From a virus (Duplodnaviria > Caudoviricetes): a stretch of 64,000 nucleotides of DNA. The notes beneath the pieces are model-generated. The model did no database searches. It was not told where the DNA came from and worked only from the letters and a program-made list of their open reading frames with translations. Shown here piece after piece: positions 1 to 64,000 of the stretch (positions are counted from its first letter, which is position 1; every line of letters begins with the position of its first letter). Location of the stretch: IMG/VR virus record IMGVR_UViG_2700989080_000001, positions 1 through 64,000 of that record; one strand, 5' to 3'. Position numbers and translations under genes: made by a program.

Positions 1-114
1 CCTTATTTTTCCTCCGGGGGGATTTTTGGCCGAAGCAATCCGGTTCCGGGCCGGCCAGGAGGCTCTTTAAAACCTGGTTGAAAGTACTTGTAACTCGCCT
101 GAAAGGATTCCGGC

Positions 115-1740
115 ATGCCAACAATCAAGAACAGACGAGCAACAAAGTCTCAGTGGGCAGCCGGTAACGCAGTGCTTGCTTCTGGAGAGATCGGCTACGA
201 GCTTGACACGAACAAGTTCAAGGTCGGCAACGGTGTCTCCGGTTGGAACAGCCTCAAGTATTTCGTTGATGAGTCGGCAATCAACAACAAGAGCTCGCTC
301 ACGGTCAACATGGACGACGTCGTCGGCTTCAATGACGGCACCACCGACCACGGGGCAGCCTTGCTCTCCGCCATCGCATCGCTTCCGGTAAAGCCAAACG
401 CTTTCGGCGCTGTCGGTACGATCTACTTCCCCGCCGGCAACTGGGTCATCTCTGGTTCCTTTGCCAACAGCGAAGCCAAGCGCTTCAACATCGTCGGCGA
501 AGGTGCTTTGGTCACCACGATCAAGCGACCAGCCGGACAGTACGAAACAGACTTCTTCACTTTGAACGCGAAGAACACTTACATCAGCGGCATGACGATC
601 GAAGGTGGTCGCTACCAAGGCAACACCGGAGACACGGTTGTGCTCAACGGTGCTTACACTCGATTCGAGCGATCGGTCGTTACCAAGTCTGGTGGCAACG
701 GATTGACAATCGGCAAGGCCGGCGCCGCTATCGTTCATTCGCTTCACTCCTTGCTGTTCCGAGAGAACGCGAAGTACGGAATCCACACTGTCGCGTCGAG
801 TGGGTCCACCGACGGCATGTGGTCCGACGTCGAGGTTGGCAACAGCGGACTCTCCGGTGTCCGTCTCAGCACAGGCGCTCAGAACATCTCGAATCTCCAC
901 GTCTGGGGTTCGGGTCTTGAGTCGACTACCGACCGAGATGGCATCTGGTTGGACTCCGGTTCGAACCAGCTGACCAACTGGCAGTCCGAGAAGAATCTCG
1001 GCCGTGGTATTCGTATCACAAGCGACAGCAACGTCCTCACTGGCGGTCGTGTTTGGGGTAACTGCCTCGGAGCAGTCTACTTGCTCTCGGCAAACTACAA
1101 CGTGATCGCCGACAACATTTTCTCTCGCAACTCCGTGAACAACACGTCGGGTTCGACGTCGACTTCGTTCGCTGTCGTGTTCGCGGACGGATCTACTCAC
1201 AACTCGTTCAACGGCAACATCTTCTGGGACACTGCAACTGAGATGCCGGCTGGAACTTACGTAACCCAACCGACTTATCCCTACCCAGGCCGAACAGCGG
1301 TTCGAACCCACGCGCTCTTGTACGCCGAGGCCGGCGCTTCCGACTACAACATTCTTGTCGGCAACGATGCTCCTCGTGAGTTGACTCGACTTGGGTCTTC
1401 GGTGCTCCCCTACGTGATCGTCGGCAACAACGATCTGATCGAGAACAACAATTGGGGGTCTTCGATCCTCCCCGATCGTTCAATCGTCAGCGGAGCCGTT
1501 CGTGTTCCCGCAGACTCCAATGTTATTACGATCTCTGCCTCAGCCGAGATCACTTCGGTGCTTGGTCATCGCAGAGGTCGAGAGGTCACGCTCATCTTCA
1601 CCGCTGCGACGCCGGGCGTCGTTCGAGACAATGGCACAACACTCAACCTCGCCGGCGATTTTACACCAGCAAAGGGTGGGACGCTGCAGCTTGTCTCTGA
1701 CGGCACCAACTGGTACGAGACCGGAAGGTCGACGAACTAA
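115..1740 (+). CDS. Receptor-binding/tailspike-like protein, Mtd-type N-terminal module + right-handed beta-helix (pectate lyase-like)
   Basis: N-term MPTIKNRR...W...N.VLASGEIGYELDTNKFKVGNG; DGTTDHGAAL...IYFPAGNW motif and Asn/Gly-rich beta-helix repeats. Confidence 0.75.
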   Translation: MPTIKNRRATKSQWAAGNAVLASGEIGYELDTNKFKVGNGVSGWNSLKYFVDESAINNKSSLTVNMDDVVGFNDGTTDHGAALLSAIASLPVKPNAFGAVGTIYFPAGNWVISGSFANSEAKRFNIVGEGALVTTIKRPAGQYETDFFTLNAKNTYISGMTIEGGRYQGNTGDTVVLNGAYTRFERSVVTKSGGNGLTIGKAGAAIVHSLHSLLFRENAKYGIHTVASSGSTDGMWSDVEVGNSGLSGVRLSTGAQNISNLHVWGSGLESTTDRDGIWLDSGSNQLTNWQSEKNLGRGIRITSDSNVLTGGRVWGNCLGAVYLLSANYNVIADNIFSRNSVNNTSGSTSTSFAVVFADGSTHNSFNGNIFWDTATEMPAGTYVTQPTYPYPGRTAVRTHALLYAEAGASDYNILVGNDAPRELTRLGSSVLPYVIVGNNDLIENNNWGSSILPDRSIVSGAVRVPADSNVITISASAEITSVLGHRRGREVTLIFTAATPGVVRDNGTTLNLAGDFTPAKGGTLQLVSDGTNWYETGRSTN

Positions 1741-1770
1741 TCAAACCTGCTACACGAAAGAGTCGGGAAC

Positions 1771-3999
1771 ATGCCTACACTAAAGAACAGACGAGCACCA
1801 AAGTCTCAGTGGGATTCCTTGAACCCGATACTTGCTTCGGGAGAGATTGGTTTCGAGTTTGACACCAACCGGTTCAAGATCGGCAATGGCGTTTCCAACT
1901 GGAGTAGTCTAGCTTACTTCGCCGACGAGAACACTCTACTCCCGGACTCGACGATCATTCAAGCAACATCGAGTCGGGTTCCTGGGCTAGACACGACTGG
2001 TTCTGTTAGCGCAAGCGATGCGTTGAATTCTGTCTTTGCAAATGCTCCTGTAGGTTCGACCGTGAAGATGGTAGGGACTTACCTGATCGACAAAGCTGTC
2101 GACATCGATCCGACAAAGTTTCTGACGATCGATGCCAGCGCAGCAACTTTCTTGCTGCATGGATCTGGTACGAAGCTTCGTTGTATCGGAAGTTTTCAGG
2201 AACCGTACAGCATCCTCACCATCTCTACCGAATCTCTCGTCGTAGAGAACAAAACCCGAACCTTCACGAAACTCATGCTGTCGAATCCTCCTCCGTGGAA
2301 AGTCGGCGATGTCGTAAAGATTGTGGCTAACGATGTGATCCCTGCGTCGCACATTACTTCCGACACTGTGAAGCCTCGTGTTGGGGAATTCTCTGTAGTT
2401 CATTCCGTTGATGGAGCCACAGTCTACCTCAAGACTCCGTTGATCGAGAACTATTCGTTGAACCCGAGAATCGCTAGGATGAATCCTGGCTCGGTCACAA
2501 TGCTTCAGCCTACGGTGGACGTTACCGACTCGACGCTCGCGTCAAAGCACGTTGGGAACTTCTTTCGTTGCCAAGCTCTCGTTCAGCCGAGAATCATTCG
2601 ACCCGTTATGAAGCGATTGACCAGCATGGGTCTTTCGATGAAGTCTTGTCTGGGCTACGTGATCGAACACGCTGTTGGACGATACGCTCTCGACGACACT
2701 GCGAATGGTAATGTTGGTTACTTCGTTCATGATTCTGGTTGTCAAGTTGGTCGAGTTATTGGCGGTGACTTCACTGCTGGTCGACATGCGTTCACCGATG
2801 GGTCGGCAGATGTTGCTGTGGATTCGACCGAGTTTGCTGACTACGGCGCCAGTATCGATTACAAGATTATTGGTGCTACGTCAAGGGCAATGACTGCTGC
2901 TTGCTGGGACACTCATCATAACTCCATTGGTGGAGAGTTCATCGATTGTTCTGCTTATCCTCTGAAGGAAGAGTCGGCGTTTCTTCTTCGAGGAAGAAAG
3001 CACCGCGTCATCAACCCGAAGAGCTACGGTGGAGACACACTTCTCACAGTTCTCACTCAGGTTACTGGAACGTGGAGTAAGGGTGAGTCTTATGGTCATG
3101 AGTTGGTGAATCCGTGGAGTGATGGAACTGCTCGTATTGTCGTGGTCAACGTTAGGAGCGATGTCAATCACCCTAATGTTGGTGTTCGTCAAGAAGTCCC
3201 CAACCTTACCGTCCAAGGCGGAACACATTACGGTGCAGTTCGACGAGCTCTAGTCATCAATGGGTGGGTAGACATGGTTGGGTCTGCACTCACCAAGCTT
3301 GGCGATTACGCTAATGGCGCGCTGTATGAGACGCAAAACTCGGTTCTGACATTTCGCGATGAAACCATCGATGCATCTCTTGTGTCGTCGTTTGGTCAAG
3401 GAACTCAACGAGTCTTCTATGCCAATGACTCCGATTCAGCCAAACACAGCGTCGTCAAGGGTGGTCGATTGTCTGTATCCGCCTCTTCTGCATACATTAC
3501 TGCGTCTCCAGTTCCGATCGAATGTCTGATCAACACCGAGCGTTTCGATTTCGACGACATTTTCTTTGACACGGCTTGGCCGTCTTCCACTCCAATCGCT
3601 GTTCCGGATAGCACGCTCATTCAGAACAACATCAAGTGGCGAAGTCGAAACGTTCACGCAGCCAGTAGCGTTACTCAGAGAAGTTCCCACGTTGTGAACT
3701 TTTCCAACGCTCAGGTTTCTGGAAGCCATCGAAATCTGGCTCGATCCATCGATGAAACTCTTTTGATGTTGGTTGACATCACGGATTCGACGCCTCGCAC
3801 TCTTTCTCAGCTGTGGCTGGGTAAGTTTGTTGGACAGCGTCTCGTCATTTTCCGGCCCGGAACTGGTGCTGCTATTACTGTAGTCAACGGTGCTTCCGGT
3901 CGCACCGCTTTGCTCGGAGGCTCCGATAAAACGCTGTCTTCGGCTGGCGATTCGTTGTCTCTCATTTGGACTGGAACAGCCTGGAGTCAGGTGTCTTGA
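1771..3999 (+). CDS. Receptor-binding/tailspike-like protein, Mtd-type N-term + probable beta-helix depolymerase
   Basis: Same N-terminal module; GLDTTGSVSASDALN...GTYLI motif typical of tailspike beta-helix start. Confidence 0.7.
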   Translation: MPTLKNRRAPKSQWDSLNPILASGEIGFEFDTNRFKIGNGVSNWSSLAYFADENTLLPDSTIIQATSSRVPGLDTTGSVSASDALNSVFANAPVGSTVKMVGTYLIDKAVDIDPTKFLTIDASAATFLLHGSGTKLRCIGSFQEPYSILTISTESLVVENKTRTFTKLMLSNPPPWKVGDVVKIVANDVIPASHITSDTVKPRVGEFSVVHSVDGATVYLKTPLIENYSLNPRIARMNPGSVTMLQPTVDVTDSTLASKHVGNFFRCQALVQPRIIRPVMKRLTSMGLSMKSCLGYVIEHAVGRYALDDTANGNVGYFVHDSGCQVGRVIGGDFTAGRHAFTDGSADVAVDSTEFADYGASIDYKIIGATSRAMTAACWDTHHNSIGGEFIDCSAYPLKEESAFLLRGRKHRVINPKSYGGDTLLTVLTQVTGTWSKGESYGHELVNPWSDGTARIVVVNVRSDVNHPNVGVRQEVPNLTVQGGTHYGAVRRALVINGWVDMVGSALTKLGDYANGALYETQNSVLTFRDETIDASLVSSFGQGTQRVFYANDSDSAKHSVVKGGRLSVSASSAYITASPVPIECLINTERFDFDDIFFDTAWPSSTPIAVPDSTLIQNNIKWRSRNVHAASSVTQRSSHVVNFSNAQVSGSHRNLARSIDETLLMLVDITDSTPRTLSQLWLGKFVGQRLVIFRPGTGAAITVVNGASGRTALLGGSDKTLSSAGDSLSLIWTGTAWSQVS

Positions 4000-4034
4000 T
4001 TCTCTAACAAACCTGCTACATGAAAGTCGGGAAC

Positions 4035-5780
4035 ATGCCTACACTAAAGAACAGACGAGCACCAAAGTCTCAGTGGGACATCCTCAATCCGGTCTTAGCG
4101 GCAGGCGAGATTGGTTACGAGCTTGATACTCGTAGGTTCAAGATTGGTGATGGGCTTAGTCGATGGAACGCGCTCGAGTTCTTCGCTACTGTCGAAGGCC
4201 TTGACGCAACCTACGTTCGAGAAGACGAAGTCGGCGGACGCATTGCTGCTGCCATCGCTTCTGATGGAACCGTTGTCGCCGCTGCCGAACAGGCTGTGAC
4301 CGAAGAACTCGGTAAAGCTGGTGTCATCACCAAGTCGGACGCATCCAACGGCTTCGTTCTCGAACACTTCGACAACGACTCTGGTGTGGCCTTCTCGATC
4401 ACCGATGCCGATGGTAAGCGATCCTGGCTTGAGATCGGAAAAGACGGCAAGCCGAGTGCTCATGCTGTCTCGATTCTTAAGAGCATCCTCGGAATCTCCG
4501 AAGGTGCCGGCGTCACGTTCACGTCGATCAATGAAGGCTACGGCGTAGCTCTTTCGGTCGTCGACACAAACGATCGTCGTTCCTGGATCGAGATCGGGCT
4601 GGATGGTCTTCCGACTCAGCATGCCGTCGACCTTCTGACGACTGCTCTCGGGATCGAGAACGTCGGTGCCATCACCGAATCGACTCCGATCGAAGTCGGT
4701 AACTACAACATCGAGACTCGCCAGAATCCAAATGGGACTTCTCGTCTGATTTCTAGCGATCGAGATACTGGTGAATTGACTGTTCTTCGTGAAGGTTTCA
4801 TTCTCGATCCTCGTCCTCTCGACGACGTGTCGCTTGCTTACCGTTACCGCGGAACTACTGCGGATCCTTGGGAGTCTTTCTTCGTCCCGGCTTCCGGTGG
4901 CGATTCAAACCGAATGGTCTCTTGGTACAACTGGGTGTGCTGGGGTGACAGTCTCACTTATTCGTCCGGCGCTCAATGGCAGAAGGAGGTCGAGCGTCTT
5001 CTCGGTCTGACGGTAGTTGCCCGAGGCGTGTCCGGTGAACGAGCCGAGGCTATCGCATATCGACAGGGCGGTCTCACTGCTCAGATCACCGTGGTTGGGG
5101 GAAGCATCCCGGCTTCGGGGACTGTCGAGATCACCGTTGCCGGTACACCATTCCGACCGAACCAGTATCAGAGCGCAGGCGCTCATGCCGGTTCTATCGC
5201 TGGGGTGCATGGTGAAATTCTCCCTCGTGCCAGCGACACAGATCCGATGTTGTTCCAACGAAGCGCTTCTGGAGAAGCAGTTTCCGTTCCTTCTGCGGTT
5301 CCTTGGGTTTCTGATGACGCTCACACTTACCGGGACTGGAGCAACATCATCTGGGCCGGTCGAAACTCGCTGACCACCGACGTCTCGAAGACCGATCCAG
5401 CAAACTCGGCTGCAGCTCGATCTGTTGCAGCGATGGTCGCCAACATCAAGTCTCGAACCAAGCGGTTCATCATTTTCCCGGTCACCAATGGGCTCAACGA
5501 GGGAACCGGCACCGATACCTACGATCGGGTTCGAGCTCACGAGGACTACCTCGCGGCAACTTACCCGGACAACTTCTTGAACATCCGTCGTATCCTCATT
5601 GACGATGGTCTCGAGATGGCTGGTATCACACCGACTGCACAGGACAATGCTGATGTGTTGGCCGACACCATTCCGGCTTCGCTTCGGTCCGACTACATTC
5701 ACCACACTACCGCGGCTTACGTCAAGGTCATTGCGCCTGCTGTTGCCGACTTCATCACCTCGAAAGGCTGGAAGCCGTGA
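4035..5780 (+). CDS. Mtd-type N-term + SGNH/GDSL esterase domain protein
   Basis: Start at MPTLKNRR (4035); SGNH blocks GDSLT, GVSGE, GRN, DYIH; internal ~38-aa tandem repeat. Confidence 0.75.
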   Translation: MPTLKNRRAPKSQWDILNPVLAAGEIGYELDTRRFKIGDGLSRWNALEFFATVEGLDATYVREDEVGGRIAAAIASDGTVVAAAEQAVTEELGKAGVITKSDASNGFVLEHFDNDSGVAFSITDADGKRSWLEIGKDGKPSAHAVSILKSILGISEGAGVTFTSINEGYGVALSVVDTNDRRSWIEIGLDGLPTQHAVDLLTTALGIENVGAITESTPIEVGNYNIETRQNPNGTSRLISSDRDTGELTVLREGFILDPRPLDDVSLAYRYRGTTADPWESFFVPASGGDSNRMVSWYNWVCWGDSLTYSSGAQWQKEVERLLGLTVVARGVSGERAEAIAYRQGGLTAQITVVGGSIPASGTVEITVAGTPFRPNQYQSAGAHAGSIAGVHGEILPRASDTDPMLFQRSASGEAVSVPSAVPWVSDDAHTYRDWSNIIWAGRNSLTTDVSKTDPANSAAARSVAAMVANIKSRTKRFIIFPVTNGLNEGTGTDTYDRVRAHEDYLAATYPDNFLNIRRILIDDGLEMAGITPTAQDNADVLADTIPASLRSDYIHHTTAAYVKVIAPAVADFITSKGWKP

Positions 5781-6637
5781 CCGCTCTCAAGCTTACCGTT
5801 CCTCTGTCGTTCACCGATTCGAGCCTTCCGATTCTCAAGTCGGACCCGATGTTGAACGCCGGCTCGTTGGCTCTGATCGAACCGATGCATCCGATCTCTC
5901 AGTGGGGCGCTGGTGTTCCGGCTTCTGGAGCAACGATCCCCAACCTCGCCACGAAGTTTGCTGTGCCGCTTCTGGGTTCCAACATTGACGGCACCTTCAT
6001 CAATGGGGGATTCACCGATGCGACCTCGGGAAAGATCGAGCGAACCGCCAAGGGTGGCATTCACGGTATCGTGAGCCAGGCCAAGGATGCTGGTCCTCAC
6101 ACTTCGACTTCCGCGGGTGTCACGCTGCCGACTTCGTTGTGGGACTATGTCGCATCCAATCCGACCCACGACTTCTACGCCTCGTTCTGGGCGCAGACCA
6201 CTCGTGGTGCGGTGTCCGGCAAGTTCCCGGTCATGGCGATCATCTCCGAGGGAAGCACGACTGCGAACTACTTGTTCGTGATGCAGAATTCGACTCGACC
6301 TTCGGCCACGAATGATGCCCCGTCGTTCATCGGCGCCCGAGGTGGAATGGTAGACACCGGTCCGATCGTTCGAAACGTCGCTGTGAGTCAGGTTACTGGC
6401 GCTATGAGCACGGGCGCCGCCACTAAGGCTCGTGAGTTCGGTTGGGGTCGTTACCGCAACAACGCTTCGGGTCACTTCTCCTGGGTCTTCTACCGTTTCT
6501 ACATGGAAGACCTCACGGTGTCTGGTCGAACCTACGCCCAGGCTGACGCTGCCGACTTGGCTCTGAAGAATGCGGCCTTCGGTGCCGGCGGTCGTTACGC
6601 CAACGACACGTTCACCGATCCGACCACGATCCCCTGA
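5777..6637 (+). CDS. Hypothetical virion-associated protein, translationally coupled to the SGNH gene
   Basis: GTGA overlap with upstream gene; phage-like codon usage. Confidence 0.55.
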   Translation: MTALKLTVPLSFTDSSLPILKSDPMLNAGSLALIEPMHPISQWGAGVPASGATIPNLATKFAVPLLGSNIDGTFINGGFTDATSGKIERTAKGGIHGIVSQAKDAGPHTSTSAGVTLPTSLWDYVASNPTHDFYASFWAQTTRGAVSGKFPVMAIISEGSTTANYLFVMQNSTRPSATNDAPSFIGARGGMVDTGPIVRNVAVSQVTGAMSTGAATKAREFGWGRYRNNASGHFSWVFYRFYMEDLTVSGRTYAQADAADLALKNAAFGAGGRYANDTFTDPTTIP

Positions 6638-6695
6638 TCGACAGTCGTCAAAATGGTAGTTCACTAACAAGCTTACGATAGAGAAGGTCGGGGAC

Positions 6696-7574
6696 ATGCC
6701 TACCATCAAGAACAGACGAGCGACCAAGTCTCAATGGTCCGTCGCCAATCCCGTCTTGGCTGCAGGTGAGATTGGCTATGAGATCGACACCAACAAGTTG
6801 AAGATCGGTAACGGCACTTCCGCTTGGTCATCTCTGAAGTACTTTGTCGACGAAGAAGCATTCAAGGCGTCCTTCACTCCGGCTCTCGCTCCTGGTTGGA
6901 GTCAGCGCTGGTTCGGTGGGGCTATTCGCAACCTTGGCGCTTCCGGAGGTTACTGGCAGCCCATCGATGATGGCGCCCATTGGCCTTTCGGAATGCCTAC
7001 CGTGGTTACGACCACCGTCGGTATCGAGATCAACTACGACTTCGAAGCTGCCGGCATCGGAACCGTACTTGTCTCTCCTGACGAGACGATGGCTGCTCAG
7101 GGCTGGACTGCTGGAGCTTCTGTCGAGAAGACGAAGGCTACTCTGAAGCTCGCTCGGCACAAGACCCTTGCTGATCATCTCACCTGGGATGGAACGAAGT
7201 GGAGTTCTGCCGGCGGTGGCATGTCCGCGACCTTCTCTACCTCTGGCGGCGGTCAGGTGATCATCACTCATGAGAAGATGTATGGTCAGGGTATCTCCGT
7301 CGCTACTCGGGGTCGTGCCGTCGACGCGGTGATCTCCGAATCTGGGGCGGCTGACCCGTCCACCGAGACTCGCATCCAGTTGTACAACACGACGACCGAC
7401 GCGAAGATTGCAGTTGCCGCCGACATCCCCGCAAACACGAGGATCTACGTCAGCCGAATGGACTCGTTTCCTGGCGGAGCTATCAATCCTCAGTCTGCTC
7501 CGGATCAGACGGCACTCCCGAACTCCAACTTCTGGATCTTCGGCGTGCATCACACCGCTCCGCGTCCAATCTAA
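6696..7574 (+). CDS. Mtd-type N-term + unknown beta-rich domain (minor tail/fibre)
   Basis: Shared N-terminal module MPTIKNRRATKSQW...GEIGYEIDTNKLKIGNG. Confidence 0.65.
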   Translation: MPTIKNRRATKSQWSVANPVLAAGEIGYEIDTNKLKIGNGTSAWSSLKYFVDEEAFKASFTPALAPGWSQRWFGGAIRNLGASGGYWQPIDDGAHWPFGMPTVVTTTVGIEINYDFEAAGIGTVLVSPDETMAAQGWTAGASVEKTKATLKLARHKTLADHLTWDGTKWSSAGGGMSATFSTSGGGQVIITHEKMYGQGISVATRGRAVDAVISESGAADPSTETRIQLYNTTTDAKIAVAADIPANTRIYVSRMDSFPGGAINPQSAPDQTALPNSNFWIFGVHHTAPRPI

Positions 7575-7589
7575 TGAAAGAGGCGTAAC

Positions 7590-10160
7590 ATGCCCACGAT
7601 CAAGAACAGACGAGCGCCGGCGTCTCAGTGGTCTACGCTGAACCCAGTTCTAGCCGCCGGCGAAATTGGCTACGAGCTTGACACAAACAAATTCAAGATC
7701 GGCAATGGACTTTCTCGATGGAACGTCCTGAAGTATTTTCTTGACGAAGACTCTTTGATCCCTGGTGGACGCAACCCTTTCACGAAGGATGAGCTGCCCG
7801 ATCGTTGGAAGTCGATTATTGGTCAGCGAGACAGCCGATCGATCACAGGTGTCATCACAGGTTCTTCCACTACAGCTGGCGCTGGTGCAGAAAGTAATCA
7901 TCGACGATTTTCTGCTCAGCTTGCTCGAATGTTTCAATCGTCATACAACCCTTCTGGGATTGTTGGTGGGGAATCCTTTAGAGCATCTGACGGAAACATT
8001 GGGATTGCGCTTTCTTCCTCTCCTGCAACCACAGTGGTCGATACCGGTCTTGGTTTGGGCGCCCGAAGTCTTCCGGATGGCGCTTATCTTCGCCTCACTC
8101 GACCTCGCTCAACAGGGTTTGAGATTTTCTTCTCTCAAGGAGAAGGGTCTGGAGATCTAACCGTCAAGATTGACAGCGAAGCTCCTTACACTCATGTAGT
8201 CGATAAGACCGGACCGTTTAGGTATGACGGTCGGCTGAAGACAAGGGTTCTGGATGGTGGAAACCACTCCATCACCCTGACTGCCGTTGGCGGTAAGGTC
8301 AACATCGACTCGATTTACAACTTTATCGGTGACAACAACATCGGCATCAGGCTTCTGAACAACGGCAAGGGTGGGGCCACCATGTCGACGTTCATTGGGT
8401 CGGCTCCTGGAGCCCCGTCCATTCGAGAACGTATGGGTCAGCTAAAGCCTGACTTTCACATCGTATTTTTGGGATCGAACGAGCTTTCTGCAGCTTGGAC
8501 TGCGGATAAAACTGAGACCGAATTCGAAGCCTTTGTGCAAGAATTGCTTGAAATCTACGGTAGCGAACAGAACATGCCGTGGATTGGCCTCGTCGCAATG
8601 CCGAAGCGGCCCGATGTAGCTACCGACTACGATGGGATCTTGCGAGGCATCAAGGCTGTCGCTGCAAAGCATCCGAAGTATGTTTCTTTTCACGATCTTT
8701 CTTCCCTGTTCCCAAAGACTCAGGCTGAAGACAATGCGTGGTATGATTTCATCGGGACAGACAACGTTCACCCGACTCAAGCTGGCCATTCGGCAGAAGC
8801 CGATGGGGTTGCCGATCTCTTGGATCTCCCCTCTCGAGTTCTGGGTGCTCTTGCTCCTCCGACAGCAGAAGATGTTTCCAAGAATCCGGATCAGTACGAG
8901 ACTGTGGCGTTGTATGATGCTGCTTCGCTTTCGCTGGCAGATGGGGCTCCGGTTTCAAGTTGGTCGTCTACTAAAGGTAAAGCCGGCCCTAGGCCATTGA
9001 CACCTTTGACTGCTGGAACGGATCATACGCTCGTCAAGAACGATCCATTGTTCAACGGGCAACCTTCGGTGCACTTTGCTGGAGCTGCTGGTGCTGCGCT
9101 GCAGTCGGTGAGTGATCAGTCCTTCCTCGGTCCGACCACAACCATCCACGTTATTCATCGTATGAGTAAGACTGACAATCGCACAGTCTTCTCTGCGACG
9201 GGCGATGCCCCCTATAGTTACACGGCCGTTGCTGAAGTTAGTCGAATTCTTGGTGGAGCAAACAGAGCCAATGATTTCAGTTTGACTGGTCCGGCACCGA
9301 ATGATACTCCGCTTATCATTGCTACGGTGTTTGACGGGACAAATTCCAAGTTGTATGTCAACAATGTCAAAACTTTCATTCCTGTCGTTATGACAGCTAA
9401 TGGGATTGGCGTTAGAGACTTCCGATACGGAAACAACAACAGCCTTGGTGCGCCTTATACAGGGGCGTTGGCTTTCTCGCAGATCTTCAACAAGGCTTTG
9501 ACGCCCGCCGAGATCGAACAGGTTGTCTCACCCCTTGCTTCTCGATTCGGAATCGAGTTGTACCCCAACTATTCCTCCACCTTCTTTACTTCTGACGACT
9601 TTGCTGGAGCAAGCTCCAACAATGTGGTGGGACGTACGCTTAACGCGGCTCTTGGTGGAGCTCAAATGGTTTGGAAGGGTAGCAACAACGTTCTCGGTAT
9701 CGCCAATGGAATGTTGGTTCGTGGTTCCGCCACAGACACGCTGGGTTCGATCTATGTTGAGCCTGTCTCGGCAGACTATGAGGTCGGAATCACCATCGGA
9801 GAACAAGTCGGAGACATCGAGACCTTCTTGGATGGACGTCGAGATCCCGTGTCCAACTTCGGCTATCGGGTTCGACTCACTCCGGACCGCACCACCATCA
9901 GTTTGCTGAAGCGGACGACTGGACAAACGATCACGCTTGGTGGAGCCAACGTCTATCCCGTCAAAATGGGAGACAAGGTTGCCCTTCGGTCGTTTGGAAC
10001 TCAGGTCAGTATGGTCGTGAATGGAACTCCAGTCGCGGTCACCAAGGACACTGAGTTCACAGCAGCTGGTCGAGCAGGATTGGCGAGTGGTCCCGGCGAC
10101 AACACCAAGAAGTTTGGTGGACTCACCGACTTCTATGTGAAGAATCTGACAAACCCGTGA
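7590..10160 (+). CDS. Mtd-type N-term + SGNH hydrolase + lectin/LamG-like domains
   Basis: Shared N-term; GSSTT, GSNE, DNVHP SGNH blocks; C-terminal beta-sandwich-like region ending in FNKALTPAEI. Confidence 0.7.
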   Translation: MPTIKNRRAPASQWSTLNPVLAAGEIGYELDTNKFKIGNGLSRWNVLKYFLDEDSLIPGGRNPFTKDELPDRWKSIIGQRDSRSITGVITGSSTTAGAGAESNHRRFSAQLARMFQSSYNPSGIVGGESFRASDGNIGIALSSSPATTVVDTGLGLGARSLPDGAYLRLTRPRSTGFEIFFSQGEGSGDLTVKIDSEAPYTHVVDKTGPFRYDGRLKTRVLDGGNHSITLTAVGGKVNIDSIYNFIGDNNIGIRLLNNGKGGATMSTFIGSAPGAPSIRERMGQLKPDFHIVFLGSNELSAAWTADKTETEFEAFVQELLEIYGSEQNMPWIGLVAMPKRPDVATDYDGILRGIKAVAAKHPKYVSFHDLSSLFPKTQAEDNAWYDFIGTDNVHPTQAGHSAEADGVADLLDLPSRVLGALAPPTAEDVSKNPDQYETVALYDAASLSLADGAPVSSWSSTKGKAGPRPLTPLTAGTDHTLVKNDPLFNGQPSVHFAGAAGAALQSVSDQSFLGPTTTIHVIHRMSKTDNRTVFSATGDAPYSYTAVAEVSRILGGANRANDFSLTGPAPNDTPLIIATVFDGTNSKLYVNNVKTFIPVVMTANGIGVRDFRYGNNNSLGAPYTGALAFSQIFNKALTPAEIEQVVSPLASRFGIELYPNYSSTFFTSDDFAGASSNNVVGRTLNAALGGAQMVWKGSNNVLGIANGMLVRGSATDTLGSIYVEPVSADYEVGITIGEQVGDIETFLDGRRDPVSNFGYRVRLTPDRTTISLLKRTTGQTITLGGANVYPVKMGDKVALRSFGTQVSMVVNGTPVAVTKDTEFTAAGRAGLASGPGDNTKKFGGLTDFYVKNLTNP

Positions 10161-10198
10161 TCTAACTATCGTTCCCCCACACTATTCTAGGAGAGAAG

Positions 10199-10501
10199 AT
10201 GATTGTTGTACTCAGCGCCATCCTTGCTTTGCTTGCGGTTTCAATGCCGTATGTTCCAGCAGCTCTCCATTTTGTGTGGGGGAACGGTAGAGGGCTATTT
10301 GCCCGCCGTTATGTAGTAATCAAATACCACCACAATGCTGATCGATTGGCTACCCACGGGGGGAAGCGTTTTCGAACGATGTTCTGGGCTATGCGACACA
10401 ATCAGCGAATGAACAAACTTTACACTGATTCTCGGGTCAAGTTTCGAGTTCCCGAGATCGACTACTTCTACACAGTGAAGCCGTTGGTTGCGTTAACTTA
10501 G
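10199..10501 (+). CDS. Hypothetical protein with N-terminal hydrophobic segment
   Basis: AGGAGA RBS; hydrophobic N-terminus. Confidence 0.5.
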   Translation: MIVVLSAILALLAVSMPYVPAALHFVWGNGRGLFARRYVVIKYHHNADRLATHGGKRFRTMFWAMRHNQRMNKLYTDSRVKFRVPEIDYFYTVKPLVALT

Positions 10502-10517
10502 ACGAAAGAGCACTGCC

Positions 10518-11354
10518 ATGCCGACAATCAGACACCGCCGAGCTTCAAAAGCTCAGTGGGAAGCGTTAAACCCTGTTCTCGCTTCTGGCGAAATCGGATA
10601 CGAGATGGGAACCAACAAACTCAAGGTTGGTGATGGTCTAACCGCTTGGAAAGATCTCACCTACTTCATCGATGAGACGTTCGTTCGCAGTTTGATCGGG
10701 TCGGGTGGCGGAGGTGGTGGGGCTTCAATCGACGACAACGCGATCGCCACTACCACTTCTTGGTCTTCAAAGAAAACGTCTGATGAATTGGCTGGAAAAG
10801 CCAACGACTTGTTTGTCATAATGGATCCCTTGACGGGCGAATTCGTCAATGTCGTGACTGGAGAGGTTGTCGACATCCCCCTTCCCGGTACTCCGGGACA
10901 TGAAGATCTTGATTTCTATAGTCTTCAACTTGGTCTAGCGATGGCTTATGACATGGCCGTTAATGCCCGACCGAAGTATGTGGAAACACACAATCTTGTT
11001 CCGGGACCCATCTCTATTGGTCCCGCACCAAAAATTCATGCTTTTTGGGGAAACCCAGCTCTTGCAAGTAGTAGCGTCAACATGAATAGCTGCGAGTTCT
11101 TGTCGATCTTCCTGACAAAACCGTCGACTTCTGGTCCGATTCGATTTCGAGTCATTGGTCCAGGGTCTTACGACCCAACAGTCTTCGAAATACCTGAGGG
11201 TGTGACTGAGGTCTTTTACGACATAGACGTTATTCCAAGGAATGAACGTCCTACTTATTCAGCCTACACGCAAAATCAATATGTGACGGTAGAAATTCTA
11301 GAAGCTGGGGTCGGAGCAGAAGACTTCATAGTAAGAGCCGCTCGCCTTGACTAA
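10518..11354 (+). CDS. Mtd-type N-term minor tail/fibre protein
   Basis: Sixth copy of the shared N-terminal module; SWSSKK fibre motif. Confidence 0.65.
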   Translation: MPTIRHRRASKAQWEALNPVLASGEIGYEMGTNKLKVGDGLTAWKDLTYFIDETFVRSLIGSGGGGGGASIDDNAIATTTSWSSKKTSDELAGKANDLFVIMDPLTGEFVNVVTGEVVDIPLPGTPGHEDLDFYSLQLGLAMAYDMAVNARPKYVETHNLVPGPISIGPAPKIHAFWGNPALASSSVNMNSCEFLSIFLTKPSTSGPIRFRVIGPGSYDPTVFEIPEGVTEVFYDIDVIPRNERPTYSAYTQNQYVTVEILEAGVGAEDFIVRAARLD

Positions 11355-11373
11355 GATCAAACGATAAGGAAGA

Positions 11374-11601
11374 TTGATGGAACTCACATTTACCATCCCC
11401 GACGAAGAGTATGCTCGTGTCGGAAAAGCTTTCTGTGAGATGGTTGGTCATGAGCCTTGTGGCACTCAAGAGTGTCTACTCTTAGGTGTGACGCGAATTG
11501 TTATCGGGCGTGTGACTCGTCACGAGATTTTCAAAGCCGAGAAAGAAGCCCGAAGCGGAATTCCTCCGTTGAACATTCTCCCCGAGACGATTCCACAGTA
11601 A
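11374..11601 (+). CDS. Hypothetical protein
   Basis: Fills gap between genes, purine-rich RBS. Confidence 0.45.
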   Translation: MMELTFTIPDEEYARVGKAFCEMVGHEPCGTQECLLLGVTRIVIGRVTRHEIFKAEKEARSGIPPLNILPETIPQ

Positions 11602-11625
11602 CCTGACTATTCAAAGGAGGAACGT

Positions 11626-11982
11626 ATGGCAACTCGCCGCAAGGCTGAACCAAAAGAACAGCCAACTCAATCGCGGCGTCGTCCAGCAACTACTCCCGAA
11701 GCTCGTGAAAACCAACTCATTTCTTTGGCTGTAGATCTGGCGGAGCAGCAGCTCAAGGACGGAACCGCGTCCAGTCAGGTCATCACTCATTATTTGAAGG
11801 CGAGTTCCTCTCGGGAGAAGCTTGAGCAGGAACGTCTTAGGAACGAAAACATCCTTCTCAAGGCCAAGGCTGAAGCTATTGCTTCGCAGAAGCGTATTGA
11901 AGAGATGTACGGTAAGGCCCTCAATGCTATGAGGAGCTACTCCGGACAGAGTCCGATTCAGGGGGATGACGATGAGGATTAG
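11626..11982 (+). CDS. Conserved phage protein, possible terminase small subunit
   Basis: Strong RBS AAAGGAGG; helical protein next to HNH and upstream of terminase; function inferred from position only. Confidence 0.45.
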   Translation: MATRRKAEPKEQPTQSRRRPATTPEARENQLISLAVDLAEQQLKDGTASSQVITHYLKASSSREKLEQERLRNENILLKAKAEAIASQKRIEEMYGKALNAMRSYSGQSPIQGDDDED

Positions 11983-12382
11983 ACGTTATTCTGAGTTAAA
12001 ACAGATTGACACCTTCATCGAGCGCTTCCGATACCTGGCTCTCCCGGGAGACGTCGGCGCTTGCACCTTCGGGTTTGACCGACACATCAATCAAGCATTC
12101 TACCGGTCCACCGAATGGCGTCAGGTCCGACATCACGTGATTTCTCGAGATCTGGGGTGTGATCTCGGAATTGAGAATCGTGAAATCTACGACAAAATTC
12201 TGATTCATCACATGAATCCGATGAACGTCTCCGACATTACCGAAGGTAACGCGGCGATTATCGATCCTGAATTCTTGATCTGCACGTCACACAAAACGCA
12301 CAACGCCATCCACTTCGGCGACGAGAATCAACTGCCGAAACCGATGGTCGAGCGACGGCCCGGAGACACAAAACTCTGGTAA
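11966..12382 (+). CDS. HNH endonuclease
   Basis: FYRSTEW..VR..VI.RD.GC...IHHMNP...LIC...THNAIH. Confidence 0.85.
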   Translation: MTMRIRRYSELKQIDTFIERFRYLALPGDVGACTFGFDRHINQAFYRSTEWRQVRHHVISRDLGCDLGIENREIYDKILIHHMNPMNVSDITEGNAAIIDPEFLICTSHKTHNAIHFGDENQLPKPMVERRPGDTKLW

Positions 12383-12385
12383 GGA

Positions 12386-13237
12386 GTGCACGTGGCGTTT
12401 CAACCTAATCCGGGCCATCGAGGAGATCCGCTATTTTTGGTGGATGTTCTTCGTGCGTTCGGAGTCAAAGTCAAAGAGTTCGAAGCTTGGCGTGATCGTG
12501 GCCAGGGTGATTTCTTCACCATCTGGGGCGTCATCACCCACCATACCGGGTCGAACAATGCGTCGGCCGCATCCATTGCTTACGGTCATGAGGGTTTGAA
12601 GGGACTTCTCTCTCAGATTCATCTGGACCGAAATAGCGTTGCTACCATTACCGGCGCTGGAATTGCTTGGCATGCCGGTGTCGGGTCTTGGCCTGGCATT
12701 CAAACCAACAATGCAAATGCTGTGACAATTGGTGTCGAAGCAAACTCCGATGGTGTTTCTCCTTGGCCTCCAGAGATGCTGGATGCTTACCATCGGATCT
12801 GTGCTGCAATCTGCTGGTTCCTCGGACACTCCTCTCTTCGGACCATCGGCCACAAGGAATGGGCTAAGGTTCAAGGCAAGTGGGATCCGGGTGGCGTCGA
12901 CATGGCGCAGTTCCGTGCCAAAGTTCAGTACTACATCGACCACCCACCGTTCATGCCGCCACCGCGGCCGGTCACCGAAGCAGGAGAAGACATGGCTTTC
13001 TGGGATGATCAAGTAAAGAGTCTGGTTGACCCCAACGTCAGTTACCCCCGACACGTTTTCCTACAGAACATCGACATGCATGCATTCTTTGCAAACATGC
13101 AGTCGAAGAAGACTCTCGAAGAGCTGAAGCTTGTTCGAGATGACAATCAGCGCATCCTGAGCGAGATGCAGCTCATGCGAGACGACATCTCTGAGTTGGC
13201 TACTGCCGTTCTCAGCGGCGTCAAGAAGGACGGTTAA
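12386..13237 (+). CDS. Endolysin (lysin A), N-acetylmuramoyl-L-alanine amidase
   Basis: Amidase_2 motifs HHTG, AWHAG, IGVE, GHKEW, K.DPG. Confidence 0.9.
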   Translation: MHVAFQPNPGHRGDPLFLVDVLRAFGVKVKEFEAWRDRGQGDFFTIWGVITHHTGSNNASAASIAYGHEGLKGLLSQIHLDRNSVATITGAGIAWHAGVGSWPGIQTNNANAVTIGVEANSDGVSPWPPEMLDAYHRICAAICWFLGHSSLRTIGHKEWAKVQGKWDPGGVDMAQFRAKVQYYIDHPPFMPPPRPVTEAGEDMAFWDDQVKSLVDPNVSYPRHVFLQNIDMHAFFANMQSKKTLEELKLVRDDNQRILSEMQLMRDDISELATAVLSGVKKDG

Positions 13238-13239
13238 CA

Positions 13240-13728
13240 ATGGCAACGAACGCTGGCGCATTGACTCTGATTAACGATCTGGTCGAAGAAGTCAAGGCTG
13301 GTGAGACTCCTTTGGCCCGCAAGGCAAACACTGTCACGGCAGCCATCGGCACGGCTCTCACCATCATCCTCGGCGGAATTACTGCCTGGATCGAATCGGG
13401 AACGAACATCCCGTCGTGGCTTCCGGGACTAGTGGTTGTCGTCGGTATGTTGGCCACTACCTTCGGCATTTCCAAGACGAAGAATGGCATGACCGCTTCT
13501 GTGGCCGATAAGCTGCATAGCGAGCTCGCTGCTCGAATCGATTTGAATCACATTCACGAGCCTATCAACACTCGTGAAGCTGTTCTCTTGGCGTCTTCCG
13601 AGGCCGGAGAAGGTCTCGTTGGTGGAACGCCGATCGTTGCTCAGAGTGAGCAGAAGGCGAAGCTTGAGGCCATCGAACTGCGTGACCAGGCCGACGCTCT
13701 CCTCGATCAGCACATCAACAAGTTGTAA
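13240..13728 (+). CDS. Holin
   Basis: Two transmembrane segments, directly after lysin. Confidence 0.75.
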   Translation: MATNAGALTLINDLVEEVKAGETPLARKANTVTAAIGTALTIILGGITAWIESGTNIPSWLPGLVVVVGMLATTFGISKTKNGMTASVADKLHSELAARIDLNHIHEPINTREAVLLASSEAGEGLVGGTPIVAQSEQKAKLEAIELRDQADALLDQHINKL

Positions 13729-13766
13729 CTAGTCAAAATGGGAGTTCGGAGAGGAGGTGACCCCAC

Positions 13767-14114
13767 ATGTTCGATGAAAGCATTCTCACTAGCACCAAGA
13801 AGGTTCTCGGTATCGATGCCGAGTACGACGCATTCGATCTAGATGTAAAGATGCACATCAACTCAGCTTTTGCAACTCTGAATCAACTTGGTGTAGGCCC
13901 CGAAGAGGGGTTTATGATCGAGGATGAGACGGCGACGTGGGGTGACTTCATTGGCGTTGACAAGCGTCTGAACTCGGTTCCGACTTACGTCTACCTCAAG
14001 GTTCGATTGGCATTCGATCCTCCCTCGACTTCGTTCGTTATCGAGTCTCAGAAGAAGCAACTTGAAGAGCTTGAATGGCGACTTAACGTGGTCGTGGAAG
14101 GAGACCGAGTATGA
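13767..14114 (+). CDS. Head-to-tail adaptor-like protein
   Basis: SILTSTKKVLGI...FD.D...HINSAF..L.QLGVGP...FDPP...ELEWRL pattern. Confidence 0.65.
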   Translation: MFDESILTSTKKVLGIDAEYDAFDLDVKMHINSAFATLNQLGVGPEEGFMIEDETATWGDFIGVDKRLNSVPTYVYLKVRLAFDPPSTSFVIESQKKQLEELEWRLNVVVEGDRV

Positions 14115-15727
14115 GTGACAAGCAGACGTGGTGCATCGTAGCTCTTCCCGAAGAAGAAAGCACTGTGTGGCGGGAATCCAGCGAAAAGGTTCCGCACATG
14201 ACGCTTCTCTTCTTGGGTGAACAGGATGACCCCAAGAAGGCTGAGGAGATTGCCACTTTCCTTCAGCATGCAGTAAACACCAGCCTGACCAAGTTCTCGA
14301 TGAGCGTCAAGGAGCGGGGTGTTCTCGGAGAAGAGGATGCCGATGTTCTATTCTTCGACCAGAAGTCTTTGCCGAAGCAGCTTGTGGAATTCCGCAACTT
14401 CCTTCTGAAGGATGCGACAATTCGGTCGTGCTATGATTCGGCTTTCCAGTACCCGTCATGGACGCCCCATCTCACTATGGGATATCCGAAGACGCCGGCG
14501 AAGAAGACCGACGATCATTACCCGGTTCGAACCGTGTACTTCGATCGAATCGCTTTGTGGGTCATGGATTACGATGGACCAACTTTCGATCTCGATTGGG
14601 AGCACGGAGACTACTACTCCGACCCCGAAATGGCTTCAGGAGAAATGGCAATGAGCGGTATGCCGGCCCCGAGCAACTTCCGTCATCTTGGCGTGGGCGG
14701 TAAGCACACTCCTTCTCGCGATCCGCTTCAGACAGCGCTGGTTCCTGCAGCAAAGCGGGCTGAGCGTTCCGCAATCGATATTGCGAATAGCGGAAGCTAC
14801 ATTCAGCACTATGCTTCTGGTAAGCGGTTCGACGATCCGTCCGACCCGGTTTCGCAGCGCTATATTCGAGCGAACCAGCACGCATTCCTTGAGCATCTGA
14901 ACAAGGTTGCTGGCGGCACGAAGTTCGAGCAGGAGAATCGACGGTATGACATCAGCACCACGCCTGACGGCGATTGGGTCTTGTCGACCATTGATCTTCT
15001 GACACATTCGGGCCTCGTCGAGACTCGTATTCGTCCCGTCACTGACGACCGCGGTCGCATTTACAAGTACGACCTGGTTTCCGATGGCCTCGGTCAGGAT
15101 GACGTTCACGGCGCCATGATGCACTACGGCATCAAGGGAATGAAGTGGGGCGTTCGTCGTAAGAGCGGTTCCGATGGAACTGTTGGCGGAAGCTCTGGCG
15201 GAACTCCTTCCAAGAGGCAGCTCAAGAAGCAGTTTCGGGAGGAAGCCAAGGCCGAAGTCGCCAAGTCCAAGCAGGACTCGAAGATTGCAAAGCTCAAGAC
15301 CGACGCCCTCACCAAGGAGCAGGATCGCCGAGAGAGTTTCACTCGACCGGTCACTCCAGACGCTAGGGTTGCGGCTTCGGGTCGAAAGCGGTCTGAGAAG
15401 CACGGTACCGACGCGCTCAGCAACAAGGAGCTCAAGGACCTCGTCGAGCGAATGAATCTCGAGCAGCAGTACGCAAATCTTCAGGCTAACGGTAAGTCGA
15501 AGACTGCTCGACAGGCTGGGCGAGAGTACGTTGGCGACATCATCAAGGATGTCGGGCGAGAGCTGGCGATGGATGCGCTCAAGTTCGCCGCAACAGAAGG
15601 TGTCAAGTACGCCTTCAATCAGGGTCGAACGTCTGCTAGTACTGCTCGAGATCGTCGTCGAGCTAGCGCTAACGCTCAGCGTCTTCCGCAGCTTCAGCTC
15701 GAAGGCCGACGTCAGCTAGGTAGATAG
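14111..15727 (+). CDS. 2H-phosphoesterase domain protein with internal HYGIKGMKWG tag
   Basis: Two HxT motifs (PHMTL, PHLTM) ~90 aa apart; MMHYGIKGMKWG at ~aa 336; basic C-terminus. Confidence 0.75.
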   Translation: MSDKQTWCIVALPEEESTVWRESSEKVPHMTLLFLGEQDDPKKAEEIATFLQHAVNTSLTKFSMSVKERGVLGEEDADVLFFDQKSLPKQLVEFRNFLLKDATIRSCYDSAFQYPSWTPHLTMGYPKTPAKKTDDHYPVRTVYFDRIALWVMDYDGPTFDLDWEHGDYYSDPEMASGEMAMSGMPAPSNFRHLGVGGKHTPSRDPLQTALVPAAKRAERSAIDIANSGSYIQHYASGKRFDDPSDPVSQRYIRANQHAFLEHLNKVAGGTKFEQENRRYDISTTPDGDWVLSTIDLLTHSGLVETRIRPVTDDRGRIYKYDLVSDGLGQDDVHGAMMHYGIKGMKWGVRRKSGSDGTVGGSSGGTPSKRQLKKQFREEAKAEVAKSKQDSKIAKLKTDALTKEQDRRESFTRPVTPDARVAASGRKRSEKHGTDALSNKELKDLVERMNLEQQYANLQANGKSKTARQAGREYVGDIIKDVGRELAMDALKFAATEGVKYAFNQGRTSASTARDRRRASANAQRLPQLQLEGRRQLGR

Positions 15728-15743
15728 GGAAAGGTAATTTGCG

Positions 15744-17489
15744 ATGGGGTTGTCGAACACCGCAGTTCCGATTTACTACGGAAAGTTCCGTGAAGCGGTG
15801 CTCAATGGAGAGATTCCGGTAAACCGAGAGATCTCTATGGAGATGAATCGCATCGACGACCTCATCGCAAATGACAACATCTATTACGATGACCAGGCCG
15901 TCGAAGGATTCATTCGCTATTGCGAAAACGAGATGACCCTGACTGATGGTTCAGATCTTCATCTTTTGGATTCGTTCAAACTTTGGGCCGAACAGATCTT
16001 CGGTTGGTACTACTTCGTCGAACGAAGTGTCTACGAACCTTTCGAAGACAATCACGGTGGGCGGTATGTCAACAAGGTTGTGAAGAAGCGACTGATCACG
16101 AAGCAGTACCTGATCGTTGCCCGAGGCGCAGCCAAGTCACTCTACGAGTCTCTTCTCCAGAGTTACTTCCTCAACGTCGACACGCAGACCACTCACCAGA
16201 TCACTACCTCCCCGACCATGAAACAGTCCGAGGAAGTGATGGCTCCATTCCGAACTGCGATCACTCGTGCAAGAGGACCGCTGTTCGAGTTCCTTACCGA
16301 GGGTTCTATGCAGAACACCACGGGTAATAGGTTCAATAGGCAAAAACTGGCGTCAACCAAGAAGGGTATCGAGAACTTCTTGACTGGCTCCATTCTAGAA
16401 GTTCGCCCGATGTCCATCAACAAGCTTCAGGGTCTTCGACCCAAGGTCTCCACGGTGGACGAGTGGCTGTCCGGCGACATCCGCGAGGACGTCATCGGTG
16501 CTATCGAGCAGGGTGCATCCAAGCTTGACGACTACTTGATTGTGGCTGTCAGTTCAGAGGGCACTGTTCGAAACGGCTCGGGCGACACTATCAAAATGGA
16601 ACTTGCAGACATCCTTAAGGGTGAGTATTCTGCACCCCACGTCTCCATCTGGCATTACAAGTTGGACAATCTCGAAGAGGTTGCTCGACCTGAGATGTGG
16701 TTGAAGGCAAACCCCAACCTCGGTAAGACCGTAACTTACGAAACTTACCAGTTGGATGTAGAACGAGCTGAGAAAGCACCTGCATCTCGAAACGATATCT
16801 TGGCTAAGCGATTCGGAATCCCTATGGAGGGTTACACCTACTTCTTCACTTACGAAGAGACGATTCCTCATCGTCGTCAAAGCTTCTGGCGCCAGCCTTG
16901 TGCTCTAGGCGCTGACCTTTCGCAGGGTGACGACTTCTGTGCGTTCACTTTCTTCTTCCCGCTTCGTAACGGGAAGTTCGGAGTCAAGACTCGCAGCTAC
17001 ATCACCGAACTTACGTTGATGAAGTTGCCTGGCGCTCTCCGACACAAGTACGACGAGTTCGTTGCTGAAGGCAGCTTGCACGTCATGCCCGGCACTATCT
17101 TGGAGATGATGGACGTCTATGACGACCTCGACAATCATATCCAAGACTGCGAGTACGATGTCCGAGCTTTGGGCTTCGACCCGTACAACGCAAAAGAGTT
17201 CGTTGCCCGCTGGGAAGCTGAGAACGGACCATTCGGCATCGAGAAGGTTATCCAGGGTTCCAAGACCGAATCGGTTCCTCTGGGTGAGCTCAAGATTCTG
17301 AGTGAAGAGCGTTGTCTGATCTTCGACGAGAGCCTGATGTCTTTCACGATGGGTAACGCCATCACTCTGGAAGACACGAATGGTAACCGAAAGCTTCTCA
17401 AGAAGCGACAGGAAGAGAAGATCGATAACGTCGCAGCCATGATGGATGCTTACATCGCCTACAAGGCGAACAAGGACGCATTCAACTAA
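15744..17489 (+). CDS. terL: Terminase large subunit
   Basis: Walker A VARGAAKS, Walker B STVDE, nuclease GADLS, KIDNVAA. Confidence 0.92.
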   Translation: MGLSNTAVPIYYGKFREAVLNGEIPVNREISMEMNRIDDLIANDNIYYDDQAVEGFIRYCENEMTLTDGSDLHLLDSFKLWAEQIFGWYYFVERSVYEPFEDNHGGRYVNKVVKKRLITKQYLIVARGAAKSLYESLLQSYFLNVDTQTTHQITTSPTMKQSEEVMAPFRTAITRARGPLFEFLTEGSMQNTTGNRFNRQKLASTKKGIENFLTGSILEVRPMSINKLQGLRPKVSTVDEWLSGDIREDVIGAIEQGASKLDDYLIVAVSSEGTVRNGSGDTIKMELADILKGEYSAPHVSIWHYKLDNLEEVARPEMWLKANPNLGKTVTYETYQLDVERAEKAPASRNDILAKRFGIPMEGYTYFFTYEETIPHRRQSFWRQPCALGADLSQGDDFCAFTFFFPLRNGKFGVKTRSYITELTLMKLPGALRHKYDEFVAEGSLHVMPGTILEMMDVYDDLDNHIQDCEYDVRALGFDPYNAKEFVARWEAENGPFGIEKVIQGSKTESVPLGELKILSEERCLIFDESLMSFTMGNAITLEDTNGNRKLLKKRQEEKIDNVAAMMDAYIAYKANKDAFN

Positions 17490-17507
17490 TCGAGAAAGGT
17501 GTCTCCA

Positions 17508-17648
17508 ATGTCTGATTTGGGATACTCCGCAATCAAGAGAAGCCCTGAAAAGCATCTCTTTGCTTTCGCTCTTTCGAGCCTACCCAACCCCGACGACGTT
17601 GTAATTGACGGCGACAGCAGTGAAGGAGAGATCGATGGAAACGCTTGA
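17508..17648 (+). CDS. Small hypothetical protein (46 aa, not in ORF track)
   Basis: GAAAGGTG RBS; MSDLGYSAIKRS...GNA*. Confidence 0.4.
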   Translation: MSDLGYSAIKRSPEKHLFAFALSSLPNPDDVVIDGDSSEGEIDGNA

Positions 17649-18006
17649 TGCTGAGGACTTCCTTGCTCACTACGGTGTTAAGGGGATGAAGTGGGGCCAG
17701 ACTCGCTCCAAGAGTGATCTGGTCAAGGCTCGCGCTGCTGGTCGTCGCGAGTTCGGTTCAAATCTCAAGGATCGCTACACCAAGACCGGCAAGTATGGTC
17801 AAACGAAGATCAAGAAGACCAAGGCTGTCGGAACTGTCGCCGATATTATGCTTACCGGCGGCATGTACACCGGAGTTCAGATTGCACGATCTGGCGGCTT
17901 TACTCGAGGACAGTCTGCAGTCATCGGCATGATCACTGGTCCTGTCGGCGCCACGGTTGCAAGCGAGATTCGAGTTCGTACTGTCACCAGCCGGGATGCT
18001 CGCTAA
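17635..18006 (+). CDS. HYGVKGMKWG-tag protein
   Basis: FLAHYGVKGMKWG near the N-terminus; AAGGAG RBS before ATG 17635. Confidence 0.7.
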   Translation: METLDAEDFLAHYGVKGMKWGQTRSKSDLVKARAAGRREFGSNLKDRYTKTGKYGQTKIKKTKAVGTVADIMLTGGMYTGVQIARSGGFTRGQSAVIGMITGPVGATVASEIRVRTVTSRDAR

Positions 18007-18027
18007 GCTTTCGAGGGAGTCATTCCA

Positions 18028-18864
18028 ATGAGTAACGAAGTGGACAACTTCCTTGCTCACTACGGTGTCAAGGGAATGAAGTGGGGTGTCACAAAAGATC
18101 AACATCGCGAGTACAAAGAAGTTGCTTCTCGTGACACCACTAACATGGTCAAGCGTGCTGGTTCGACAGTGCAGATGACTCGCTATTTCTCTCAGGGCGG
18201 CACTCTGAAGAAGCAGCAGAAGTACACGAAGGATTGGTACGACAAACTCGAAGGCGGCAAGGAATTCATCGAAAAGGGTGCTTCTCTGAATCGCGTTGTT
18301 CGAGGTGTCGATGACAGAGCCCTCGCCGGGCGCTTGTATGTCTCAAGTCTGAAGAGTGACAACGAGATGTACAAGGCTGTCATTCCTGCCGTTCAAAAGA
18401 AGTTCGCTTTTGGTCAGAAGCAGTACCACTCGGTTTACCAGGTGGAGCTCGAAACCAAGAAGCGATTGGCGATGCCGTCTCAGAAGGAGCGTGTCGACGC
18501 CTTCATCGAAACCATTCAAACGCCTACTGGCCGAGACTGGATGAAGAAGAACGGCTACAAGCGCGAGATCGATGAGCTTAACGCCAAGGAGATGGGGCTT
18601 AAGGCATACAAGAAGTTCAACAAGTATGCCGGAGACCAGGGCTCTAAGATGAACGACGCTTACTTCAACAAACTCAAGTCTCGCGGCTATGATGCTCTCA
18701 TCGATGACAACGATGCGGGCATTTGGAGTAAGAAGCCGATGATCCTGCTGTCGCCGAGTAGTACGGTCAAAGTCAAGAGTGTTCGTCAGCTTACCGCCGA
18801 CGAGATCAATCAGGCTCAGCGAAACGTTCTCAAGGACCGTGACTTCAAAGAGAGGAGGTCGTGA
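18028..18864 (+). CDS. HYGVKGMKWG-tag protein with possible ADP-ribosyltransferase-like domain
   Basis: Tag plus RLYVS...VYQVEL...P...GYDALIDDND...PMILLSP. Confidence 0.6.
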   Translation: MSNEVDNFLAHYGVKGMKWGVTKDQHREYKEVASRDTTNMVKRAGSTVQMTRYFSQGGTLKKQQKYTKDWYDKLEGGKEFIEKGASLNRVVRGVDDRALAGRLYVSSLKSDNEMYKAVIPAVQKKFAFGQKQYHSVYQVELETKKRLAMPSQKERVDAFIETIQTPTGRDWMKKNGYKREIDELNAKEMGLKAYKKFNKYAGDQGSKMNDAYFNKLKSRGYDALIDDNDAGIWSKKPMILLSPSSTVKVKSVRQLTADEINQAQRNVLKDRDFKERRS

Positions 18865-19847
18865 TGAGCAATAGCGCAGATGACTTCCTCGCCCACTATG
18901 GTGTCAAGGGAATGAAGTGGGGCGTAAAGCGCTCACAGGCTCAACTAGATCGAGCTGCTGGCGGTCGTCAAAATGGGAGTGGCGGAGCATCTGATTCTGC
19001 ACCCAAGCAGGGGATGAGTCGTAAGAAGAAGATCGCTATCGGTGCTGGAGTTGTTGGTGGTGTAGCCCTGGTTGCTCTAGGCGCCTATGCCGTCAACAAG
19101 CAGATCGATACGAACAAACTTCGAACTCTTGGCGAGATGCGAAAGCAGGCCGAAGCAAATTTGGCCGGCAAGAAGGCTGCTCAAGCGCAGATCCAAGCGT
19201 TTGGTAAGAAGTCGAAGTGGGAGCTTGCGTCGGAACTTCCGGCAAAACCCAAAAAGTCGCCCATGACTCAGGCCGAGTACAAAGCTCAGGCGCAGGCCAA
19301 GGTTCAGGCTCGGACAAACGAACTGATCGCCAAGTCGGGATCGAAGCCGATGGGTAAGGCGGCGCGTAGAAAGGCTGCCGAACAGCAAGCTATTCAGGAA
19401 CACTTCAACAAGTTCGCCAAGAAGTCGTTCTTGGATCTCGCCACCGAACTTCCTTCCGCCCCGAAGCAGCCTAAGCTGTCTCGAAAGGAAGCGAATCGTC
19501 GCACCAACGAGGCGGTTCGAAAGGCAACTGAAACCCAGCAGATCAACAACAGGTTGAATGCTGTTCGAGGAATCCTTGACAAGTCGGGGTCGACTCCGGC
19601 ACGAAAGGCGAGTTCCTCGTACACCAATCGGGACCGAAAGAGCGACACCAAGCTCTATGGTAACGAAGGTGCTGCGAGAATTCAGAAGCGGGTTGCCAAG
19701 GGGACGCTCCTTTCCGAAGCTCGACGCAAGGAAGCCACTCGACAGTACGGCGTTAAAGCTGCACGAGTTGGGTTGAACATCAACTCGGCAGGGCGTCGTG
19801 AGTCGAAGGACTACGAGCGTCTTCGGAAGCAAGCCGGAAGGGGTTAG
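18861..19847 (+). CDS. HYGVKGMKWG-tag protein, hydrophobic helix + basic repeats
   Basis: Tag; IAIGAGVVGGVALVALGAY; repeated KKSxxxLAxELP. Confidence 0.7.
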   Translation: MMSNSADDFLAHYGVKGMKWGVKRSQAQLDRAAGGRQNGSGGASDSAPKQGMSRKKKIAIGAGVVGGVALVALGAYAVNKQIDTNKLRTLGEMRKQAEANLAGKKAAQAQIQAFGKKSKWELASELPAKPKKSPMTQAEYKAQAQAKVQARTNELIAKSGSKPMGKAARRKAAEQQAIQEHFNKFAKKSFLDLATELPSAPKQPKLSRKEANRRTNEAVRKATETQQINNRLNAVRGILDKSGSTPARKASSSYTNRDRKSDTKLYGNEGAARIQKRVAKGTLLSEARRKEATRQYGVKAARVGLNINSAGRRESKDYERLRKQAGRG

Positions 19848-19848
19848 G

Positions 19849-20922
19849 GTGACTGTCGTTGAAGTTGACAACTTCCTAGCCCACTACGGTGTCAAAGGAA
19901 TGAAGTGGGGCGTTATTCGCGACAGAGATCGTGGATCTAGCTCTAGTTCTTCCGAGCCAAAGCCTGCTGGTCGTCGACAAGTTGCTCTAGAAGCAAAGTA
20001 CGTTCAGAAGGGACATTCGCTGGAAGACGCTCAGCAGAAAGCTGCCAGGCGAGCGAAGGTTCAAAAAGTTCTCTTGGTTGCTGGAGCAGTAACTCTTGCC
20101 GGCACTGCCGCTTACGTCGGACACAAAGAGTATGGAAAGCGTTTCACCGAGATCAGTCTTAAAGCCGGTACCGAACTCAAGTACATCAATGCAACAGGCC
20201 CAAACACTGATCTCAATCGACGTCTTTACACGACATTCAACGAAGCTGATACTAAAAAGTATCGAGGTATGTTGGCTAAACAGCTTCAGAAGAATAAAAG
20301 TGGGACGACGATCTACGAAACCGTTCTGACCGCCAAACAGGACATCAAAGCTCCTTCGCATAAACAGGCTGAGCAGGTTTTCAAAGACCTCGTTAAGTCT
20401 GGAGCTATGGACGTAAAGTTCTTTGGTAGGAACCAAACGTACAAGGAATTCAACGGAGATCTTGTGCGAGGTAATACTCCAGAAGCGAAAACCTTCTACG
20501 ATGCTCTCAAGAAAAAGGGTTTCAACGCTGTCTTGGATTCAAACGATCAGTTTGTTTCTGGTTATAACACGAAACATCCGTTGATCCTCTTTAACGCTGC
20601 TTCGAGCACTGTCAAGACTGGTGAGTCAGTGGTGAACCAGAAGACTATCGATGGTTTGTATAATCGCCAAGTGGCTGGGGTCATGGCTAGACAGTTCGCC
20701 CCTACGGTAGCTATGGGTGCGGCAGCTGTTGGTGCTCATCGATACATCGAGTCCAAGAGCAAGTATGCGACCGTTAACAAGTACATGGCCGAACATCCGA
20801 ACACGAAGCGATCGCCTGCTGAGATCTACGCGAGTCTTCAGGTGCAACCGAACGGTCTATACGAGGTTCCTGACCTTACCGCTGTAAGCAAGCCTCCGAA
20901 GAAAGGCGGTTCCAAGAAGTGA
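19849..20922 (+). CDS. HYGVKGMKWG-tag protein with possible ART-like domain, paralog of 18028
   Basis: Likely GTG start 19849; RLYTT...IYETVL...P...GFNAVLDSND...PLILFN. Confidence 0.6.
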   Translation: MTVVEVDNFLAHYGVKGMKWGVIRDRDRGSSSSSSEPKPAGRRQVALEAKYVQKGHSLEDAQQKAARRAKVQKVLLVAGAVTLAGTAAYVGHKEYGKRFTEISLKAGTELKYINATGPNTDLNRRLYTTFNEADTKKYRGMLAKQLQKNKSGTTIYETVLTAKQDIKAPSHKQAEQVFKDLVKSGAMDVKFFGRNQTYKEFNGDLVRGNTPEAKTFYDALKKKGFNAVLDSNDQFVSGYNTKHPLILFNAASSTVKTGESVVNQKTIDGLYNRQVAGVMARQFAPTVAMGAAAVGAHRYIESKSKYATVNKYMAEHPNTKRSPAEIYASLQVQPNGLYEVPDLTAVSKPPKKGGSKK

Positions 20923-21041
20923 AGCTCCTACTCAAGATTCTTGATGTTCTGATCGGTAACCGCCTAGATCGTCCCGAAGTTCGAGATCTCTATCTGAGGG
21001 ATCATCCGGAAGAGCGTCAAAATGGGAGTAGCAATGGATGA
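20919..21041 (+). CDS. Small hypothetical protein (40 aa)
   Basis: GTGA overlap with upstream stop; MKLLLKILDVLIG... Confidence 0.35.
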   Translation: MKLLLKILDVLIGNRLDRPEVRDLYLRDHPEERQNGSSNG

Positions 21042-21411
21042 TTCTATTGACAACTTCCTAGCTCACTATGGCGTCAAGGGCATGAAGTGGGGTCAACGCA
21101 AGAAGCACAAGGAGTCCAAGAAAGAATACAAGGCGAGAACCAAGAAGGAACTCGCCGAGTACAATGAGAAAAAGGCCTTCTCTATTGCTTCTCGCGCCGC
21201 GGTTGGTAAAGAGAACGTGATCGTGAAGACAAAGTTCGGCGGCGACACACACGGCAGCATTGTAACTGGAGAACAGTTCTATCAGCAGCTTGCTAGAGGT
21301 CGCGCTTTCGATATTCGAATCACTGAGATTTACGCTACTCGTAAAGCCGAAGGCGAACAGTTCACTCGCGCAGCTCTCTATCCTGCATACCAGAAGTCCG
21401 AACGGAGGTGA
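21034..21411 (+). CDS. HYGVKGMKWG-tag protein
   Basis: DNFLAHYGVKGMKWGQRK. Confidence 0.7.
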   Translation: MDDSIDNFLAHYGVKGMKWGQRKKHKESKKEYKARTKKELAEYNEKKAFSIASRAAVGKENVIVKTKFGGDTHGSIVTGEQFYQQLARGRAFDIRITEIYATRKAEGEQFTRAALYPAYQKSERR

Positions 21412-21957
21412 ATGATGGACGAAGATGTTGAGGATTTTCTAGCTCACTATGGTGTCAAAGGAATGAAGTGGGGTCAACGTAAGAACAACCTCGCCGGAGT
21501 TTCAGTCAAGACGAACCGTGATGCTCGTAAGGATGCACAGGAGTTCGCAAGAGCAAAGATGTTCTACGGAACCGGTGCTGGTAATCGACGAAAGCTCATC
21601 AAGACTACTGTCGAATCCAAGTCAAAGGATCCGAGTTACAAGGCAGCTTTCGATCATCATCTCGCCAACCAGGACATGGGGAAGCACGCTTCGAAGGCTA
21701 AGACTGAGCGGCGTCGCAAGGATGTCAGCAGCAAGACGACCAAGACGGCTCGTGGCGTTCATCGTCAGCTGACCGGAGGTTTCGGTAGCGTTTCTATGGC
21801 TTCGGCTCTTATCGCCGGCGCCTACATCGGTGCTCGAAAGACCGGTATCGATCAGGTCATCATTAACTCTGCGAAACAGAAGATGAACGACTTGTCGAGC
21901 AAGCAAAACGATAAGAAGAACGTCAACGACTGGATGAAGAAGAACGGGTTCCTCTGA
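21412..21957 (+). CDS. HYGVKGMKWG-tag protein
   Basis: EDFLAHYGVKGMKWGQRK; GGAGGTG RBS. Confidence 0.7.
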   Translation: MMDEDVEDFLAHYGVKGMKWGQRKNNLAGVSVKTNRDARKDAQEFARAKMFYGTGAGNRRKLIKTTVESKSKDPSYKAAFDHHLANQDMGKHASKAKTERRRKDVSSKTTKTARGVHRQLTGGFGSVSMASALIAGAYIGARKTGIDQVIINSAKQKMNDLSSKQNDKKNVNDWMKKNGFL

Positions 21958-21998
21958 TCCCCAACGTCGACACACCAAATGGAGAAAGGAGGTGACTT

Positions 21999-23339
21999 AT
22001 GGCTAGCGTCTCTAAAAAGCTGATGCATGCTTACAACGTTTTTACCGCAGTGGATCATCGTGAAACCTCGTCAAGCGAGTTTTACGGAATGTCTACTTAC
22101 GGTAGTCGTCCAGACCGTGTGAGAACACCGAACGTGATGGCTGCACGATCGATTATCTCATCGATCTATACTCGACTCGGAATCGATATTGCTTCTGTTC
22201 AGCTTCGACATGTTAAGTTGGACGATCAGGGTCGATTCTTGGAAGACATCAACAGCGGATTGAACAACTGTCTCACGGTCGAGGCCAATCTCGATCAGGG
22301 TTCTCGAGACTTTCGTCAGGACATCGCTATGACACTCTGCTCCAAGGGTTATTTGGCGATCGTTCCTATCGAGACTTCGCTCAATCCGAAGATCTCCGGC
22401 TCGTATGACATTCAAACCATGCGAGTTGGCGAAATCACGGCTTGGTATCCGAAGCACGTTCGTGTCAGTCTCTATAACGAGGCTGTTGGTCGGCGCGACG
22501 AGATCGTGGTCGAAAAGAAGCACGTTGCTGTCGTAACGAACCCTCTATATTCGATCATGAATGAGCCGAACTCGACTCTTCAACGTCTCGTCAGGAAACT
22601 GAGCCTCCTTGATTCGGTGGATGAAGCGTCTGCGTCGGGGAAACTTGACATGATCATTCAGCTTCCGTATGTCGTCAAGTCCGATGCTCGAAAGAAGCAG
22701 GCGGAACAGCGACGGTCCGACCTTGAGCAGCAGCTCACGGGAAGCAAGTACGGAATCGCTTACACGGACGGTACCGAGAAGATCACGCAGCTCAACCGTC
22801 CTGTCGAGAACAATCTCATGGGTCAGATCACATATCTCACCGGAGAGCTGTACGCGCAGCTTGGTTTGACGGCTGAGGTTATGAACGGTACTGCCGATGA
22901 GAAGACGATGCTGAACTATTGGAATCGAACCATCGAACCAATGGTCGCCTCCATCACCGAAGAGATGCATCGCACGTTCTTGACTAAGACCGCTCGAACT
23001 CAGAGGCAAGCGGTTCGATATTTCCGAGACCCTTTCCGTCTGGTTCCCATCGAGAACATCGCTGAGATCGCGGACAAGTTCACTCGAAATGAGATCCTTA
23101 CCTCTAACGAGATTCGTCAGGTGGTCGGCTTCAGGCCGGCCGGCGATCCCAAGGCTGACCAGCTAGTCAATAGCAACATGCCTCAGGCAATCACGGGTGC
23201 TTCTGGTGAAACTCCTGCTCCGTCTCAGACTCCGTCGGCCGACCCCAACGAAGAGAAGACTTCGACGTTGGTGAATAGCGGACTGGATGCTCTGAACTCC
23301 CAGCTTGACGGTATATTTGACGACCTGGGAGGAGAATGA
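21999..23339 (+). CDS. Portal protein
   Basis: 446 aa, between terminase and capsid; NEILTSNEIR C-terminal portal motif. Confidence 0.85.
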   Translation: MASVSKKLMHAYNVFTAVDHRETSSSEFYGMSTYGSRPDRVRTPNVMAARSIISSIYTRLGIDIASVQLRHVKLDDQGRFLEDINSGLNNCLTVEANLDQGSRDFRQDIAMTLCSKGYLAIVPIETSLNPKISGSYDIQTMRVGEITAWYPKHVRVSLYNEAVGRRDEIVVEKKHVAVVTNPLYSIMNEPNSTLQRLVRKLSLLDSVDEASASGKLDMIIQLPYVVKSDARKKQAEQRRSDLEQQLTGSKYGIAYTDGTEKITQLNRPVENNLMGQITYLTGELYAQLGLTAEVMNGTADEKTMLNYWNRTIEPMVASITEEMHRTFLTKTARTQRQAVRYFRDPFRLVPIENIAEIADKFTRNEILTSNEIRQVVGFRPAGDPKADQLVNSNMPQAITGASGETPAPSQTPSADPNEEKTSTLVNSGLDALNSQLDGIFDDLGGE

Positions 23340-23340
23340 G

Positions 23341-23991
23341 TTGGCGTCTCGATCCGAGCTCTTCCTTGAGGCGGTGTTTCAAGATCGTCGCACTCTGATC
23401 CACGAATACGACCCCGTCAAGGCCCGCGAGTATTATTTGCGTACTCGAGAGCTCAAGGGTCGTCAGCCAGCCCAGGCCGAAGAGCCTGAGTCGGTTCGTA
23501 ACGCTCGGCAAGCAGCTGCTGCGGCTGAAGAAGCTAAGCAGAAAGTTGAAGCTGAGCGTAAGTCTCGTCGACAAGAACTGAAAGCTAAACTTGCTGATTT
23601 GGAGGCTCGACTCAAAAAGTTGAACGCCGCCATCAAACAAGCTAAGGCTGCAGCGATGCGTCGAGCAGGGGTCTCTGAAGAAACCCTGAACCGAATGATC
23701 ACCCAAGAGGTGAAGAGTCCCGGTAGTTCCAAAGGCATGAAAGACGAAGCCAAGGACTCGAAGGATTCGAAAGACTCGTCCGACTCTTCTGATGACAAAC
23801 CGAAAACTGCCGCGCAAAAACGAAAAGATGCCAAGGCGGCAAAAGAGCGGTATGAAGAAGAGAAAGATAAGAATCCCGAAGCTAATGACGGCGATGCTGA
23901 GCTTCAAGAACTACAGGACAAAGTCGATTCGACTGCTGAGCGAATCGAGAAACTTCAAAAGAGAGTTCAAGCCATCGCCAGGATTGGCTGA
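23341..23991 (+). CDS. Coiled-coil head-associated protein
   Basis: TTG start after GGAGGAG; LIHEYDPVKAREYYLRTRELKGR then charged coiled coil. Confidence 0.55.
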   Translation: MASRSELFLEAVFQDRRTLIHEYDPVKAREYYLRTRELKGRQPAQAEEPESVRNARQAAAAAEEAKQKVEAERKSRRQELKAKLADLEARLKKLNAAIKQAKAAAMRRAGVSEETLNRMITQEVKSPGSSKGMKDEAKDSKDSKDSSDSSDDKPKTAAQKRKDAKAAKERYEEEKDKNPEANDGDAELQELQDKVDSTAERIEKLQKRVQAIARIG

Positions 23992-23999
23992 AAGGAAAC

Positions 24000-24119
24000 A
24001 TGATGGTTCACGTATTTCAGTTTGATCCTATCAAGCTCGACTTCGTTGCCACTGATGGAAGTCGATTCGACAGCGAACAGGAAGCGAGCCGACATGTCTA
24101 CAAACTCAACGGCTCTTAG
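24000..24119 (+). CDS. Small hypothetical protein (39 aa)
   Basis: GAAAGGA RBS; fills gap before capsid gene. Confidence 0.35.
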   Translation: MMVHVFQFDPIKLDFVATDGSRFDSEQEASRHVYKLNGS

Positions 24120-24142
24120 TAAACGATACGTAAGAAAGGGGG

Positions 24143-26290
24143 ATGACCCACATGCAACCTGATTTCAGCGGGTACGCGACCAAGGCGAATCTCAGGTGCT
24201 CCGATGGTCGGACCATCCTGCCTGATGCTTTCAAGCACATGGACGGCATGCAGGTTCCTCTCGTCTGGCAGCACGCCCACAACGAACCGACCAATGTGCT
24301 CGGTCATGCCCTCCTAGAGGCCCGTGACGGAAGCATGTACTGCTACGGGTTCTTCAACGACACCGATGCCGGCAAGCAGGCAAAGGGTCTAGTCGCTCAC
24401 GGCGACATCAACGCACTTTCGATTTACGCCAATAAGTTGGAAGAGCACAACAAGGCGGTCAAGCACGGTCAGATCCGCGAAGTAAGTCTCGTGTTGGCCG
24501 GAGCAAATCCCGGAGCTTTGATCGACAACGTCAACATTGCTCATGGCGATGGGTCGATCACCACTCTGGATGGTGAAGCCCTTATTTACACCGACGAACT
24601 GCTCGAGCTCACACACTCAGAAGAGGACAACATGACTATCGCACATGCTGAAGACGAGGATCTCACCGTTCAGGACGTCTTCGAGACGATGAATGAGCAG
24701 CAGCAGGAAGTTGTTCATTTCCTGGTCGGAGAGGCCCTCGCTGGAGCTTCCGCAAGTCACGCCGCCGGCGATGATGAGGAAGACGACGGCAAGGACAAGA
24801 CCGTTCAGGACATCTTCGAGAGCATGACCGAAGAGCAGAAGAACGTCGTCTTCTTCATGGTCGGACAGGCCCTCGAAGAAGCCGGTAAGGGCTCCGATAA
24901 GCCTGCGGACAACAAGTCCGATGACAAGTCCGACGACAAGACCGCCAAGCACGCAGATACCTCCTCGGAAGGAAACACCATCATGAGCCACAACGTCTTC
25001 GAGCGCGCTGCCCTTTCGGCCGATGACACCAGCAAGACCCTCAGCCACTCGGAGCTCGTTGAGGCCACGTCGAGCATCTTCTCGGCCGCTGCCCGCACCG
25101 GTTCCGTCAAGGAGGCCGCTGAGGAGTACGCCCTCAAGCACGGCATCGAGGACATCGACGTCCTGTTCCCGGATGCCAAGGCTGTCACCACCACGCCTGA
25201 GTTCATCAAGCGTCGCACCGAGTGGGTTTCCGAGGTCATGAGCGCCTCGCGCCACACCCCGTTCTCGCGGATCAAGAGCCTGACGGCCAACCTGACCTTC
25301 GACGACGCCCGTGCCAAGGGCTACGTCAAGGGCAACATGAAGAAGGAAGAGTTCTTCCGGGTCGCCAAGCGAGTCACCACCCCGCAGACCGTCTACAAGA
25401 AGCAGAAGCTGGATCGGGACGATGTCCTGGACATCACCGACTTCGATGTGGTCGCGTGGCTCAAGGGTGAGATGCGCCTCATGCTCGACGAGGAGATCGC
25501 TCGCGCGGTTCTGATCGGCGACGGTCGCTCGGCTGAGGACGAGGACAAGATCTCGGAGGAGCACATCCGTCCGATCGCCAACGACAGCGACCTCTTCGTC
25601 ACCTACGTCAACGTCGACCTGAGCGGTGGCGCTGCCGACAAGATCGTCGACGCCCTGACCCTGCAGCGTCGTCACTACCGTGGATCGGGCAACCCGACCT
25701 TCTTCACCAGCGAGACCGTTCTCGCTCAGATGCTGCTGCACAAGGATTCGCTGGGTCGTCGCATCTACGCGACCGTCGCGGATCTCGCTGCTGCTCTGCG
25801 TGTTTCGAAGATCACCACGGTCGAGATCATGGATCAGCCGTCGGTGGACGTCGTTGGCATCATGGTCAACATGCAGGACTACACCATCGGTGCGGACAAG
25901 GGCGGCGACGTCTCGCTGTTCGACGACTTCGACATCGACTACAACCAGCACAAGTACCTCATCGAGTCCCGTCTGTCGGGCGCCCTCACGCGTCCCAAGT
26001 CGGCTCTCGTGGTCAAGGCTGTTGCCAAGTCCTCCACGCTGGTCACCCCCGAGGCTCCGGAGTGGGATGACGAGGCCAAGACCGTGACGGTTCCGACCGT
26101 TACCGGTGTCGTCTACAAGAACAAGAAGACGAACGCCACCCTGACCACGGCTTCGCCCGTCACCCTGAACGCGGGTGAAGAGCTGCACGTGATCGCCCTG
26201 CCGGCCTCGACGAGCTACTACCTGGCCTCGACCGCTGAGGACGAGTTCCTCTTCGATTACGAGGATGGCATGCTCGGCGGCGCATTCTGA
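24143..26290 (+). CDS. Prohead protease-scaffold-major capsid fusion protein
   Basis: HK97-type protease motifs (VPLVWQH, LSIYAN, IREVSLV...ANPGA), two acidic scaffold repeats, capsid body; strongest codon bias in the window. Confidence 0.88.
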   Translation: MTHMQPDFSGYATKANLRCSDGRTILPDAFKHMDGMQVPLVWQHAHNEPTNVLGHALLEARDGSMYCYGFFNDTDAGKQAKGLVAHGDINALSIYANKLEEHNKAVKHGQIREVSLVLAGANPGALIDNVNIAHGDGSITTLDGEALIYTDELLELTHSEEDNMTIAHAEDEDLTVQDVFETMNEQQQEVVHFLVGEALAGASASHAAGDDEEDDGKDKTVQDIFESMTEEQKNVVFFMVGQALEEAGKGSDKPADNKSDDKSDDKTAKHADTSSEGNTIMSHNVFERAALSADDTSKTLSHSELVEATSSIFSAAARTGSVKEAAEEYALKHGIEDIDVLFPDAKAVTTTPEFIKRRTEWVSEVMSASRHTPFSRIKSLTANLTFDDARAKGYVKGNMKKEEFFRVAKRVTTPQTVYKKQKLDRDDVLDITDFDVVAWLKGEMRLMLDEEIARAVLIGDGRSAEDEDKISEEHIRPIANDSDLFVTYVNVDLSGGAADKIVDALTLQRRHYRGSGNPTFFTSETVLAQMLLHKDSLGRRIYATVADLAAALRVSKITTVEIMDQPSVDVVGIMVNMQDYTIGADKGGDVSLFDDFDIDYNQHKYLIESRLSGALTRPKSALVVKAVAKSSTLVTPEAPEWDDEAKTVTVPTVTGVVYKNKKTNATLTTASPVTLNAGEELHVIALPASTSYYLASTAEDEFLFDYEDGMLGGAF

Positions 26291-26301
26291 TCTGAGTCAG
26301 A

Positions 26302-26655
26302 ATGGCTAAATTCTGCGGTGTAGTTGGTTACGGCAACTCCGTGGAATCTCCTCCGGGATCGGGCGTCTGGATTAACCAAGTTGTAGAACGAAAGTACTAC
26401 GGCGACGTTGTCCGGACTGCCCGATCCCTGAGGGAGGGAGAGAATCTCCACGACGATATTACTGTCAGCAACTCGATTTCCATCGTGGCTGATGCGTATG
26501 CGCGCAATAATTTCGTCAACATGCTATATGTTCAGTGGTCGGGGGCACGTTGGGTCGTCTCAAATGTCGATGCGACGTCGCCCCCGAGGTTGGTCTTGCA
26601 GTTGGGAGGGATCTACAATGGCGAAACCCCGGAGCCAGCTCCAGGCAATCCTTAG
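26302..26655 (+). CDS. Head closure/head-tail stopper
   Basis: Position after capsid; KF.G.VGY...GVW...YYGD...SNSISIVAD. Confidence 0.65.
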   Translation: MAKFCGVVGYGNSVESPPGSGVWINQVVERKYYGDVVRTARSLREGENLHDDITVSNSISIVADAYARNNFVNMLYVQWSGARWVVSNVDATSPPRLVLQLGGIYNGETPEPAPGNP

Positions 26656-26920
26656 TCAGATCGCCCCCAACGTATATTTCCAGCCGCCGAACAACTTGCA
26701 GATGAAGTACCCGTGCATCGTCTACAACCGTGAGGCTACGGATACTGAGTTCGCGGACAATAGTCCGTATCGACATACCAAGCGATATTCAGTCACCGTC
26801 ATCGACAAGAATCCGGACAGTCCGATACCGGACAAGGTCGCTCAACTCCCTATGTGCGTACACAACCGGTTCTTTGTCAATGATGGATTGAATCACGACG
26901 CTTTTTCATTGTACTTCTAA
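26618..26920 (+). CDS. Tail terminator/completion protein
   Basis: Start MAKPRSQL; NVYFQPP...YPCIVY. Confidence 0.7.
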   Translation: MAKPRSQLQAILSQIAPNVYFQPPNNLQMKYPCIVYNREATDTEFADNSPYRHTKRYSVTVIDKNPDSPIPDKVAQLPMCVHNRFFVNDGLNHDAFSLYF

Positions 26921-26935
26921 CAAGGAGCCATAAAC

Positions 26936-27823
26936 ATGGTTGCAATTCAGTGGGACAAGTCCGGCGAGCGGCTCTACGAGACCGGCGTCGATCACGGTGT
27001 CCTCTACATCCCCGATGCACAGGGCAAGTACGAGACCGGCTATGCCTGGAACGGTCTGACCTCGATCTCCGAGGCCCCCTCGGGTGCTGAGTCCAATCCG
27101 CAGTACGCGGACAACATCAAGTACCTGGACCTCATTTCGGCGGAGGAGTTCGGCGCCACCATCGAGGCCTTCACCTACCCCGAGGCGTTTGCTCAGTGCG
27201 ACGGTACCGCTCTCATCGGCGGCATCCAGATCGCTCAGCAGGTTCGTCGTAAGTTCGGTCTTTCCTACCGGACCCTCGTCGGCAACGACCTTGTCGGTAC
27301 GGACTACGGCTACAAGCTTCATCTGATCTACGGTTGCCAGGCGGCTCCGTCGGAGAAGTCGCGGTCGACGGTCAACGATTCGCCCGAGGCTGCCACGTTC
27401 AGCTGGGAGATCACGACCAGCCCGGTCGAGGTTCCCGGAATCAACCCGGTGACCAACAAGCCCTTCCGCCCCACCGCTCACCTGGTGATCGATTCGACCA
27501 AGGTGACGTCTGCGAAGCTGCAGGCGCTCGAGGAGATCCTCTACGGTACCGCCGGCGTCGATCCTCGGATGCCTTACCCGGCAGAGGTTCTGTCGATGTT
27601 CGAAGGTGACGTCATCGAGGTCAACCCGACGGCACCGACCTACAGCTCCGCGACCAAGACGATCACCATCCCGACGACCCCCGGTGTCGTGTACAAGATC
27701 GACGGCAACCCGGTCTCGGGCAGCGTCGTCATCACCGAGGACACCGTCGTCGTTGCCGAGCCGGCTCCGGGCTACAAGTTCCCGTCGGTCACGGATGACG
27801 ACTGGCTGTTCGACTACGCGTAA
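26936..27823 (+). CDS. Major tail protein
   Basis: WD..GER.YETGVDHGVLY...AWNGL...YADNIKY; high codon bias. Confidence 0.85.
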   Translation: MVAIQWDKSGERLYETGVDHGVLYIPDAQGKYETGYAWNGLTSISEAPSGAESNPQYADNIKYLDLISAEEFGATIEAFTYPEAFAQCDGTALIGGIQIAQQVRRKFGLSYRTLVGNDLVGTDYGYKLHLIYGCQAAPSEKSRSTVNDSPEAATFSWEITTSPVEVPGINPVTNKPFRPTAHLVIDSTKVTSAKLQALEEILYGTAGVDPRMPYPAEVLSMFEGDVIEVNPTAPTYSSATKTITIPTTPGVVYKIDGNPVSGSVVITEDTVVVAEPAPGYKFPSVTDDDWLFDYA

Positions 27824-27854
27824 GGTCTCTTCATTCGAGAGTGAAGGTTAAGGT

Positions 27855-28409
27855 ATGCTCCAGCTCGACGTCGTTATGAAAGAGGACTTCAATGACGACA
27901 CTCAAGAGTTCATCATCACTACATGGCCGTTGCGGCTGGAGCACTCCTTAGTTTCATTGTCAAAATGGGAGTCTAAGTACGAGAAACCATTCATCTCTAC
28001 TGACAAGTCTGAGGAAGAGATTCTGGATTATGTGCTGATGATGGACTTGAGTGACGATACTCCCCCGGAGGTTTATCACAACATCAGCAATGAGCAGTTT
28101 CTCCAGATCAATGAACACATCAACGCCAAGAAGACGGCCACCTGGTTCAGTGACAACAAGAAGAACAAGAAATCTCGTCAGATCGTCACCAGTGAGCTGA
28201 TTTATTACTGGATGACATCGTATGAAATCCCTTGGGTTGCTGAGACTTGGCATCTGAATCGGTTGTTCACATTGATCGAAGTCTTCAATGCTGAAAGAAG
28301 TAGCGAACAGAAGACAAACAAACCAACTCGTTCCGAGGCAGAACGTCTTGCGGCTGAGCGAAGGGCTCTGAATGAGCAGCGAAGGAAAGAGTTGGGGACC
28401 AGTGGCTAA
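27855..28409 (+). CDS. Tail assembly chaperone
   Basis: Follows MTP; LEHSLVSLSKWESK, WHLNRL. Confidence 0.65.
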   Translation: MLQLDVVMKEDFNDDTQEFIITTWPLRLEHSLVSLSKWESKYEKPFISTDKSEEEILDYVLMMDLSDDTPPEVYHNISNEQFLQINEHINAKKTATWFSDNKKNKKSRQIVTSELIYYWMTSYEIPWVAETWHLNRLFTLIEVFNAERSSEQKTNKPTRSEAERLAAERRALNEQRRKELGTSG

Positions 28410-28427
28410 CATTCGAGAGGAGGTCGG

Positions 28428-29231
28428 ATGACCAAGATCGACTGGAACAATGTCGGACAGCGACGCTATGAAGTTGGTATTGACCGAGGCGTCCTTTACC
28501 TTCCGAGCGAAAACGTGGCTGTTCCGTGGAACGGATTGATTTCCGTCGACGAGGTTTCCGACACCACCATTGAGCCACTCTATTTGAATGGCGTCAAGTA
28601 TTTCGACTACGTCTCTCGGGGCGACTACAAAGGTACGTTGAAAGCTTACACGTATCCTGAAGAGTTCGAACTTTACGATGGCGTTCGTGAATCCCCAGGT
28701 AACGGCATTTTTGTCACCGGACAGATTCCGACAGGAACATTCCATCTGTCTTACCGAACGCTGGTCGGAAACGATGTCGAAGGAATCAACGGCGGTTACA
28801 AGATCCACATCTTGTACAACTTGACCGCCAAGCCCTCGAACAAGTCGTACACAACTCTGGCCAACAACCCTAGCGGGTATGCGTTCAGTTGGGAATTGTC
28901 TTCGGTTCCCGTGGAAGCATTCAATCTTCGACCGACCTCACATATTATCTTCGATACGACCAAGATGCATGAGAGTGCGATCTACGAGATCGAACGTGTT
29001 ATTTACGGGACGGCGACTACTGAGCCTAGAATTCTGTCTCCTGACGAGTTTGAGCTCCTGACGAACACCGCACCGGAGATCACCATCGTTGACAATGGCG
29101 ATGGTACCTGGAGTGCTACGGGCTCCGACTACTACATCAAGGCTAACCGAGCCTTTGGTGAGTTCACCATTCTCAAGGCTAATGCCGAATACATTGACGA
29201 AGTTACCTACGATATTTCGTCGAACGAATAG
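28428..29231 (+). CDS. Major tail protein paralog
   Basis: Aligns by eye with 26936 (YEVGIDRGVLY, WNGL, AYTYPEEF, LSYRTLVGND, YKIHILY). Confidence 0.75.
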   Translation: MTKIDWNNVGQRRYEVGIDRGVLYLPSENVAVPWNGLISVDEVSDTTIEPLYLNGVKYFDYVSRGDYKGTLKAYTYPEEFELYDGVRESPGNGIFVTGQIPTGTFHLSYRTLVGNDVEGINGGYKIHILYNLTAKPSNKSYTTLANNPSGYAFSWELSSVPVEAFNLRPTSHIIFDTTKMHESAIYEIERVIYGTATTEPRILSPDEFELLTNTAPEITIVDNGDGTWSATGSDYYIKANRAFGEFTILKANAEYIDEVTYDISSNE

Positions 29232-29244
29232 TTAGGAGACAGTC

Positions 29245-29754
29245 ATGGCGCAAGTAACCGTCAGGTCGCTGACCGCAGAGCGAATGATCGAGATTGAGCA
29301 GTCGGCCATCGTCTCCGGCGTCGTTCAGGGCGATATTCTCATCCTCGTCACTAAGGCTGGCGCCAACATCACCGCTGGTAACGTTCGTGGCCCCAAGGGT
29401 GACAAGGGCGTCAAGGGCGACACTGGAGCTCCCGGTGGTGTTCAGATCGGTGGCAACATCGGCGGAACGCTTTCGGTCCCAAAGGTCACTGGTGTTCTGG
29501 ATAACACGGTTAACGTCACCAGCACATTTGCGAAGGGTATGTACGATGACGGCCGCGGTGGCGGTCCCGTTGAGATCTCCATGTCGATGGCGGATATTCT
29601 CACCACGCTTCTCAACTTGAACGCTGAGTCCGTCGGCGCTGTGAAAGCATCGGGTAAGACTAAAGAACTTTGGACCGGCACTCAGGCTGAATGGAATGCT
29701 CTTCCAACGGCAACAAGGAATGCCCCAGGCTTCGTGGCGGTGATCGTGGGATGA
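29245..29754 (+). CDS. Minor tail protein with short collagen-like segment
   Basis: GPKGDKGVKGDTGAPG; WTGTQAEW C-terminal motif. Confidence 0.6.
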   Translation: MAQVTVRSLTAERMIEIEQSAIVSGVVQGDILILVTKAGANITAGNVRGPKGDKGVKGDTGAPGGVQIGGNIGGTLSVPKVTGVLDNTVNVTSTFAKGMYDDGRGGGPVEISMSMADILTTLLNLNAESVGAVKASGKTKELWTGTQAEWNALPTATRNAPGFVAVIVG

Positions 29755-30818
29755 GCATAGTCAATAGCGGTACGAATCCGTCGGCCGTTTACGTTGGTGG
29801 GAATGCTGACGTCTTGATTTTGGCTGGTAGCGGAAGCAACGTTCAGGAAGAATTTCCATTCGTTTACAACCTGTCGCTAAGCTACGACTTCGCCAATCCT
29901 CTTGAGGAGAAATGGTTCCCCATTTCCGGATTTGACGGTAGAACGAGCAATGCGTCCACGTTTATGCCGGGTATTGTCATCGGTGGAACTTATCGATCTC
30001 AGGTAAACGCGGATCACACTCATCATATTCGATTGCTCAATCGTCAGATGAATGGGAATGTTTTCAACGTCGAGACTACGATTGCGAATCCGCTATTTTC
30101 TCTGGCGCTTCCATCATACCTGGTTCTTGCCAGCAACCCTTACGGAAACGTGGCTCTTGTTGCAGAGTTCGGTAACAACGGCGTTCGAGTCTTTCCGATC
30201 AGTGGCGCTAGTGTTCAGGCGACATATCGCCATGAAGTCTTCACTACGATTGCTGTCGGAGATAAGCTTCGCATTTCCTGGATCAAGGACTGGGTTACGG
30301 TCTATGTAAACGACGTGAAGATTGAAAGTTTCTACGAACCATATTACCGAGCGAACTTTCGCAATAGGCCTGGGTTTATGTATCCGGGAATTGGGATCTA
30401 TTCCGGACCCAATAGCGTTTGGTCTACCCCGATTGGGAAAGTAACTTTTTCTGGATCGGGATCATCTTCTGGAACTGCTTTGGAAAACGTCGCTCAGGTT
30501 TACATGTCTCACATCGAGATTCCGGTAAACACCTGGGTCGAGGTTGGGCGCGTCAACACAAATCTCGCTGGCGGGTCAACTACGGTGCAATTGGTTGGTG
30601 CTCTTTGGAATACAAACATCTCGACAAGCACCAGGAACTTCAGAGTTTTGGTTAATGGCACGGTTATTGGTACTGTGACCGACCGTAACGGAGGAAGTCT
30701 GAATCTGACTAACGTATCCGTTCCTAGTAATTCGACCGTAACAGTCGAGGCTTACGCCAACTCCGCTACCAACACAAACCGCGTTATTGGTAATGGACTC
30801 GTTCGAGTAGGATTGTAA
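29751..30818 (+). CDS. Minor tail protein (beta-sandwich domains)
   Basis: ATG 29751 overlapping the upstream stop; beta-rich composition. Confidence 0.5.
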   Translation: MSIVNSGTNPSAVYVGGNADVLILAGSGSNVQEEFPFVYNLSLSYDFANPLEEKWFPISGFDGRTSNASTFMPGIVIGGTYRSQVNADHTHHIRLLNRQMNGNVFNVETTIANPLFSLALPSYLVLASNPYGNVALVAEFGNNGVRVFPISGASVQATYRHEVFTTIAVGDKLRISWIKDWVTVYVNDVKIESFYEPYYRANFRNRPGFMYPGIGIYSGPNSVWSTPIGKVTFSGSGSSSGTALENVAQVYMSHIEIPVNTWVEVGRVNTNLAGGSTTVQLVGALWNTNISTSTRNFRVLVNGTVIGTVTDRNGGSLNLTNVSVPSNSTVTVEAYANSATNTNRVIGNGLVRVGL

Positions 30819-30845
30819 CTTCAAAAGGATAGGGCGGGGATTCAC

Positions 30846-31637
30846 ATGCACATCATCTACGCAGACGGTATCGGGAGTAGCGCTCCTGGGCTCACAACCA
30901 GTCAGTCTATTCTGCATAAGGTTGTCGAGCGTCTCATCGAGCATAACCCGATTCATACGGAGTCTCGAGTCAACTGGCCGGCCTCTATGGCCTCGGTTGG
31001 CGGATCTTTCTCTTGGCCGGAAGCGTCGAAGATTGGTGTGGCTGATGTCAACCGCATCATAGACGAACACAGCAATCCCGGAAAGCAGTTCATTCTTCTC
31101 GCTTATTCTGGTGGAAACCGAGTAATCCACGAGTGGATGGAACAGAATCCCGAGAAGCTACACAAGATTGCTGCTGTCGGTCTCATGTCCGATCCTTGGC
31201 GACCTCGCACTCGTCAGCAACATGGACTCCCGCCGACTGTTGGTTGGGGTATCTGTGGCGAGAAGCTTGGACCCATCATCTCTCACACCTTCTGGGTGAG
31301 TGCCCCCGGTGATGCAATCTCCGATGCTCTCCCGGACGCCATCATTCGAACGGCGGCGGATGTCTCCGATGTCATGCCGGGACAGTTCCTCGGAGATCTC
31401 GGAAACCACATCAAGAAGAACGATCTTCAGTTGGCATGGAAGATCGGCGAGATCAAGAAGAATCCACTCGGGTGGTTCATGGGTCTTGGTCCTCGGCTCC
31501 ACCAGGCACGAATCGACATCGAGGGTTACCTGGGTGGAAATCACACCACGGCGTACGTAACGCCTTGGAACGGTGGACTTTCGTTGGCGCATCGACTGGC
31601 CGACACCATCAATTGGCACATCACGCACCCCAACTGA
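30846..31637 (+). CDS. Lysin B-like cutinase/serine esterase
   Basis: V.WPAS, LLAYSGG nucleophile elbow, SDPWRP, GD.IS, C-terminal HTTAY. Confidence 0.75.
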   Translation: MHIIYADGIGSSAPGLTTSQSILHKVVERLIEHNPIHTESRVNWPASMASVGGSFSWPEASKIGVADVNRIIDEHSNPGKQFILLAYSGGNRVIHEWMEQNPEKLHKIAAVGLMSDPWRPRTRQQHGLPPTVGWGICGEKLGPIISHTFWVSAPGDAISDALPDAIIRTAADVSDVMPGQFLGDLGNHIKKNDLQLAWKIGEIKKNPLGWFMGLGPRLHQARIDIEGYLGGNHTTAYVTPWNGGLSLAHRLADTINWHITHPN

Positions 31638-31658
31638 TCTTCAAAGGAGGAAGTTACC

Positions 31659-32039
31659 ATGTCAATCTCATTCCAAACCTCTGGTAGCTTCCAGAACACC
31701 GAGCGGCGTCTTAAGCTCATGTCCAAGCCGGAGATCGGCAGGATCTTGAACACTTATGGCGCCCTCGGTGTTGCCGCCTTGAAGGCTTACACACCGGTTG
31801 ACTCGTCTGCGACCGCCAATGCGTGGTACCACAAAGTGACCAACAAAGGTGGCTCTTGGGAGCTGTCTTGGCACAATCAAAATGGGAGTGCTGACACTCC
31901 AATCGCCATCATGCTTCAGTACGGCCACGGCACCGGTACTGGCGGATACGTTGCGGGGCGTGACTATATCAACCCCGCAATTCGACCCATCTTCGACGCG
32001 ATTAAATCCGCTGTGTGGAAAGAGGTGACACGTAGATGA
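31659..32039 (+). CDS. HK97 gp10-like neck/tail completion protein
   Basis: TPVDS...TA..W...IAIMLQYGHGT..GG...GRDYINPA. Confidence 0.7.
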   Translation: MSISFQTSGSFQNTERRLKLMSKPEIGRILNTYGALGVAALKAYTPVDSSATANAWYHKVTNKGGSWELSWHNQNGSADTPIAIMLQYGHGTGTGGYVAGRDYINPAIRPIFDAIKSAVWKEVTRR

Positions 32040-35000
32040 GCCTCATCGAGGACCTCATTGTCGGAATGAAGTTCGACAATAAGCAGTTCGAAGCTGGCGC
32101 CAGAATCACTATGGCGACTTTGGCCCAGCTCAAGGGCAGCATGAACTTCACCGGTGCGAGCAAGGGCATCGACGATGTTCAAGCTTCGGTCAACCGCTTT
32201 TCGATGGACAGCGCCGGAGCGGGCGTTGACACCTTCAGCGCTAAGTTCGTTGCTTTGTCGACTGTCGCTATCACAGCGTTGTCGAACATTACTAACCGGG
32301 CTATTGATGCCGGAATCAACATCGCCAAGGCTCTTACTGTCACACCCATCAAGGATGGTTTTGATGAGTACGAGCTGAAGATGGGTTCTATTCAGACCAT
32401 CATGGCCAATACGGCGAAAGAGTATGGGGATGACAAGGCTGCTGGTCTGCGGAATGTTACCGCCAGCCTTGACGAGCTGAATACTTACGCCGACAAGACC
32501 ATTTACAACTTCGGCGACATGACCAAGAACATCGGTCTGTTCACCAACGCTGGCATCGGCGTCAAAGACGCTACCACGATGATTAAAGGCTTCTCTAACG
32601 AAGCCGCCGCATCAGGCACCAGCGCTCAGGGTGCTGCTGGCGCTGCTTACCAGCTCTCCCAGGCTCTTTCTGCTGGTCAGATTACCCTCATGGACTGGCG
32701 CTCACTGACTAACGTCGGTATGGGTAACAAGAACATGCAGGAAGGCATTGTCGATATTGCTCAGGCTATGGGCGAGCTCGACAAGGCTGGTGTCACCTCG
32801 AAGTCCGTTCTCGAGGACTTCAACGGCTCACTTGAGAAGAAGTGGCTCAAGGCCGACGTTATGCAGAACTACCTGAAGATTCAGGCGGGCGAGCTTAACG
32901 CTGAGCAGATGAAGACCCTTGGTCTTACCGACGAACAGATCAGCAAATTCCAAAGGCAATCAGAAACGGCCTTTGAGGCTGCAACAAAGGTTCGAACCTG
33001 GACCCAGCTTGTCGGAACGATCAAGGAAGGCGTCGGGTCTTCCTGGTCAGAGACCGCCGACCTCATCATTGGCGACTTCGATCAGGCCACCGAGCTCTTC
33101 ACCGGCATCATGGACAAGATCGAACCCATTATCGGTGGCATGGGCGATGCTCGTAACAAGCTGCTCGAGGGTTGGGCTAAGGATGGCGGTCGAGACGCTT
33201 TCGTCGCCAGCATATTCAATGTTATCGACGCTCTTACGTCGGTCATTAAGCCGATCAAGGAAGCGTTCCAAAACATCTTCCCGCCGGCCACATCGGCGAC
33301 TCTTATTTCCATGACCGTCGCGATCAAGAACTTCACAGAGAAGCTCAAGATCGGTGGCGAAACGGCTGACAAGCTGAAGCGAACCTTCTCTGGCGTATTC
33401 GCCATTTTGGGTATCGGTTGGGAGATCGTCAAGGGTGTCGCCAGCGTATTCGGTAAGCTCTTCGGTGCTGTCGGTTCTGGTAGCGGCGGCTTCTTGTCGC
33501 TCACAGCCAAGATCGGTGATTTCCTCACCAAGATTCATGCGGGCATCAAGAGTGGTGGACTCTTCACAAAGATATTCGAAGTTCTCGGTACGGTTCTCGC
33601 CGTTCCGATTAAGATCTTCGGAAACCTGACTGAGGCCGTCGCAAACTTCTTTGGCGCTCTAGGTAATCTCGGTGGAGCCATTGGTCAGGTCTACGGCATT
33701 CTCGCCAAGGGTGACTTCAAGGGTGGTCCTTTCTCCGAGGACTCGAAGATTGTCGATATTCTCTTCAGGATTCGAGAAGCATTCGAGGTTGTTGGTTCTG
33801 CAGTAAGTCAGTTCTGGAACATCCTTGCCAAGGGTGACTTCGTCAGTGGTGTGTTTGGCGAAGACTCGGCGATCGTTGACGGACTCTTCAAGTTCCGCGA
33901 CATGATCAAAGATTTCTTCTCCCCGGGCAACCTGACCAAGATGCTCGGTATTGGTGCTGGCGGCGGTCTTGCTGTTGCCATTGGCATGCTCCTGAAGAAG
34001 GGCATCAAGTTCGGCGTCGACGATTCCGAAGGTGGAATGTTCGACACGATCAAGGGTATGTTTGCGGGAATCAAGGGCACGTTCGAAAGTGTTTCGGGCG
34101 TTCTTGACAGCTTGACCGGTTCTCTTACGGCCATGCAGAACAACATCAAGGCGACAGTTCTCCTCAAGATTGCTGCTGCCGTTGGTCTGTTGGCACTTTC
34201 TGTCAAGCTGCTCTCGACGATTGATGCCGGTGATCTTGCCAAGTCGATGGCTGCTATTGCCACTGGTTTTGGTATGCTGCTCGGCGCCATGACGGTCATG
34301 TCGAAGATTTCCGGTGCCGGTGGCTTGGCTACATTCCCTGCCATCGCAGCGGGAATGATGCTCATGTCCGGCGCAATCCTTATTCTCGCCGCAGCCGCCA
34401 AGGTTTTTGCGTCAATGGAGTGGGACGAGATTCTAAGAGGTCTCGTTGGCGTCGGTGTCACGATGGGTCTGCTTGTCGGTGCGGCATACGGTCTCGGTAA
34501 AGCCGAGGGTCCGATGCTTCGTGCTGGTCTTGCTATGATTCCGTTGGCTATCGGCATTCGAATCTTGGCTACGGCAATCAAGGCTATGGGTGATATTCAG
34601 TGGCCTGAGCTCATCAGAGGTCTGACTGGACTCACCGTGTCGTTGGCTGCGATCACTCTGGCGTTGCGCTACATGCCGGAGAACATGCCTGCGATCGGTT
34701 TGGGTCTCACCCTTGTCGGCGCCGGCTTGTTGGTTATTGCTACGGCAGTCAAGCAGATGGGCAATACCGACACCGATGTCCTGGTCAAGGGACTCATCGG
34801 TATATCTGCAGCGCTCGCGGCTATTACGTTGGCGCTAAGGTTCATGCCGAAGAACATGCCGTCCATCGGCTTCGGTCTCATCATGGTTGCTGGTGCTCTC
34901 CAGCTTATTACTGGTGCGATCAAGACGATGGGCGGCATGGAGTGGGAAGAGCTGATTAGAGGGCTTGTTGGTCTTGGTGGTGCAATGGCCATCATGACTA

Positions 35001-37891
35001 TCGCTCTATCGCTCATGAGCGGAACTCTCGCCGGTTCGGCAGCCCTCATGGTTGCTTCGCTGGCGTTGGCCATGCTTATTCCTCCGTTGATGTTGCTTTC
35101 GGCAATGTCTTGGCAGGACCTGCTCACAGGTCTTGGTGGACTGGCCGGCATATTCACGGTCATCGGTCTAGCTGGTTTGCTGTTGACTCCGGTTCTCCCA
35201 GCCATCCTCGGTTTGGGTGCAGCAATGGCTATGATCGGTGTGGGTATGGTTGCCGTCGGTGCCGGAGCATTGCTCTTCTCGATGGCGTTGACTGCGGTCG
35301 TCAATGTTCTTGCTCTTGGTAAGACGGCCCTAGTCAATCTGGCAGATACCTTCCCGCTATTGGCAACAAGATTCGGTGAGGCCATGACGGCTTTTATCGT
35401 TTCTCTCGGCGCCAATGCTGGTAAGATCGTCGGTGCATTCAAGGACCTCTTGGTCAAGATGCTCGACGCAGTCATCGAGATCGCCCCGAAGATCGGGCAA
35501 ACGGTAAGTACGCTTCTCCAAACCTTCTTGCAGCTGATCATCGACAATGCGCCGATGATTGGTGCGGCGTTCTCGACTCTTATTCAGACGCTTCTCAACA
35601 TCGTTACTGAGAATGCGCCTAAAATTTGGGATGCGGGCTTCAATCTGATCACGGGATTCCTTGGAACCATTCGCGATCGAGTCCCAGAGATTGTCACAAT
35701 CGCAACCGATATTATTGTCAACTTCATCAACGCGATTTCAAACAATCTCCCCCGAATTGTTCAGGCTGGCTTCGATCTCGTCATCAACTTCCTGAATAGT
35801 CTCGCTAACTCGATTCGAGCAAACAGCGGGTTGGTTACCGACGCTGCATTGAATGTTGCTGACGCAATCATCGATGGTATGGTTCAGGGCATTTCTCGAG
35901 GCATCGGTCGTGTGGTTGACGCCGCAAAGAACATGGCATCGAACGCTCTTAACGCAGCCAAGAATTTCCTCGGTATCAATTCACCGTCGAAGGAATTCCG
36001 CTATATTGGTGAGTGGGTTGGCGAAGGTTTCGTTCAGGGTATGGAGCGAAGCGAACCCCACGTCAAAATGGGAGCCATTTCCCTGGCCAAGACGGCTCTC
36101 AATGCTACGCAGCATGAGCTTCGTGGTATTTCGAGCATGTTCCAAGAAGCCATGAGCATTCTGTTCGATGGCGACTTCAAGGGTATTGGTCCTTGGCAGG
36201 AAGACGATCCGATCGTCAACACCCTCTTCAATATTCGTGAGGGTCTCGCTGGAATCGGTGGGGCTGCTCAGGAAGTCTGGAGCATTCTCGGAAGTGGCGA
36301 TTTCCAGGGAGTCGGTCCTTGGGAGGAAGACGACCCGATCGTCGATACGCTGTTCAATATTCGTGCGGGTCTCTCCGGCATTGGTGCTGTAGCAACAAGC
36401 GTCTTTAGCATTCTCGGTAAGGGCAAGTTTGTCAGCACCGGCGGAATTCTGGAAGAAGATTCTCCGATTGTCGATACGCTGTTCAATATTCGTGAAGGCT
36501 TCGAAGCTATCCAAGGCTCTGCCAAGGAAGCTTGGAGTATCTTGACGGAGAACGACTTCAAGGGTATCGGTCCTTGGGATGAAGACTCCCCGATTGTTGA
36601 TACGCTCTTCAACATTCGTAAGGGGTTCGAAGACTTCCAGGATGTTGGTCAGGACGCCATCCAGGGTCTGATCAACGGTCTTCAGGACGGCGCCAACAAC
36701 GTCGCGAAGGCTGCACACGATATTGCGACGGGTGCTCTGGACTCGGCAAAGACGGCACTCGGCATTCGTTCTCCCTCGCGGGAGTTCAAGAAGGTCGGTG
36801 ACGACTCGGTCCAGGGTCTCGTCAATGGCGTCAACGACGGTCTGGACAAGGTCGAGAAGTCCGGCGAGAACATGGCGACGAAGCTCTTCGGCGGCTTCAC
36901 CAAGAGTATTGGTACGGGCATGCCCGATGTCGTCGAATCAATCGTCAAGGTTCTCAAGAGTGGTGAGGGCGACCTCAACATTGGTGGTCCGAATGCTCCA
37001 CTCACGTGGCAGCTGAAGGGCTTGAACCAGGCACTCAAGCAGACCGATCTGCAGCTGGCTATATTCTTCGGCGCTGTCGATGCGGCAGACCCGAAGGCTC
37101 TCGAAGAGTATGTCGAGAAGGCCGCAAACAACCTCACGTTCCTTGCAGGTATCCTGGACGGTTTGGCTAGCTCTGCTAATCAGGCGTTCGCGAAGCTCAA
37201 GGAAGGCGAGACGCTCGACAAGGTTATCGGTAATGAGGACTTCCTCAGCGGGATTCTCAATGCCGTCTTGTCTCTCGTCCCTGGCGTTGAGGGTGCAGCT
37301 ATTCGACTGGGCGTTACCCTTGTGAATGGTCTGTTTGGAGCTATATTCGGAGAGACCCTTCTCGGGATGCTTGGTAACTTTGTTCAGAAGGCAATCCAAA
37401 CGGTTGCCGGCTGGTTCGGTATCAAGTTCCCCGTGAAGGAAGAGATCAAGGAAGGCGAGAAGGCGCTCGACGACTTCATCGTCAAGGTCGAAGGTGGCGT
37501 TGGCAGGTTCAATAAGCTGACCGAAGAGGGAGTGAAGGCTCTGACCAACACTCTCGTCGGTGTCAACGCCGCGGTCGACGAGATCAACACCCAGCCGAAG
37601 ATCACGCCTGTCCTTGAACTGAAGCAATTCAACAGGGACAGCGCTAGTATGCTCGATGGCCTCAACTCTGCGTCTATATCTTTGGATACATCTGCAGGGA
37701 AGGCTGACACGCTCTTCAACAAGCAGCGTGAGTTCGCTGAGAACCAATCTATCGTCGAGCCGGTTCAGCCGAACATCAACATCGAGTACAACCAGACGAA
37801 CAATTCACCGAAGCCCATTAGTCATGTCGAGGTCTTCCGACAGACTAAGAGCCAACTATCACTGACTAAGGAGGCGTTGAAGGTATCATGA
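32036..37891 (+). CDS. Tape measure protein
   Basis: 1951 aa, Ala/Gly-rich helical, hydrophobic central repeats, GINSPS/GIRSPS motifs. Confidence 0.92.
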   Translation: MSLIEDLIVGMKFDNKQFEAGARITMATLAQLKGSMNFTGASKGIDDVQASVNRFSMDSAGAGVDTFSAKFVALSTVAITALSNITNRAIDAGINIAKALTVTPIKDGFDEYELKMGSIQTIMANTAKEYGDDKAAGLRNVTASLDELNTYADKTIYNFGDMTKNIGLFTNAGIGVKDATTMIKGFSNEAAASGTSAQGAAGAAYQLSQALSAGQITLMDWRSLTNVGMGNKNMQEGIVDIAQAMGELDKAGVTSKSVLEDFNGSLEKKWLKADVMQNYLKIQAGELNAEQMKTLGLTDEQISKFQRQSETAFEAATKVRTWTQLVGTIKEGVGSSWSETADLIIGDFDQATELFTGIMDKIEPIIGGMGDARNKLLEGWAKDGGRDAFVASIFNVIDALTSVIKPIKEAFQNIFPPATSATLISMTVAIKNFTEKLKIGGETADKLKRTFSGVFAILGIGWEIVKGVASVFGKLFGAVGSGSGGFLSLTAKIGDFLTKIHAGIKSGGLFTKIFEVLGTVLAVPIKIFGNLTEAVANFFGALGNLGGAIGQVYGILAKGDFKGGPFSEDSKIVDILFRIREAFEVVGSAVSQFWNILAKGDFVSGVFGEDSAIVDGLFKFRDMIKDFFSPGNLTKMLGIGAGGGLAVAIGMLLKKGIKFGVDDSEGGMFDTIKGMFAGIKGTFESVSGVLDSLTGSLTAMQNNIKATVLLKIAAAVGLLALSVKLLSTIDAGDLAKSMAAIATGFGMLLGAMTVMSKISGAGGLATFPAIAAGMMLMSGAILILAAAAKVFASMEWDEILRGLVGVGVTMGLLVGAAYGLGKAEGPMLRAGLAMIPLAIGIRILATAIKAMGDIQWPELIRGLTGLTVSLAAITLALRYMPENMPAIGLGLTLVGAGLLVIATAVKQMGNTDTDVLVKGLIGISAALAAITLALRFMPKNMPSIGFGLIMVAGALQLITGAIKTMGGMEWEELIRGLVGLGGAMAIMTIALSLMSGTLAGSAALMVASLALAMLIPPLMLLSAMSWQDLLTGLGGLAGIFTVIGLAGLLLTPVLPAILGLGAAMAMIGVGMVAVGAGALLFSMALTAVVNVLALGKTALVNLADTFPLLATRFGEAMTAFIVSLGANAGKIVGAFKDLLVKMLDAVIEIAPKIGQTVSTLLQTFLQLIIDNAPMIGAAFSTLIQTLLNIVTENAPKIWDAGFNLITGFLGTIRDRVPEIVTIATDIIVNFINAISNNLPRIVQAGFDLVINFLNSLANSIRANSGLVTDAALNVADAIIDGMVQGISRGIGRVVDAAKNMASNALNAAKNFLGINSPSKEFRYIGEWVGEGFVQGMERSEPHVKMGAISLAKTALNATQHELRGISSMFQEAMSILFDGDFKGIGPWQEDDPIVNTLFNIREGLAGIGGAAQEVWSILGSGDFQGVGPWEEDDPIVDTLFNIRAGLSGIGAVATSVFSILGKGKFVSTGGILEEDSPIVDTLFNIREGFEAIQGSAKEAWSILTENDFKGIGPWDEDSPIVDTLFNIRKGFEDFQDVGQDAIQGLINGLQDGANNVAKAAHDIATGALDSAKTALGIRSPSREFKKVGDDSVQGLVNGVNDGLDKVEKSGENMATKLFGGFTKSIGTGMPDVVESIVKVLKSGEGDLNIGGPNAPLTWQLKGLNQALKQTDLQLAIFFGAVDAADPKALEEYVEKAANNLTFLAGILDGLASSANQAFAKLKEGETLDKVIGNEDFLSGILNAVLSLVPGVEGAAIRLGVTLVNGLFGAIFGETLLGMLGNFVQKAIQTVAGWFGIKFPVKEEIKEGEKALDDFIVKVEGGVGRFNKLTEEGVKALTNTLVGVNAAVDEINTQPKITPVLELKQFNRDSASMLDGLNSASISLDTSAGKADTLFNKQREFAENQSIVEPVQPNINIEYNQTNNSPKPISHVEVFRQTKSQLSLTKEALKVS

Positions 37892-38715
37892 AGTTTGACA
37901 AAGTTATATTGGCCGGCGCAACGCCTATCACTCTGTTCGATCACAAGAACCCACGTTCTACGCCATACACAACGAGGACGATTGATGGTCTGGGTCCAAC
38001 AGAGGTTAACGTCGCTCTTGCACAGAACCTCGAAGGTGGGGGTCTGTATATTGGGCGACGTCCTCAGCTCCGTGAGATCACTGTAAATGCTTCTCTGAAC
38101 CCGGACTACACTATTGGACAAACGCCGGAGAAACTGAGAGAAGATATTTACCGGCTGGTTCCGGTGAACAGAGATCGATCGCTGGACTTCTGTCTATTGC
38201 TGAACGGCGAGGAACTTGCAATCACGCCTGTGTACGTCAAGCGTGTGGATGTCTCGCCGTTCAGCAAGGACACGTTGTTCCAGATCGTTCTTGCTTCGAC
38301 GTCGGAGTACTTTGCCAAGAGGGTTCCGATCCTTAACGAGGCTCCGGACTTCAACCTTCTGAACCCGAACTTTGTCAACGTTGGGTCTGCCCCCAGCGGT
38401 TTCCGAGTTCGGGTTCGGTTCACCGGGGCGGCAACGCAGTTTGGATTCTATCGATTCAATCTGCCTGACCGCATGCTCGTCACGTACAACTTCCAAGCGA
38501 ACGATATTCTGGAGATCAACACAAACCAAGGCAGTCGTGGTGTGTGGTTGACGCGTGGTGGCGTCGTATCCAGTCTTATCGGATCGCTCAGTACGGATTC
38601 GACCTGGCTCACTATGGAGTCCGGCGACAATCCACTCGTGACGTACGTCGGTATCGGAACACCACAGTTCACTTGGCAGCAATTCGAGTATCGCCCTAAG
38701 TATCTGGGAGTGTGA
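37888..38715 (+). CDS. Distal tail protein
   Basis: Directly after TMP; size and composition typical. Confidence 0.65.
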   Translation: MKFDKVILAGATPITLFDHKNPRSTPYTTRTIDGLGPTEVNVALAQNLEGGGLYIGRRPQLREITVNASLNPDYTIGQTPEKLREDIYRLVPVNRDRSLDFCLLLNGEELAITPVYVKRVDVSPFSKDTLFQIVLASTSEYFAKRVPILNEAPDFNLLNPNFVNVGSAPSGFRVRVRFTGAATQFGFYRFNLPDRMLVTYNFQANDILEINTNQGSRGVWLTRGGVVSSLIGSLSTDSTWLTMESGDNPLVTYVGIGTPQFTWQQFEYRPKYLGV

Positions 38716-38718
38716 TTC

Positions 38719-40113
38719 ATGGATCTCGTAACTCTCAAAGATTGGGTGTATCCGACGATACCCACCCATCCGTGGTACGTTCCGGACGATGCTGTCGGTC
38801 GCCACAGTGATCCGCTATATTCGACACCGTCTCCGAAGCAGCCCGGAGTCTACACGCCTCTGAATCTCGTCGAGGGTTATACGTCGCTCATTTGGAAAGA
38901 GAGCTTCGCCGGCACCAACGGTACTTTCGAGCTCAAAACCTACGACATCCAAAAGACCCTCGATGCGCTTCCGAAGTGGACTCTGGTCAGTCTTCTCGAC
39001 ACGGACGAAGTCTACATCGTCACGACTCGCCATATTGGTACGGACGAAGGCGGCGTGGACACGCTTACGGTCTCTGGCGTGAGCATCCTGAAGTTTCTTC
39101 TCGAAAACCGAATCACTTGGGCGTATGATCCGTCAGTTCCGACGGCTATTCGCGCGACCAACGTGAATCTGAACTTCAGGATTCCAGACCACATGGCGTT
39201 TATATTGTGGGCGGGGCTTGTGTTCCCTTTTCGCGAAGGTGGCGTCAATGGCGGAAAGCCCTTCGAGCTGCCGTACGACATAACGGTTCCTCACTCGGCA
39301 ATCTCACAAAGTTTGTATGATCCCACAAAGGGCGATCTATATACGACTGAGTGGCCTCCGCCGATCGAGTCTCGAATCACTTCGGTAAACGATCTCATGG
39401 CGTTGACACAGCGGTTCGGCGTCAGAACCATCCGCCCAAGAGGTGCGACGGCGCTGATCTACAAACCTTCGTTGACGTCAAAGTTCGGTGAGTACGACCC
39501 TCCGGTGTTGCAAACGAACATCGACAAGATGTTGTTCGACGTATACGAGGGTCTCGACCGAACCAAAGCCGATGTGAATCGAATTGTGTTCCGCTACGAC
39601 GCAGGCGATATTCTCAACTCCGAGTTCTTGGACTCAATCGAGACGTTCAAGAATGCGGTCAACTCGCATGCCGAAGTGGATCCGGCCAAAACCGCGTTCC
39701 AAGGCATGTTCCCGCCGCATATTTCCAAGGTCCATTACGCAACGGGATTGCCGGGAAGTACTCTGGAAGACACGGTGAAGCCGGGAACTCGTTTCTTGAT
39801 GGGTGAGGTTGCTTCAACGGCCGACTTGAAGAACTACAACCTCAATGCGGCTACGTCAGCACGCATGTCTGCCGATGCATACAAGTATCTGAAAGACAAC
39901 AAGCGTATCGACATGCTGACTGCCGATATTTCGCCTGACACGCAGTACAAGTACAAAGTGCACTACAACCTCGGCGACATTGTCTACGTGCAAGGGAAGT
40001 ACGGCGGACTGCAGAAGATGGTTGTCTCCGAATACACCCGCACATCCGAGAACATCGGTGAGAGCGGATACCCAACCCTTGTACGATGGGAGGATCCAAG
40101 TGGCAGCACCTAA
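38719..40113 (+). CDS. Minor tail/baseplate hub protein
   Basis: SLIW.E...G.FEL and YNLGDIV motifs. Confidence 0.7.
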   Translation: MDLVTLKDWVYPTIPTHPWYVPDDAVGRHSDPLYSTPSPKQPGVYTPLNLVEGYTSLIWKESFAGTNGTFELKTYDIQKTLDALPKWTLVSLLDTDEVYIVTTRHIGTDEGGVDTLTVSGVSILKFLLENRITWAYDPSVPTAIRATNVNLNFRIPDHMAFILWAGLVFPFREGGVNGGKPFELPYDITVPHSAISQSLYDPTKGDLYTTEWPPPIESRITSVNDLMALTQRFGVRTIRPRGATALIYKPSLTSKFGEYDPPVLQTNIDKMLFDVYEGLDRTKADVNRIVFRYDAGDILNSEFLDSIETFKNAVNSHAEVDPAKTAFQGMFPPHISKVHYATGLPGSTLEDTVKPGTRFLMGEVASTADLKNYNLNAATSARMSADAYKYLKDNKRIDMLTADISPDTQYKYKVHYNLGDIVYVQGKYGGLQKMVVSEYTRTSENIGESGYPTLVRWEDPSGST

Positions 40114-40141
40114 TTCTTGTCAGTGGGAAGGAGGTGAACTT

Positions 40142-40726
40142 GTGGAGGAAACAAAACCAAGGTGGAATGCCGTTAAGCCCTGGAATCGTCATGGCTTAAT
40201 TCTTACCGTCGTTGGTATTGCGTACATCCTCATCGGAGTCACTTATATTCTTGCCGAACCAAGTGAAGCCCGACAGGAAGCACTGAGTTTCGCTCTCAGC
40301 ATCATGCCGTATGATTGGTGGGGTGTTGGGTTCGTTGTGGTGGGTATCATCTCCACCATGTCGTCTCGTTGGCCGTCGCTGCCTAGAACGTTGGGTTATT
40401 CAACGTTGACTGGTTGGTCGTCGGCTTGGGCCGGGTTTCATATCGTAGGCGGCCTATCGCAGCACGCTACACATCTATCCTATGCGGCAGGTGGTTTGGC
40501 ATGGGGGTTGATGGGGTTTCTTTGGTGGGCGATTAGCGGCTTAATTTGTCCACCGAAGGAAAGGGGGGTATGTGGACGCCCTGCCCCATTTCGTGAGCCT
40601 CGCTGTCGCTTTGATTGCGGCATTGTCCGCGTTAGCGACACAGCAGGCGTCATCGAAAGCAAGTCGGAAAGAGAAACAGGAAGCTTCCCGAGCCAGCATG
40701 GAGACGGAAGCGTACGAAAGAGCTAG
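40142..40726 (+). CDS. Multi-pass membrane protein
   Basis: GGAGGTG RBS before GTG 40142; about four TM segments; C-terminus uncertain because it overlaps the next gene. Confidence 0.55.
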   Translation: MEETKPRWNAVKPWNRHGLILTVVGIAYILIGVTYILAEPSEARQEALSFALSIMPYDWWGVGFVVVGIISTMSSRWPSLPRTLGYSTLTGWSSAWAGFHIVGGLSQHATHLSYAAGGLAWGLMGFLWWAISGLICPPKERGVCGRPAPFREPRCRFDCGIVRVSDTAGVIESKSERETGSFPSQHGDGSVRKS

Positions 40727-40913
40727 GGCTTTCGATATTGCGACGATCGATCGTCAGAACGAGCAGATCGCGGCTCTTCTGGAAAAGGTCGCCAAGCAGG
40801 ACGCAGAGATGACTCAGCTTCAAGAGAAATTGAAGATGACGAACGAGCGTCTTGAGAGTATCGAAAGCCATACCTGTGGCCCGGATGCGGGTTTGGAGAC
40901 AGCTAGTGGTTGA
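40572..40913 (+). CDS. Membrane-anchored coiled-coil protein
   Basis: N-terminal TM, then heptads. Confidence 0.6.
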   Translation: MDALPHFVSLAVALIAALSALATQQASSKASRKEKQEASRASMETEAYERARAFDIATIDRQNEQIAALLEKVAKQDAEMTQLQEKLKMTNERLESIESHTCGPDAGLETASG

Positions 40914-40922
40914 ACAGACTAT

Positions 40923-40965
40923 TCGCAAAAATTACACAGCCTATAATGAGACCCCTATGAAAGGA
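40923..40965 (+). promoter_or_regulatory. First copy of cassette promoter + leader/RBS
   Basis: TCGCAAAAATTACACAGCCTATAATGAGACCCCTATGAAAGGA. Confidence 0.75.
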
Positions 40966-40971
40966 ACTGTT

Positions 40972-41271
40972 ATGTTCAACTCCAAGCCCTCTGACTCCAA
41001 GGTTGGACTCGAGAACGCCATCAATTCTCTGCTCGAAGAGATGTCACATTTGAATGGTGATTCCGAAGAATACGCTAAGATGACGGAACAGCTGGACGTG
41101 CTCTACAAGCTCAAGGAAGTCGACCACAAGGTCGAAGCCGGAAAGCGAGTGAGCGCTGACACGCTGGCCATCATCGCAGGCAACGTTCTCGGAATCGCCA
41201 TGATCGTGGGACACGAACGAGTGAGCATTCTGACGTCGAAGGCCCTACCCTTGCTGATGAAGCTGAAGTAA
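40972..41271 (+). CDS. Cassette gene, hypothetical protein with C-terminal hydrophobic segment
   Basis: ATG 6 nt after the leader AAAGGA. Confidence 0.65.
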   Translation: MFNSKPSDSKVGLENAINSLLEEMSHLNGDSEEYAKMTEQLDVLYKLKEVDHKVEAGKRVSADTLAIIAGNVLGIAMIVGHERVSILTSKALPLLMKLK

Positions 41272-41295
41272 CAAACACCCCCACAGGTGCCCCCG

Positions 41296-41350
41296 ACTGA
41301 GGAGGCTTGTAAGGACGAGATCCATATCCTTGCAAGCCTTCTCAGTTTTC
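41296..41350 (+). terminator. Intrinsic terminator
   Basis: ACTGAGGAGGCTTGTAAGGA...TCCTTGCAAGCCTTCTCAGT + TTT. Confidence 0.7.
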
Positions 41351-41468
41351 GTCGCATCTAAAACACGGCTTCTCAATTTTTCCCGGGGAGGAATTTTGGG
41401 ATTAAGTCTTCAAGAATCGCATATTTTACACACCCTATAATGAGACCCCTATGAAAGGAAAGATCACT

Positions 41469-41741
41469 ATGGAAACCCGTGCCTACTACTATGGTGACGG
41501 AACTGACAACGTCGTACAGTTGACAGAAGCTCAGGCTAACGCCAGTAACAAGGCCATGTTCTACCCCGTGGAAGAAGAGAAGGACTCGACAGGAGAAACA
41601 CAAATCCTGGTCAAGACCAATCTGACCCGCGAGGAGATCGTCCATTACAACGAAGCCGCAGACATTCTGAACGTGTACCTCGAAACTCACACCGTCACAT
41701 ACAACGACATGGAGCAACCAATGCTTCGCCCAGTCAAGTAA
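41469..41741 (+). CDS. Cassette gene, hypothetical acidic protein
   Basis: Follows promoter/leader copy 2; hairpin-T terminator at ~41753-41783. Confidence 0.65.
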   Translation: METRAYYYGDGTDNVVQLTEAQANASNKAMFYPVEEEKDSTGETQILVKTNLTREEIVHYNEAADILNVYLETHTVTYNDMEQPMLRPVK

Positions 41742-41799
41742 GTCTCCGCCGCACTGAGATGCCACCCAGGCATTTCAGTTTTCCTACAGAGGAGTTAAC

Positions 41800-42015
41800 G
41801 TGGTTGACAAGATATTCGCTGCTACGAACGTTATGTCGTCCTTCGCCGACCCAGAGTACTTGTTCGGAGTTTCTGTTGGCGTCGCCGCACTTCACCTATA
41901 TTACAGAACGAAGTACAAAGCGATGCTGACCGCTCATGATCTGGATCGACTTCGTAAGGGTCTCCCAGTCAAGATCGATACTTCCCGCGGACCCATCTAT
42001 ATTCGTGAGGTTTAG
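41800..42015 (+). CDS. Small membrane protein, paralog of 43767
   Basis: AGAGGAG RBS; LTAHDLDRLRKG..IDTSRGPI vs LTHNNLNHLQNG..YETKLGTI. Confidence 0.55.
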   Translation: MVDKIFAATNVMSSFADPEYLFGVSVGVAALHLYYRTKYKAMLTAHDLDRLRKGLPVKIDTSRGPIYIREV

Positions 42016-42068
42016 ACGTCGCACAGAATACACGCCCTATAATGAAACCCTCGACGAAAGGACCAATC

Positions 42069-42242
42069 ATGAACGACAAGATTGCTGCCGTCAAGAATCA
42101 CGTCAAGAAGCACCGCGCGAAGTATGCGGTTGCAGGAACGCTAGTCGTCTGCACCGTCATCCATATTCGCATCGTGAGCAACTTGAACAGGTTCCTCGAC
42201 GACCACGATCTGATGGACATGTACTACACCAACGGAGAGTAA
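42069..42242 (+). CDS. Cassette gene, small membrane protein
   Basis: Follows divergent leader; one TM; terminator ~42248-42285. Confidence 0.6.
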   Translation: MNDKIAAVKNHVKKHRAKYAVAGTLVVCTVIHIRIVSNLNRFLDDHDLMDMYYTNGE

Positions 42243-42341
42243 CAACGAACTGGAATGCCAATCTACACACGGCATTTCAGTTTTTGCCTTTCGCAAGAAT
42301 TACACGCCTTATAATGAGACCCCTACGAAAGGACGCCCATC

Positions 42342-42620
42342 ATGAACAACAAGATCGCTATCGCTGCCCTTGCTGTTGGAGCACTTGCCGTCGCTGGGAT
42401 CGCCACAATCAACTGCTTGCAGATTACTCGCGAAGAGGAAGCCAAGCGTGCCGAGTTCAAACGAAATGAAGAACTCAACGTCCACGCCGTCACCCTTGCC
42501 GCGATGCGAATCAGCGAACGTTTGGAAGCTGGCGATCACTTCGCGTCGGTGAATGACCTGACAGACAACTTCAACGAAGAGATCAAGTTCCAGAAGATTG
42601 CTGTCCGATTCGATAGCTGA
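42342..42620 (+). CDS. Cassette gene, N-terminally anchored protein
   Basis: Follows leader; IAIAALAVGALAVAGIA; terminator ~42625-42662. Confidence 0.65.
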   Translation: MNNKIAIAALAVGALAVAGIATINCLQITREEEAKRAEFKRNEELNVHAVTLAAMRISERLEAGDHFASVNDLTDNFNEEIKFQKIAVRFDS

Positions 42621-42699
42621 ATCGAAAGCCTAAACCCACATGCTACACGGGTTTTAGGTTTTACCAATCGCAGAAAAAACACGCACTATAATAGAAGGA

Positions 42700-42773
42700 G
42701 AGACTCGTAGCTCAGTTGGAATGAGCGTCGTCAGCAATGACGAAGGTCGCAGGTTCGAGTCCTGCCGAGCTCT
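42700..42773 (+). ncRNA. tRNA-like RNA with non-canonical anticodon arm (GCAA tetraloop), no encoded CCA
   Basis: TA-GCTC-AGTTGGAAT-GAGC D arm; TCGTCA-GCAA-TGACGA; AGGTC variable loop; GCAGG-TTCGAGT-CCTGC T arm; bulged acceptor stem; own promoter and T-run. Confidence 0.75.
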
Positions 42774-42837
42774 TCTTTTTTTGCCTTCGCAGAAAAAACA
42801 CGCACTATAATGAGACCCCTACGAAAGGAAAAAGAAC

Positions 42838-43050
42838 ATGACGAACCAGAATGGTAACGAACTCTTCCTTAGCGAGAGCCTTCGAGAGAAGCTGCGCAAT
42901 CTCAAAGACACCTCCGTTCCGCCGCAGATGGTAATCAATCCCGTCTACGTCAACGAAGCTGTCAGTGAGATCAACAAAGCCATTTCCGAGCTCCCCGCCA
43001 AAGAGAAGCGTCGTCCCTTCGGATTCATCACCGATCGATTCCGTAAGTAA
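42838..43050 (+). CDS. Cassette gene, hypothetical protein
   Basis: Follows leader; terminator ~43055-43092. Confidence 0.6.
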   Translation: MTNQNGNELFLSESLREKLRNLKDTSVPPQMVINPVYVNEAVSEINKAISELPAKEKRRPFGFITDRFRK

Positions 43051-43122
43051 AATCCAAAACCACAAGTCCAAGCTACACGGGCTTTTGGTTTTATCGATCG
43101 CAGAAAAAACACGCACTATAAT

Positions 43123-43253
43123 GAGAAGGAAACTTCTTCTATAAGAGAAAGGCGAGACGCGAATGCGTAGGTACGACACCTACCCGCCTGGCGCAAAGAA
43201 CAGTAATCACGAGTTTTCAGCGGACCGTGAGCCCATGTTCTCTTATAGTTTTT
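43123..43253 (+). ncRNA. Candidate structured ncRNA
   Basis: Promoter copy without coding leader; GAAG-GAAA-CTTC hairpin; CTATAAGAGAA/TTCTCTTATAG closing stem with nested helices; T-run. Confidence 0.6.
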
Positions 43254-43400
43254 GCCTATATTTACCTGAATTCGTCAGAGTGACGTTTTAGCCCATACCC
43301 CGGGTAGGGTCAAAACGTGGTTCTGTCCACTTCATGTATTTTTACGTAGGAATCGCATTAAAAACACACCATATAATGAGACCCCTACGAAAGGATTACC

Positions 43401-43652
43401 ATGATCAACGAGCTTAACACCATCAAGCAGATCGTTGTCAACAACCCCAACGTTGTCAAAGCCACCGTTGCTGCCGGACTGTTCGTCGGAGCCGCTGTTG
43501 TACTCAAGCGTAAGAAGGATAAAGAAGTCCTTCTCGCCGGAGGTGCGCAGTGGATGACCGTCGAACAGTACGAGAAGCATGTGGCCGACAAGGAAGGTGT
43601 TGACCGCAACGACCTCCTTGAGGACGAGTACGTCGTCATCGACCCCAAGTAA
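43401..43652 (+). CDS. Cassette gene, small membrane protein
   Basis: Follows leader; TM then KRKK; terminator ~43659-43691. Confidence 0.65.
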   Translation: MINELNTIKQIVVNNPNVVKATVAAGLFVGAAVVLKRKKDKEVLLAGGAQWMTVEQYEKHVADKEGVDRNDLLEDEYVVIDPK

Positions 43653-43766
43653 GATCCAGAACTGAACTCCCTAACACGGAGTTTCAGTTTTATTCTTTCA
43701 CGGACAAAGGTCTCCAACCGCATAAATTACACACCCTATAATGAGACCCCTATGAAAGGAACTATC

Positions 43767-44030
43767 ATGGAAATCAAGACTGAGATCAACGCAAAGATCG
43801 ATTCCACCAAGAAGTTCGTAAACGACCACAAAGTCGCTTTCGCCTATGGCGCAGGCCTTGTTGTCGGAGTCACCGGAATGGCCATTGGCATTAAGCAAAT
43901 GAACGCTCTGGTGTTGACCCACAACAACCTCAACCACTTGCAGAACGGCGGCGTGATCGCTTACGAAACGAAGTTGGGAACGATCCTCGCGTGGGTCAAA
44001 CCCGATTCTATCGACATCCCCATCACGTAA
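43767..44030 (+). CDS. Cassette gene, small membrane protein
   Basis: Follows leader; one TM; hairpin ~44036-44071. Confidence 0.65.
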   Translation: MEIKTEINAKIDSTKKFVNDHKVAFAYGAGLVVGVTGMAIGIKQMNALVLTHNNLNHLQNGGVIAYETKLGTILAWVKPDSIDIPIT

Positions 44031-44096
44031 GTCCACAAGCTTGAAGCTCCCTAACACGGAGTTTCAGCTTTGCCATATTCTCGACAAGGAGTTCTA

Positions 44097-44333
44097 GTGT
44101 CCAAGGTCCAATTGCTAAGACTGATCGGATCGCTGTTCATCATCGAGACCGCAATCCTCTTCAAGATCGCTTCGGATCTTCACGATCGGAATCGGGACTT
44201 CGAAACTTCGGATGCGCTTTTGAATTACTGTCTCGACAAGGTGAACGAAGGCGAGGGATTCAACGATTTCGATCTTGTTGCGTTGAACACGCTTCTCGAG
44301 ACGAATGGTGCTATATTTCACAAAGGCCTCTAA
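44097..44333 (+). CDS. Hypothetical protein with hydrophobic N-terminus
   Basis: AAGGAG RBS before GTG ~44097. Confidence 0.5.
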   Translation: MSKVQLLRLIGSLFIIETAILFKIASDLHDRNRDFETSDALLNYCLDKVNEGEGFNDFDLVALNTLLETNGAIFHKGL

Positions 44334-44393
44334 CGCCACATAAATCGCAGAAAAAACACACCCTATAATGAGACCCCTATGAGAGGATATGCC

Positions 44394-44486
44394 ATGACCG
44401 CTATCGTTGCCCCCGTGCTCATCACCGCCTTCCTGGTGGCGCTGTACATGATCGCACCGAAGCTTGCTGGTTACATCACCAAGTAG
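44394..44486 (+). CDS. Cassette gene, 30-aa hydrophobic peptide (not in ORF track)
   Basis: MTAIVAPVLITAFLVALYMIAPKLAGYITK between leader copy and hairpin terminator ~44491-44535. Confidence 0.65.
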   Translation: MTAIVAPVLITAFLVALYMIAPKLAGYITK

Positions 44487-44569
44487 ATCGAAAAGCTTGA
44501 AGCTCCCTAACACGGAGTTTCAGCTTTCTGTTTTTCCTCTCACCCACACCTATCCGAAAGGCCATATCT

Positions 44570-44830
44570 ATGCGAACCCTCGTCTCGAACCTCATCATCT
44601 CTCTCATCGACCGCCTCATCAATCTTATTGAGAAGACGGAGCGAAAGATCGATGATGTGGACAAAAAGCTCGCGGACCCTGTTCAGTCACGAGAGATGAT
44701 CATGAACTCGTTCCTGTTCAAGGTTACCGTGCGCATCTTCAATGTCATCGACAGGATCAGTCCTAAGACAGGCCGATATTTGGTTCGAGTCATGGAGAAG
44801 TTCGTCGCGAAGCGCAAAGCAGCCAAGTAG
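44570..44830 (+). CDS. Hypothetical protein
   Basis: GAAAGG RBS. Confidence 0.45.
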   Translation: MRTLVSNLIISLIDRLINLIEKTERKIDDVDKKLADPVQSREMIMNSFLFKVTVRIFNVIDRISPKTGRYLVRVMEKFVAKRKAAK

Positions 44831-44869
44831 CACACACCCCGCCACACCTATATTTGAAGGACTATCACC

Positions 44870-45049
44870 ATGCAGAAGGCAGCACTCATTTTGTCCGCTC
44901 TCAGCCTCGCCACGTCCGTCACGACGCTTGCCGTTATTCTCGGTGGCGTCAAGAAGCTGAACGACGACATCCAGGACATCCGCAAGAAGACCAACGACGC
45001 CATCGGCAAGATGAAGGCTGCTCTCGTCAGTCTCGACTTCCGAATCTAA
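44870..45049 (+). CDS. 59-aa membrane/coiled-coil protein (not in ORF track)
   Basis: GAAGGA RBS; MQKAALILSALSLATSVTTLAVILGG... Confidence 0.55.
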   Translation: MQKAALILSALSLATSVTTLAVILGGVKKLNDDIQDIRKKTNDAIGKMKAALVSLDFRI

Positions 45050-45080
45050 TTCTCAAACCAACAACAAAAGGAGTATCGAC

Positions 45081-45365
45081 ATGTCCGCATTCAACGAATT
45101 CCTCCGTAACAGCCCGGAGTGGATTTTCTACATCAGCTTCGCCGGCCCTCTGCTCGTCCTGTCCATCCTGGTTCCGATATTCGATCGTCGTCGGAAGAAG
45201 GTCAAGGCGATTCGTCAGGCGCACAAGACCGGCCTGATCCAGAAGCGCTCCGAGCGTCACCCTAACCTCGATCGCTCCGGCATCATGGTCACGAAGGTGT
45301 CGACTTGTAAGGACGTCCCGTCCGACTACTTCGATCGCGTCAGCGAATTCCGCGCAAGCCTCTAA
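45081..45365 (+). CDS. Membrane protein
   Basis: AAGGAG RBS; one TM then basic patch. Confidence 0.55.
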   Translation: MSAFNEFLRNSPEWIFYISFAGPLLVLSILVPIFDRRRKKVKAIRQAHKTGLIQKRSERHPNLDRSGIMVTKVSTCKDVPSDYFDRVSEFRASL

Positions 45366-45383
45366 GAAAGGTTCTCCTCTGCA

Positions 45384-45608
45384 ATGCTTTCAACCATCAT
45401 CGACGTTCTGTGGGGCGTACTCATCGTCCTCTTGCTGATCGTCGGTCTCATCGTCGTGGTAGGACTCATCACTGGTTGGATGGCTGTCGTGTGGACCTAC
45501 GTCACGCGATTTGTCAATGCCTACCGAACGGCTTCTCGTGAGCTGGAAGCTGCCGAGGAACGCGAAAGACTGAACGAAAGCGACGATCCTTACGGCAAGC
45601 TCGACTGA
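45384..45608 (+). CDS. Membrane protein
   Basis: Long hydrophobic N-terminus. Confidence 0.55.
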   Translation: MLSTIIDVLWGVLIVLLLIVGLIVVVGLITGWMAVVWTYVTRFVNAYRTASRELEAAEERERLNESDDPYGKLD

Positions 45609-45646
45609 CCCGATCTATCATCCATATCTGAACAACCTGGAGCATC

Positions 45647-46453
45647 ATGAACTTCTCTGTCCTGGCGAAGAACCTCGAACGATTCGCGGTCGCCAATTCC
45701 CCCGCAATCCTGACCGGTATCGCTGTCACCGGCACCGTCGCAACTGCTGTTCTCGCCGGTAAGGCGTCATTCAAGGCCGCGAAGATCATCGCCGGCGAAG
45801 AAGAGAAGCTCAAGGACCGCATGGTCGAGGTCTCTGACGAAGAGGAGGGCGACTCAGATTCTGAGTCGACTCTCGACACCAAGCAGAAGACCCTTCTGGT
45901 CTGGAAGCTCTATATTCCGGCAGCCAGCACCTGCGTCACGACCGTCATGGCCATGATCGCTGCCAATCAGATCGGTACCCGACGCACCGCTGCGATGGCG
46001 GCTGCATATTCTCTCTCGGAGAAGGCGTTCGGCGAGTACCGTGAGAAGATCGTCGAGAAGATGGGTCCGAAGAAGGAAGAGGCGGCTCGTACCGAGATCG
46101 CTCAGGAGCGTGTCGCACGCACTCCGGTTCCCTCGAACCAGGTTGTCATCTCCGGCAACGACGTTCTCTGCTTCGATCAGCACAGTGGTCGTTATTTCCA
46201 CAGCACTATGGAAGAGCTGAAGAAGTCTCAGAACGACACGAACTACCGGATCATCAACGACGGCTACCAGAGCCTGAACGACTTCTATGAGCGAATCGGT
46301 CTCGACATGGTCCCGACCGGCGAAGAGCTCGGCTGGAACACAGACACGAAGTTCGAGCTATATTTCTCGACCGTGCTGTCTCCCGACCAGCGACCCTGCA
46401 TCGCCATCGAATTCGTCAAGGGTCCCATCACCAACTACTACAAGGTCCACTGA
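45647..46453 (+). CDS. Conserved phage protein (DUF6353-like, from recall), paralog of 51514
   Basis: NSPAILTG, AAAYS, SLNDFY..IG...GW motifs shared with 51514. Confidence 0.6.
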   Translation: MNFSVLAKNLERFAVANSPAILTGIAVTGTVATAVLAGKASFKAAKIIAGEEEKLKDRMVEVSDEEEGDSDSESTLDTKQKTLLVWKLYIPAASTCVTTVMAMIAANQIGTRRTAAMAAAYSLSEKAFGEYREKIVEKMGPKKEEAARTEIAQERVARTPVPSNQVVISGNDVLCFDQHSGRYFHSTMEELKKSQNDTNYRIINDGYQSLNDFYERIGLDMVPTGEELGWNTDTKFELYFSTVLSPDQRPCIAIEFVKGPITNYYKVH

Positions 46454-46489
46454 CCACCATCATATTTACAAGTTAGGGGAGGATCTACC

Positions 46490-46744
46490 ATGCACCACAA
46501 AGAAGATCGTGAATTCACCTATGAGATGGGCGTGGATGAGCCTATCAACCCCGACCCGGATATTGCCGGTCGCATGGTGGAGAAGGCGGTCAGCAAGTGT
46601 CAGTACGGCTGCAAGCTCTACGAGCACCCGAGCGCACATGTCATCGTGCTCTCGCACAACTCGTCCTACGGTTGCAAACGCACCAAGGACGATATTCTGA
46701 GTGACTTCACCAAGAACCGTCACAAGGAGCCCTCCGATGCCTGA
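46490..46744 (+). CDS. Small Cys/His protein
   Basis: CQYGCKLY...HNSSYGC; GGAGGA RBS. Confidence 0.5.
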   Translation: MHHKEDREFTYEMGVDEPINPDPDIAGRMVEKAVSKCQYGCKLYEHPSAHVIVLSHNSSYGCKRTKDDILSDFTKNRHKEPSDA

Positions 46745-46937
46745 GCGCGAGTATTGGATGGTTCCGCTCAGTGAGATCGTTCCGAAGGACACCTGGAGTC
46801 GACTTCTCGTCACGGTCTCGGGGTTCTTCACTGATCTTCTGTTGGTCGACGGTAGCTACGAGAAGATCTATGTCATCACTGAAGAAGTACTTCCGACTCA
46901 GGACGATATTCTGACCAAGGCGTTGGTCGATGCCTGA
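46737..46937 (+). CDS. Hypothetical protein (MPEREYW family)
   Basis: N-terminus shared with 47541. Confidence 0.5.
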   Translation: MPEREYWMVPLSEIVPKDTWSRLLVTVSGFFTDLLLVDGSYEKIYVITEEVLPTQDDILTKALVDA

Positions 46938-47169
46938 CCAGATGACCGTCACCCTCAAAGAGCTCTTCCCCGAATCTGTGTGGGAGGAGCTCTTTCGTAG
47001 GGCGGCTAAACACAAAGCCGCTTACGCCTCGCATATTGTCGTCACCTCGTCCGGAGAAGTCAAGGAGTTGATCACCACTCCGGATTGGACCTGGTACGGT
47101 TCTCCGATTTGGGTCAACGCGAATGCCAACCAACTTTCTATAGGTATCGAAGGAGTTTCTGATGTGTAA
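46930..47169 (+). CDS. Hypothetical protein
   Basis: Overlapping start/stop gene string. Confidence 0.5.
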   Translation: MPDQMTVTLKELFPESVWEELFRRAAKHKAAYASHIVVTSSGEVKELITTPDWTWYGSPIWVNANANQLSIGIEGVSDV

Positions 47170-47548
47170 TTATCCCGGCCCGATGATGGTTTCCATCGGA
47201 GACAGCGTTCCCGAAGAGACCTGGAATCGGATCAAGCTCCAGTGCGCGCTCAACTTGTACGGACGGATGATCCCCGTCGTTCAGGAAGGTGTGCGAGGCG
47301 TCGGTAACGCATTTTCCGCGATGGCGAAGGCTGTCCGGAGCGTCGACTTCGGGCCCGTTGCGAAGAAGCTGGAATCTTTGAAGATTCCGTACAACGTAGA
47401 CGAATCTCTCCACATGCGGGGTTTCGACATCAACAGCGACATGATCGAGTACGACGGTATTCCGCCGATCGACATGGATGACTATATCTTCGACGAGGGC
47501 TACAGCTACAGCGACATCGATGGAATCCGAGGAGACACCCATGCCTGA
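47162..47548 (+). CDS. Hypothetical protein
   Basis: AAGGAG RBS; gene string. Confidence 0.5.
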   Translation: MCNYPGPMMVSIGDSVPEETWNRIKLQCALNLYGRMIPVVQEGVRGVGNAFSAMAKAVRSVDFGPVAKKLESLKIPYNVDESLHMRGFDINSDMIEYDGIPPIDMDDYIFDEGYSYSDIDGIRGDTHA

Positions 47549-47654
47549 GCGTGAGTACTGGATGATCCCCATTGGTGATCGCATCTCCAAGGATGTTAAG
47601 GACGTCATCGGAATGCGGGCGCTGAAGAACTTCGTATATTCCGAGGGGTCGTGA
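47541..47654 (+). CDS. 37-aa protein (MPEREYW family, not in ORF track)
   Basis: GAGGAG RBS; MPEREYWMIPIGD... Confidence 0.5.
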   Translation: MPEREYWMIPIGDRISKDVKDVIGMRALKNFVYSEGS

Positions 47655-48070
47655 TGTGTGATACAGGAGAATGCCGGCCCTGCCGACTGGAAGATCGTCT
47701 GACCGATCGTGCGATGGGGACTACCCGAGAGTATATTGCCTTCGTGAAGCTTCCGACCGTCGAGCAGAACATGGCGAACAGAAAGATCCACGGTCTGTCC
47801 CTTATTTCCTCGACCAACTCAAAGGTCAAGCGACAGACGCCTCCTCCCGGAAGTCTCTCTTCCAAAGAGAACATCGCAGCTCGTAAGAAACGAGAGTCTG
47901 CCAACCGTAAAGCAAACCGAGAGCTTCGTGATGGTCGTCTATATTCTCTAGGGTGTCCAGAGCACGGTACGCCTTCCGGCTACAAGCATTGGTACTGTCG
48001 GTGTATCCCTTGTACGAACGCGCACACCAAGGACCACAACGCTTCCTACCACAGGTCTAAGCTGGCGTGA
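47651..48070 (+). CDS. Putative Zn-binding protein
   Basis: EHGTPSGYKHWYCRCIPCT, shared with 48245. Confidence 0.55.
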   Translation: MMCDTGECRPCRLEDRLTDRAMGTTREYIAFVKLPTVEQNMANRKIHGLSLISSTNSKVKRQTPPPGSLSSKENIAARKKRESANRKANRELRDGRLYSLGCPEHGTPSGYKHWYCRCIPCTNAHTKDHNASYHRSKLA

Positions 48071-48252
48071 AGCGAATCATATCCTGGTGGCGTGAGTCTC
48101 GAAAGTGGAGACACTGCCCACACCGACGTTTGCGTGGCGTCTACGGAGACTGGGTCTATCAGATGCCGAACCAAAGGCGTCTTATTTGTCTAGATTGCGG
48201 AAACTCTCTGGACGGACCAGTTTCCCTTGCTGAGGAGCAAAACGATGACTGA
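48067..48252 (+). CDS. Small Cys/His protein
   Basis: CPH...CLDCG; overlaps both neighbours. Confidence 0.45.
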   Translation: MKRIISWWRESRKWRHCPHRRLRGVYGDWVYQMPNQRRLICLDCGNSLDGPVSLAEEQNDD

Positions 48253-48499
48253 TGCGGAACCCCCAATCGTCGGAACGGCAGTTACACTCGAAGACAAAGA
48301 GCGCTGGCGCAAAAACCACAAGAACAAGCTCGCGATTCGCAAGATGAATCGGAAGATGATCAACGGTAGACTCACGTCGACTCTTCTTCAAGAGCATGGT
48401 ACACCTTCCGGATACAACAACTGGTTCTGTCGATGCATCCCATGCACCCAGGCATACAACGGCCGCAAGCGTGACAACCGCAAAAAGCGCCGTCGATAG
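48245..48499 (+). CDS. Putative Zn-binding protein
   Basis: EHGTPSGYNNWFCRCIPCT. Confidence 0.55.
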   Translation: MTDAEPPIVGTAVTLEDKERWRKNHKNKLAIRKMNRKMINGRLTSTLLQEHGTPSGYNNWFCRCIPCTQAYNGRKRDNRKKRRR

Positions 48500-48582
48500 C
48501 CTCAAAGACTTATCTTCCCCAGAGACGTCTGCATCGCAGAAAAAACACGACCTATAATGAGACCCCTATGAAAGGAACAACA

Positions 48583-48819
48583 ATGTCTGACCAGAACGAG
48601 AACATCGTCATCGAAGAAGACGCAACCCCCGTTCGTTTCCGTCGCCTCAAGAAGGTCCTGAGCAAGATCGAAGAAAACTCAGCCATCATCGCCATCGCAA
48701 CTGCGACCGCGGTGAGTGCTGCTGGAATCATCGCGCTCAATCGACTCGACAAGAAGACGACGGAGACGATCGAGGTTGCCGAACCCAAGGTGATCGAGAC
48801 CGCTCCCACGGAAGACTGA
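48583..48819 (+). CDS. Cassette gene, small membrane protein
   Basis: Follows leader copy 11; one TM; terminator ~48838-48885. Confidence 0.65.
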   Translation: MSDQNENIVIEEDATPVRFRRLKKVLSKIEENSAIIAIATATAVSAAGIIALNRLDKKTTETIEVAEPKVIETAPTED

Positions 48820-48905
48820 TATTCCCCCACAGAGATCGAAAAAGAGAAAGGCTTAGTAAAGAAATTTACTAGGTCTTTCCTTTTTGCTTTCACGGACAAA
48901 GAGGA

Positions 48906-49439
48906 TTGACGCCACAAATGGATCATCAAACATTCAACGTATATTTGGAAGAGAAGTTCGATCACATCCGATCGGTTCTCGGAACCAAGGCTGCCGAGTA
49001 CGTTCCGAACGAAGGCGGCTCTCGTTTCCACAACTTCGATGTTGCGGCGGCATTCAACAACGAGTCTCCCGAAAAGGCTCTCTGGGGAATGCTGACCAAG
49101 CACCTCGTGAGCATCGCAGACATGGTGAAAGACGACCCGACCGACCACTCTATGGCTGTGTGGGACGAGAAGATCGGCGACGCTCTCAACTATCTTCTGC
49201 TGCTCAACGGCATGGTGAAGGATCACCACGAAACGAAGAATCTGGTGCAGTTCCACTCCGGTCTCGTGAATGCCGTTCTTCCTCCCGGCACGAACGTGAT
49301 CGACACCCACCTGAGGCTGGAGAAGGACGGAAGCGTCACGAAGCTGGCCGGACACCTGTCGGGTTTGGCGAGTGGTGGAATGGAACAGCCTCGTACGGAC
49401 GGACCCGAGCGCGTCAAGTTCTGCCGCAACAACCACTGA
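48906..49439 (+). CDS. MazG-like/nucleotide-modification-associated all-helical domain protein
   Basis: KAAEY...FHNF...KHLVSI...EKIGDALNY pattern. Confidence 0.55.
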   Translation: MTPQMDHQTFNVYLEEKFDHIRSVLGTKAAEYVPNEGGSRFHNFDVAAAFNNESPEKALWGMLTKHLVSIADMVKDDPTDHSMAVWDEKIGDALNYLLLLNGMVKDHHETKNLVQFHSGLVNAVLPPGTNVIDTHLRLEKDGSVTKLAGHLSGLASGGMEQPRTDGPERVKFCRNNH

Positions 49440-49492
49440 CTCGGTCATATTTCTGACCATCGTAAGCAACACCACACAAGGAGCACAAAGTA

Positions 49493-50125
49493 ATGCTGAA
49501 GCAGACCGTTGAGTACACCGACTTCGACGACAACCGTTGTGCAGAGACTCTGTACTTCAACCTCACCAAGACCGAGCTCGCCGAGAACGCTCACCTCACG
49601 GACCGGCTGGAAAAGATGCAGAAGATGTTCGGTGGTGAGAAGCGTCAGCTCGAGACGTCGGAGATCCAGCAGCTTCTCGATCTGGTCAAGACGATCATGC
49701 GCATTTCCTACGGTGTTCGCAGCGCCGACGGAAAGCGATTCATCAAGACGGAGGAGCAGTGGGTCGAATTCACCCAGACTGCAGTCTACGACGAGTTCCT
49801 CATTTCCATGTTCACGGATCCGGACAAGATGTTTGCATTCATGTACGGCATCATGCCGGCGGACATGCGTGAGCAGGCGAAGGTAGAGGCAGAGCGACTC
49901 ATGTCGGAGCGGACGAACCAGTCCACCGATATTCCGACGCCTCCTCCTGCTGCATCCGCTACACCTGTGGACATGCCGATCACGCAGGCCAACCCTTCGG
50001 TCCAGATCACGATGGATCCGAATCAGTCGGCAGGGCCTCAGCCTACCCAGGAGCAGATGGCCGCATACATGCGTGACCAGCAGGCTCGCGGCTTGATGAC
50101 GCAGCCGAACTACCTGCAGGGCTGA
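49493..50125 (+). CDS. Conserved hypothetical protein
   Basis: MLKQT..Y.DF...LYFNLTK.E...YG.RS.DGKRFIK; AAGGAG RBS. Confidence 0.6.
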   Translation: MLKQTVEYTDFDDNRCAETLYFNLTKTELAENAHLTDRLEKMQKMFGGEKRQLETSEIQQLLDLVKTIMRISYGVRSADGKRFIKTEEQWVEFTQTAVYDEFLISMFTDPDKMFAFMYGIMPADMREQAKVEAERLMSERTNQSTDIPTPPPAASATPVDMPITQANPSVQITMDPNQSAGPQPTQEQMAAYMRDQQARGLMTQPNYLQG

Positions 50126-50132
50126 TCTATAT

Positions 50133-50251
50133 TTGAGCGAGAGGGGTTTGGCAAGGGTCCTTTGTAGGGGTCTCGCCCTAGTCCGGATGCCAAACTTAAA
50201 CGACAGCCGTAGCGCTGTGGGGAAGCAGCAAACATGCGCCCTCGATCTCAA
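50133..50251 (+). ncRNA. Candidate antisense regulatory RNA complementary to the cassette leaders
   Basis: Loop 50158-50174 TCCTTTGTAGGGGTCTC = reverse complement of GAGACCCCTAC(G)AAAGGA; enclosed by AGGG/CCCT and GTTTGGCA/TGCCAAAC stems. Confidence 0.65.
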
Positions 50252-50320
50252 TCATATTCTCGTGCCTGATTCGCACGAAAAACACACCCTATAATGAGAC
50301 CCCTACGAAAGGACCTGGTA

Positions 50321-50566
50321 ATGACCAAGCTGGAAATGCTGAAGCTCGCCGTTTCTTCGATCGTTGGTGTCGGTACCTCCAAGATCGTTCGATCCATCAT
50401 TGCCAACAATGTCGAAATCGATTCTCCGGTAGACCAAGTTACGGTCACCGCGGGATCGTTCGTCGTTGGCGCGATGGTTGCGGACGCATCGAAGGACTAC
50501 ACCGATGCCAAGATCGACGAGATTGTCGAGATCTTCAAGACCATCAAAGAAACCACCAAGAACTGA
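50321..50566 (+). CDS. Cassette gene, hypothetical protein
   Basis: Follows leader copy 12; terminator ~50577-50614. Confidence 0.65.
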   Translation: MTKLEMLKLAVSSIVGVGTSKIVRSIIANNVEIDSPVDQVTVTAGSFVVGAMVADASKDYTDAKIDEIVEIFKTIKETTKN

Positions 50567-50641
50567 CAGACAGCTCAAAACTGAAAAGCCCGTAACACTA
50601 GGCTTTTTAGTTTTCATCTTCGACATATGAGGACCTATATT

Positions 50642-51319
50642 ATGGAAGACTACCCCAGCAACAGCCAGAAGCCGAAGGCCGCAAAGAAGCCGGTCGCGGG
50701 ACAAGAAGGTAAGGACGAGCAGAAGAAGGTCGTAAAGCAGATCACCGTTGGCGAAGTCACTCGTCGTAAGAAGCCGCTCGGCCGACGAGTCATGGAGACG
50801 TTCGGTGGCAGTGACGCGCAGAGCGTAGGTGCGTATATTGTGCAGGACGTTCTTCTTCCCGCAGCCAAGGACATGGTTGCTGACGCAGTCTCGCAAGGCA
50901 TCGAGAAGATGCTCTTCGGAGAGGCTCGGGGTAGGCGTGGTCGATCGTCCGCACCAAGTCGTCCGGCTGGTTCGGGTTACACGAGCTACAACAGCTACAG
51001 CCCAAACAATCGTTATTCTGTGAACCCGGGACATCGACCGGAGCCTCGTCGAGAGATGAGCCACCGTGGCCGAGCCCTGCACCACTTCGACGAGATCGTT
51101 CTCGATTCTCGAGCCGAGGCAATGGAGGTTCTTGAGAACCTGGACGCCATGACTCAGGAGTACGGTACTGCCAGCGTTTCCGATCTGTACAACATGGTCG
51201 GTATCACGCCAAGCTTTACGGACGAGAAGTGGGGCTGGGTCGACATGCGAGCGGCTACAGTGCGTCACATCAGCGGTGGATATTTGCTCGATCTTCCGCG
51301 TCCGGAGAACATCGGTTAA
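50642..51319 (+). CDS. Conserved hypothetical protein
   Basis: DVLLPAAK, YG.ASVSDLY..VG, KWGW motifs. Confidence 0.6.
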   Translation: MEDYPSNSQKPKAAKKPVAGQEGKDEQKKVVKQITVGEVTRRKKPLGRRVMETFGGSDAQSVGAYIVQDVLLPAAKDMVADAVSQGIEKMLFGEARGRRGRSSAPSRPAGSGYTSYNSYSPNNRYSVNPGHRPEPRREMSHRGRALHHFDEIVLDSRAEAMEVLENLDAMTQEYGTASVSDLYNMVGITPSFTDEKWGWVDMRAATVRHISGGYLLDLPRPENIG

Positions 51320-51358
51320 ATCGATGTAAGTATGGCGCGCCAAAAGGGAGGTGGCGTG

Positions 51359-51502
51359 ATGTCTAGCGATATTCTCTTGAAAGCCAACGCACTCAAGGGA
51401 GCGTACCCAGGAAGTCCAACCTGGAAATCCAAAGTGGACAAGATGAGCGACAATCAAATCGTGGCCGTATATTTGCGGCTCAAGCGAGAGAACAAGGTTT
51501 AG
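51359..51502 (+). CDS. 47-aa protein (not in ORF track)
   Basis: GGGAGGTG RBS; AYPGSPTWKSKVDKMSDNQIVAVYLRL. Confidence 0.55.
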   Translation: MSSDILLKANALKGAYPGSPTWKSKVDKMSDNQIVAVYLRLKRENKV

Positions 51503-51513
51503 GAGACCAACAC

Positions 51514-52407
51514 ATGTCGATCAAGAACACTATCATGTCTGCCGGTGGCAAGAACATGGCCATGACCATGCTCAAGCTCCAGAAGAACAGCCCGACCATT
51601 CTGTTCGGCGCCGGCGTTGTCGGTGTTGTCGGTACGGTCGTTCTGGCTTCGCGAGCAACTCTGAAGGTCAGCGATATCGTCGACGAAGCGTCCAAGAACC
51701 TGGAAACGATCAACGCGAACGCAGGCAGCGAGGAGTACTCGGCTGAGGATGCGGTCAAGGACAAGGGCGTCGTCTACGTCAAGACGGCCCTCGATGTCAC
51801 GAAGCTCTACGGTCCCGCGTTCATCCTGGGTGTCGCCTCGATCGGTTGCCTTGCAGGCTCGCACAACATCCTGACCCGTCGCAACGCGGCTCTGGGTGCT
51901 GCCTACGCCGGCGTCGAGAAGGCCTTCCGTGAGTACCGCGGTCGTGTCATCGACGAGATCGGCGAGGAGAAGGAAGCTCGGATCTACCAGCCCGTCGAGG
52001 AGGTCGACGCTGTCGATGCCGAGGGCAAGAAGACCAAGGTCTCCGTTCCGACTGCTGTCGGTGGCTCGCCCTACAAGCGAATCTTCGATGAGAGCAACAA
52101 GAACTGGAACAAGCAGACCGAGTTCAACCAGATGTTCATCCGCACTCAGCAGAACTACGCGAACGACATGCTGCGTGCTCGTGGATACCTCTTCCTGAAC
52201 GACGTTTACGAGATGCTCGGCATCGAGCGCTCCAAGGAAGGCCAGATCGTCGGCTGGGCTCTGCCCGAGAACGGCAGCATGGGCGATGGCTACGTCGACT
52301 TCGGCGTCTTCAGCAATGTCCACCAGGGCATGAAGTTCGTCATGGGCGACGAGCGCTCGATCTGGCTCGACTTCAACGTGGATGGCAACATCCTCGAATT
52401 CGTCTGA
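51514..52407 (+). CDS. Conserved phage protein (DUF6353-like, from recall)
   Basis: NSPTILFG, LGAAY, FLNDVY.MLG, LDFNVDG; high codon bias. Confidence 0.65.
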   Translation: MSIKNTIMSAGGKNMAMTMLKLQKNSPTILFGAGVVGVVGTVVLASRATLKVSDIVDEASKNLETINANAGSEEYSAEDAVKDKGVVYVKTALDVTKLYGPAFILGVASIGCLAGSHNILTRRNAALGAAYAGVEKAFREYRGRVIDEIGEEKEARIYQPVEEVDAVDAEGKKTKVSVPTAVGGSPYKRIFDESNKNWNKQTEFNQMFIRTQQNYANDMLRARGYLFLNDVYEMLGIERSKEGQIVGWALPENGSMGDGYVDFGVFSNVHQGMKFVMGDERSIWLDFNVDGNILEFV

Positions 52408-52418
52408 GGTGTGAGGCC

Positions 52419-53303
52419 ATGAATTCCAACACCGGAATCATCGTGGCTTCTTCGTTGGCGTCCTGTGCCGTTGGTGCAGGCGCCGCTTATTTTCTCACGA
52501 AGAAGCACGTCACGAATCAGTACGAAGTCTTGATGGAGGAAGAGGTCGAGAAGGCAAAGCTATATTACAGCCAGCTCCACAAGACGGGGGACTTCTCCGA
52601 TCCCGTGAAGTTGGCTGAGGAGCGTCTCGGTTCGGATGATATTTCCGACGAGGACGATTCCGAAGAGGAGTCAGATGGTACGGACGACTCGGAAGTAGTT
52701 GTGACAGAACGAGTAGAGATCACTCGTGAAGAGCGTGTCAACTACAACAACATTCAGCAGCAGTACGTCGGGGACGACTCCGTACCGGAACGCCATATTC
52801 CGAAGCGCGATTTTCCCCGACCCGTCTCCCATCCCGAAGATGGCGAGAGCATGGAAAGCTTCGAACGGCGCTTGATCAAGCAAGCCTCTGACGAAGTACG
52901 TGAGAAGGCAGAACTATCTGGAGAGGAGGACATCGTGCGACGCAACATATTCGACACCCACGGACGCCTGCCAAGCGAAGAAGAATTGGACACCAGCATG
53001 CGAGGGAATGGCGAGCCTTATATCCTGACGCGTCAAGAGTTCGAGGACTGTGACCTCGACTACGATCAGAACACTCTCACCTATTTCGAGGGTGACAACA
53101 TCCTCGTCGATGAGCGTAACGACCCGATCAACAACGGTGTCGAGACCATCATCGGTGGTGAGCACAACTTGAGGTTCGGACACTGGTCGGAAGATGCGAA
53201 CGTGCTTTATATTCGCAACGACCGCCTGTCCATCGACTTCGAGATCGTTCGCTCCTCAGGCACCTATGCTGAGGAAGTCCTCGGATACACACCGGGGGAA
53301 TGA
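52419..53303 (+). CDS. Acidic hypothetical protein with N-terminal hydrophobic segment
   Basis: Long ORF; LTYF..D.ILVDE, LYIRND...DFEI. Confidence 0.6.
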   Translation: MNSNTGIIVASSLASCAVGAGAAYFLTKKHVTNQYEVLMEEEVEKAKLYYSQLHKTGDFSDPVKLAEERLGSDDISDEDDSEEESDGTDDSEVVVTERVEITREERVNYNNIQQQYVGDDSVPERHIPKRDFPRPVSHPEDGESMESFERRLIKQASDEVREKAELSGEEDIVRRNIFDTHGRLPSEEELDTSMRGNGEPYILTRQEFEDCDLDYDQNTLTYFEGDNILVDERNDPINNGVETIIGGEHNLRFGHWSEDANVLYIRNDRLSIDFEIVRSSGTYAEEVLGYTPGE

Positions 53304-53851
53304 TGGACGAGCCACTTGATGAGCGATATTTCAAATGGCTCTACGGTCAGGTGGCATCCGTCAAGTTGAGGAACCCTGGGCGGACCTACTGGTCTTTGCT
53401 CAAGGTTCTTCACACCACAGAGTTCGTGTGGCTGGTTCCAAACGACGACAATCGTGTGGAAGACGGACGCGACCTGAGAATGGAATTCGTCAACGAAACA
53501 GGCGCCGATATTCCCGACTCCGATTGGATGGCTTTCGGATGCTCCGTACTGGAGATGTTGATCGGGTTGTCTCGGCGCCTGGCGTTTGAGGCTGATGGTA
53601 CCGCGGGTCCGAGCGATTGGTTCTGGCATTTGCTCGACAACCTCAACCTCGGCGGATTCAACGACACATATTTCCGAACCGGAAGGCATGAGGAGTATGT
53701 AAAACACGTACTGGATACCGTCGTTTGGCGAAACTATAAAAGCGACGGGCACGGCGGTCTATTCCCACTGCGACGTCCACAAGAAGATCAACGTAAGGTA
53801 GAGCTCTGGTATCAACTCTCGTGCTACCTTTCGGAGGGACACGCGGCATGA
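53300..53851 (+). CDS. Conserved hypothetical protein
   Basis: YFKWL, DDNR..DG..LR, SVLEML, GGLFPL, ELWYQ. Confidence 0.6.
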   Translation: MMDEPLDERYFKWLYGQVASVKLRNPGRTYWSLLKVLHTTEFVWLVPNDDNRVEDGRDLRMEFVNETGADIPDSDWMAFGCSVLEMLIGLSRRLAFEADGTAGPSDWFWHLLDNLNLGGFNDTYFRTGRHEEYVKHVLDTVVWRNYKSDGHGGLFPLRRPQEDQRKVELWYQLSCYLSEGHAA

Positions 53852-53881
53852 TGGCGAACTAGGCATGAATTAAAAAGAGGG

Positions 53882-56800
53882 TTGGTGGACTTCTACACTA
53901 TCGGGGTGCGAACAATTGAGAAAGGCCCCCGGAAAGGTATGACGGAGCTATTTCCTGACCTTCGGGTCGGGCGCTCCAAAGATCTGATGGTCCGCGGCCG
54001 CTCATTCTACGCCATCTGGGATGAGACGGCCGGTCTATGGTCTACGGACGAGTACGATGTTCAGAGACTGATGGACGCGGAGCTTGAGGCGGAGGCCGAC
54101 AGGATTGAGAAGAAGGGTGACCCGCGCCCCTCGATCAAGACCATGTCGTCCTTCGGCTCAAACTCCTGGAGTCAATTCCGTAAGTATCTACAGAACATCA
54201 GCGACAACAGTCATCAACTCGACGAGAAGATGGCTTGGGCTGACACCGAAGTCAAGAAGACCGACTATGTGAGCAAGCGTCTCCCATATTGTCTCGCACC
54301 CGGCGACTACAGCGCATGGGACGAGCTCGTAGGGACGCTCTATAATGTGGAAGAAAGAGCGAAGATCGAATGGGCGATTGGTGCAATTGTATCCGGGGAT
54401 GCGAAGCGAATTCAGAAATTCCTGGTTCTCTACGGGCCTGCTGGGACAGGCAAATCGACGGTCTTGAACGTCATCCAGCAAATGTTCGAAGGCTACACGA
54501 CGACATTCGAAGCCAAGGCTTTGGGTATGTCGAGCGGAGCGTTTGCAACGGAGGTCTTCAAGAACAACCCGCTCGTAGCGATTCAGCACGACGGCGACCT
54601 CTCACGTATCGAGGACAACACTCGACTGAACTCGATCATCTCACACGAAGAGATGACGATGAACGAGAAGTACAAGCCCAGCTACACTGCGCGGGTTAAT
54701 GCTTTTCTGTTCATGGGTACCAACAACCCAGTCAAGATCTCTGACGCCAAGTCGGGCATTATTCGACGACTGATCGATGTGCATCCGACGGGCATCAAGA
54801 TTCCGCCCAATCGATACAACACTCTTATTCAGAAGGTTGATTTCGAACTGGGTGCGATCGCTCACCACTGCCTGGAAGTCTACAGGTCGATGGGAAAGAA
54901 CTACTACAACTCCTACCGACCGCTCGAGATGATGTTGCAGACCGATGTCTTCTTCAACTACATCGAGGCGCACTTCGATATTTTCAAGGAGCAAGACTCG
55001 GTCTCCTTGAAGCAGGCCTATGCGCTGTACAAGGAATTCTGTGACGACACCGGAATCGACAAGGTTCTTCCTCAGTACAAGTTCCGTGAGGAGCTTCGGA
55101 ACTACTTTGACGAATTCAAGGAGCGCGGCGTGGTGAATGGGCAGACAGTGCGAAGCATATATTCTGGCTTCAACGCGAACAAGTTCAAGACGCCACTGGG
55201 TGAAGACAAGCAAGTCTTCAAGTTGGTCCTCGATGAGTCGGTGTCGCTTCTCGACGATATTCTCAAGGATCAGCCTGCCCAGATGGGTCGGATCGGTCCT
55301 GATGGCGGAGAGATCCCCGAGAAGTACTGGACTGACGACGAGCGTTTGATCAACGGCGAGATGAAGAAGCCCAAGCCGTCTCAGGTCTGCTCGACGACGC
55401 TGAAGGATCTGGACACCTCGAAGGTCCACTTCGTCAAGGTGCCAGCGAATCATATTGTCATCGACTTCGACCTCAAGGACGACAAGGGTGAGAAGTCTCT
55501 GGAGCGAAGCTTGGAGGCTGCGTCCAACTGGCCGGCCACCTATGCCGAGCTCAGCAAGAGTGGTAACGGCGTCCATCTCCACTACGACTACACCGGAGAA
55601 GACGTCACTCAGCTCAGTCCCATATATTCCGAGGACATCGAAGTCAAGGTCTACACGGGCAACGGGTCTCTACGACGAAGAGTCATCAGATGTAACAACG
55701 TCCCTGTTGCCCCCATATCTAGCGGACTGCCGCTGAAGGAGAAGAAGGTGCACTCAGCCCAAACGATTCAGAGCGAGCGCAGCCTGCGCGATCTCGTCGA
55801 ACGGAATCTTCGTAAGGAGATCCACCCCGGCACCAAGCCGTCGATCGATTTCATCCACAAGATCCTCGCCGATGCACACAAGGACGGGATGACGTATGAC
55901 CTCACGGACATGCGCCCTCGTATTCTCGCATTCGCCAACAACTCTTCGAACCAGGCTATGGCTTGCTTGAAGACTGTGCAGTCGATGAAGTGGAAGAGCG
56001 ACGACTCCCCTGAGCGGGCTATCGGTCCTCAGGACGATATTCGTCAGCCGGCTACGACTCAGGCAGCTTCCCCCGCTGTCTCAGATCGTAAGGACGAGCG
56101 GATTGCCTTCTTCGACATCGAGGTCTACCCCAACCTCTTCCTGGTTTGCTGGAAGTTCGAGGGTGACGCCACGATGGTCAAGATGATCAACCCGAAGCCG
56201 GCAGACATCGAGCAGCTGTTCAAGCTCAAGCTTGTGGGCTACAACAACCGACGCTACGACAATCATATTCTGTACGCGGCGTTCATGGGATTCACCACCG
56301 AGGCGATCTACCAGCAGTCTCAGAAGCTCATCAACAACGAGCGGAGTGCGCTGTTCGGTGAGGCGTACAACATCAGTTACGCCGATATTTACGACTTCAG
56401 CTCGAAGAAGCAGAGCCTGAAGAAGTTCATGATCGAGCTCGGCATCACCCACCAGGAGATGGATATTCCGTGGGATCAGCCGGTTCCGGACGAGCTGGTC
56501 GAGAAGGTCATCGAGTACTGCTGCAATGACGTCAACGCGACTGAGGCAGTGTTCGAGGCTCGTAAGCAGGACTTCGTCGCACGACAGGTCTTGGCTGAAC
56601 TGAGTGGTCTTCCGGTCAACAACACGACCCAGGCGCACACAGCCAAGATCATTTTCGGGAACGATCGTCAGGCTCAGAAGAAGTTCGTCTACACGGACCT
56701 GAGCGAGGAATTTCCGGGCTACAAGTTCGACATGGGTAAGTCCGAGTATCGGGGTGAAGACCCCAGCGAAGGTGGTTATGTCTATGCAGAGCCGGGGCTC

Positions 56801-57769
56801 TATCACAATGTGGCTGTTCTGGATGTTGCTTCGATGCATCCGAGCAGTATCATCGCGCTCAACCTCTTCGGAGACGAGTACACACCGAAGTTCAAGGACC
56901 TTCTCGACGCGCGCATCGCGATCAAGCACCGGGACTACGACCGGGCCAAGTCGATGCTCGATGGCAAGCTCGCTCCGTACCTCGGCAACGTTGACGACGC
57001 AGTTGCACTCTCATATGCACTGAAGATTGTCATCAACATCGTCTACGGTCTGACGAGCGCAAAGTTCGACAACCCGTTCCGCGATGTTCGGAACAAGGAC
57101 AACATCGTCGCCAAGCGTGGCGCACTCTTCATGATCGACCTGAAGCACTTCGTTCAGGAGAAGGGTTTCGATGTTGCTCACATCAAGACCGACTCGATCA
57201 AGATTCCGGACGCAACTCCCGAGATCATCGAGCAGGTCACGGAATTCGGCAAGAAGTATGGATACGACTTCGAACACGAGGCTACGTACGACAGCTTCTG
57301 CTTGGTGAACGATGCAGTCTATATTGCGCGTAAGGGCGATAAGTGGGATGCAGTCGGGGCACAGTTCCAACATCCGTACGTCTACAAGACGCTCTTCACT
57401 CAGGAAGAGATCACGTTCGACGACCTGTGCGAGACGAAGCAGGTCAGCCAGGGGTCCATCCACTTGGACCTCGATCACGGACGTGCGGCTGGTTTGACCA
57501 ACATCGAGGATCTCCAGTTCATCGGTCGCATCGGACGGTTCGTCCCTGTGAACGCGGATGTTCAGGGTTCTGCCGTTCTCTACCGAGTCAAGGACGGCAA
57601 GCAGTACGCAGTCACTGGCACCAAGGGATATTTCTGGGTCGACGCTCGAATGGCCGAGGGTCTGACCAAGGACGAGATCGACTACACCTACTTCGACACT
57701 CTTGTCGAGAAGGCTCGTGACACCATTGAGTTCTACGGTCCGTTCGTGGACCTGTTCCCGAAGAACTGA
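53882..57769 (+). CDS. DNA helicase (SF3)-primase-polymerase fusion
   Basis: Walker A GPAGTGKS; prim-pol VIDFD...SKSGNGVHLHY; exonuclease FFDIEVY, GYNNRRYD, YCCND; PolB-type DVASMHPS, K..INIVYG, KTDS. Confidence 0.88.
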   Translation: MVDFYTIGVRTIEKGPRKGMTELFPDLRVGRSKDLMVRGRSFYAIWDETAGLWSTDEYDVQRLMDAELEAEADRIEKKGDPRPSIKTMSSFGSNSWSQFRKYLQNISDNSHQLDEKMAWADTEVKKTDYVSKRLPYCLAPGDYSAWDELVGTLYNVEERAKIEWAIGAIVSGDAKRIQKFLVLYGPAGTGKSTVLNVIQQMFEGYTTTFEAKALGMSSGAFATEVFKNNPLVAIQHDGDLSRIEDNTRLNSIISHEEMTMNEKYKPSYTARVNAFLFMGTNNPVKISDAKSGIIRRLIDVHPTGIKIPPNRYNTLIQKVDFELGAIAHHCLEVYRSMGKNYYNSYRPLEMMLQTDVFFNYIEAHFDIFKEQDSVSLKQAYALYKEFCDDTGIDKVLPQYKFREELRNYFDEFKERGVVNGQTVRSIYSGFNANKFKTPLGEDKQVFKLVLDESVSLLDDILKDQPAQMGRIGPDGGEIPEKYWTDDERLINGEMKKPKPSQVCSTTLKDLDTSKVHFVKVPANHIVIDFDLKDDKGEKSLERSLEAASNWPATYAELSKSGNGVHLHYDYTGEDVTQLSPIYSEDIEVKVYTGNGSLRRRVIRCNNVPVAPISSGLPLKEKKVHSAQTIQSERSLRDLVERNLRKEIHPGTKPSIDFIHKILADAHKDGMTYDLTDMRPRILAFANNSSNQAMACLKTVQSMKWKSDDSPERAIGPQDDIRQPATTQAASPAVSDRKDERIAFFDIEVYPNLFLVCWKFEGDATMVKMINPKPADIEQLFKLKLVGYNNRRYDNHILYAAFMGFTTEAIYQQSQKLINNERSALFGEAYNISYADIYDFSSKKQSLKKFMIELGITHQEMDIPWDQPVPDELVEKVIEYCCNDVNATEAVFEARKQDFVARQVLAELSGLPVNNTTQAHTAKIIFGNDRQAQKKFVYTDLSEEFPGYKFDMGKSEYRGEDPSEGGYVYAEPGLYHNVAVLDVASMHPSSIIALNLFGDEYTPKFKDLLDARIAIKHRDYDRAKSMLDGKLAPYLGNVDDAVALSYALKIVINIVYGLTSAKFDNPFRDVRNKDNIVAKRGALFMIDLKHFVQEKGFDVAHIKTDSIKIPDATPEIIEQVTEFGKKYGYDFEHEATYDSFCLVNDAVYIARKGDKWDAVGAQFQHPYVYKTLFTQEEITFDDLCETKQVSQGSIHLDLDHGRAAGLTNIEDLQFIGRIGRFVPVNADVQGSAVLYRVKDGKQYAVTGTKGYFWVDARMAEGLTKDEIDYTYFDTLVEKARDTIEFYGPFVDLFPKN

Positions 57770-57776
57770 GGCACAG

Positions 57777-58157
57777 ATGACTGAGACACAGAACGAGGCA
57801 ACGCCGAAGCCGATGACGACAGATGTGCTCATGGCATATTTGTACAACGTCGTCGATCAGCATCCGGTCGATGAACAGTTTGTCATGGTTGGGGATGACG
57901 ACTTGATCGTCTCGATGAACCTCAAGAACCGAAAGGTGACTCTCCTGAGTGACAAGTTGCTCATGGAGGGCGAGGTGGCCAAGGCACCTGTGACGACCAC
58001 CATGCTCATGCGATATTTGGAGCTGGCTACCGGTGGGCTGTTTCATCAGGTCTTGAACGAACCGGTCATGATCGGTACGGACGAGCTCGTTCATGCGGAT
58101 ATTGTCGACAACCGAGTCGTGCTTCAGACGGCTCACGACTATCTCGCAGCGCAGTGA
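57777..58157 (+). CDS. Hypothetical protein, paralog of 58350
   Basis: KPMTTDVLMAYL, TGGLF..V...PVMIG, VDNRV shared. Confidence 0.55.
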   Translation: MTETQNEATPKPMTTDVLMAYLYNVVDQHPVDEQFVMVGDDDLIVSMNLKNRKVTLLSDKLLMEGEVAKAPVTTTMLMRYLELATGGLFHQVLNEPVMIGTDELVHADIVDNRVVLQTAHDYLAAQ

Positions 58158-58162
58158 GGCTC

Positions 58163-58312
58163 ATGAAGGTGGACGAACTCAAGTCATTTCTGGGGACGGC
58201 CATCGACACCAACGAGAACGACGACCTGTCAATCCGAGTTAACGGGAAAGCTGTCACCAGTGCATACGACATGGGTGATGGTAAGACCGTTCTCGTGATG
58301 GACAGTGTCTAA
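58163..58312 (+). CDS. 49-aa hypothetical protein
   Basis: MKVDELKSFLG...; fills gap. Confidence 0.4.
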   Translation: MKVDELKSFLGTAIDTNENDDLSIRVNGKAVTSAYDMGDGKTVLVMDSV

Positions 58313-58349
58313 ATTATTCTGTCAACACAGACAAATGTGAGGTATAGGT

Positions 58350-59084
58350 ATGACTGAGATGAAGAACGACACACCCGCCATGACGGCCGATGTTCTCCAC
58401 GCATATTTGCGGGACATCGCGGATCGTCACGAGATCGAAGACAAGCCGATTCTGGTCAACGGACGCAAGGTCGTCGAGGTTGGTCTCCACACCGAAACGG
58501 TTCGAGGCGACTTCGGACACTCCGATCGTAAGTACGTCGAGGTTATCACCAACGAGAAGCGGAATCCTATCGATGCTTCGATGGTGGATGAGTTCCTCGA
58601 AACGTTCAACGACGAGATCGCCGATCTTCCGGTAATTGTCGACGGCTTTCCGCTCTACAAGACCGCTGTCGAAGACGGGTGTGTCGTTCTTCATCAACTG
58701 CCTCACCCTCCCAAGCCGATGACGGCCGAGATCCTCAAGGGATATTTGGACTCGATCATCAAACAGGATCCTGCTGTCGAGACAGAGTTGGTTCTGATCG
58801 GCAGCCCTTCGCACATCAACGACGCTCGACCCATAAACGACTACGGACTTCGCAACGGAATCATCTATCTGGGACACTCGGAGACGCCCACACGAGAGAC
58901 CCTTCGAACCATAGATCTTCGGCAATATTTGTCGATGACGAGCGGTGGGCTCTTCCGCCCAGTCTATGAGCGCCCTGTGATGATCGGTGATCAGGAAGTC
59001 GTCAACGTCACCGTGGTCGACAACCGAGTCATACTCATGACCTTCAACGACATGCTCAAGTCCGAAGACTTCTTCCGACGGTAG
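58350..59084 (+). CDS. Repeat-containing hypothetical protein
   Basis: Internal MTADVLHAYL / MTAEILKGYL repeats. Confidence 0.55.
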   Translation: MTEMKNDTPAMTADVLHAYLRDIADRHEIEDKPILVNGRKVVEVGLHTETVRGDFGHSDRKYVEVITNEKRNPIDASMVDEFLETFNDEIADLPVIVDGFPLYKTAVEDGCVVLHQLPHPPKPMTAEILKGYLDSIIKQDPAVETELVLIGSPSHINDARPINDYGLRNGIIYLGHSETPTRETLRTIDLRQYLSMTSGGLFRPVYERPVMIGDQEVVNVTVVDNRVILMTFNDMLKSEDFFRR

Positions 59085-59209
59085 AAAGTGAACTACATGC
59101 CTATATTCTATGCGCCATTCGCGCACATGGCCCTTCCCTCAGCCGATCCGACTGCTAAGTACGAGCGGGTTCGTCAGCTGATGGCATATTTGATGAACTG
59201 GGGTAACGC

Positions 59210-59797
59210 ATGACCGACGGACGTCCGAGCTGGGACGAGTACGGCATGAAGTTGGCTGTACATGCGGCGGAACGAGCAGACTGCACGAGACGACAGGTCG
59301 GCGCCGTTCTCATGGCAGCCGATCGCTCGATCATATCCTCTGGTTACAACGGAGGCCCGTCAAAGGGTAAGTCCTGCCTCAAGGGCGAGTGTCCTCGTGG
59401 CCGGCTGACTCACGCAGAGCTTCCTGCCGACAGCGCTTACGACACGGGCGGCGGCACTTGTGTTGCGCTCCATGCTGAGTGGAACGTATTGCTACGGACG
59501 GCTTGGCATCAGTTCGAGGGTTCGACACTCTACATCACCGAAGAGCCGTGCCATATTTGCAAGGTCATGATCTCCGGCACTGCAATCCATCGAGTGGTGG
59601 CGCCTGGCTATGAGTGGGTTCGTGACTACAACGGTCGAACCAAGACCGAACGCAAGTGGGTGGTCAAGAAAGAGGATCTTGAGTACGAGCCCGATTCTTT
59701 GGGTCTCGTGAGCGATATTCAGCGCGCCCAACATCAGGCCCTCTTCAATGGAACCTTTCCCGACAACGAAATCGATCGCTATCCCAACCGTCGCTGA
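59210..59797 (+). CDS. dCMP deaminase
   Basis: CTRRQVGA, GYNG, HAE, PCHIC. Confidence 0.88.
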   Translation: MTDGRPSWDEYGMKLAVHAAERADCTRRQVGAVLMAADRSIISSGYNGGPSKGKSCLKGECPRGRLTHAELPADSAYDTGGGTCVALHAEWNVLLRTAWHQFEGSTLYITEEPCHICKVMISGTAIHRVVAPGYEWVRDYNGRTKTERKWVVKKEDLEYEPDSLGLVSDIQRAQHQALFNGTFPDNEIDRYPNRR

Positions 59798-59836
59798 CCA
59801 CCAACTATATTCACAGAACAAAGGGTAACAAAGAAC

Positions 59837-60418
59837 ATGGCTATCGAAAACGGACAGCTTCTCGTCGAGAACGCTCAGATCATCTTCCGCAACTTCGCCG
59901 GCAAGGAAGGCATGTACAACGCAGAGGGTGATCGAAACTTCTGCCTCCTTCTCGAGCCGGAGCTCGCGGAAGCACTCATGCGGGATGGTTGGAACGTCAA
60001 GCATCTCAAGGCCCGGGAAGAGGGCGACGAGCCGCAGGCTTATATTCAGGTCTCGATCAAGTACCGCGGTCGCAACGGCAATGCTGTTCGTCCGCCGTCG
60101 ATCGTGATGATCACCTCCAAGGGCCGTAGCAATCTCGACGAAGACATGTGCGAGATGATCGACTGGGTGGACATCGCTAATGTCGACCTGATCGTTCGCC
60201 CGTTCGAGTGGTCGGTGAACGGGAAGTCCGGCATCAAGGCATATTTGAAGGCCATCTACGTCACCATCCAGGAAGACGCGCTGGCTCTCAAGTACCAGGA
60301 TCTCCCCGAGATCGGAGCCAATGGTGCGCTGGCGATCGAATCCGGCGAGCAGAACGACTACATCGAGGGTGAGGTTGTAGACATCCACGATGACGACACA
60401 TTGGCAATCGAGGGGTGA
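59837..60418 (+). CDS. Single-stranded DNA-binding protein (putative)
   Basis: IIFRNFAG...G.RNF...GIKAYL; acidic tail; near polymerase. Confidence 0.65.
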   Translation: MAIENGQLLVENAQIIFRNFAGKEGMYNAEGDRNFCLLLEPELAEALMRDGWNVKHLKAREEGDEPQAYIQVSIKYRGRNGNAVRPPSIVMITSKGRSNLDEDMCEMIDWVDIANVDLIVRPFEWSVNGKSGIKAYLKAIYVTIQEDALALKYQDLPEIGANGALAIESGEQNDYIEGEVVDIHDDDTLAIEG

Positions 60419-60738
60419 CCTTCGACAAGGTGATTGATCCGGCCATATTCTCAGGGCGTCGCAACCCTGGGAATGTGGTGCCGGCCATCCCCGACGGGTT
60501 GGTTCTGGCGACGGAGCTTCCACGAGGATTCAAGCCGCCGCGACTTCGACTGGAGTTCGACAGCGGTAAGAGTCGCTATGGAATCGCGCTATATTTGAGC
60601 GATGAACAACAGCGAAACCTAGCGTATCTCAATCTGGACAGCATGGCTTTGCGTTATGCCGTTGGTCAGATGGCTAACTACGTAGGGACGCCCGAGCTCA
60701 TCGACTTCCATCGCGACGTGTGTTTCTGGACACCCTGA
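60415..60738 (+). CDS. Hypothetical protein
   Basis: GTGA overlap with SSB. Confidence 0.45.
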   Translation: MTFDKVIDPAIFSGRRNPGNVVPAIPDGLVLATELPRGFKPPRLRLEFDSGKSRYGIALYLSDEQQRNLAYLNLDSMALRYAVGQMANYVGTPELIDFHRDVCFWTP

Positions 60739-60765
60739 TCTATCAAAAGACTGTGAGACTGCATT

Positions 60766-61053
60766 ATGAGTGACAAGAATCAGCAGCGACCGAACAAGCT
60801 ATATTTCGAGACTGTCAAGGAAGGGGTTTCTGAGGGTCAGTACTACTGGGTCCTCAAGTCGCCCAACGGCAAGATCATCGGTTCGTCCCACTACAACTAC
60901 AAGACGTTGGATTCCGCGATCAACAACTGCATTGCGATTCTCAACATCGCCCTTGTGGCTTCGGACCGCATCTCGATCGAGACCGATCAGGAAACTCGAG
61001 AGAAGATCGTCAAGCAGTGCCGAGACAAGTTCGACATCGAATGGGCTGCCTGA
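60766..61053 (+). CDS. DUF1508/YegP-like protein
   Basis: NKLYF...YYWVLKSPNGKIIGSS...Y...SAINN. Confidence 0.55.
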   Translation: MSDKNQQRPNKLYFETVKEGVSEGQYYWVLKSPNGKIIGSSHYNYKTLDSAINNCIAILNIALVASDRISIETDQETREKIVKQCRDKFDIEWAA

Positions 61054-61080
61054 GCAGCTCACGACTATTAAGGAAGACGC

Positions 61081-61374
61081 ATGCCTGCAGCAAAGACCAC
61101 TCGTCTGAACAAGCTATATTTCGAACCCATCGCCATCCATTCAGAAGAGATCAAGAATCTGAAGCCTGGCGTCAACAAGATTCGATGGGAATGGAATCTC
61201 CGAGGAACCAACGGCCATGTCATCGGAGCCTCGCACATCAGCTTCGCCACCAAGCTCGCAGCCGTGAAGAACTGTCTCTCGGTCATGGGCACGGAAGCAT
61301 TCTCTGAGGGACGTGTGAATGTCGTGAGTCCAGAGATGCACACAATGATCCTGGACGAGATCGCCAAGCTGTAA
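61081..61374 (+). CDS. DUF1508-like paralog
   Basis: NKLYF...WEWNLRGTNGHVIGAS. Confidence 0.55.
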   Translation: MPAAKTTRLNKLYFEPIAIHSEEIKNLKPGVNKIRWEWNLRGTNGHVIGASHISFATKLAAVKNCLSVMGTEAFSEGRVNVVSPEMHTMILDEIAKL

Positions 61375-61469
61375 CACCGTCTCACTCCGTGTGGCCATCG
61401 GAGCATTTGGGCTATATTCTCAAGCGCTTCGGTGGCCACACTGCTGTCTCAACCAAACCTAACGAAGGA

Positions 61470-61685
61470 ATGACCGTGAGCGATGGAGCCATTGTGGTTC
61501 TCCTGATTGTTGTGTACTACCACTTGATGGCTCTGTCTCTCATCTATAGCGACCGACTGATCAAACTGCTTCCTCGCAAGTTGGAAGAGTTCTTGACGAA
61601 GTGGTTCCTCAAACTCGCCGCTATATTCAACAAACTATTCACACGGATTGAAGGGGTTAAACTAAAGTGGAAGAGCAGACTATGA
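61470..61685 (+). CDS. Membrane protein
   Basis: GAAGGA RBS; AIVVLLIVVYY. Confidence 0.45.
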   Translation: MTVSDGAIVVLLIVVYYHLMALSLIYSDRLIKLLPRKLEEFLTKWFLKLAAIFNKLFTRIEGVKLKWKSRL

Positions 61686-62455
61686 TCTCCGATCCTTGCC
61701 GACCCGAGCAGCCGAACGAGCTATATTTCGTTACGGACCGCTTCCCTCGCCAGCATCGCTACTACTGGATCCTCCAGACGCACGAAGGTTCAGTTATCGG
61801 CACGTCCAACGAGACGTACGTCGACAAGGCTTCCGCAATGCGTAATGCGATCACACTCTTCGGCAAGGAGATCTTGGCCGGCTACCACCATATTGTGGAT
61901 GACGGCGAGCGCGAGCAGCTTCAGGAAGAGATGTGGAAGGCAGAGAAGCACAACCATATTTCACGTGAGGTGAAGTTGGATGGAACCTGCCCCTCTTGTC
62001 TGTACGTCATTGCGACGTCGAACGAAGACGAGAAGCGGAGCTACCTCATCGCCAACGCTCGCCCGAAGCGTCTGATCTTCAACCACGTACCCAAGCATTC
62101 CGGTGTCGAATATTTCTGGCGCCTCAACAACTACGACGGCGACTACTTGGATTCGTCTCGGATGCCCTTCACTTCGTTGAGTTCCGCGATCAACAACAGC
62201 ATCTCGCGCTTCGGAGCTGACCTTCTGAACGAGCTCAAGATCATCATCGATGCAGAGCCCGATATTTGCAAGGAAGTCCTCAACGGAGCTCGTTGCATGT
62301 TCCCGAACGCCGGACGGGAGCTTTCTGAGTTGACGTTGGAGCAGGCCCAGCAGGTCTACAACCAAGAGCGCGCTTTCAACAAGATTCTGACAGGTGAAGT
62401 CTCTGTTACAGCAAACACCGGCCCCGATCGCTCTTCTGTCACGTCGGAGGACTAA
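61667..62455 (+). CDS. Tandem DUF1508-like domain protein
   Basis: NELYF...YYWILQTHEGSVIGTS and RLIF...YFWRLNNYDG. Confidence 0.55.
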   Translation: MEEQTMISDPCRPEQPNELYFVTDRFPRQHRYYWILQTHEGSVIGTSNETYVDKASAMRNAITLFGKEILAGYHHIVDDGEREQLQEEMWKAEKHNHISREVKLDGTCPSCLYVIATSNEDEKRSYLIANARPKRLIFNHVPKHSGVEYFWRLNNYDGDYLDSSRMPFTSLSSAINNSISRFGADLLNELKIIIDAEPDICKEVLNGARCMFPNAGRELSELTLEQAQQVYNQERAFNKILTGEVSVTANTGPDRSSVTSED

Positions 62456-62458
62456 TCA

Positions 62459-62719
62459 GTGACCAACACCCTATATTTCGACAGTATCAAGTTCCCCCGC
62501 CTGGAAGAGATGCACTTCTGGGTACTCAAGAATCCCGCCGGAACAGTCATCGCTTCCGAACACAATAGCACTTCGACTCGTGAAGAGACGATCGTGAATT
62601 GCGTGGAAGTCTTCGGCAGTCAGCTTCTCAATCCGAAGTTCGTCAAGATCTTCGACCCTAGCGTTCGAGACGAGCTCATCAAGGAGTACCGTCGCATCTT
62701 CAACAAGGAGCAGTCGTGA
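62459..62719 (+). CDS. DUF1508-like paralog
   Basis: NTLYF...FWVLKNPAGTVIAS. Confidence 0.55.
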   Translation: MTNTLYFDSIKFPRLEEMHFWVLKNPAGTVIASEHNSTSTREETIVNCVEVFGSQLLNPKFVKIFDPSVRDELIKEYRRIFNKEQS

Positions 62720-63015
62720 CTGACACGCTATATCTCAAAGAGGTCTTCGTCGGCGATACCCATCAGTTCGCATGGCTCTACGCAACCAATACGATGAATG
62801 CCGAATCGACACCGTTCCCGACCGAAGACGAGATGATCACCCATGTCGTCGGAGTCTTTCGCGACGAACTCTTCGATGAGAACAAACTCGTTGTCGAAGC
62901 GACCGAGGAGCAGCGAGAGAAGCTTGCAGTCGAGTACCAGAAGCAGTTCGGAGTCGTCGATATTCCCGTCGATCCTCCAGTAGAGGATGAAGTCCCCACT
63001 GTCGAACCAACCTAA
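62716..63015 (+). CDS. Divergent DUF1508-like paralog
   Basis: DTLYL...FAWL...VF..ELF. Confidence 0.45.
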   Translation: MTDTLYLKEVFVGDTHQFAWLYATNTMNAESTPFPTEDEMITHVVGVFRDELFDENKLVVEATEEQREKLAVEYQKQFGVVDIPVDPPVEDEVPTVEPT

Positions 63016-63027
63016 GGAGATCGTTGC

Positions 63028-63312
63028 ATGATGGCTATCAGACCGCGTCACCCGGACAAGCTATATTTCGAGTCGATGTCGGTAGAAGACATCATGCACT
63101 ATCGCTGGGTTCTCAAGTCGACCCACAACGAGGACGAGCTCCCGCTTGTCACTACACCGTTCGCCTACACCTCCAAAGAATCCGCCATCCACAATGGTGT
63201 TGTTCTTTTCGGATGCCTGATCGACAAGGGCATCATCGACGTAGCAGACGACCATATTCGAGAAGAACTACTTGAGGTCTGTCGTCTCAATCCCGAACTA
63301 ACGAAAGGTTGA
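63028..63312 (+). CDS. DUF1508-like paralog
   Basis: DKLYF...YRWVLKS...Y.SKESAIHN. Confidence 0.55.
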   Translation: MMAIRPRHPDKLYFESMSVEDIMHYRWVLKSTHNEDELPLVTTPFAYTSKESAIHNGVVLFGCLIDKGIIDVADDHIREELLEVCRLNPELTKG

Positions 63313-63316
63313 CCCT

Positions 63317-63877
63317 ATGTGGTGGTCTGTGATCCTGGCCGTGATTGGTGTGGCCGGTCTATATTTGACAACGCAGAAGAACGTGCTCGGATTCGCAATC
63401 GGCTTCAGTGTACAGATCCTCTGGATCATCTACGCTGTGGTAACTGGTCAGTACGGATTCATCCTCAGCGCTGTGGCATACGCGGTAGTCAATGTCATCG
63501 GTCTGCGTAAGTGGACCAAGGATTCCGAAATCGAGAAGGCTAAGGACGACGGTCCGAACTTCCTATATTTCACGGGAATCAACCCAGAGTACCCTCCGCA
63601 CTACTGGGAGCTCAAGACCTCATACGGGCTCGTTGTTCAGCGTAGCATGAGCTATCGGGACGAGATGAGTGCGATTCGGAATGCAGTTCAGTACTTCGGC
63701 GAAACTCTGTTCAACCCCAACGTGATCGTCATCGACACGAGCCCGGATATTCTCGCCAAGGTGAGGCGTGAGTTGGCGAACAAGCTGGCGTCAGAGCGAA
63801 AGGCGTGCCCCTTCGAGGAACTACCGGGTCGTCGAATCCACCAATACCGACCGGCCAACTGGGTCACGGGAGACTAA
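63317..63877 (+). CDS. PnuC-like membrane domain fused to a DUF1508-like domain
   Basis: Three TMs with QILWIIYA...QYG...G.RKW, then NFLYF...YWELKTSYG. Confidence 0.55.
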   Translation: MWWSVILAVIGVAGLYLTTQKNVLGFAIGFSVQILWIIYAVVTGQYGFILSAVAYAVVNVIGLRKWTKDSEIEKAKDDGPNFLYFTGINPEYPPHYWELKTSYGLVVQRSMSYRDEMSAIRNAVQYFGETLFNPNVIVIDTSPDILAKVRRELANKLASERKACPFEELPGRRIHQYRPANWVTGD

Positions 63878-63883
63878 CAAACA

Positions 63884-64000
63884 ATGATCCTCATCGACAT
63901 TCTGTTACTGACGTTATGGTTGTACGGCTTATATTTAGCCAGCCAGAAGCTGAAGTTCGGGTATGTGTTGACCGTCCTCGTGCCGATTGCGTGGAGCGTC
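63884..64000 (+). CDS. Membrane protein, PnuC-like paralog, truncated by window end
   Basis: MILIDILL...GLYLASQK resembles GLYLTTQK of 63317. Confidence 0.45.
   Translation, partial: MILIDILLLTLWLYGLYLASQKLKFGYVLTVLVPIAWSV

Follow-up and report, generated by a model that had tools for sequence, protein, structure and literature searches.

The DNA analysed here is a stretch of 64,000 nucleotides of phage sequence (referred to below as the window). Between the gene at 49493-50125 and the gene at 50321-50566 it contains a gap that folds upon itself, and one loop of this fold reads as the reverse complement of a leader found in front of many genes of the same phage. The question raised by this locus is whether the gap encodes a regulatory RNA, and which transcripts such an RNA would act on. 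The original prediction was a one-to-many antisense regulator of nine cassette genes.

Position and parts of the element

The element is about 120 nt long, lies in a gene-free gap and contains four helices (P1 to P4). Its parts and its upstream neighbours are as follows.

50133..50251, + strand: whole structured element, consisting of the P1 closing helix, P2, the P3 hairpin, a linker, the P4 hairpin and a 3' block (MFE fold and homologues)
50134..50145, + strand: P1 5' strand (TGAG ... GAGGG), partner 50239-50250 (MFE fold)
50146..50153, + strand: P2 5' strand GTTTGGCA, partner 50188-50195 (read directly, MFE, family alignment)
50154..50157, + strand: 5' strand of the P3 base, AGGG, partner CCCT 50176-50179 (family alignment)
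50158..50174, + strand: apical region of P3, the anti-leader TCCTTTGTAGGGGTCTC, reverse complement of the leader
50182..50187, + strand: TCCGGA, the conserved and unpaired joint between P3 and P2, (nearly) invariant in 10 named phages
50188..50195, + strand: P2 3' strand TGCCAAAC (read directly, MFE, family alignment)
50196..50209, + strand: invariant linker TTAAACGACAGCCG, of which TTAAACGACA is invariant in 10 named phages
50203..50218, + strand: P4 hairpin, ACAGC / GCTGT (MFE; variable across the family)
50233..50250, + strand: conserved 3' block CATGCGCCC, then the P1 3' strand (MFE and relatives' alignment)
49493..50125, + strand: upstream gene, gp064 homologue, with its stop codon 7 nt before the element
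48568, 48884 and 49493: three-gene operon headed by leader copy 8 and ending in the element

Direct reading placed the stems, the loop and nine copies of the leader where they had been predicted. In the outer helix, TGAG (50134-50137) pairs with CTCA (50247-50250) and GAGGG (50141-50145) with CCCTC (50239-50243), which is also the pairing of the MFE fold. Covariance model R1 scored the element in the window at 82.2 bits (E 1.6e-17). The P4 region ranged from 7 to 50 nt among 45 elements, 24 of which contained CCCC. By eye, the 3' block was (C)ATG(C/T)GCCC together with linker GACAGCC, and AGGCGCCC together with linker GACCGCC. This long-range A-U / C-G association of linker and 3' block was not counted as covariation, since it possibly reflects one clade event.

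The gene at 49493 matched Pfam PF23803 (E 4e-56) and phrog_4282, a family of unknown function. In relatives the element was found at the equivalent place, between the gp064 homologue (upstream in 42 of the 46 loci with enough sequence) and the replication module, with a gp067 homologue downstream in 36 of 36 loci and replication genes immediately following. No cassette-type promoter belonging to the element itself was detected. In all relatives the element directly follows the stop codon of the 49493 gene, an arrangement compatible with read-through expression or with a place in a 3' UTR. The words TATATT / CATATT at 50128 and 50253, which flank the element, were rejected as its own promoter because ATATT is a genome-wide one-strand word (128 vs 6) and because Gill and the Streptomyces phages show no word of this kind ahead of the element. 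A search for an intrinsic terminator found no T run after P2, P4 or P1, whereas the cassette terminators of the window do carry T runs (e.g. 42772-42782 and 43084-43094). The gene that follows lacks a cassette promoter in ReqiPepy6, Schwartz33 and Gill and must therefore be transcribed by read-through of the element, which argues against an efficient terminator.

Comparative support for the fold

The + strand fold of the gap had a predicted energy of -45.3 kcal/mol (z -1.44), which was equalled by 17 of 200 shuffled sequences; for the - strand the z value was -2.27, with 5 of 200 shuffles equally good. Because this lone-sequence fold is unexceptional, the reality of the structure rests on comparative data. 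Alignment A3 was fitted to the covariance model, and across 49 distinct sequences 97.9% of the 677 helix cells were paired, compared with 34.1-47.7% when the partners were slid. Both-side changes occurred in 134 helix cells against 32.3 in shuffles, a value reached by 0 of 500. In P2 they affected six of ten pairs (98.2% of cells paired in the 49 distinct sequences) and in the base helix of P3 all four pairs (97.3% paired), and a MAFFT alignment of 10 phages gave both-side changes at 7 of 16 pairs. P1 was assessed as a family over 45 elements, with a mean z of -2.06 against shuffled flanks and no more than 5 of 200 shuffles as good in 17 of the 45; the window's own P1 was weak (27 of 200 shuffles as good). 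The covariation within the family directly supports the structure and its conservation, and upholds the prediction that the gap is a real structured element.

The strand is also indicated by the helices. Two of their G-U pairs are invariant and about 20 more cells are G-U; all of these would become A-C mismatches on the opposite strand and so point to the + strand.

The family consensus places the seed in the apical part of P3, above its covarying base, while the MFE fold of the window closes the loop in part by pairing UAGGG with CCCUA and UCC with GGA (8 of 17 nt paired). Only GUCUCG and UUUG of the loop are predicted to be free in this fold. Opening of the 17-nt loop would cost 9.2 kcal/mol, the loop-open conformer having a predicted energy of -36.4 as against -45.3 kcal/mol.

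Complementarity of the loop to nine cassette leaders

The loop is the reverse complement of GAGACCCCTAC, one bulged G and AAAGGA, i.e. an 11-nt exact block plus 6 nt. The pattern TATAAT-GAGACCCCTAYGAAAGGA had nine matches, all on the + strand (40942, 41436, 42310, 42806, 43372, 43737, 44364, 48553 and 50290), and none would be expected from 100 shuffles. The leaders that follow these promoters are listed below.

40948..40965, + strand: leader copy 1 (promoter box from 40924)
41442..41459, + strand: leader copy 2
42316..42333, + strand: leader copy 3
42812..42829, + strand: leader copy 4
43378..43395, + strand: leader copy 5
43743..43760, + strand: leader copy 6
44370..44387, + strand: leader copy 7, the GAGAGG variant
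48559..48576, + strand: leader copy 8, at the head of the three-gene operon that ends in the element
50296..50313, + strand: leader copy 9, 45 nt downstream of the element, in front of gene 50321-50566

A single loop complementary to a leader common to many genes, as had been proposed, is therefore what the nine + strand matches show. The exact 11-mer GAGACCCCTAC occurs on the minus strand of the window only at 50164-50174, and with up to one mismatch it had 12 matches where 0.97 were expected. Two minus-strand sites, at 23665 and 41954, were considered as further anti-leaders and rejected as chance-level matches, the latter lying inside an ORF and having one mismatch. The seed complementarity of the loop to the nine leaders exceeds chance; shuffled loops attained the observed energy in 0 of 200 trials. 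The Y of the leader is T in five copies and C in four, and the copy at 44364 reads GAGAGG; the claim that this variation is compatible with wobble pairing held within the window.

Duplexes of the loop with each of the nine leaders, a comparison suggested with the original prediction, had predicted energies of -28.5 to -36.8 kcal/mol, or -16.0 to -24.4 kcal/mol net of opening; among random 30-mers of the window, 41 of 2000 reached -20 kcal/mol. The promoter copies without a proper leader were also as described before, namely those of a tRNA-like cassette (42669) and an ncRNA cassette (43099), and a degenerate copy (42020). The tRNA-like and ncRNA cassettes keep TATAAT-(G)AGA and have no CCCCTAY, and their predicted net interactions with the loop were +0.2 and +3.1 kcal/mol. 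At the level of sequence, CCCCTAY is specific to mRNA cassettes.

The two copies nearest to the element raise the possibility of an RNA that acts only in cis, by pairing with the leader of its own operon (48559-48576) to form a 5'-3' mRNA loop that influences stability or translation, or by masking the next leader (50296-50313) in read-through transcripts, which would leave gene 50321 to be translated only from transcripts of its own promoter. A canonical leader heads the operon of the element in the window and in every named relative examined, a leader-type promoter lies within about 45-130 nt downstream in the window, in Nithya and in most Streptomyces phages, and no terminator separates the element from the next gene. 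The copy at 50290 (leader copy 9) also gave the strongest predicted duplex (-36.8 kcal/mol, net -24.4 kcal/mol). Masking of the next leader is not a general role, however, because in ReqiPepy6, Schwartz33, Gill, Scarif and several contigs no such leader stands in front of the gene that follows the element. Moreover, nothing limits the pairing to cis when nine near-identical leaders are equally good partners, and no kinetic advantage of 5'-3' pairing over 1.6 kb can be demonstrated. An exclusively cis-acting RNA is thus considered unlikely.

Co-variation of loop and leader among relatives

Comparison of loop and leader in related phages had been proposed as a check of the antisense reading, and its outcome was positive. 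In L106 the leader is GAGACCACCCAC..AAAGGA and the reverse complement of the loop is TGAGACCACCCACCGAAAGGA; in L099 a leader with five C, GAGACCCCCTACAG, is matched by ACCCCCTACAG; and in L090 both leader and reverse complement of the loop read GAGAACCC. The corresponding pairs (leader, then reverse complement of the loop) are GAGATAC...CTACTAAGGAG and GAGATACCCCTACTAAAGAG in L035, AGGAAACCCA and GAAACCCA in L015, and GAGAACCCAAC and GAACCC in L066.

A matrix of duplex energies was calculated for eight lineages, which were chosen after their leaders had been seen to differ. Double-centred residuals with exhaustive permutation replaced a column-rank test of the raw duplex energies, which was dropped because loop length and G content confound it (the long loop of L129, for example, binds all leader sets well). 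All eight cognate residuals were negative, and the true assignment of loops to leaders was the best of 40,320 permutations. Shuffled loops reached the cognate energy in 0 of 200 cases in 8 of 12 lineages, and in 1-6 of 200 in the other four. Among relatives, the seed changes together with its target.

Of 47 unique loops, 37 match one of the phage's own leaders through an exact complement of 7 nt or more; for the other 10 no such match was found in the sequence analysed, which for several of these loci is short. Family-wide, the complement is a block of 7-13 nt at the extreme 5' end of the leader. In 18 of the 37 loops it begins at the first base after the TATAAT-type hexamer, and among the 25 loops that reach +1 it continues to -1 in seven, about 25% being expected by chance. 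The start of the match at +1 is thus sharp. Positions beside the exact block look random (242 of 978 match), and transitions next to it were compatible with wobble in 137 cases and incompatible in 173. The wobble compatibility seen in the window was accordingly not enriched in the family. The anti-Shine-Dalgarno half of the loop (TCCTTT) is likewise present in this phage, while in the family it is confined to the Rhodococcus-phage lineage and a few others. The extended 11+6 pairing is a lineage-level feature and not a rule of the family.

The co-variation is not decisive as to the kind of molecule, as an inverted DNA copy of the promoter region would co-vary too. The element could be an inverted copy of a protein site over the transcription start (an operator or roadblock), or a + strand ssDNA hairpin that offers the start region to the polymerase or primase, serving as a priming site or origin before the replication module. 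Its place immediately upstream of the replication genes agrees with this, and the Streptomyces phages also have AGGGGTC just upstream of several promoters, with inverted repeats around them. A double-stranded operator, however, needs neither covarying helices P1-P3 nor placement in an apical loop, and the copy begins at +1, leaving out the conserved promoter bases. The 1-nt deletion in the middle of the copy would shift the register of a protein, whereas for RNA pairing it is a mere bulge. DNA hairpins do tolerate G-T pairs, but the invariant and additional G-U cells described above suit RNA better. A function of the DNA itself is therefore regarded as very improbable.

Promoter and phage RNA polymerase

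The same promoter core was found in actinophages, Arthrobacter phages and Lactococcus phages, and every one of these phages has a gene for a two-barrel RNA polymerase. Because the core is conserved across phages that all encode this enzyme, the TATAAT-type promoter is probably the promoter of the two-barrel polymerase. The earlier suggestion of a sigma-A -10 box is probably not correct, given that the core recurs in the Arthrobacter and Lactococcus phages sharing the enzyme. Identification of the polymerase is based on PHROGs (phrog_4291, 'RNA-dependent RNA polymerase'), the GADFDGD motif of its catalytic loop and the preprint of Koert et al. A PDB sequence search with the polymerase returned a match to a helix-turn-helix repeat only. 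ORF 7590-10160 was also considered as the polymerase and rejected, being a GDSL-lipase / lectin tail-type protein.

Cassette transcription probably starts at the G of GAGACCCC, directly after TATAAT. This start is proposed because of the +1 boundary of the complementary block, the helices of the two ncRNA cassettes, which begin 1-2 nt after TATAAT (by eye), and the position of the Shine-Dalgarno-like GAAAGGA / GAAAGAAGG at +1 to +9 in Lactococcus phage P092.

A repeat of this kind has been noted in Gordonia phage Vardy (cluster DJ), where a 50-bp intergenic motif with a TATAAT core is present in five copies in the middle of the genome, adjoins small genes with transmembrane or signal motifs, and was treated as a sigma-70 promoter (PMC9671010, in excerpt). 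It is the same promoter-leader repeat as the one described here; unlike the present analysis, that part of the report does not mention an inverted copy or an RNA element (PMC9671010).

Since the loop corresponds to the template strand of the promoter from +1 to +11, the element might be a decoy or template mimic of the two-barrel polymerase: the scaffold would bind the enzyme, which would be sequestered or would copy the loop, as with 6S RNA or Ms1, and the cassette promoters would be turned off. The exact start at +1 in 18 of 37 loops is in line with this, as are the RdRP-like enzyme with its GADFDGD loop and the restriction of the element, in this genome and in named relatives, to polymerase-carrying phages. 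Members whose P3 is a stub also imply a role of the core apart from pairing. On the other hand, many polymerase-bearing phages have no element, and the match ends at +1, so that TATAAT and the upstream boxes, which a mimic of an open promoter should copy, are absent. The loop belongs to a hairpin, whereas 6S RNA has a bubble flanked by long helices. CCCCTAY is missing from ncRNA cassettes with the same promoter, so that it is an mRNA-like rather than a polymerase-like feature. Such mimicry appears decidedly unlikely.

A related proposal, to which we attach a similarly low probability, is that of a guide RNA for the polymerase, in which the scaffold (P2, CCGGAUGC, UUAAACGACAGCCG and CAUGCGCCC) would be a handle for the enzyme or a partner protein and the P3 loop an exchangeable guide. 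The loop, being the template strand from +1, could trap the polymerase as a mimic of the start site and possibly be copied into short RNAs; alternatively, the complex could seize nascent 5' ends as they leave the enzyme. One promoter class would be switched off in this way, followed by a move to the replication genes. If true, this would be a programmable RNA switch inside a non-canonical viral transcription system.

Distribution of the family

Carriers of the element include Rhodococcus phage ReqiPepy6, Gordonia phages of cluster DJ, several genera of Streptomyces phages and many IMG/VR contigs, and nine named phages have homologues at the matching position. A blastn search returned 69 phage records (50 Gordonia, 16 Streptomyces, 2 Rhodococcus and one 19-nt chance match). 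Covariance model R1 found the element in 42 of the 100 IMG/VR loci listed, a set collected with a search pattern in which some of the conserved core, including part of the TCCGGA joint, was fixed. In total the family comprises at least 55 matches and at least 49 distinct sequences.

An Rfam 15 cmscan of 38000-54000 on both strands (E up to 1) detected only the tRNA at 42701-42773. No paper describing the element was found in a literature search of main texts, although Summer et al. 2011 (ReqiPepy6/ReqiPoco6) may treat the promoter repeats; word searches gave only the Vardy note and the preprint of Koert et al. as relevant, and searches with sequence strings gave no phage paper among the matches listed. 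The element thus appears to be an undescribed and unannotated structured RNA family of actinophages.

Three Arthrobacter phages and Lactococcus phage P092 have the polymerase and the promoter core, and are without the element. In the Arthrobacter phages no leader 8-mer is common to two promoters (1/8, 1/9 and 1/2), whereas one is shared by 9 of 12 promoters in the window and by 8 of 8 in LibertyBell. Exceptions to this phyletic pattern are L035 and L099, which carry the element yet have rather variable leaders.

Some members keep the conserved core with a reduced P3. These are L059, in which P3 is a stub although leader-type promoters are present, L113 and Curtobacterium phage Yotsuba. As these three have no anti-leader loop, the conserved core must have a role beyond pairing. 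In Arthrobacter phage Circum, P2 and P3 are gone and a remnant of the invariant linker remains. Both observations would suit a structural 3'-UTR module (a stabiliser, processing site, or pause/antitermination signal) whose likeness to the leader is a by-product of recombination among cassettes, and so would the constant position right behind a stop codon, where the cassette region gives way to the long replication operon. A by-product would, however, neither track independent leader changes in at least six lineages nor stay antisense, apical and starting at +1, and we give this explanation very little weight.

Proposed mechanism

The reading that we prefer, at slightly better than even confidence, is that of an antisense RNA against the 5' ends of the cassette mRNAs, whose pairing in this phage would extend to the Shine-Dalgarno sequence. 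An RNA of about 120 nt would arise from the + strand, forming the 3' end of the operon transcript that starts at the 48553 promoter, and perhaps be processed later. Its scaffold (P1, P2, the TCCGGA joint, the UUAAACGACAGCCG linker and the CAUGCGCCC block) would present the P3 hairpin, whose apex differs by lineage and would pair with the initial 7-13 nt of the mRNAs transcribed from the repeated promoter of the phage in question. Here, the loop is predicted to pair with 5'-GAGACCCCUAY and then, across the bulged G, with AAAGGA of the Shine-Dalgarno sequence. Nine cassette leaders would be the targets of the RNA, including the one at the start of the operon that encodes it. Given the shortness of the leaders (about 25 nt), pairing at the 5' end should keep the 30S subunit from binding; alternatively, it might alter decay that depends on the 5' end. 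Its control would probably extend over many phage genes simultaneously, namely a regulon of small membrane or secreted proteins, with the RNA most likely acting as a repressor or timer. A search for sequencing runs containing this DNA listed two DNA metagenome runs, with small shares (0.06 and 0.05), and no RNA run. Transcription of the element, the start of the mRNAs at the G, pairing in vivo and the sign of the effect are what we infer from the comparisons above.

Comparison with known regulatory RNAs

The C4 antisense RNA of phages P1 and P7 is a structured RNA cut from a longer transcript, with loops complementary to leader sites of phage mRNA, and it blocks expression. As with the element and its leaders, C4 and its target share a strand and a direction of transcription; C4 is the immunity factor for one operon (icd-ant) in temperate phages. 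The element resembles it in being a small, phage-encoded structured RNA with a loop directed against mRNA leader sites. In contrast to C4, it would have nine separately transcribed targets, each at the extreme 5' end of the mRNA; no integrase was seen in relatives of this phage, and there is no similarity in sequence or structure (the Rfam search with E up to 1 gave only tRNA).

The CI RNA of satellite phage P4 is processed and pairs with seqA and seqC in transcripts from its own promoter; it is an immunity factor that causes premature termination in a single operon. The two share more than one complementary target, including transcripts of the RNA's own promoter. The fold of CI RNA is unrelated to that described here, which had no Rfam match.

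The actinobacterial 6C/B11 RNA, with its C-rich, homopolymer-rich loops, is one of the bacterial trans-acting sRNAs that have a conserved seed and a regulon; the seed of such sRNAs is carried by a hairpin loop and is directed at many mRNAs close to the ribosome-binding site. The element is similar in its short loop seed (7-13 nt), its many predicted targets and the phylum of the host. It differs in that its seed is G-rich and its target C-rich, in that its targets are identical by descent (one promoter-leader cassette copied) and not a diverse regulon, and in belonging to a new scaffold family with a constant scaffold and a seed that varies by lineage.

Finally, 6S RNA, Ms1 and the put RNA of HK022 bind RNA polymerase. 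The element is comparable to these in that its loop equals the template strand of the promoter from +1 and in that it travels with a phage polymerase. It has no long helical arms around a bubble and no copy of the upstream promoter; examined as a 6S-like mimic of an open promoter, it showed a hairpin loop and a match that ends at +1, its extension to -1 being at chance level. The resemblance to polymerase-binding RNAs is a lead only.

Implications

If the antisense reading holds, the element would represent a new and widespread regulatory RNA family of actinophages, with at least 49 distinct sequences. Its architecture would be modular, combining a fixed scaffold with a lineage-specific seed that tracks the mRNA 5' end of the phage's own promoter class. 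Three features of the supercluster, until now discussed in isolation or left undiscussed, would be tied together by the element: the predicted two-barrel RNA polymerase, the promoter of this enzyme found across phyla, and the invariable leader of the small-gene cassettes. In addition, the element would offer a directly testable model for the timing of an entire gene block. Close relatives infect Gordonia terrae, G. rubripertincta and Streptomyces, which are convenient to grow in the laboratory and for which hundreds of phages have been isolated, and the natural variants of seed and leader are ready-made compensatory mutants. The combination of seed and scaffold might further serve as a programmable repressor in Actinobacteria.

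Structure of the intergenic element

The ORF-free gap at 50133-50251, directly downstream of gene 49493 (a gp064 homologue), was read directly from the sequence, and its stems and loop were as originally described:

50134-50137 with 50247-50250, plus strand: outer stem TGAG/CTCA
50141-50145 with 50239-50243, plus strand: outer stem GAGGG/CCCTC
50146-50153 with 50188-50195, plus strand: perfect 8-bp stem P2, GTTTGGCA/TGCCAAAC
50158-50174, plus strand: anti-leader loop at the P3 apex, TCCTTTGTAGGGGTCTC, closed by AGGG and CCCT

In the window, GAGACCCCTAC occurs exactly on the minus strand at one place only, the gap. Taken alone, the fold (-45.3 kcal/mol) is ordinary, with a z of -1.44 and 17 of 200 shuffles as stable. 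The observed stems, loop and leader copies are confirmed. The original prediction's interpretation of the gap as a candidate structured antisense RNA directed against nine cassette leaders is supported in part by the results below.

Leader and promoter copies in the window

The nine leader copies were recovered by a pattern search: TATAAT-GAGACCCCTAYGAAAGGA gave nine matches, all on the plus strand, with none expected (100 shuffles). The Y is T in five copies and C in four, and the copy at 44364 is a GAGAGG variant. The repeat is longer than first described, since a box, CGCA-N4-(A/T)(A/T)ACAC-N-CC, lies upstream of TATAAT at a spacing fixed at 14 nt. In the ReqiPepy6 annotation the cassette genes encode small membrane or periplasmic proteins. 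As predicted for two non-coding cassettes and one degenerate copy, three promoter copies carry TATAAT-(G)AGA and lack CCCCTAY:

42669: promoter copy of a tRNA-like RNA
43099: promoter copy of a second non-coding RNA
42020: promoter copy with degenerate leader

Within the tRNA-like cassette (42669-42782, with its own promoter copy), ARAGORN reported tRNA-Ala (agc) at 42700-42775. Its acceptor helix, in which AGAAG faces CTTCT, seems to reach the first bases past TATAAT; it leads into a T tract and lacks a CCA. At 43099-43260 the promoter copy drives about 140 nt without an ORF, containing a 5' hairpin (AGAAG-GAAA-CTTCT) and a 10-bp helix of TATAAGAGAA with TTCTCTTATA, then a T run; related cassettes are found in ReqiPepy6 (locus L001, about 11225-11540) and Gordonia phages (GGCGAGAC...AATGTGTAGGTG). 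At several promoters of five Streptomyces phage loci (L006, L007, L008, L009, L005), AGGGGTC, the complement of the leader start, stands directly 5' of the TCGCA box (LibertyBell example, GTAGGGGTCTCGCGAG...TATAGTGAGACCCCTAC), so that together with the leader start it places these promoters between inverted repeats of 7-11 bp. No such repeats were seen at the window's own promoters.

Two other features of the window were recorded. The pentamer ATATT occurs 128 times on the plus strand versus six times for its reverse complement AATAT; (C/T)ATATT has 76 copies, all from 14861 onward, in genes and gaps, and those at 50128-50133 and 50253-50258 flank the element on both sides. At 115-10160, four large ORFs start with an Mtd_N domain (PF18454) and differ in the rest of the protein (a pectate-lyase-like beta-helix; a depolymerase C-terminal domain; a GDSL lipase with a lectin). 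Their arrangement suggests tail fibre or depolymerase proteins that form a set built on a common N-terminal adaptor.

Conservation of the element

The window covers the first 64 kb of a 78,064-bp virus record. Around the element it shares about 84% identity with Rhodococcus phage ReqiPepy6, whose gap element is nearly unchanged (93% identity, blastn). The element is also present, never annotated, after the gene-49493 homologue in Gordonia cluster DJ phages (Schwartz33, Nithya, Gill) and Streptomyces phages (Annihilus, RosaAsantewaa, GirlPower, LibertyBell, Scarif). In all, 69 phage records matched it by blastn, and there was no Rfam match.

Among ten phage sequences, P2 pairing was kept despite sequence change (GTTTGGCA/TGCCAAAC, GCTTGGCA/TGCCAAGC, GATCAGCA/TGCTGATC, GATCTGCA/TGCAGATC, AGTCAGCG/CGCTGACT), and 7 of 16 pairs had changes on both sides (RNAalifold on a MAFFT alignment). 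IMG/VR was scanned with a 14-base conserved-core pattern, which gave at least 119 loci. A covariance model built on the 5' domain, R1, matched 42 of the first 100 loci among the IMG/VR matches listed (E up to 0.01); with the 19 remaining loci and the seed sequences, the totals were at least 55 hits and at least 49 distinct sequences. In the alignment fitted to R1, part of whose conserved core was fixed by the retrieval pattern, 97.9% of 677 cells were paired, against 34.1-47.7% with partners slid by 1-3 columns, and changes on both sides were seen in 134 cells, against 32.3 +/- 5.1 in shuffled alignments (0 of 500 reached 134). The G-U pairs (two invariant and about 20 scattered cells) would become A-C mismatches on the opposite strand, indicating that the plus strand is the folded one.

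The closing helix P1 differs in sequence in every lineage and keeps its complementarity. Over 45 elements its mean z was -2.06 against shuffled flanks, and in 17 of these no more than 5 of 200 shuffles did as well; for the window, with 27 of 200, P1 is weak. The conserved parts left unpaired are TCCGGA(T)GC, TTAAACGAC(A/C)GCCG as an invariant linker, and the block (C)ATG(C/T)GCCC. P4 is a variable hairpin whose loop region carries CCCC in 24 of 45 elements and could pair with the G-rich P3 loop. By eye, the linker A/C in CGAC(A/C)GCC tracks U/G of the 3' block, CA(U)GCGCC versus CA(G)GCGCC, in 10 of 11 C-type members of the family alignment (50203-50241 in the window); this may reflect either long-range pairing or one event in a single clade.

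The synteny of the element is fixed. In 42 of the 46 loci whose sequence extends far enough, the element is preceded by a gp064 homologue; 15 of these hits end within 150 nt of the element and 27 more at 160-423 nt, because gp064 conservation is limited to the N-terminal part. On the other side, the element is followed by a gp067 homologue in 36 of 36 loci.

Covariation of loop and leader

The leader GAGACCCCTA is common to most lineages, which have (T)AGGGGTCTC at the P3 apex. The original prediction proposed co-variation in relatives as its own test, and the outcome was positive: where leaders are distinct, the loops have changed in step.

Distinct leaders and their loops (locus of the relative; leader; loop)
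L106; GAGACCACCCAC..AAAGGA; reverse complement TGAGACCACCCACCGAAAGGA
L099; five C's (GAGACCCCCTACAG); five G's
L090; GAGAACCC; reverse complement GAGAACCC
L035; GAGATAC..CTACTAAGGAG; reverse complement GAGATACCCCTACTAAAGAG
L015; AGGAAACCCA; reverse complement GAAACCCA
L066; GAGAACCCAAC; reverse complement GAACCC

For these six, L100 and the window, a set picked because the leaders differ, mean duplex energies were calculated for all 64 combinations of loop and leader set, and row and column effects were removed. Cognate residuals were negative in all eight lineages (-2.2 to -6.3), and the true assignment was the single best among 40,320 permutations. In 8 of 12 lineages no shuffled loop (0 of 200) matched the cognate energy; in the remaining four, 1-6 of 200 did.

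Of 47 unique loops, 37 are exactly complementary, over 7 to 13 nt, to one of their own leaders. Beyond this block the ungapped flanks resemble random sequence (matches at 242 of 978 positions), and their transitions show no wobble excess (137 compatible, 173 incompatible). The complementarity to the Shine-Dalgarno sequence seen in the window is thus lineage-specific; likewise, the wobble-compatible leader variation, present in the window as the T/C and GAGAGG variants, does not generalise to the family.

The complementary block begins exactly at the first base past the TATAAT-like hexamer in 18 of 37 loops. Twenty-five loops reach +1 and 7 of these go on to -1, about the 25% chance rate, which places the target edge at the G after TATAAT. 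An inverted DNA copy would co-vary with the leader too, and co-variation alone cannot tell it from RNA pairing. That the element is a DNA-level site or single-strand origin is nevertheless very improbable. Its helices covary, the copy is apical, has its edge at +1 and carries a central 1-nt deletion, and RNA-only cassettes lack CCCCTAY; these features all speak for an RNA that acts on mRNA.

Promoter and phage polymerase

By eye, the helices of the window's two non-coding cassettes start 1-2 nt past TATAAT (AGAAG...CTTCT, then a T run, in the tRNA-like RNA; AGAAG-GAAA-CTTCT at 43117 in the second), and the leaders of Lactococcus phage P092 (L140) have Shine-Dalgarno-like GAAAGGA / GAAAGAAGG at +1 to +9. 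Together with the +1 edge of the complement, these positions suggest a transcription start at the first base past TATAAT or within 1-2 nt of it.

A protein of about 905 aa is encoded at 74808-77522 of the phage's own genome, outside the window (locus L012, 1501-4215). With a GADFDGD loop, a full-length match to phrog_4291 'RNA-dependent RNA polymerase' (E 0) and helix-turn-helix domains at both ends, it is a predicted two-barrel single-chain RNA polymerase. The family was earlier predicted to be a crAss/YonO-like RNA polymerase, and is described as typical of an actinophage supercluster and Lactococcus 1706-like phages (bioRxiv 10.1101/842583). By tblastn the polymerase was found in 248 phage records (Arthrobacter 95, Gordonia 55, Streptomyces 54, Lactococcus 13, others).

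Arthrobacter phages Circum (L138), Gordon (L139) and Paella (L141) have the promoter CGC(G/A)-N-TTACA-N-GGGC-TATAAT-G/A, and P092 has nine copies of TTACA(T/C)ACCCTATAATG(A/G). The cassette promoter core TTACA-N-CC-TATAAT-G is common to polymerase-bearing phages of Actinobacteria and Lactococcus. The best explanation for a promoter conserved in phages of both Actinobacteria and Firmicutes is a shared phage enzyme, which suggests that the cassette promoter is that of the two-barrel polymerase. Literature searches found no assignment of the core to this polymerase; in Gordonia phage Vardy the same 50-bp repeat was interpreted as a sigma-70 promoter (PMC9671010). A role of the element as a decoy for the phage polymerase, or as a mimic of its start site, is considered improbable.

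Phyletic pattern

Circum, Gordon, Paella and P092 have the polymerase and promoter without the element: a search of their whole records gave no hit, and a search of 20-kb regions with filters off gave at best 13.9 bits (E 0.19). No 8-mer at +3 to +10 is common to two promoters in the Arthrobacter phages (1/8, 1/9, 1/2), while one is shared by 9/12 promoters in the window, 10/14 in ReqiPepy6 and 8/8 in LibertyBell. There are exceptions. L035 and L099 carry the element with loose leaders, L059 has leader-type promoters and a P3 reduced to a stub, and P3 is also reduced in L113 and Curtobacterium phage Yotsuba (26.7 bits). In Circum only TCTTAAACGACCGC-TTAC-AGGCGCCC is left after the gp064-like stop codon. 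The members without an anti-leader loop and the Circum remnant indicate that the scaffold, or at least its 3' half, has a role unexplained by pairing; a structural 3'-UTR signal with an incidental loop is, as an account of the whole element, very unlikely.

Energetics and proposed mechanism

Predicted pairing of the element with cassette RNAs (target; duplex, kcal/mol; net after opening costs)
Nine leaders; -28.5 to -36.8; -16.0 to -24.4
Degenerate 42020 leader; -23.7; -9.6
tRNA-like cassette; -15.5; +0.2
ncRNA cassette (43117); -12.1; +3.1

Opening the 17-nt P3 stretch costs 9.2 kcal/mol because the minimum free energy (MFE) structure pairs UAGGG/CCCUA and UCC/GGA, so that GUCUCG and UUUG stay unpaired. 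With an open loop above a formed P3 base, the family-type conformer has -36.4 versus -45.3 kcal/mol. The free apical GUCUC complements the predicted first five bases of the mRNA and is a plausible point of first contact.

The reading we favour, at somewhat better than even probability, is an antisense RNA carried on an operon tail, whose P3 loop pairs with the 5' ends of shared-leader mRNAs. It would be made as the tail of the operon starting at 48553, with neither a cassette promoter nor a T-run terminator in between; three relatives rely on read-through for the next gene downstream. Action in cis only, on its own mRNA or the next leader, is unlikely, if less so than the other alternatives. 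The antisense loop would pair with the 5'-terminal 11 nt of all shared-leader mRNAs and, in the window's phage, with the Shine-Dalgarno sequence as well. On leaders of about 25 nt, such a duplex should hinder ribosome loading or alter 5'-end-dependent decay.

P1/P7 C4 and P4 CI are processed phage antisense RNAs that act on leaders from their own promoter. The element is like these, and like seed-bearing bacterial sRNAs, in its proposed mode of action, and falls outside all three families because it has no Rfam hit and a different architecture. Literature searches found no published description of it; the 2011 ReqiPepy6 paper, outside their scope, might mention repeats. What is new is the RNA family itself, a fixed scaffold with a lineage-specific seed, and its putative target, the very 5' terminus of transcripts made from the phage two-barrel polymerase's promoter class.
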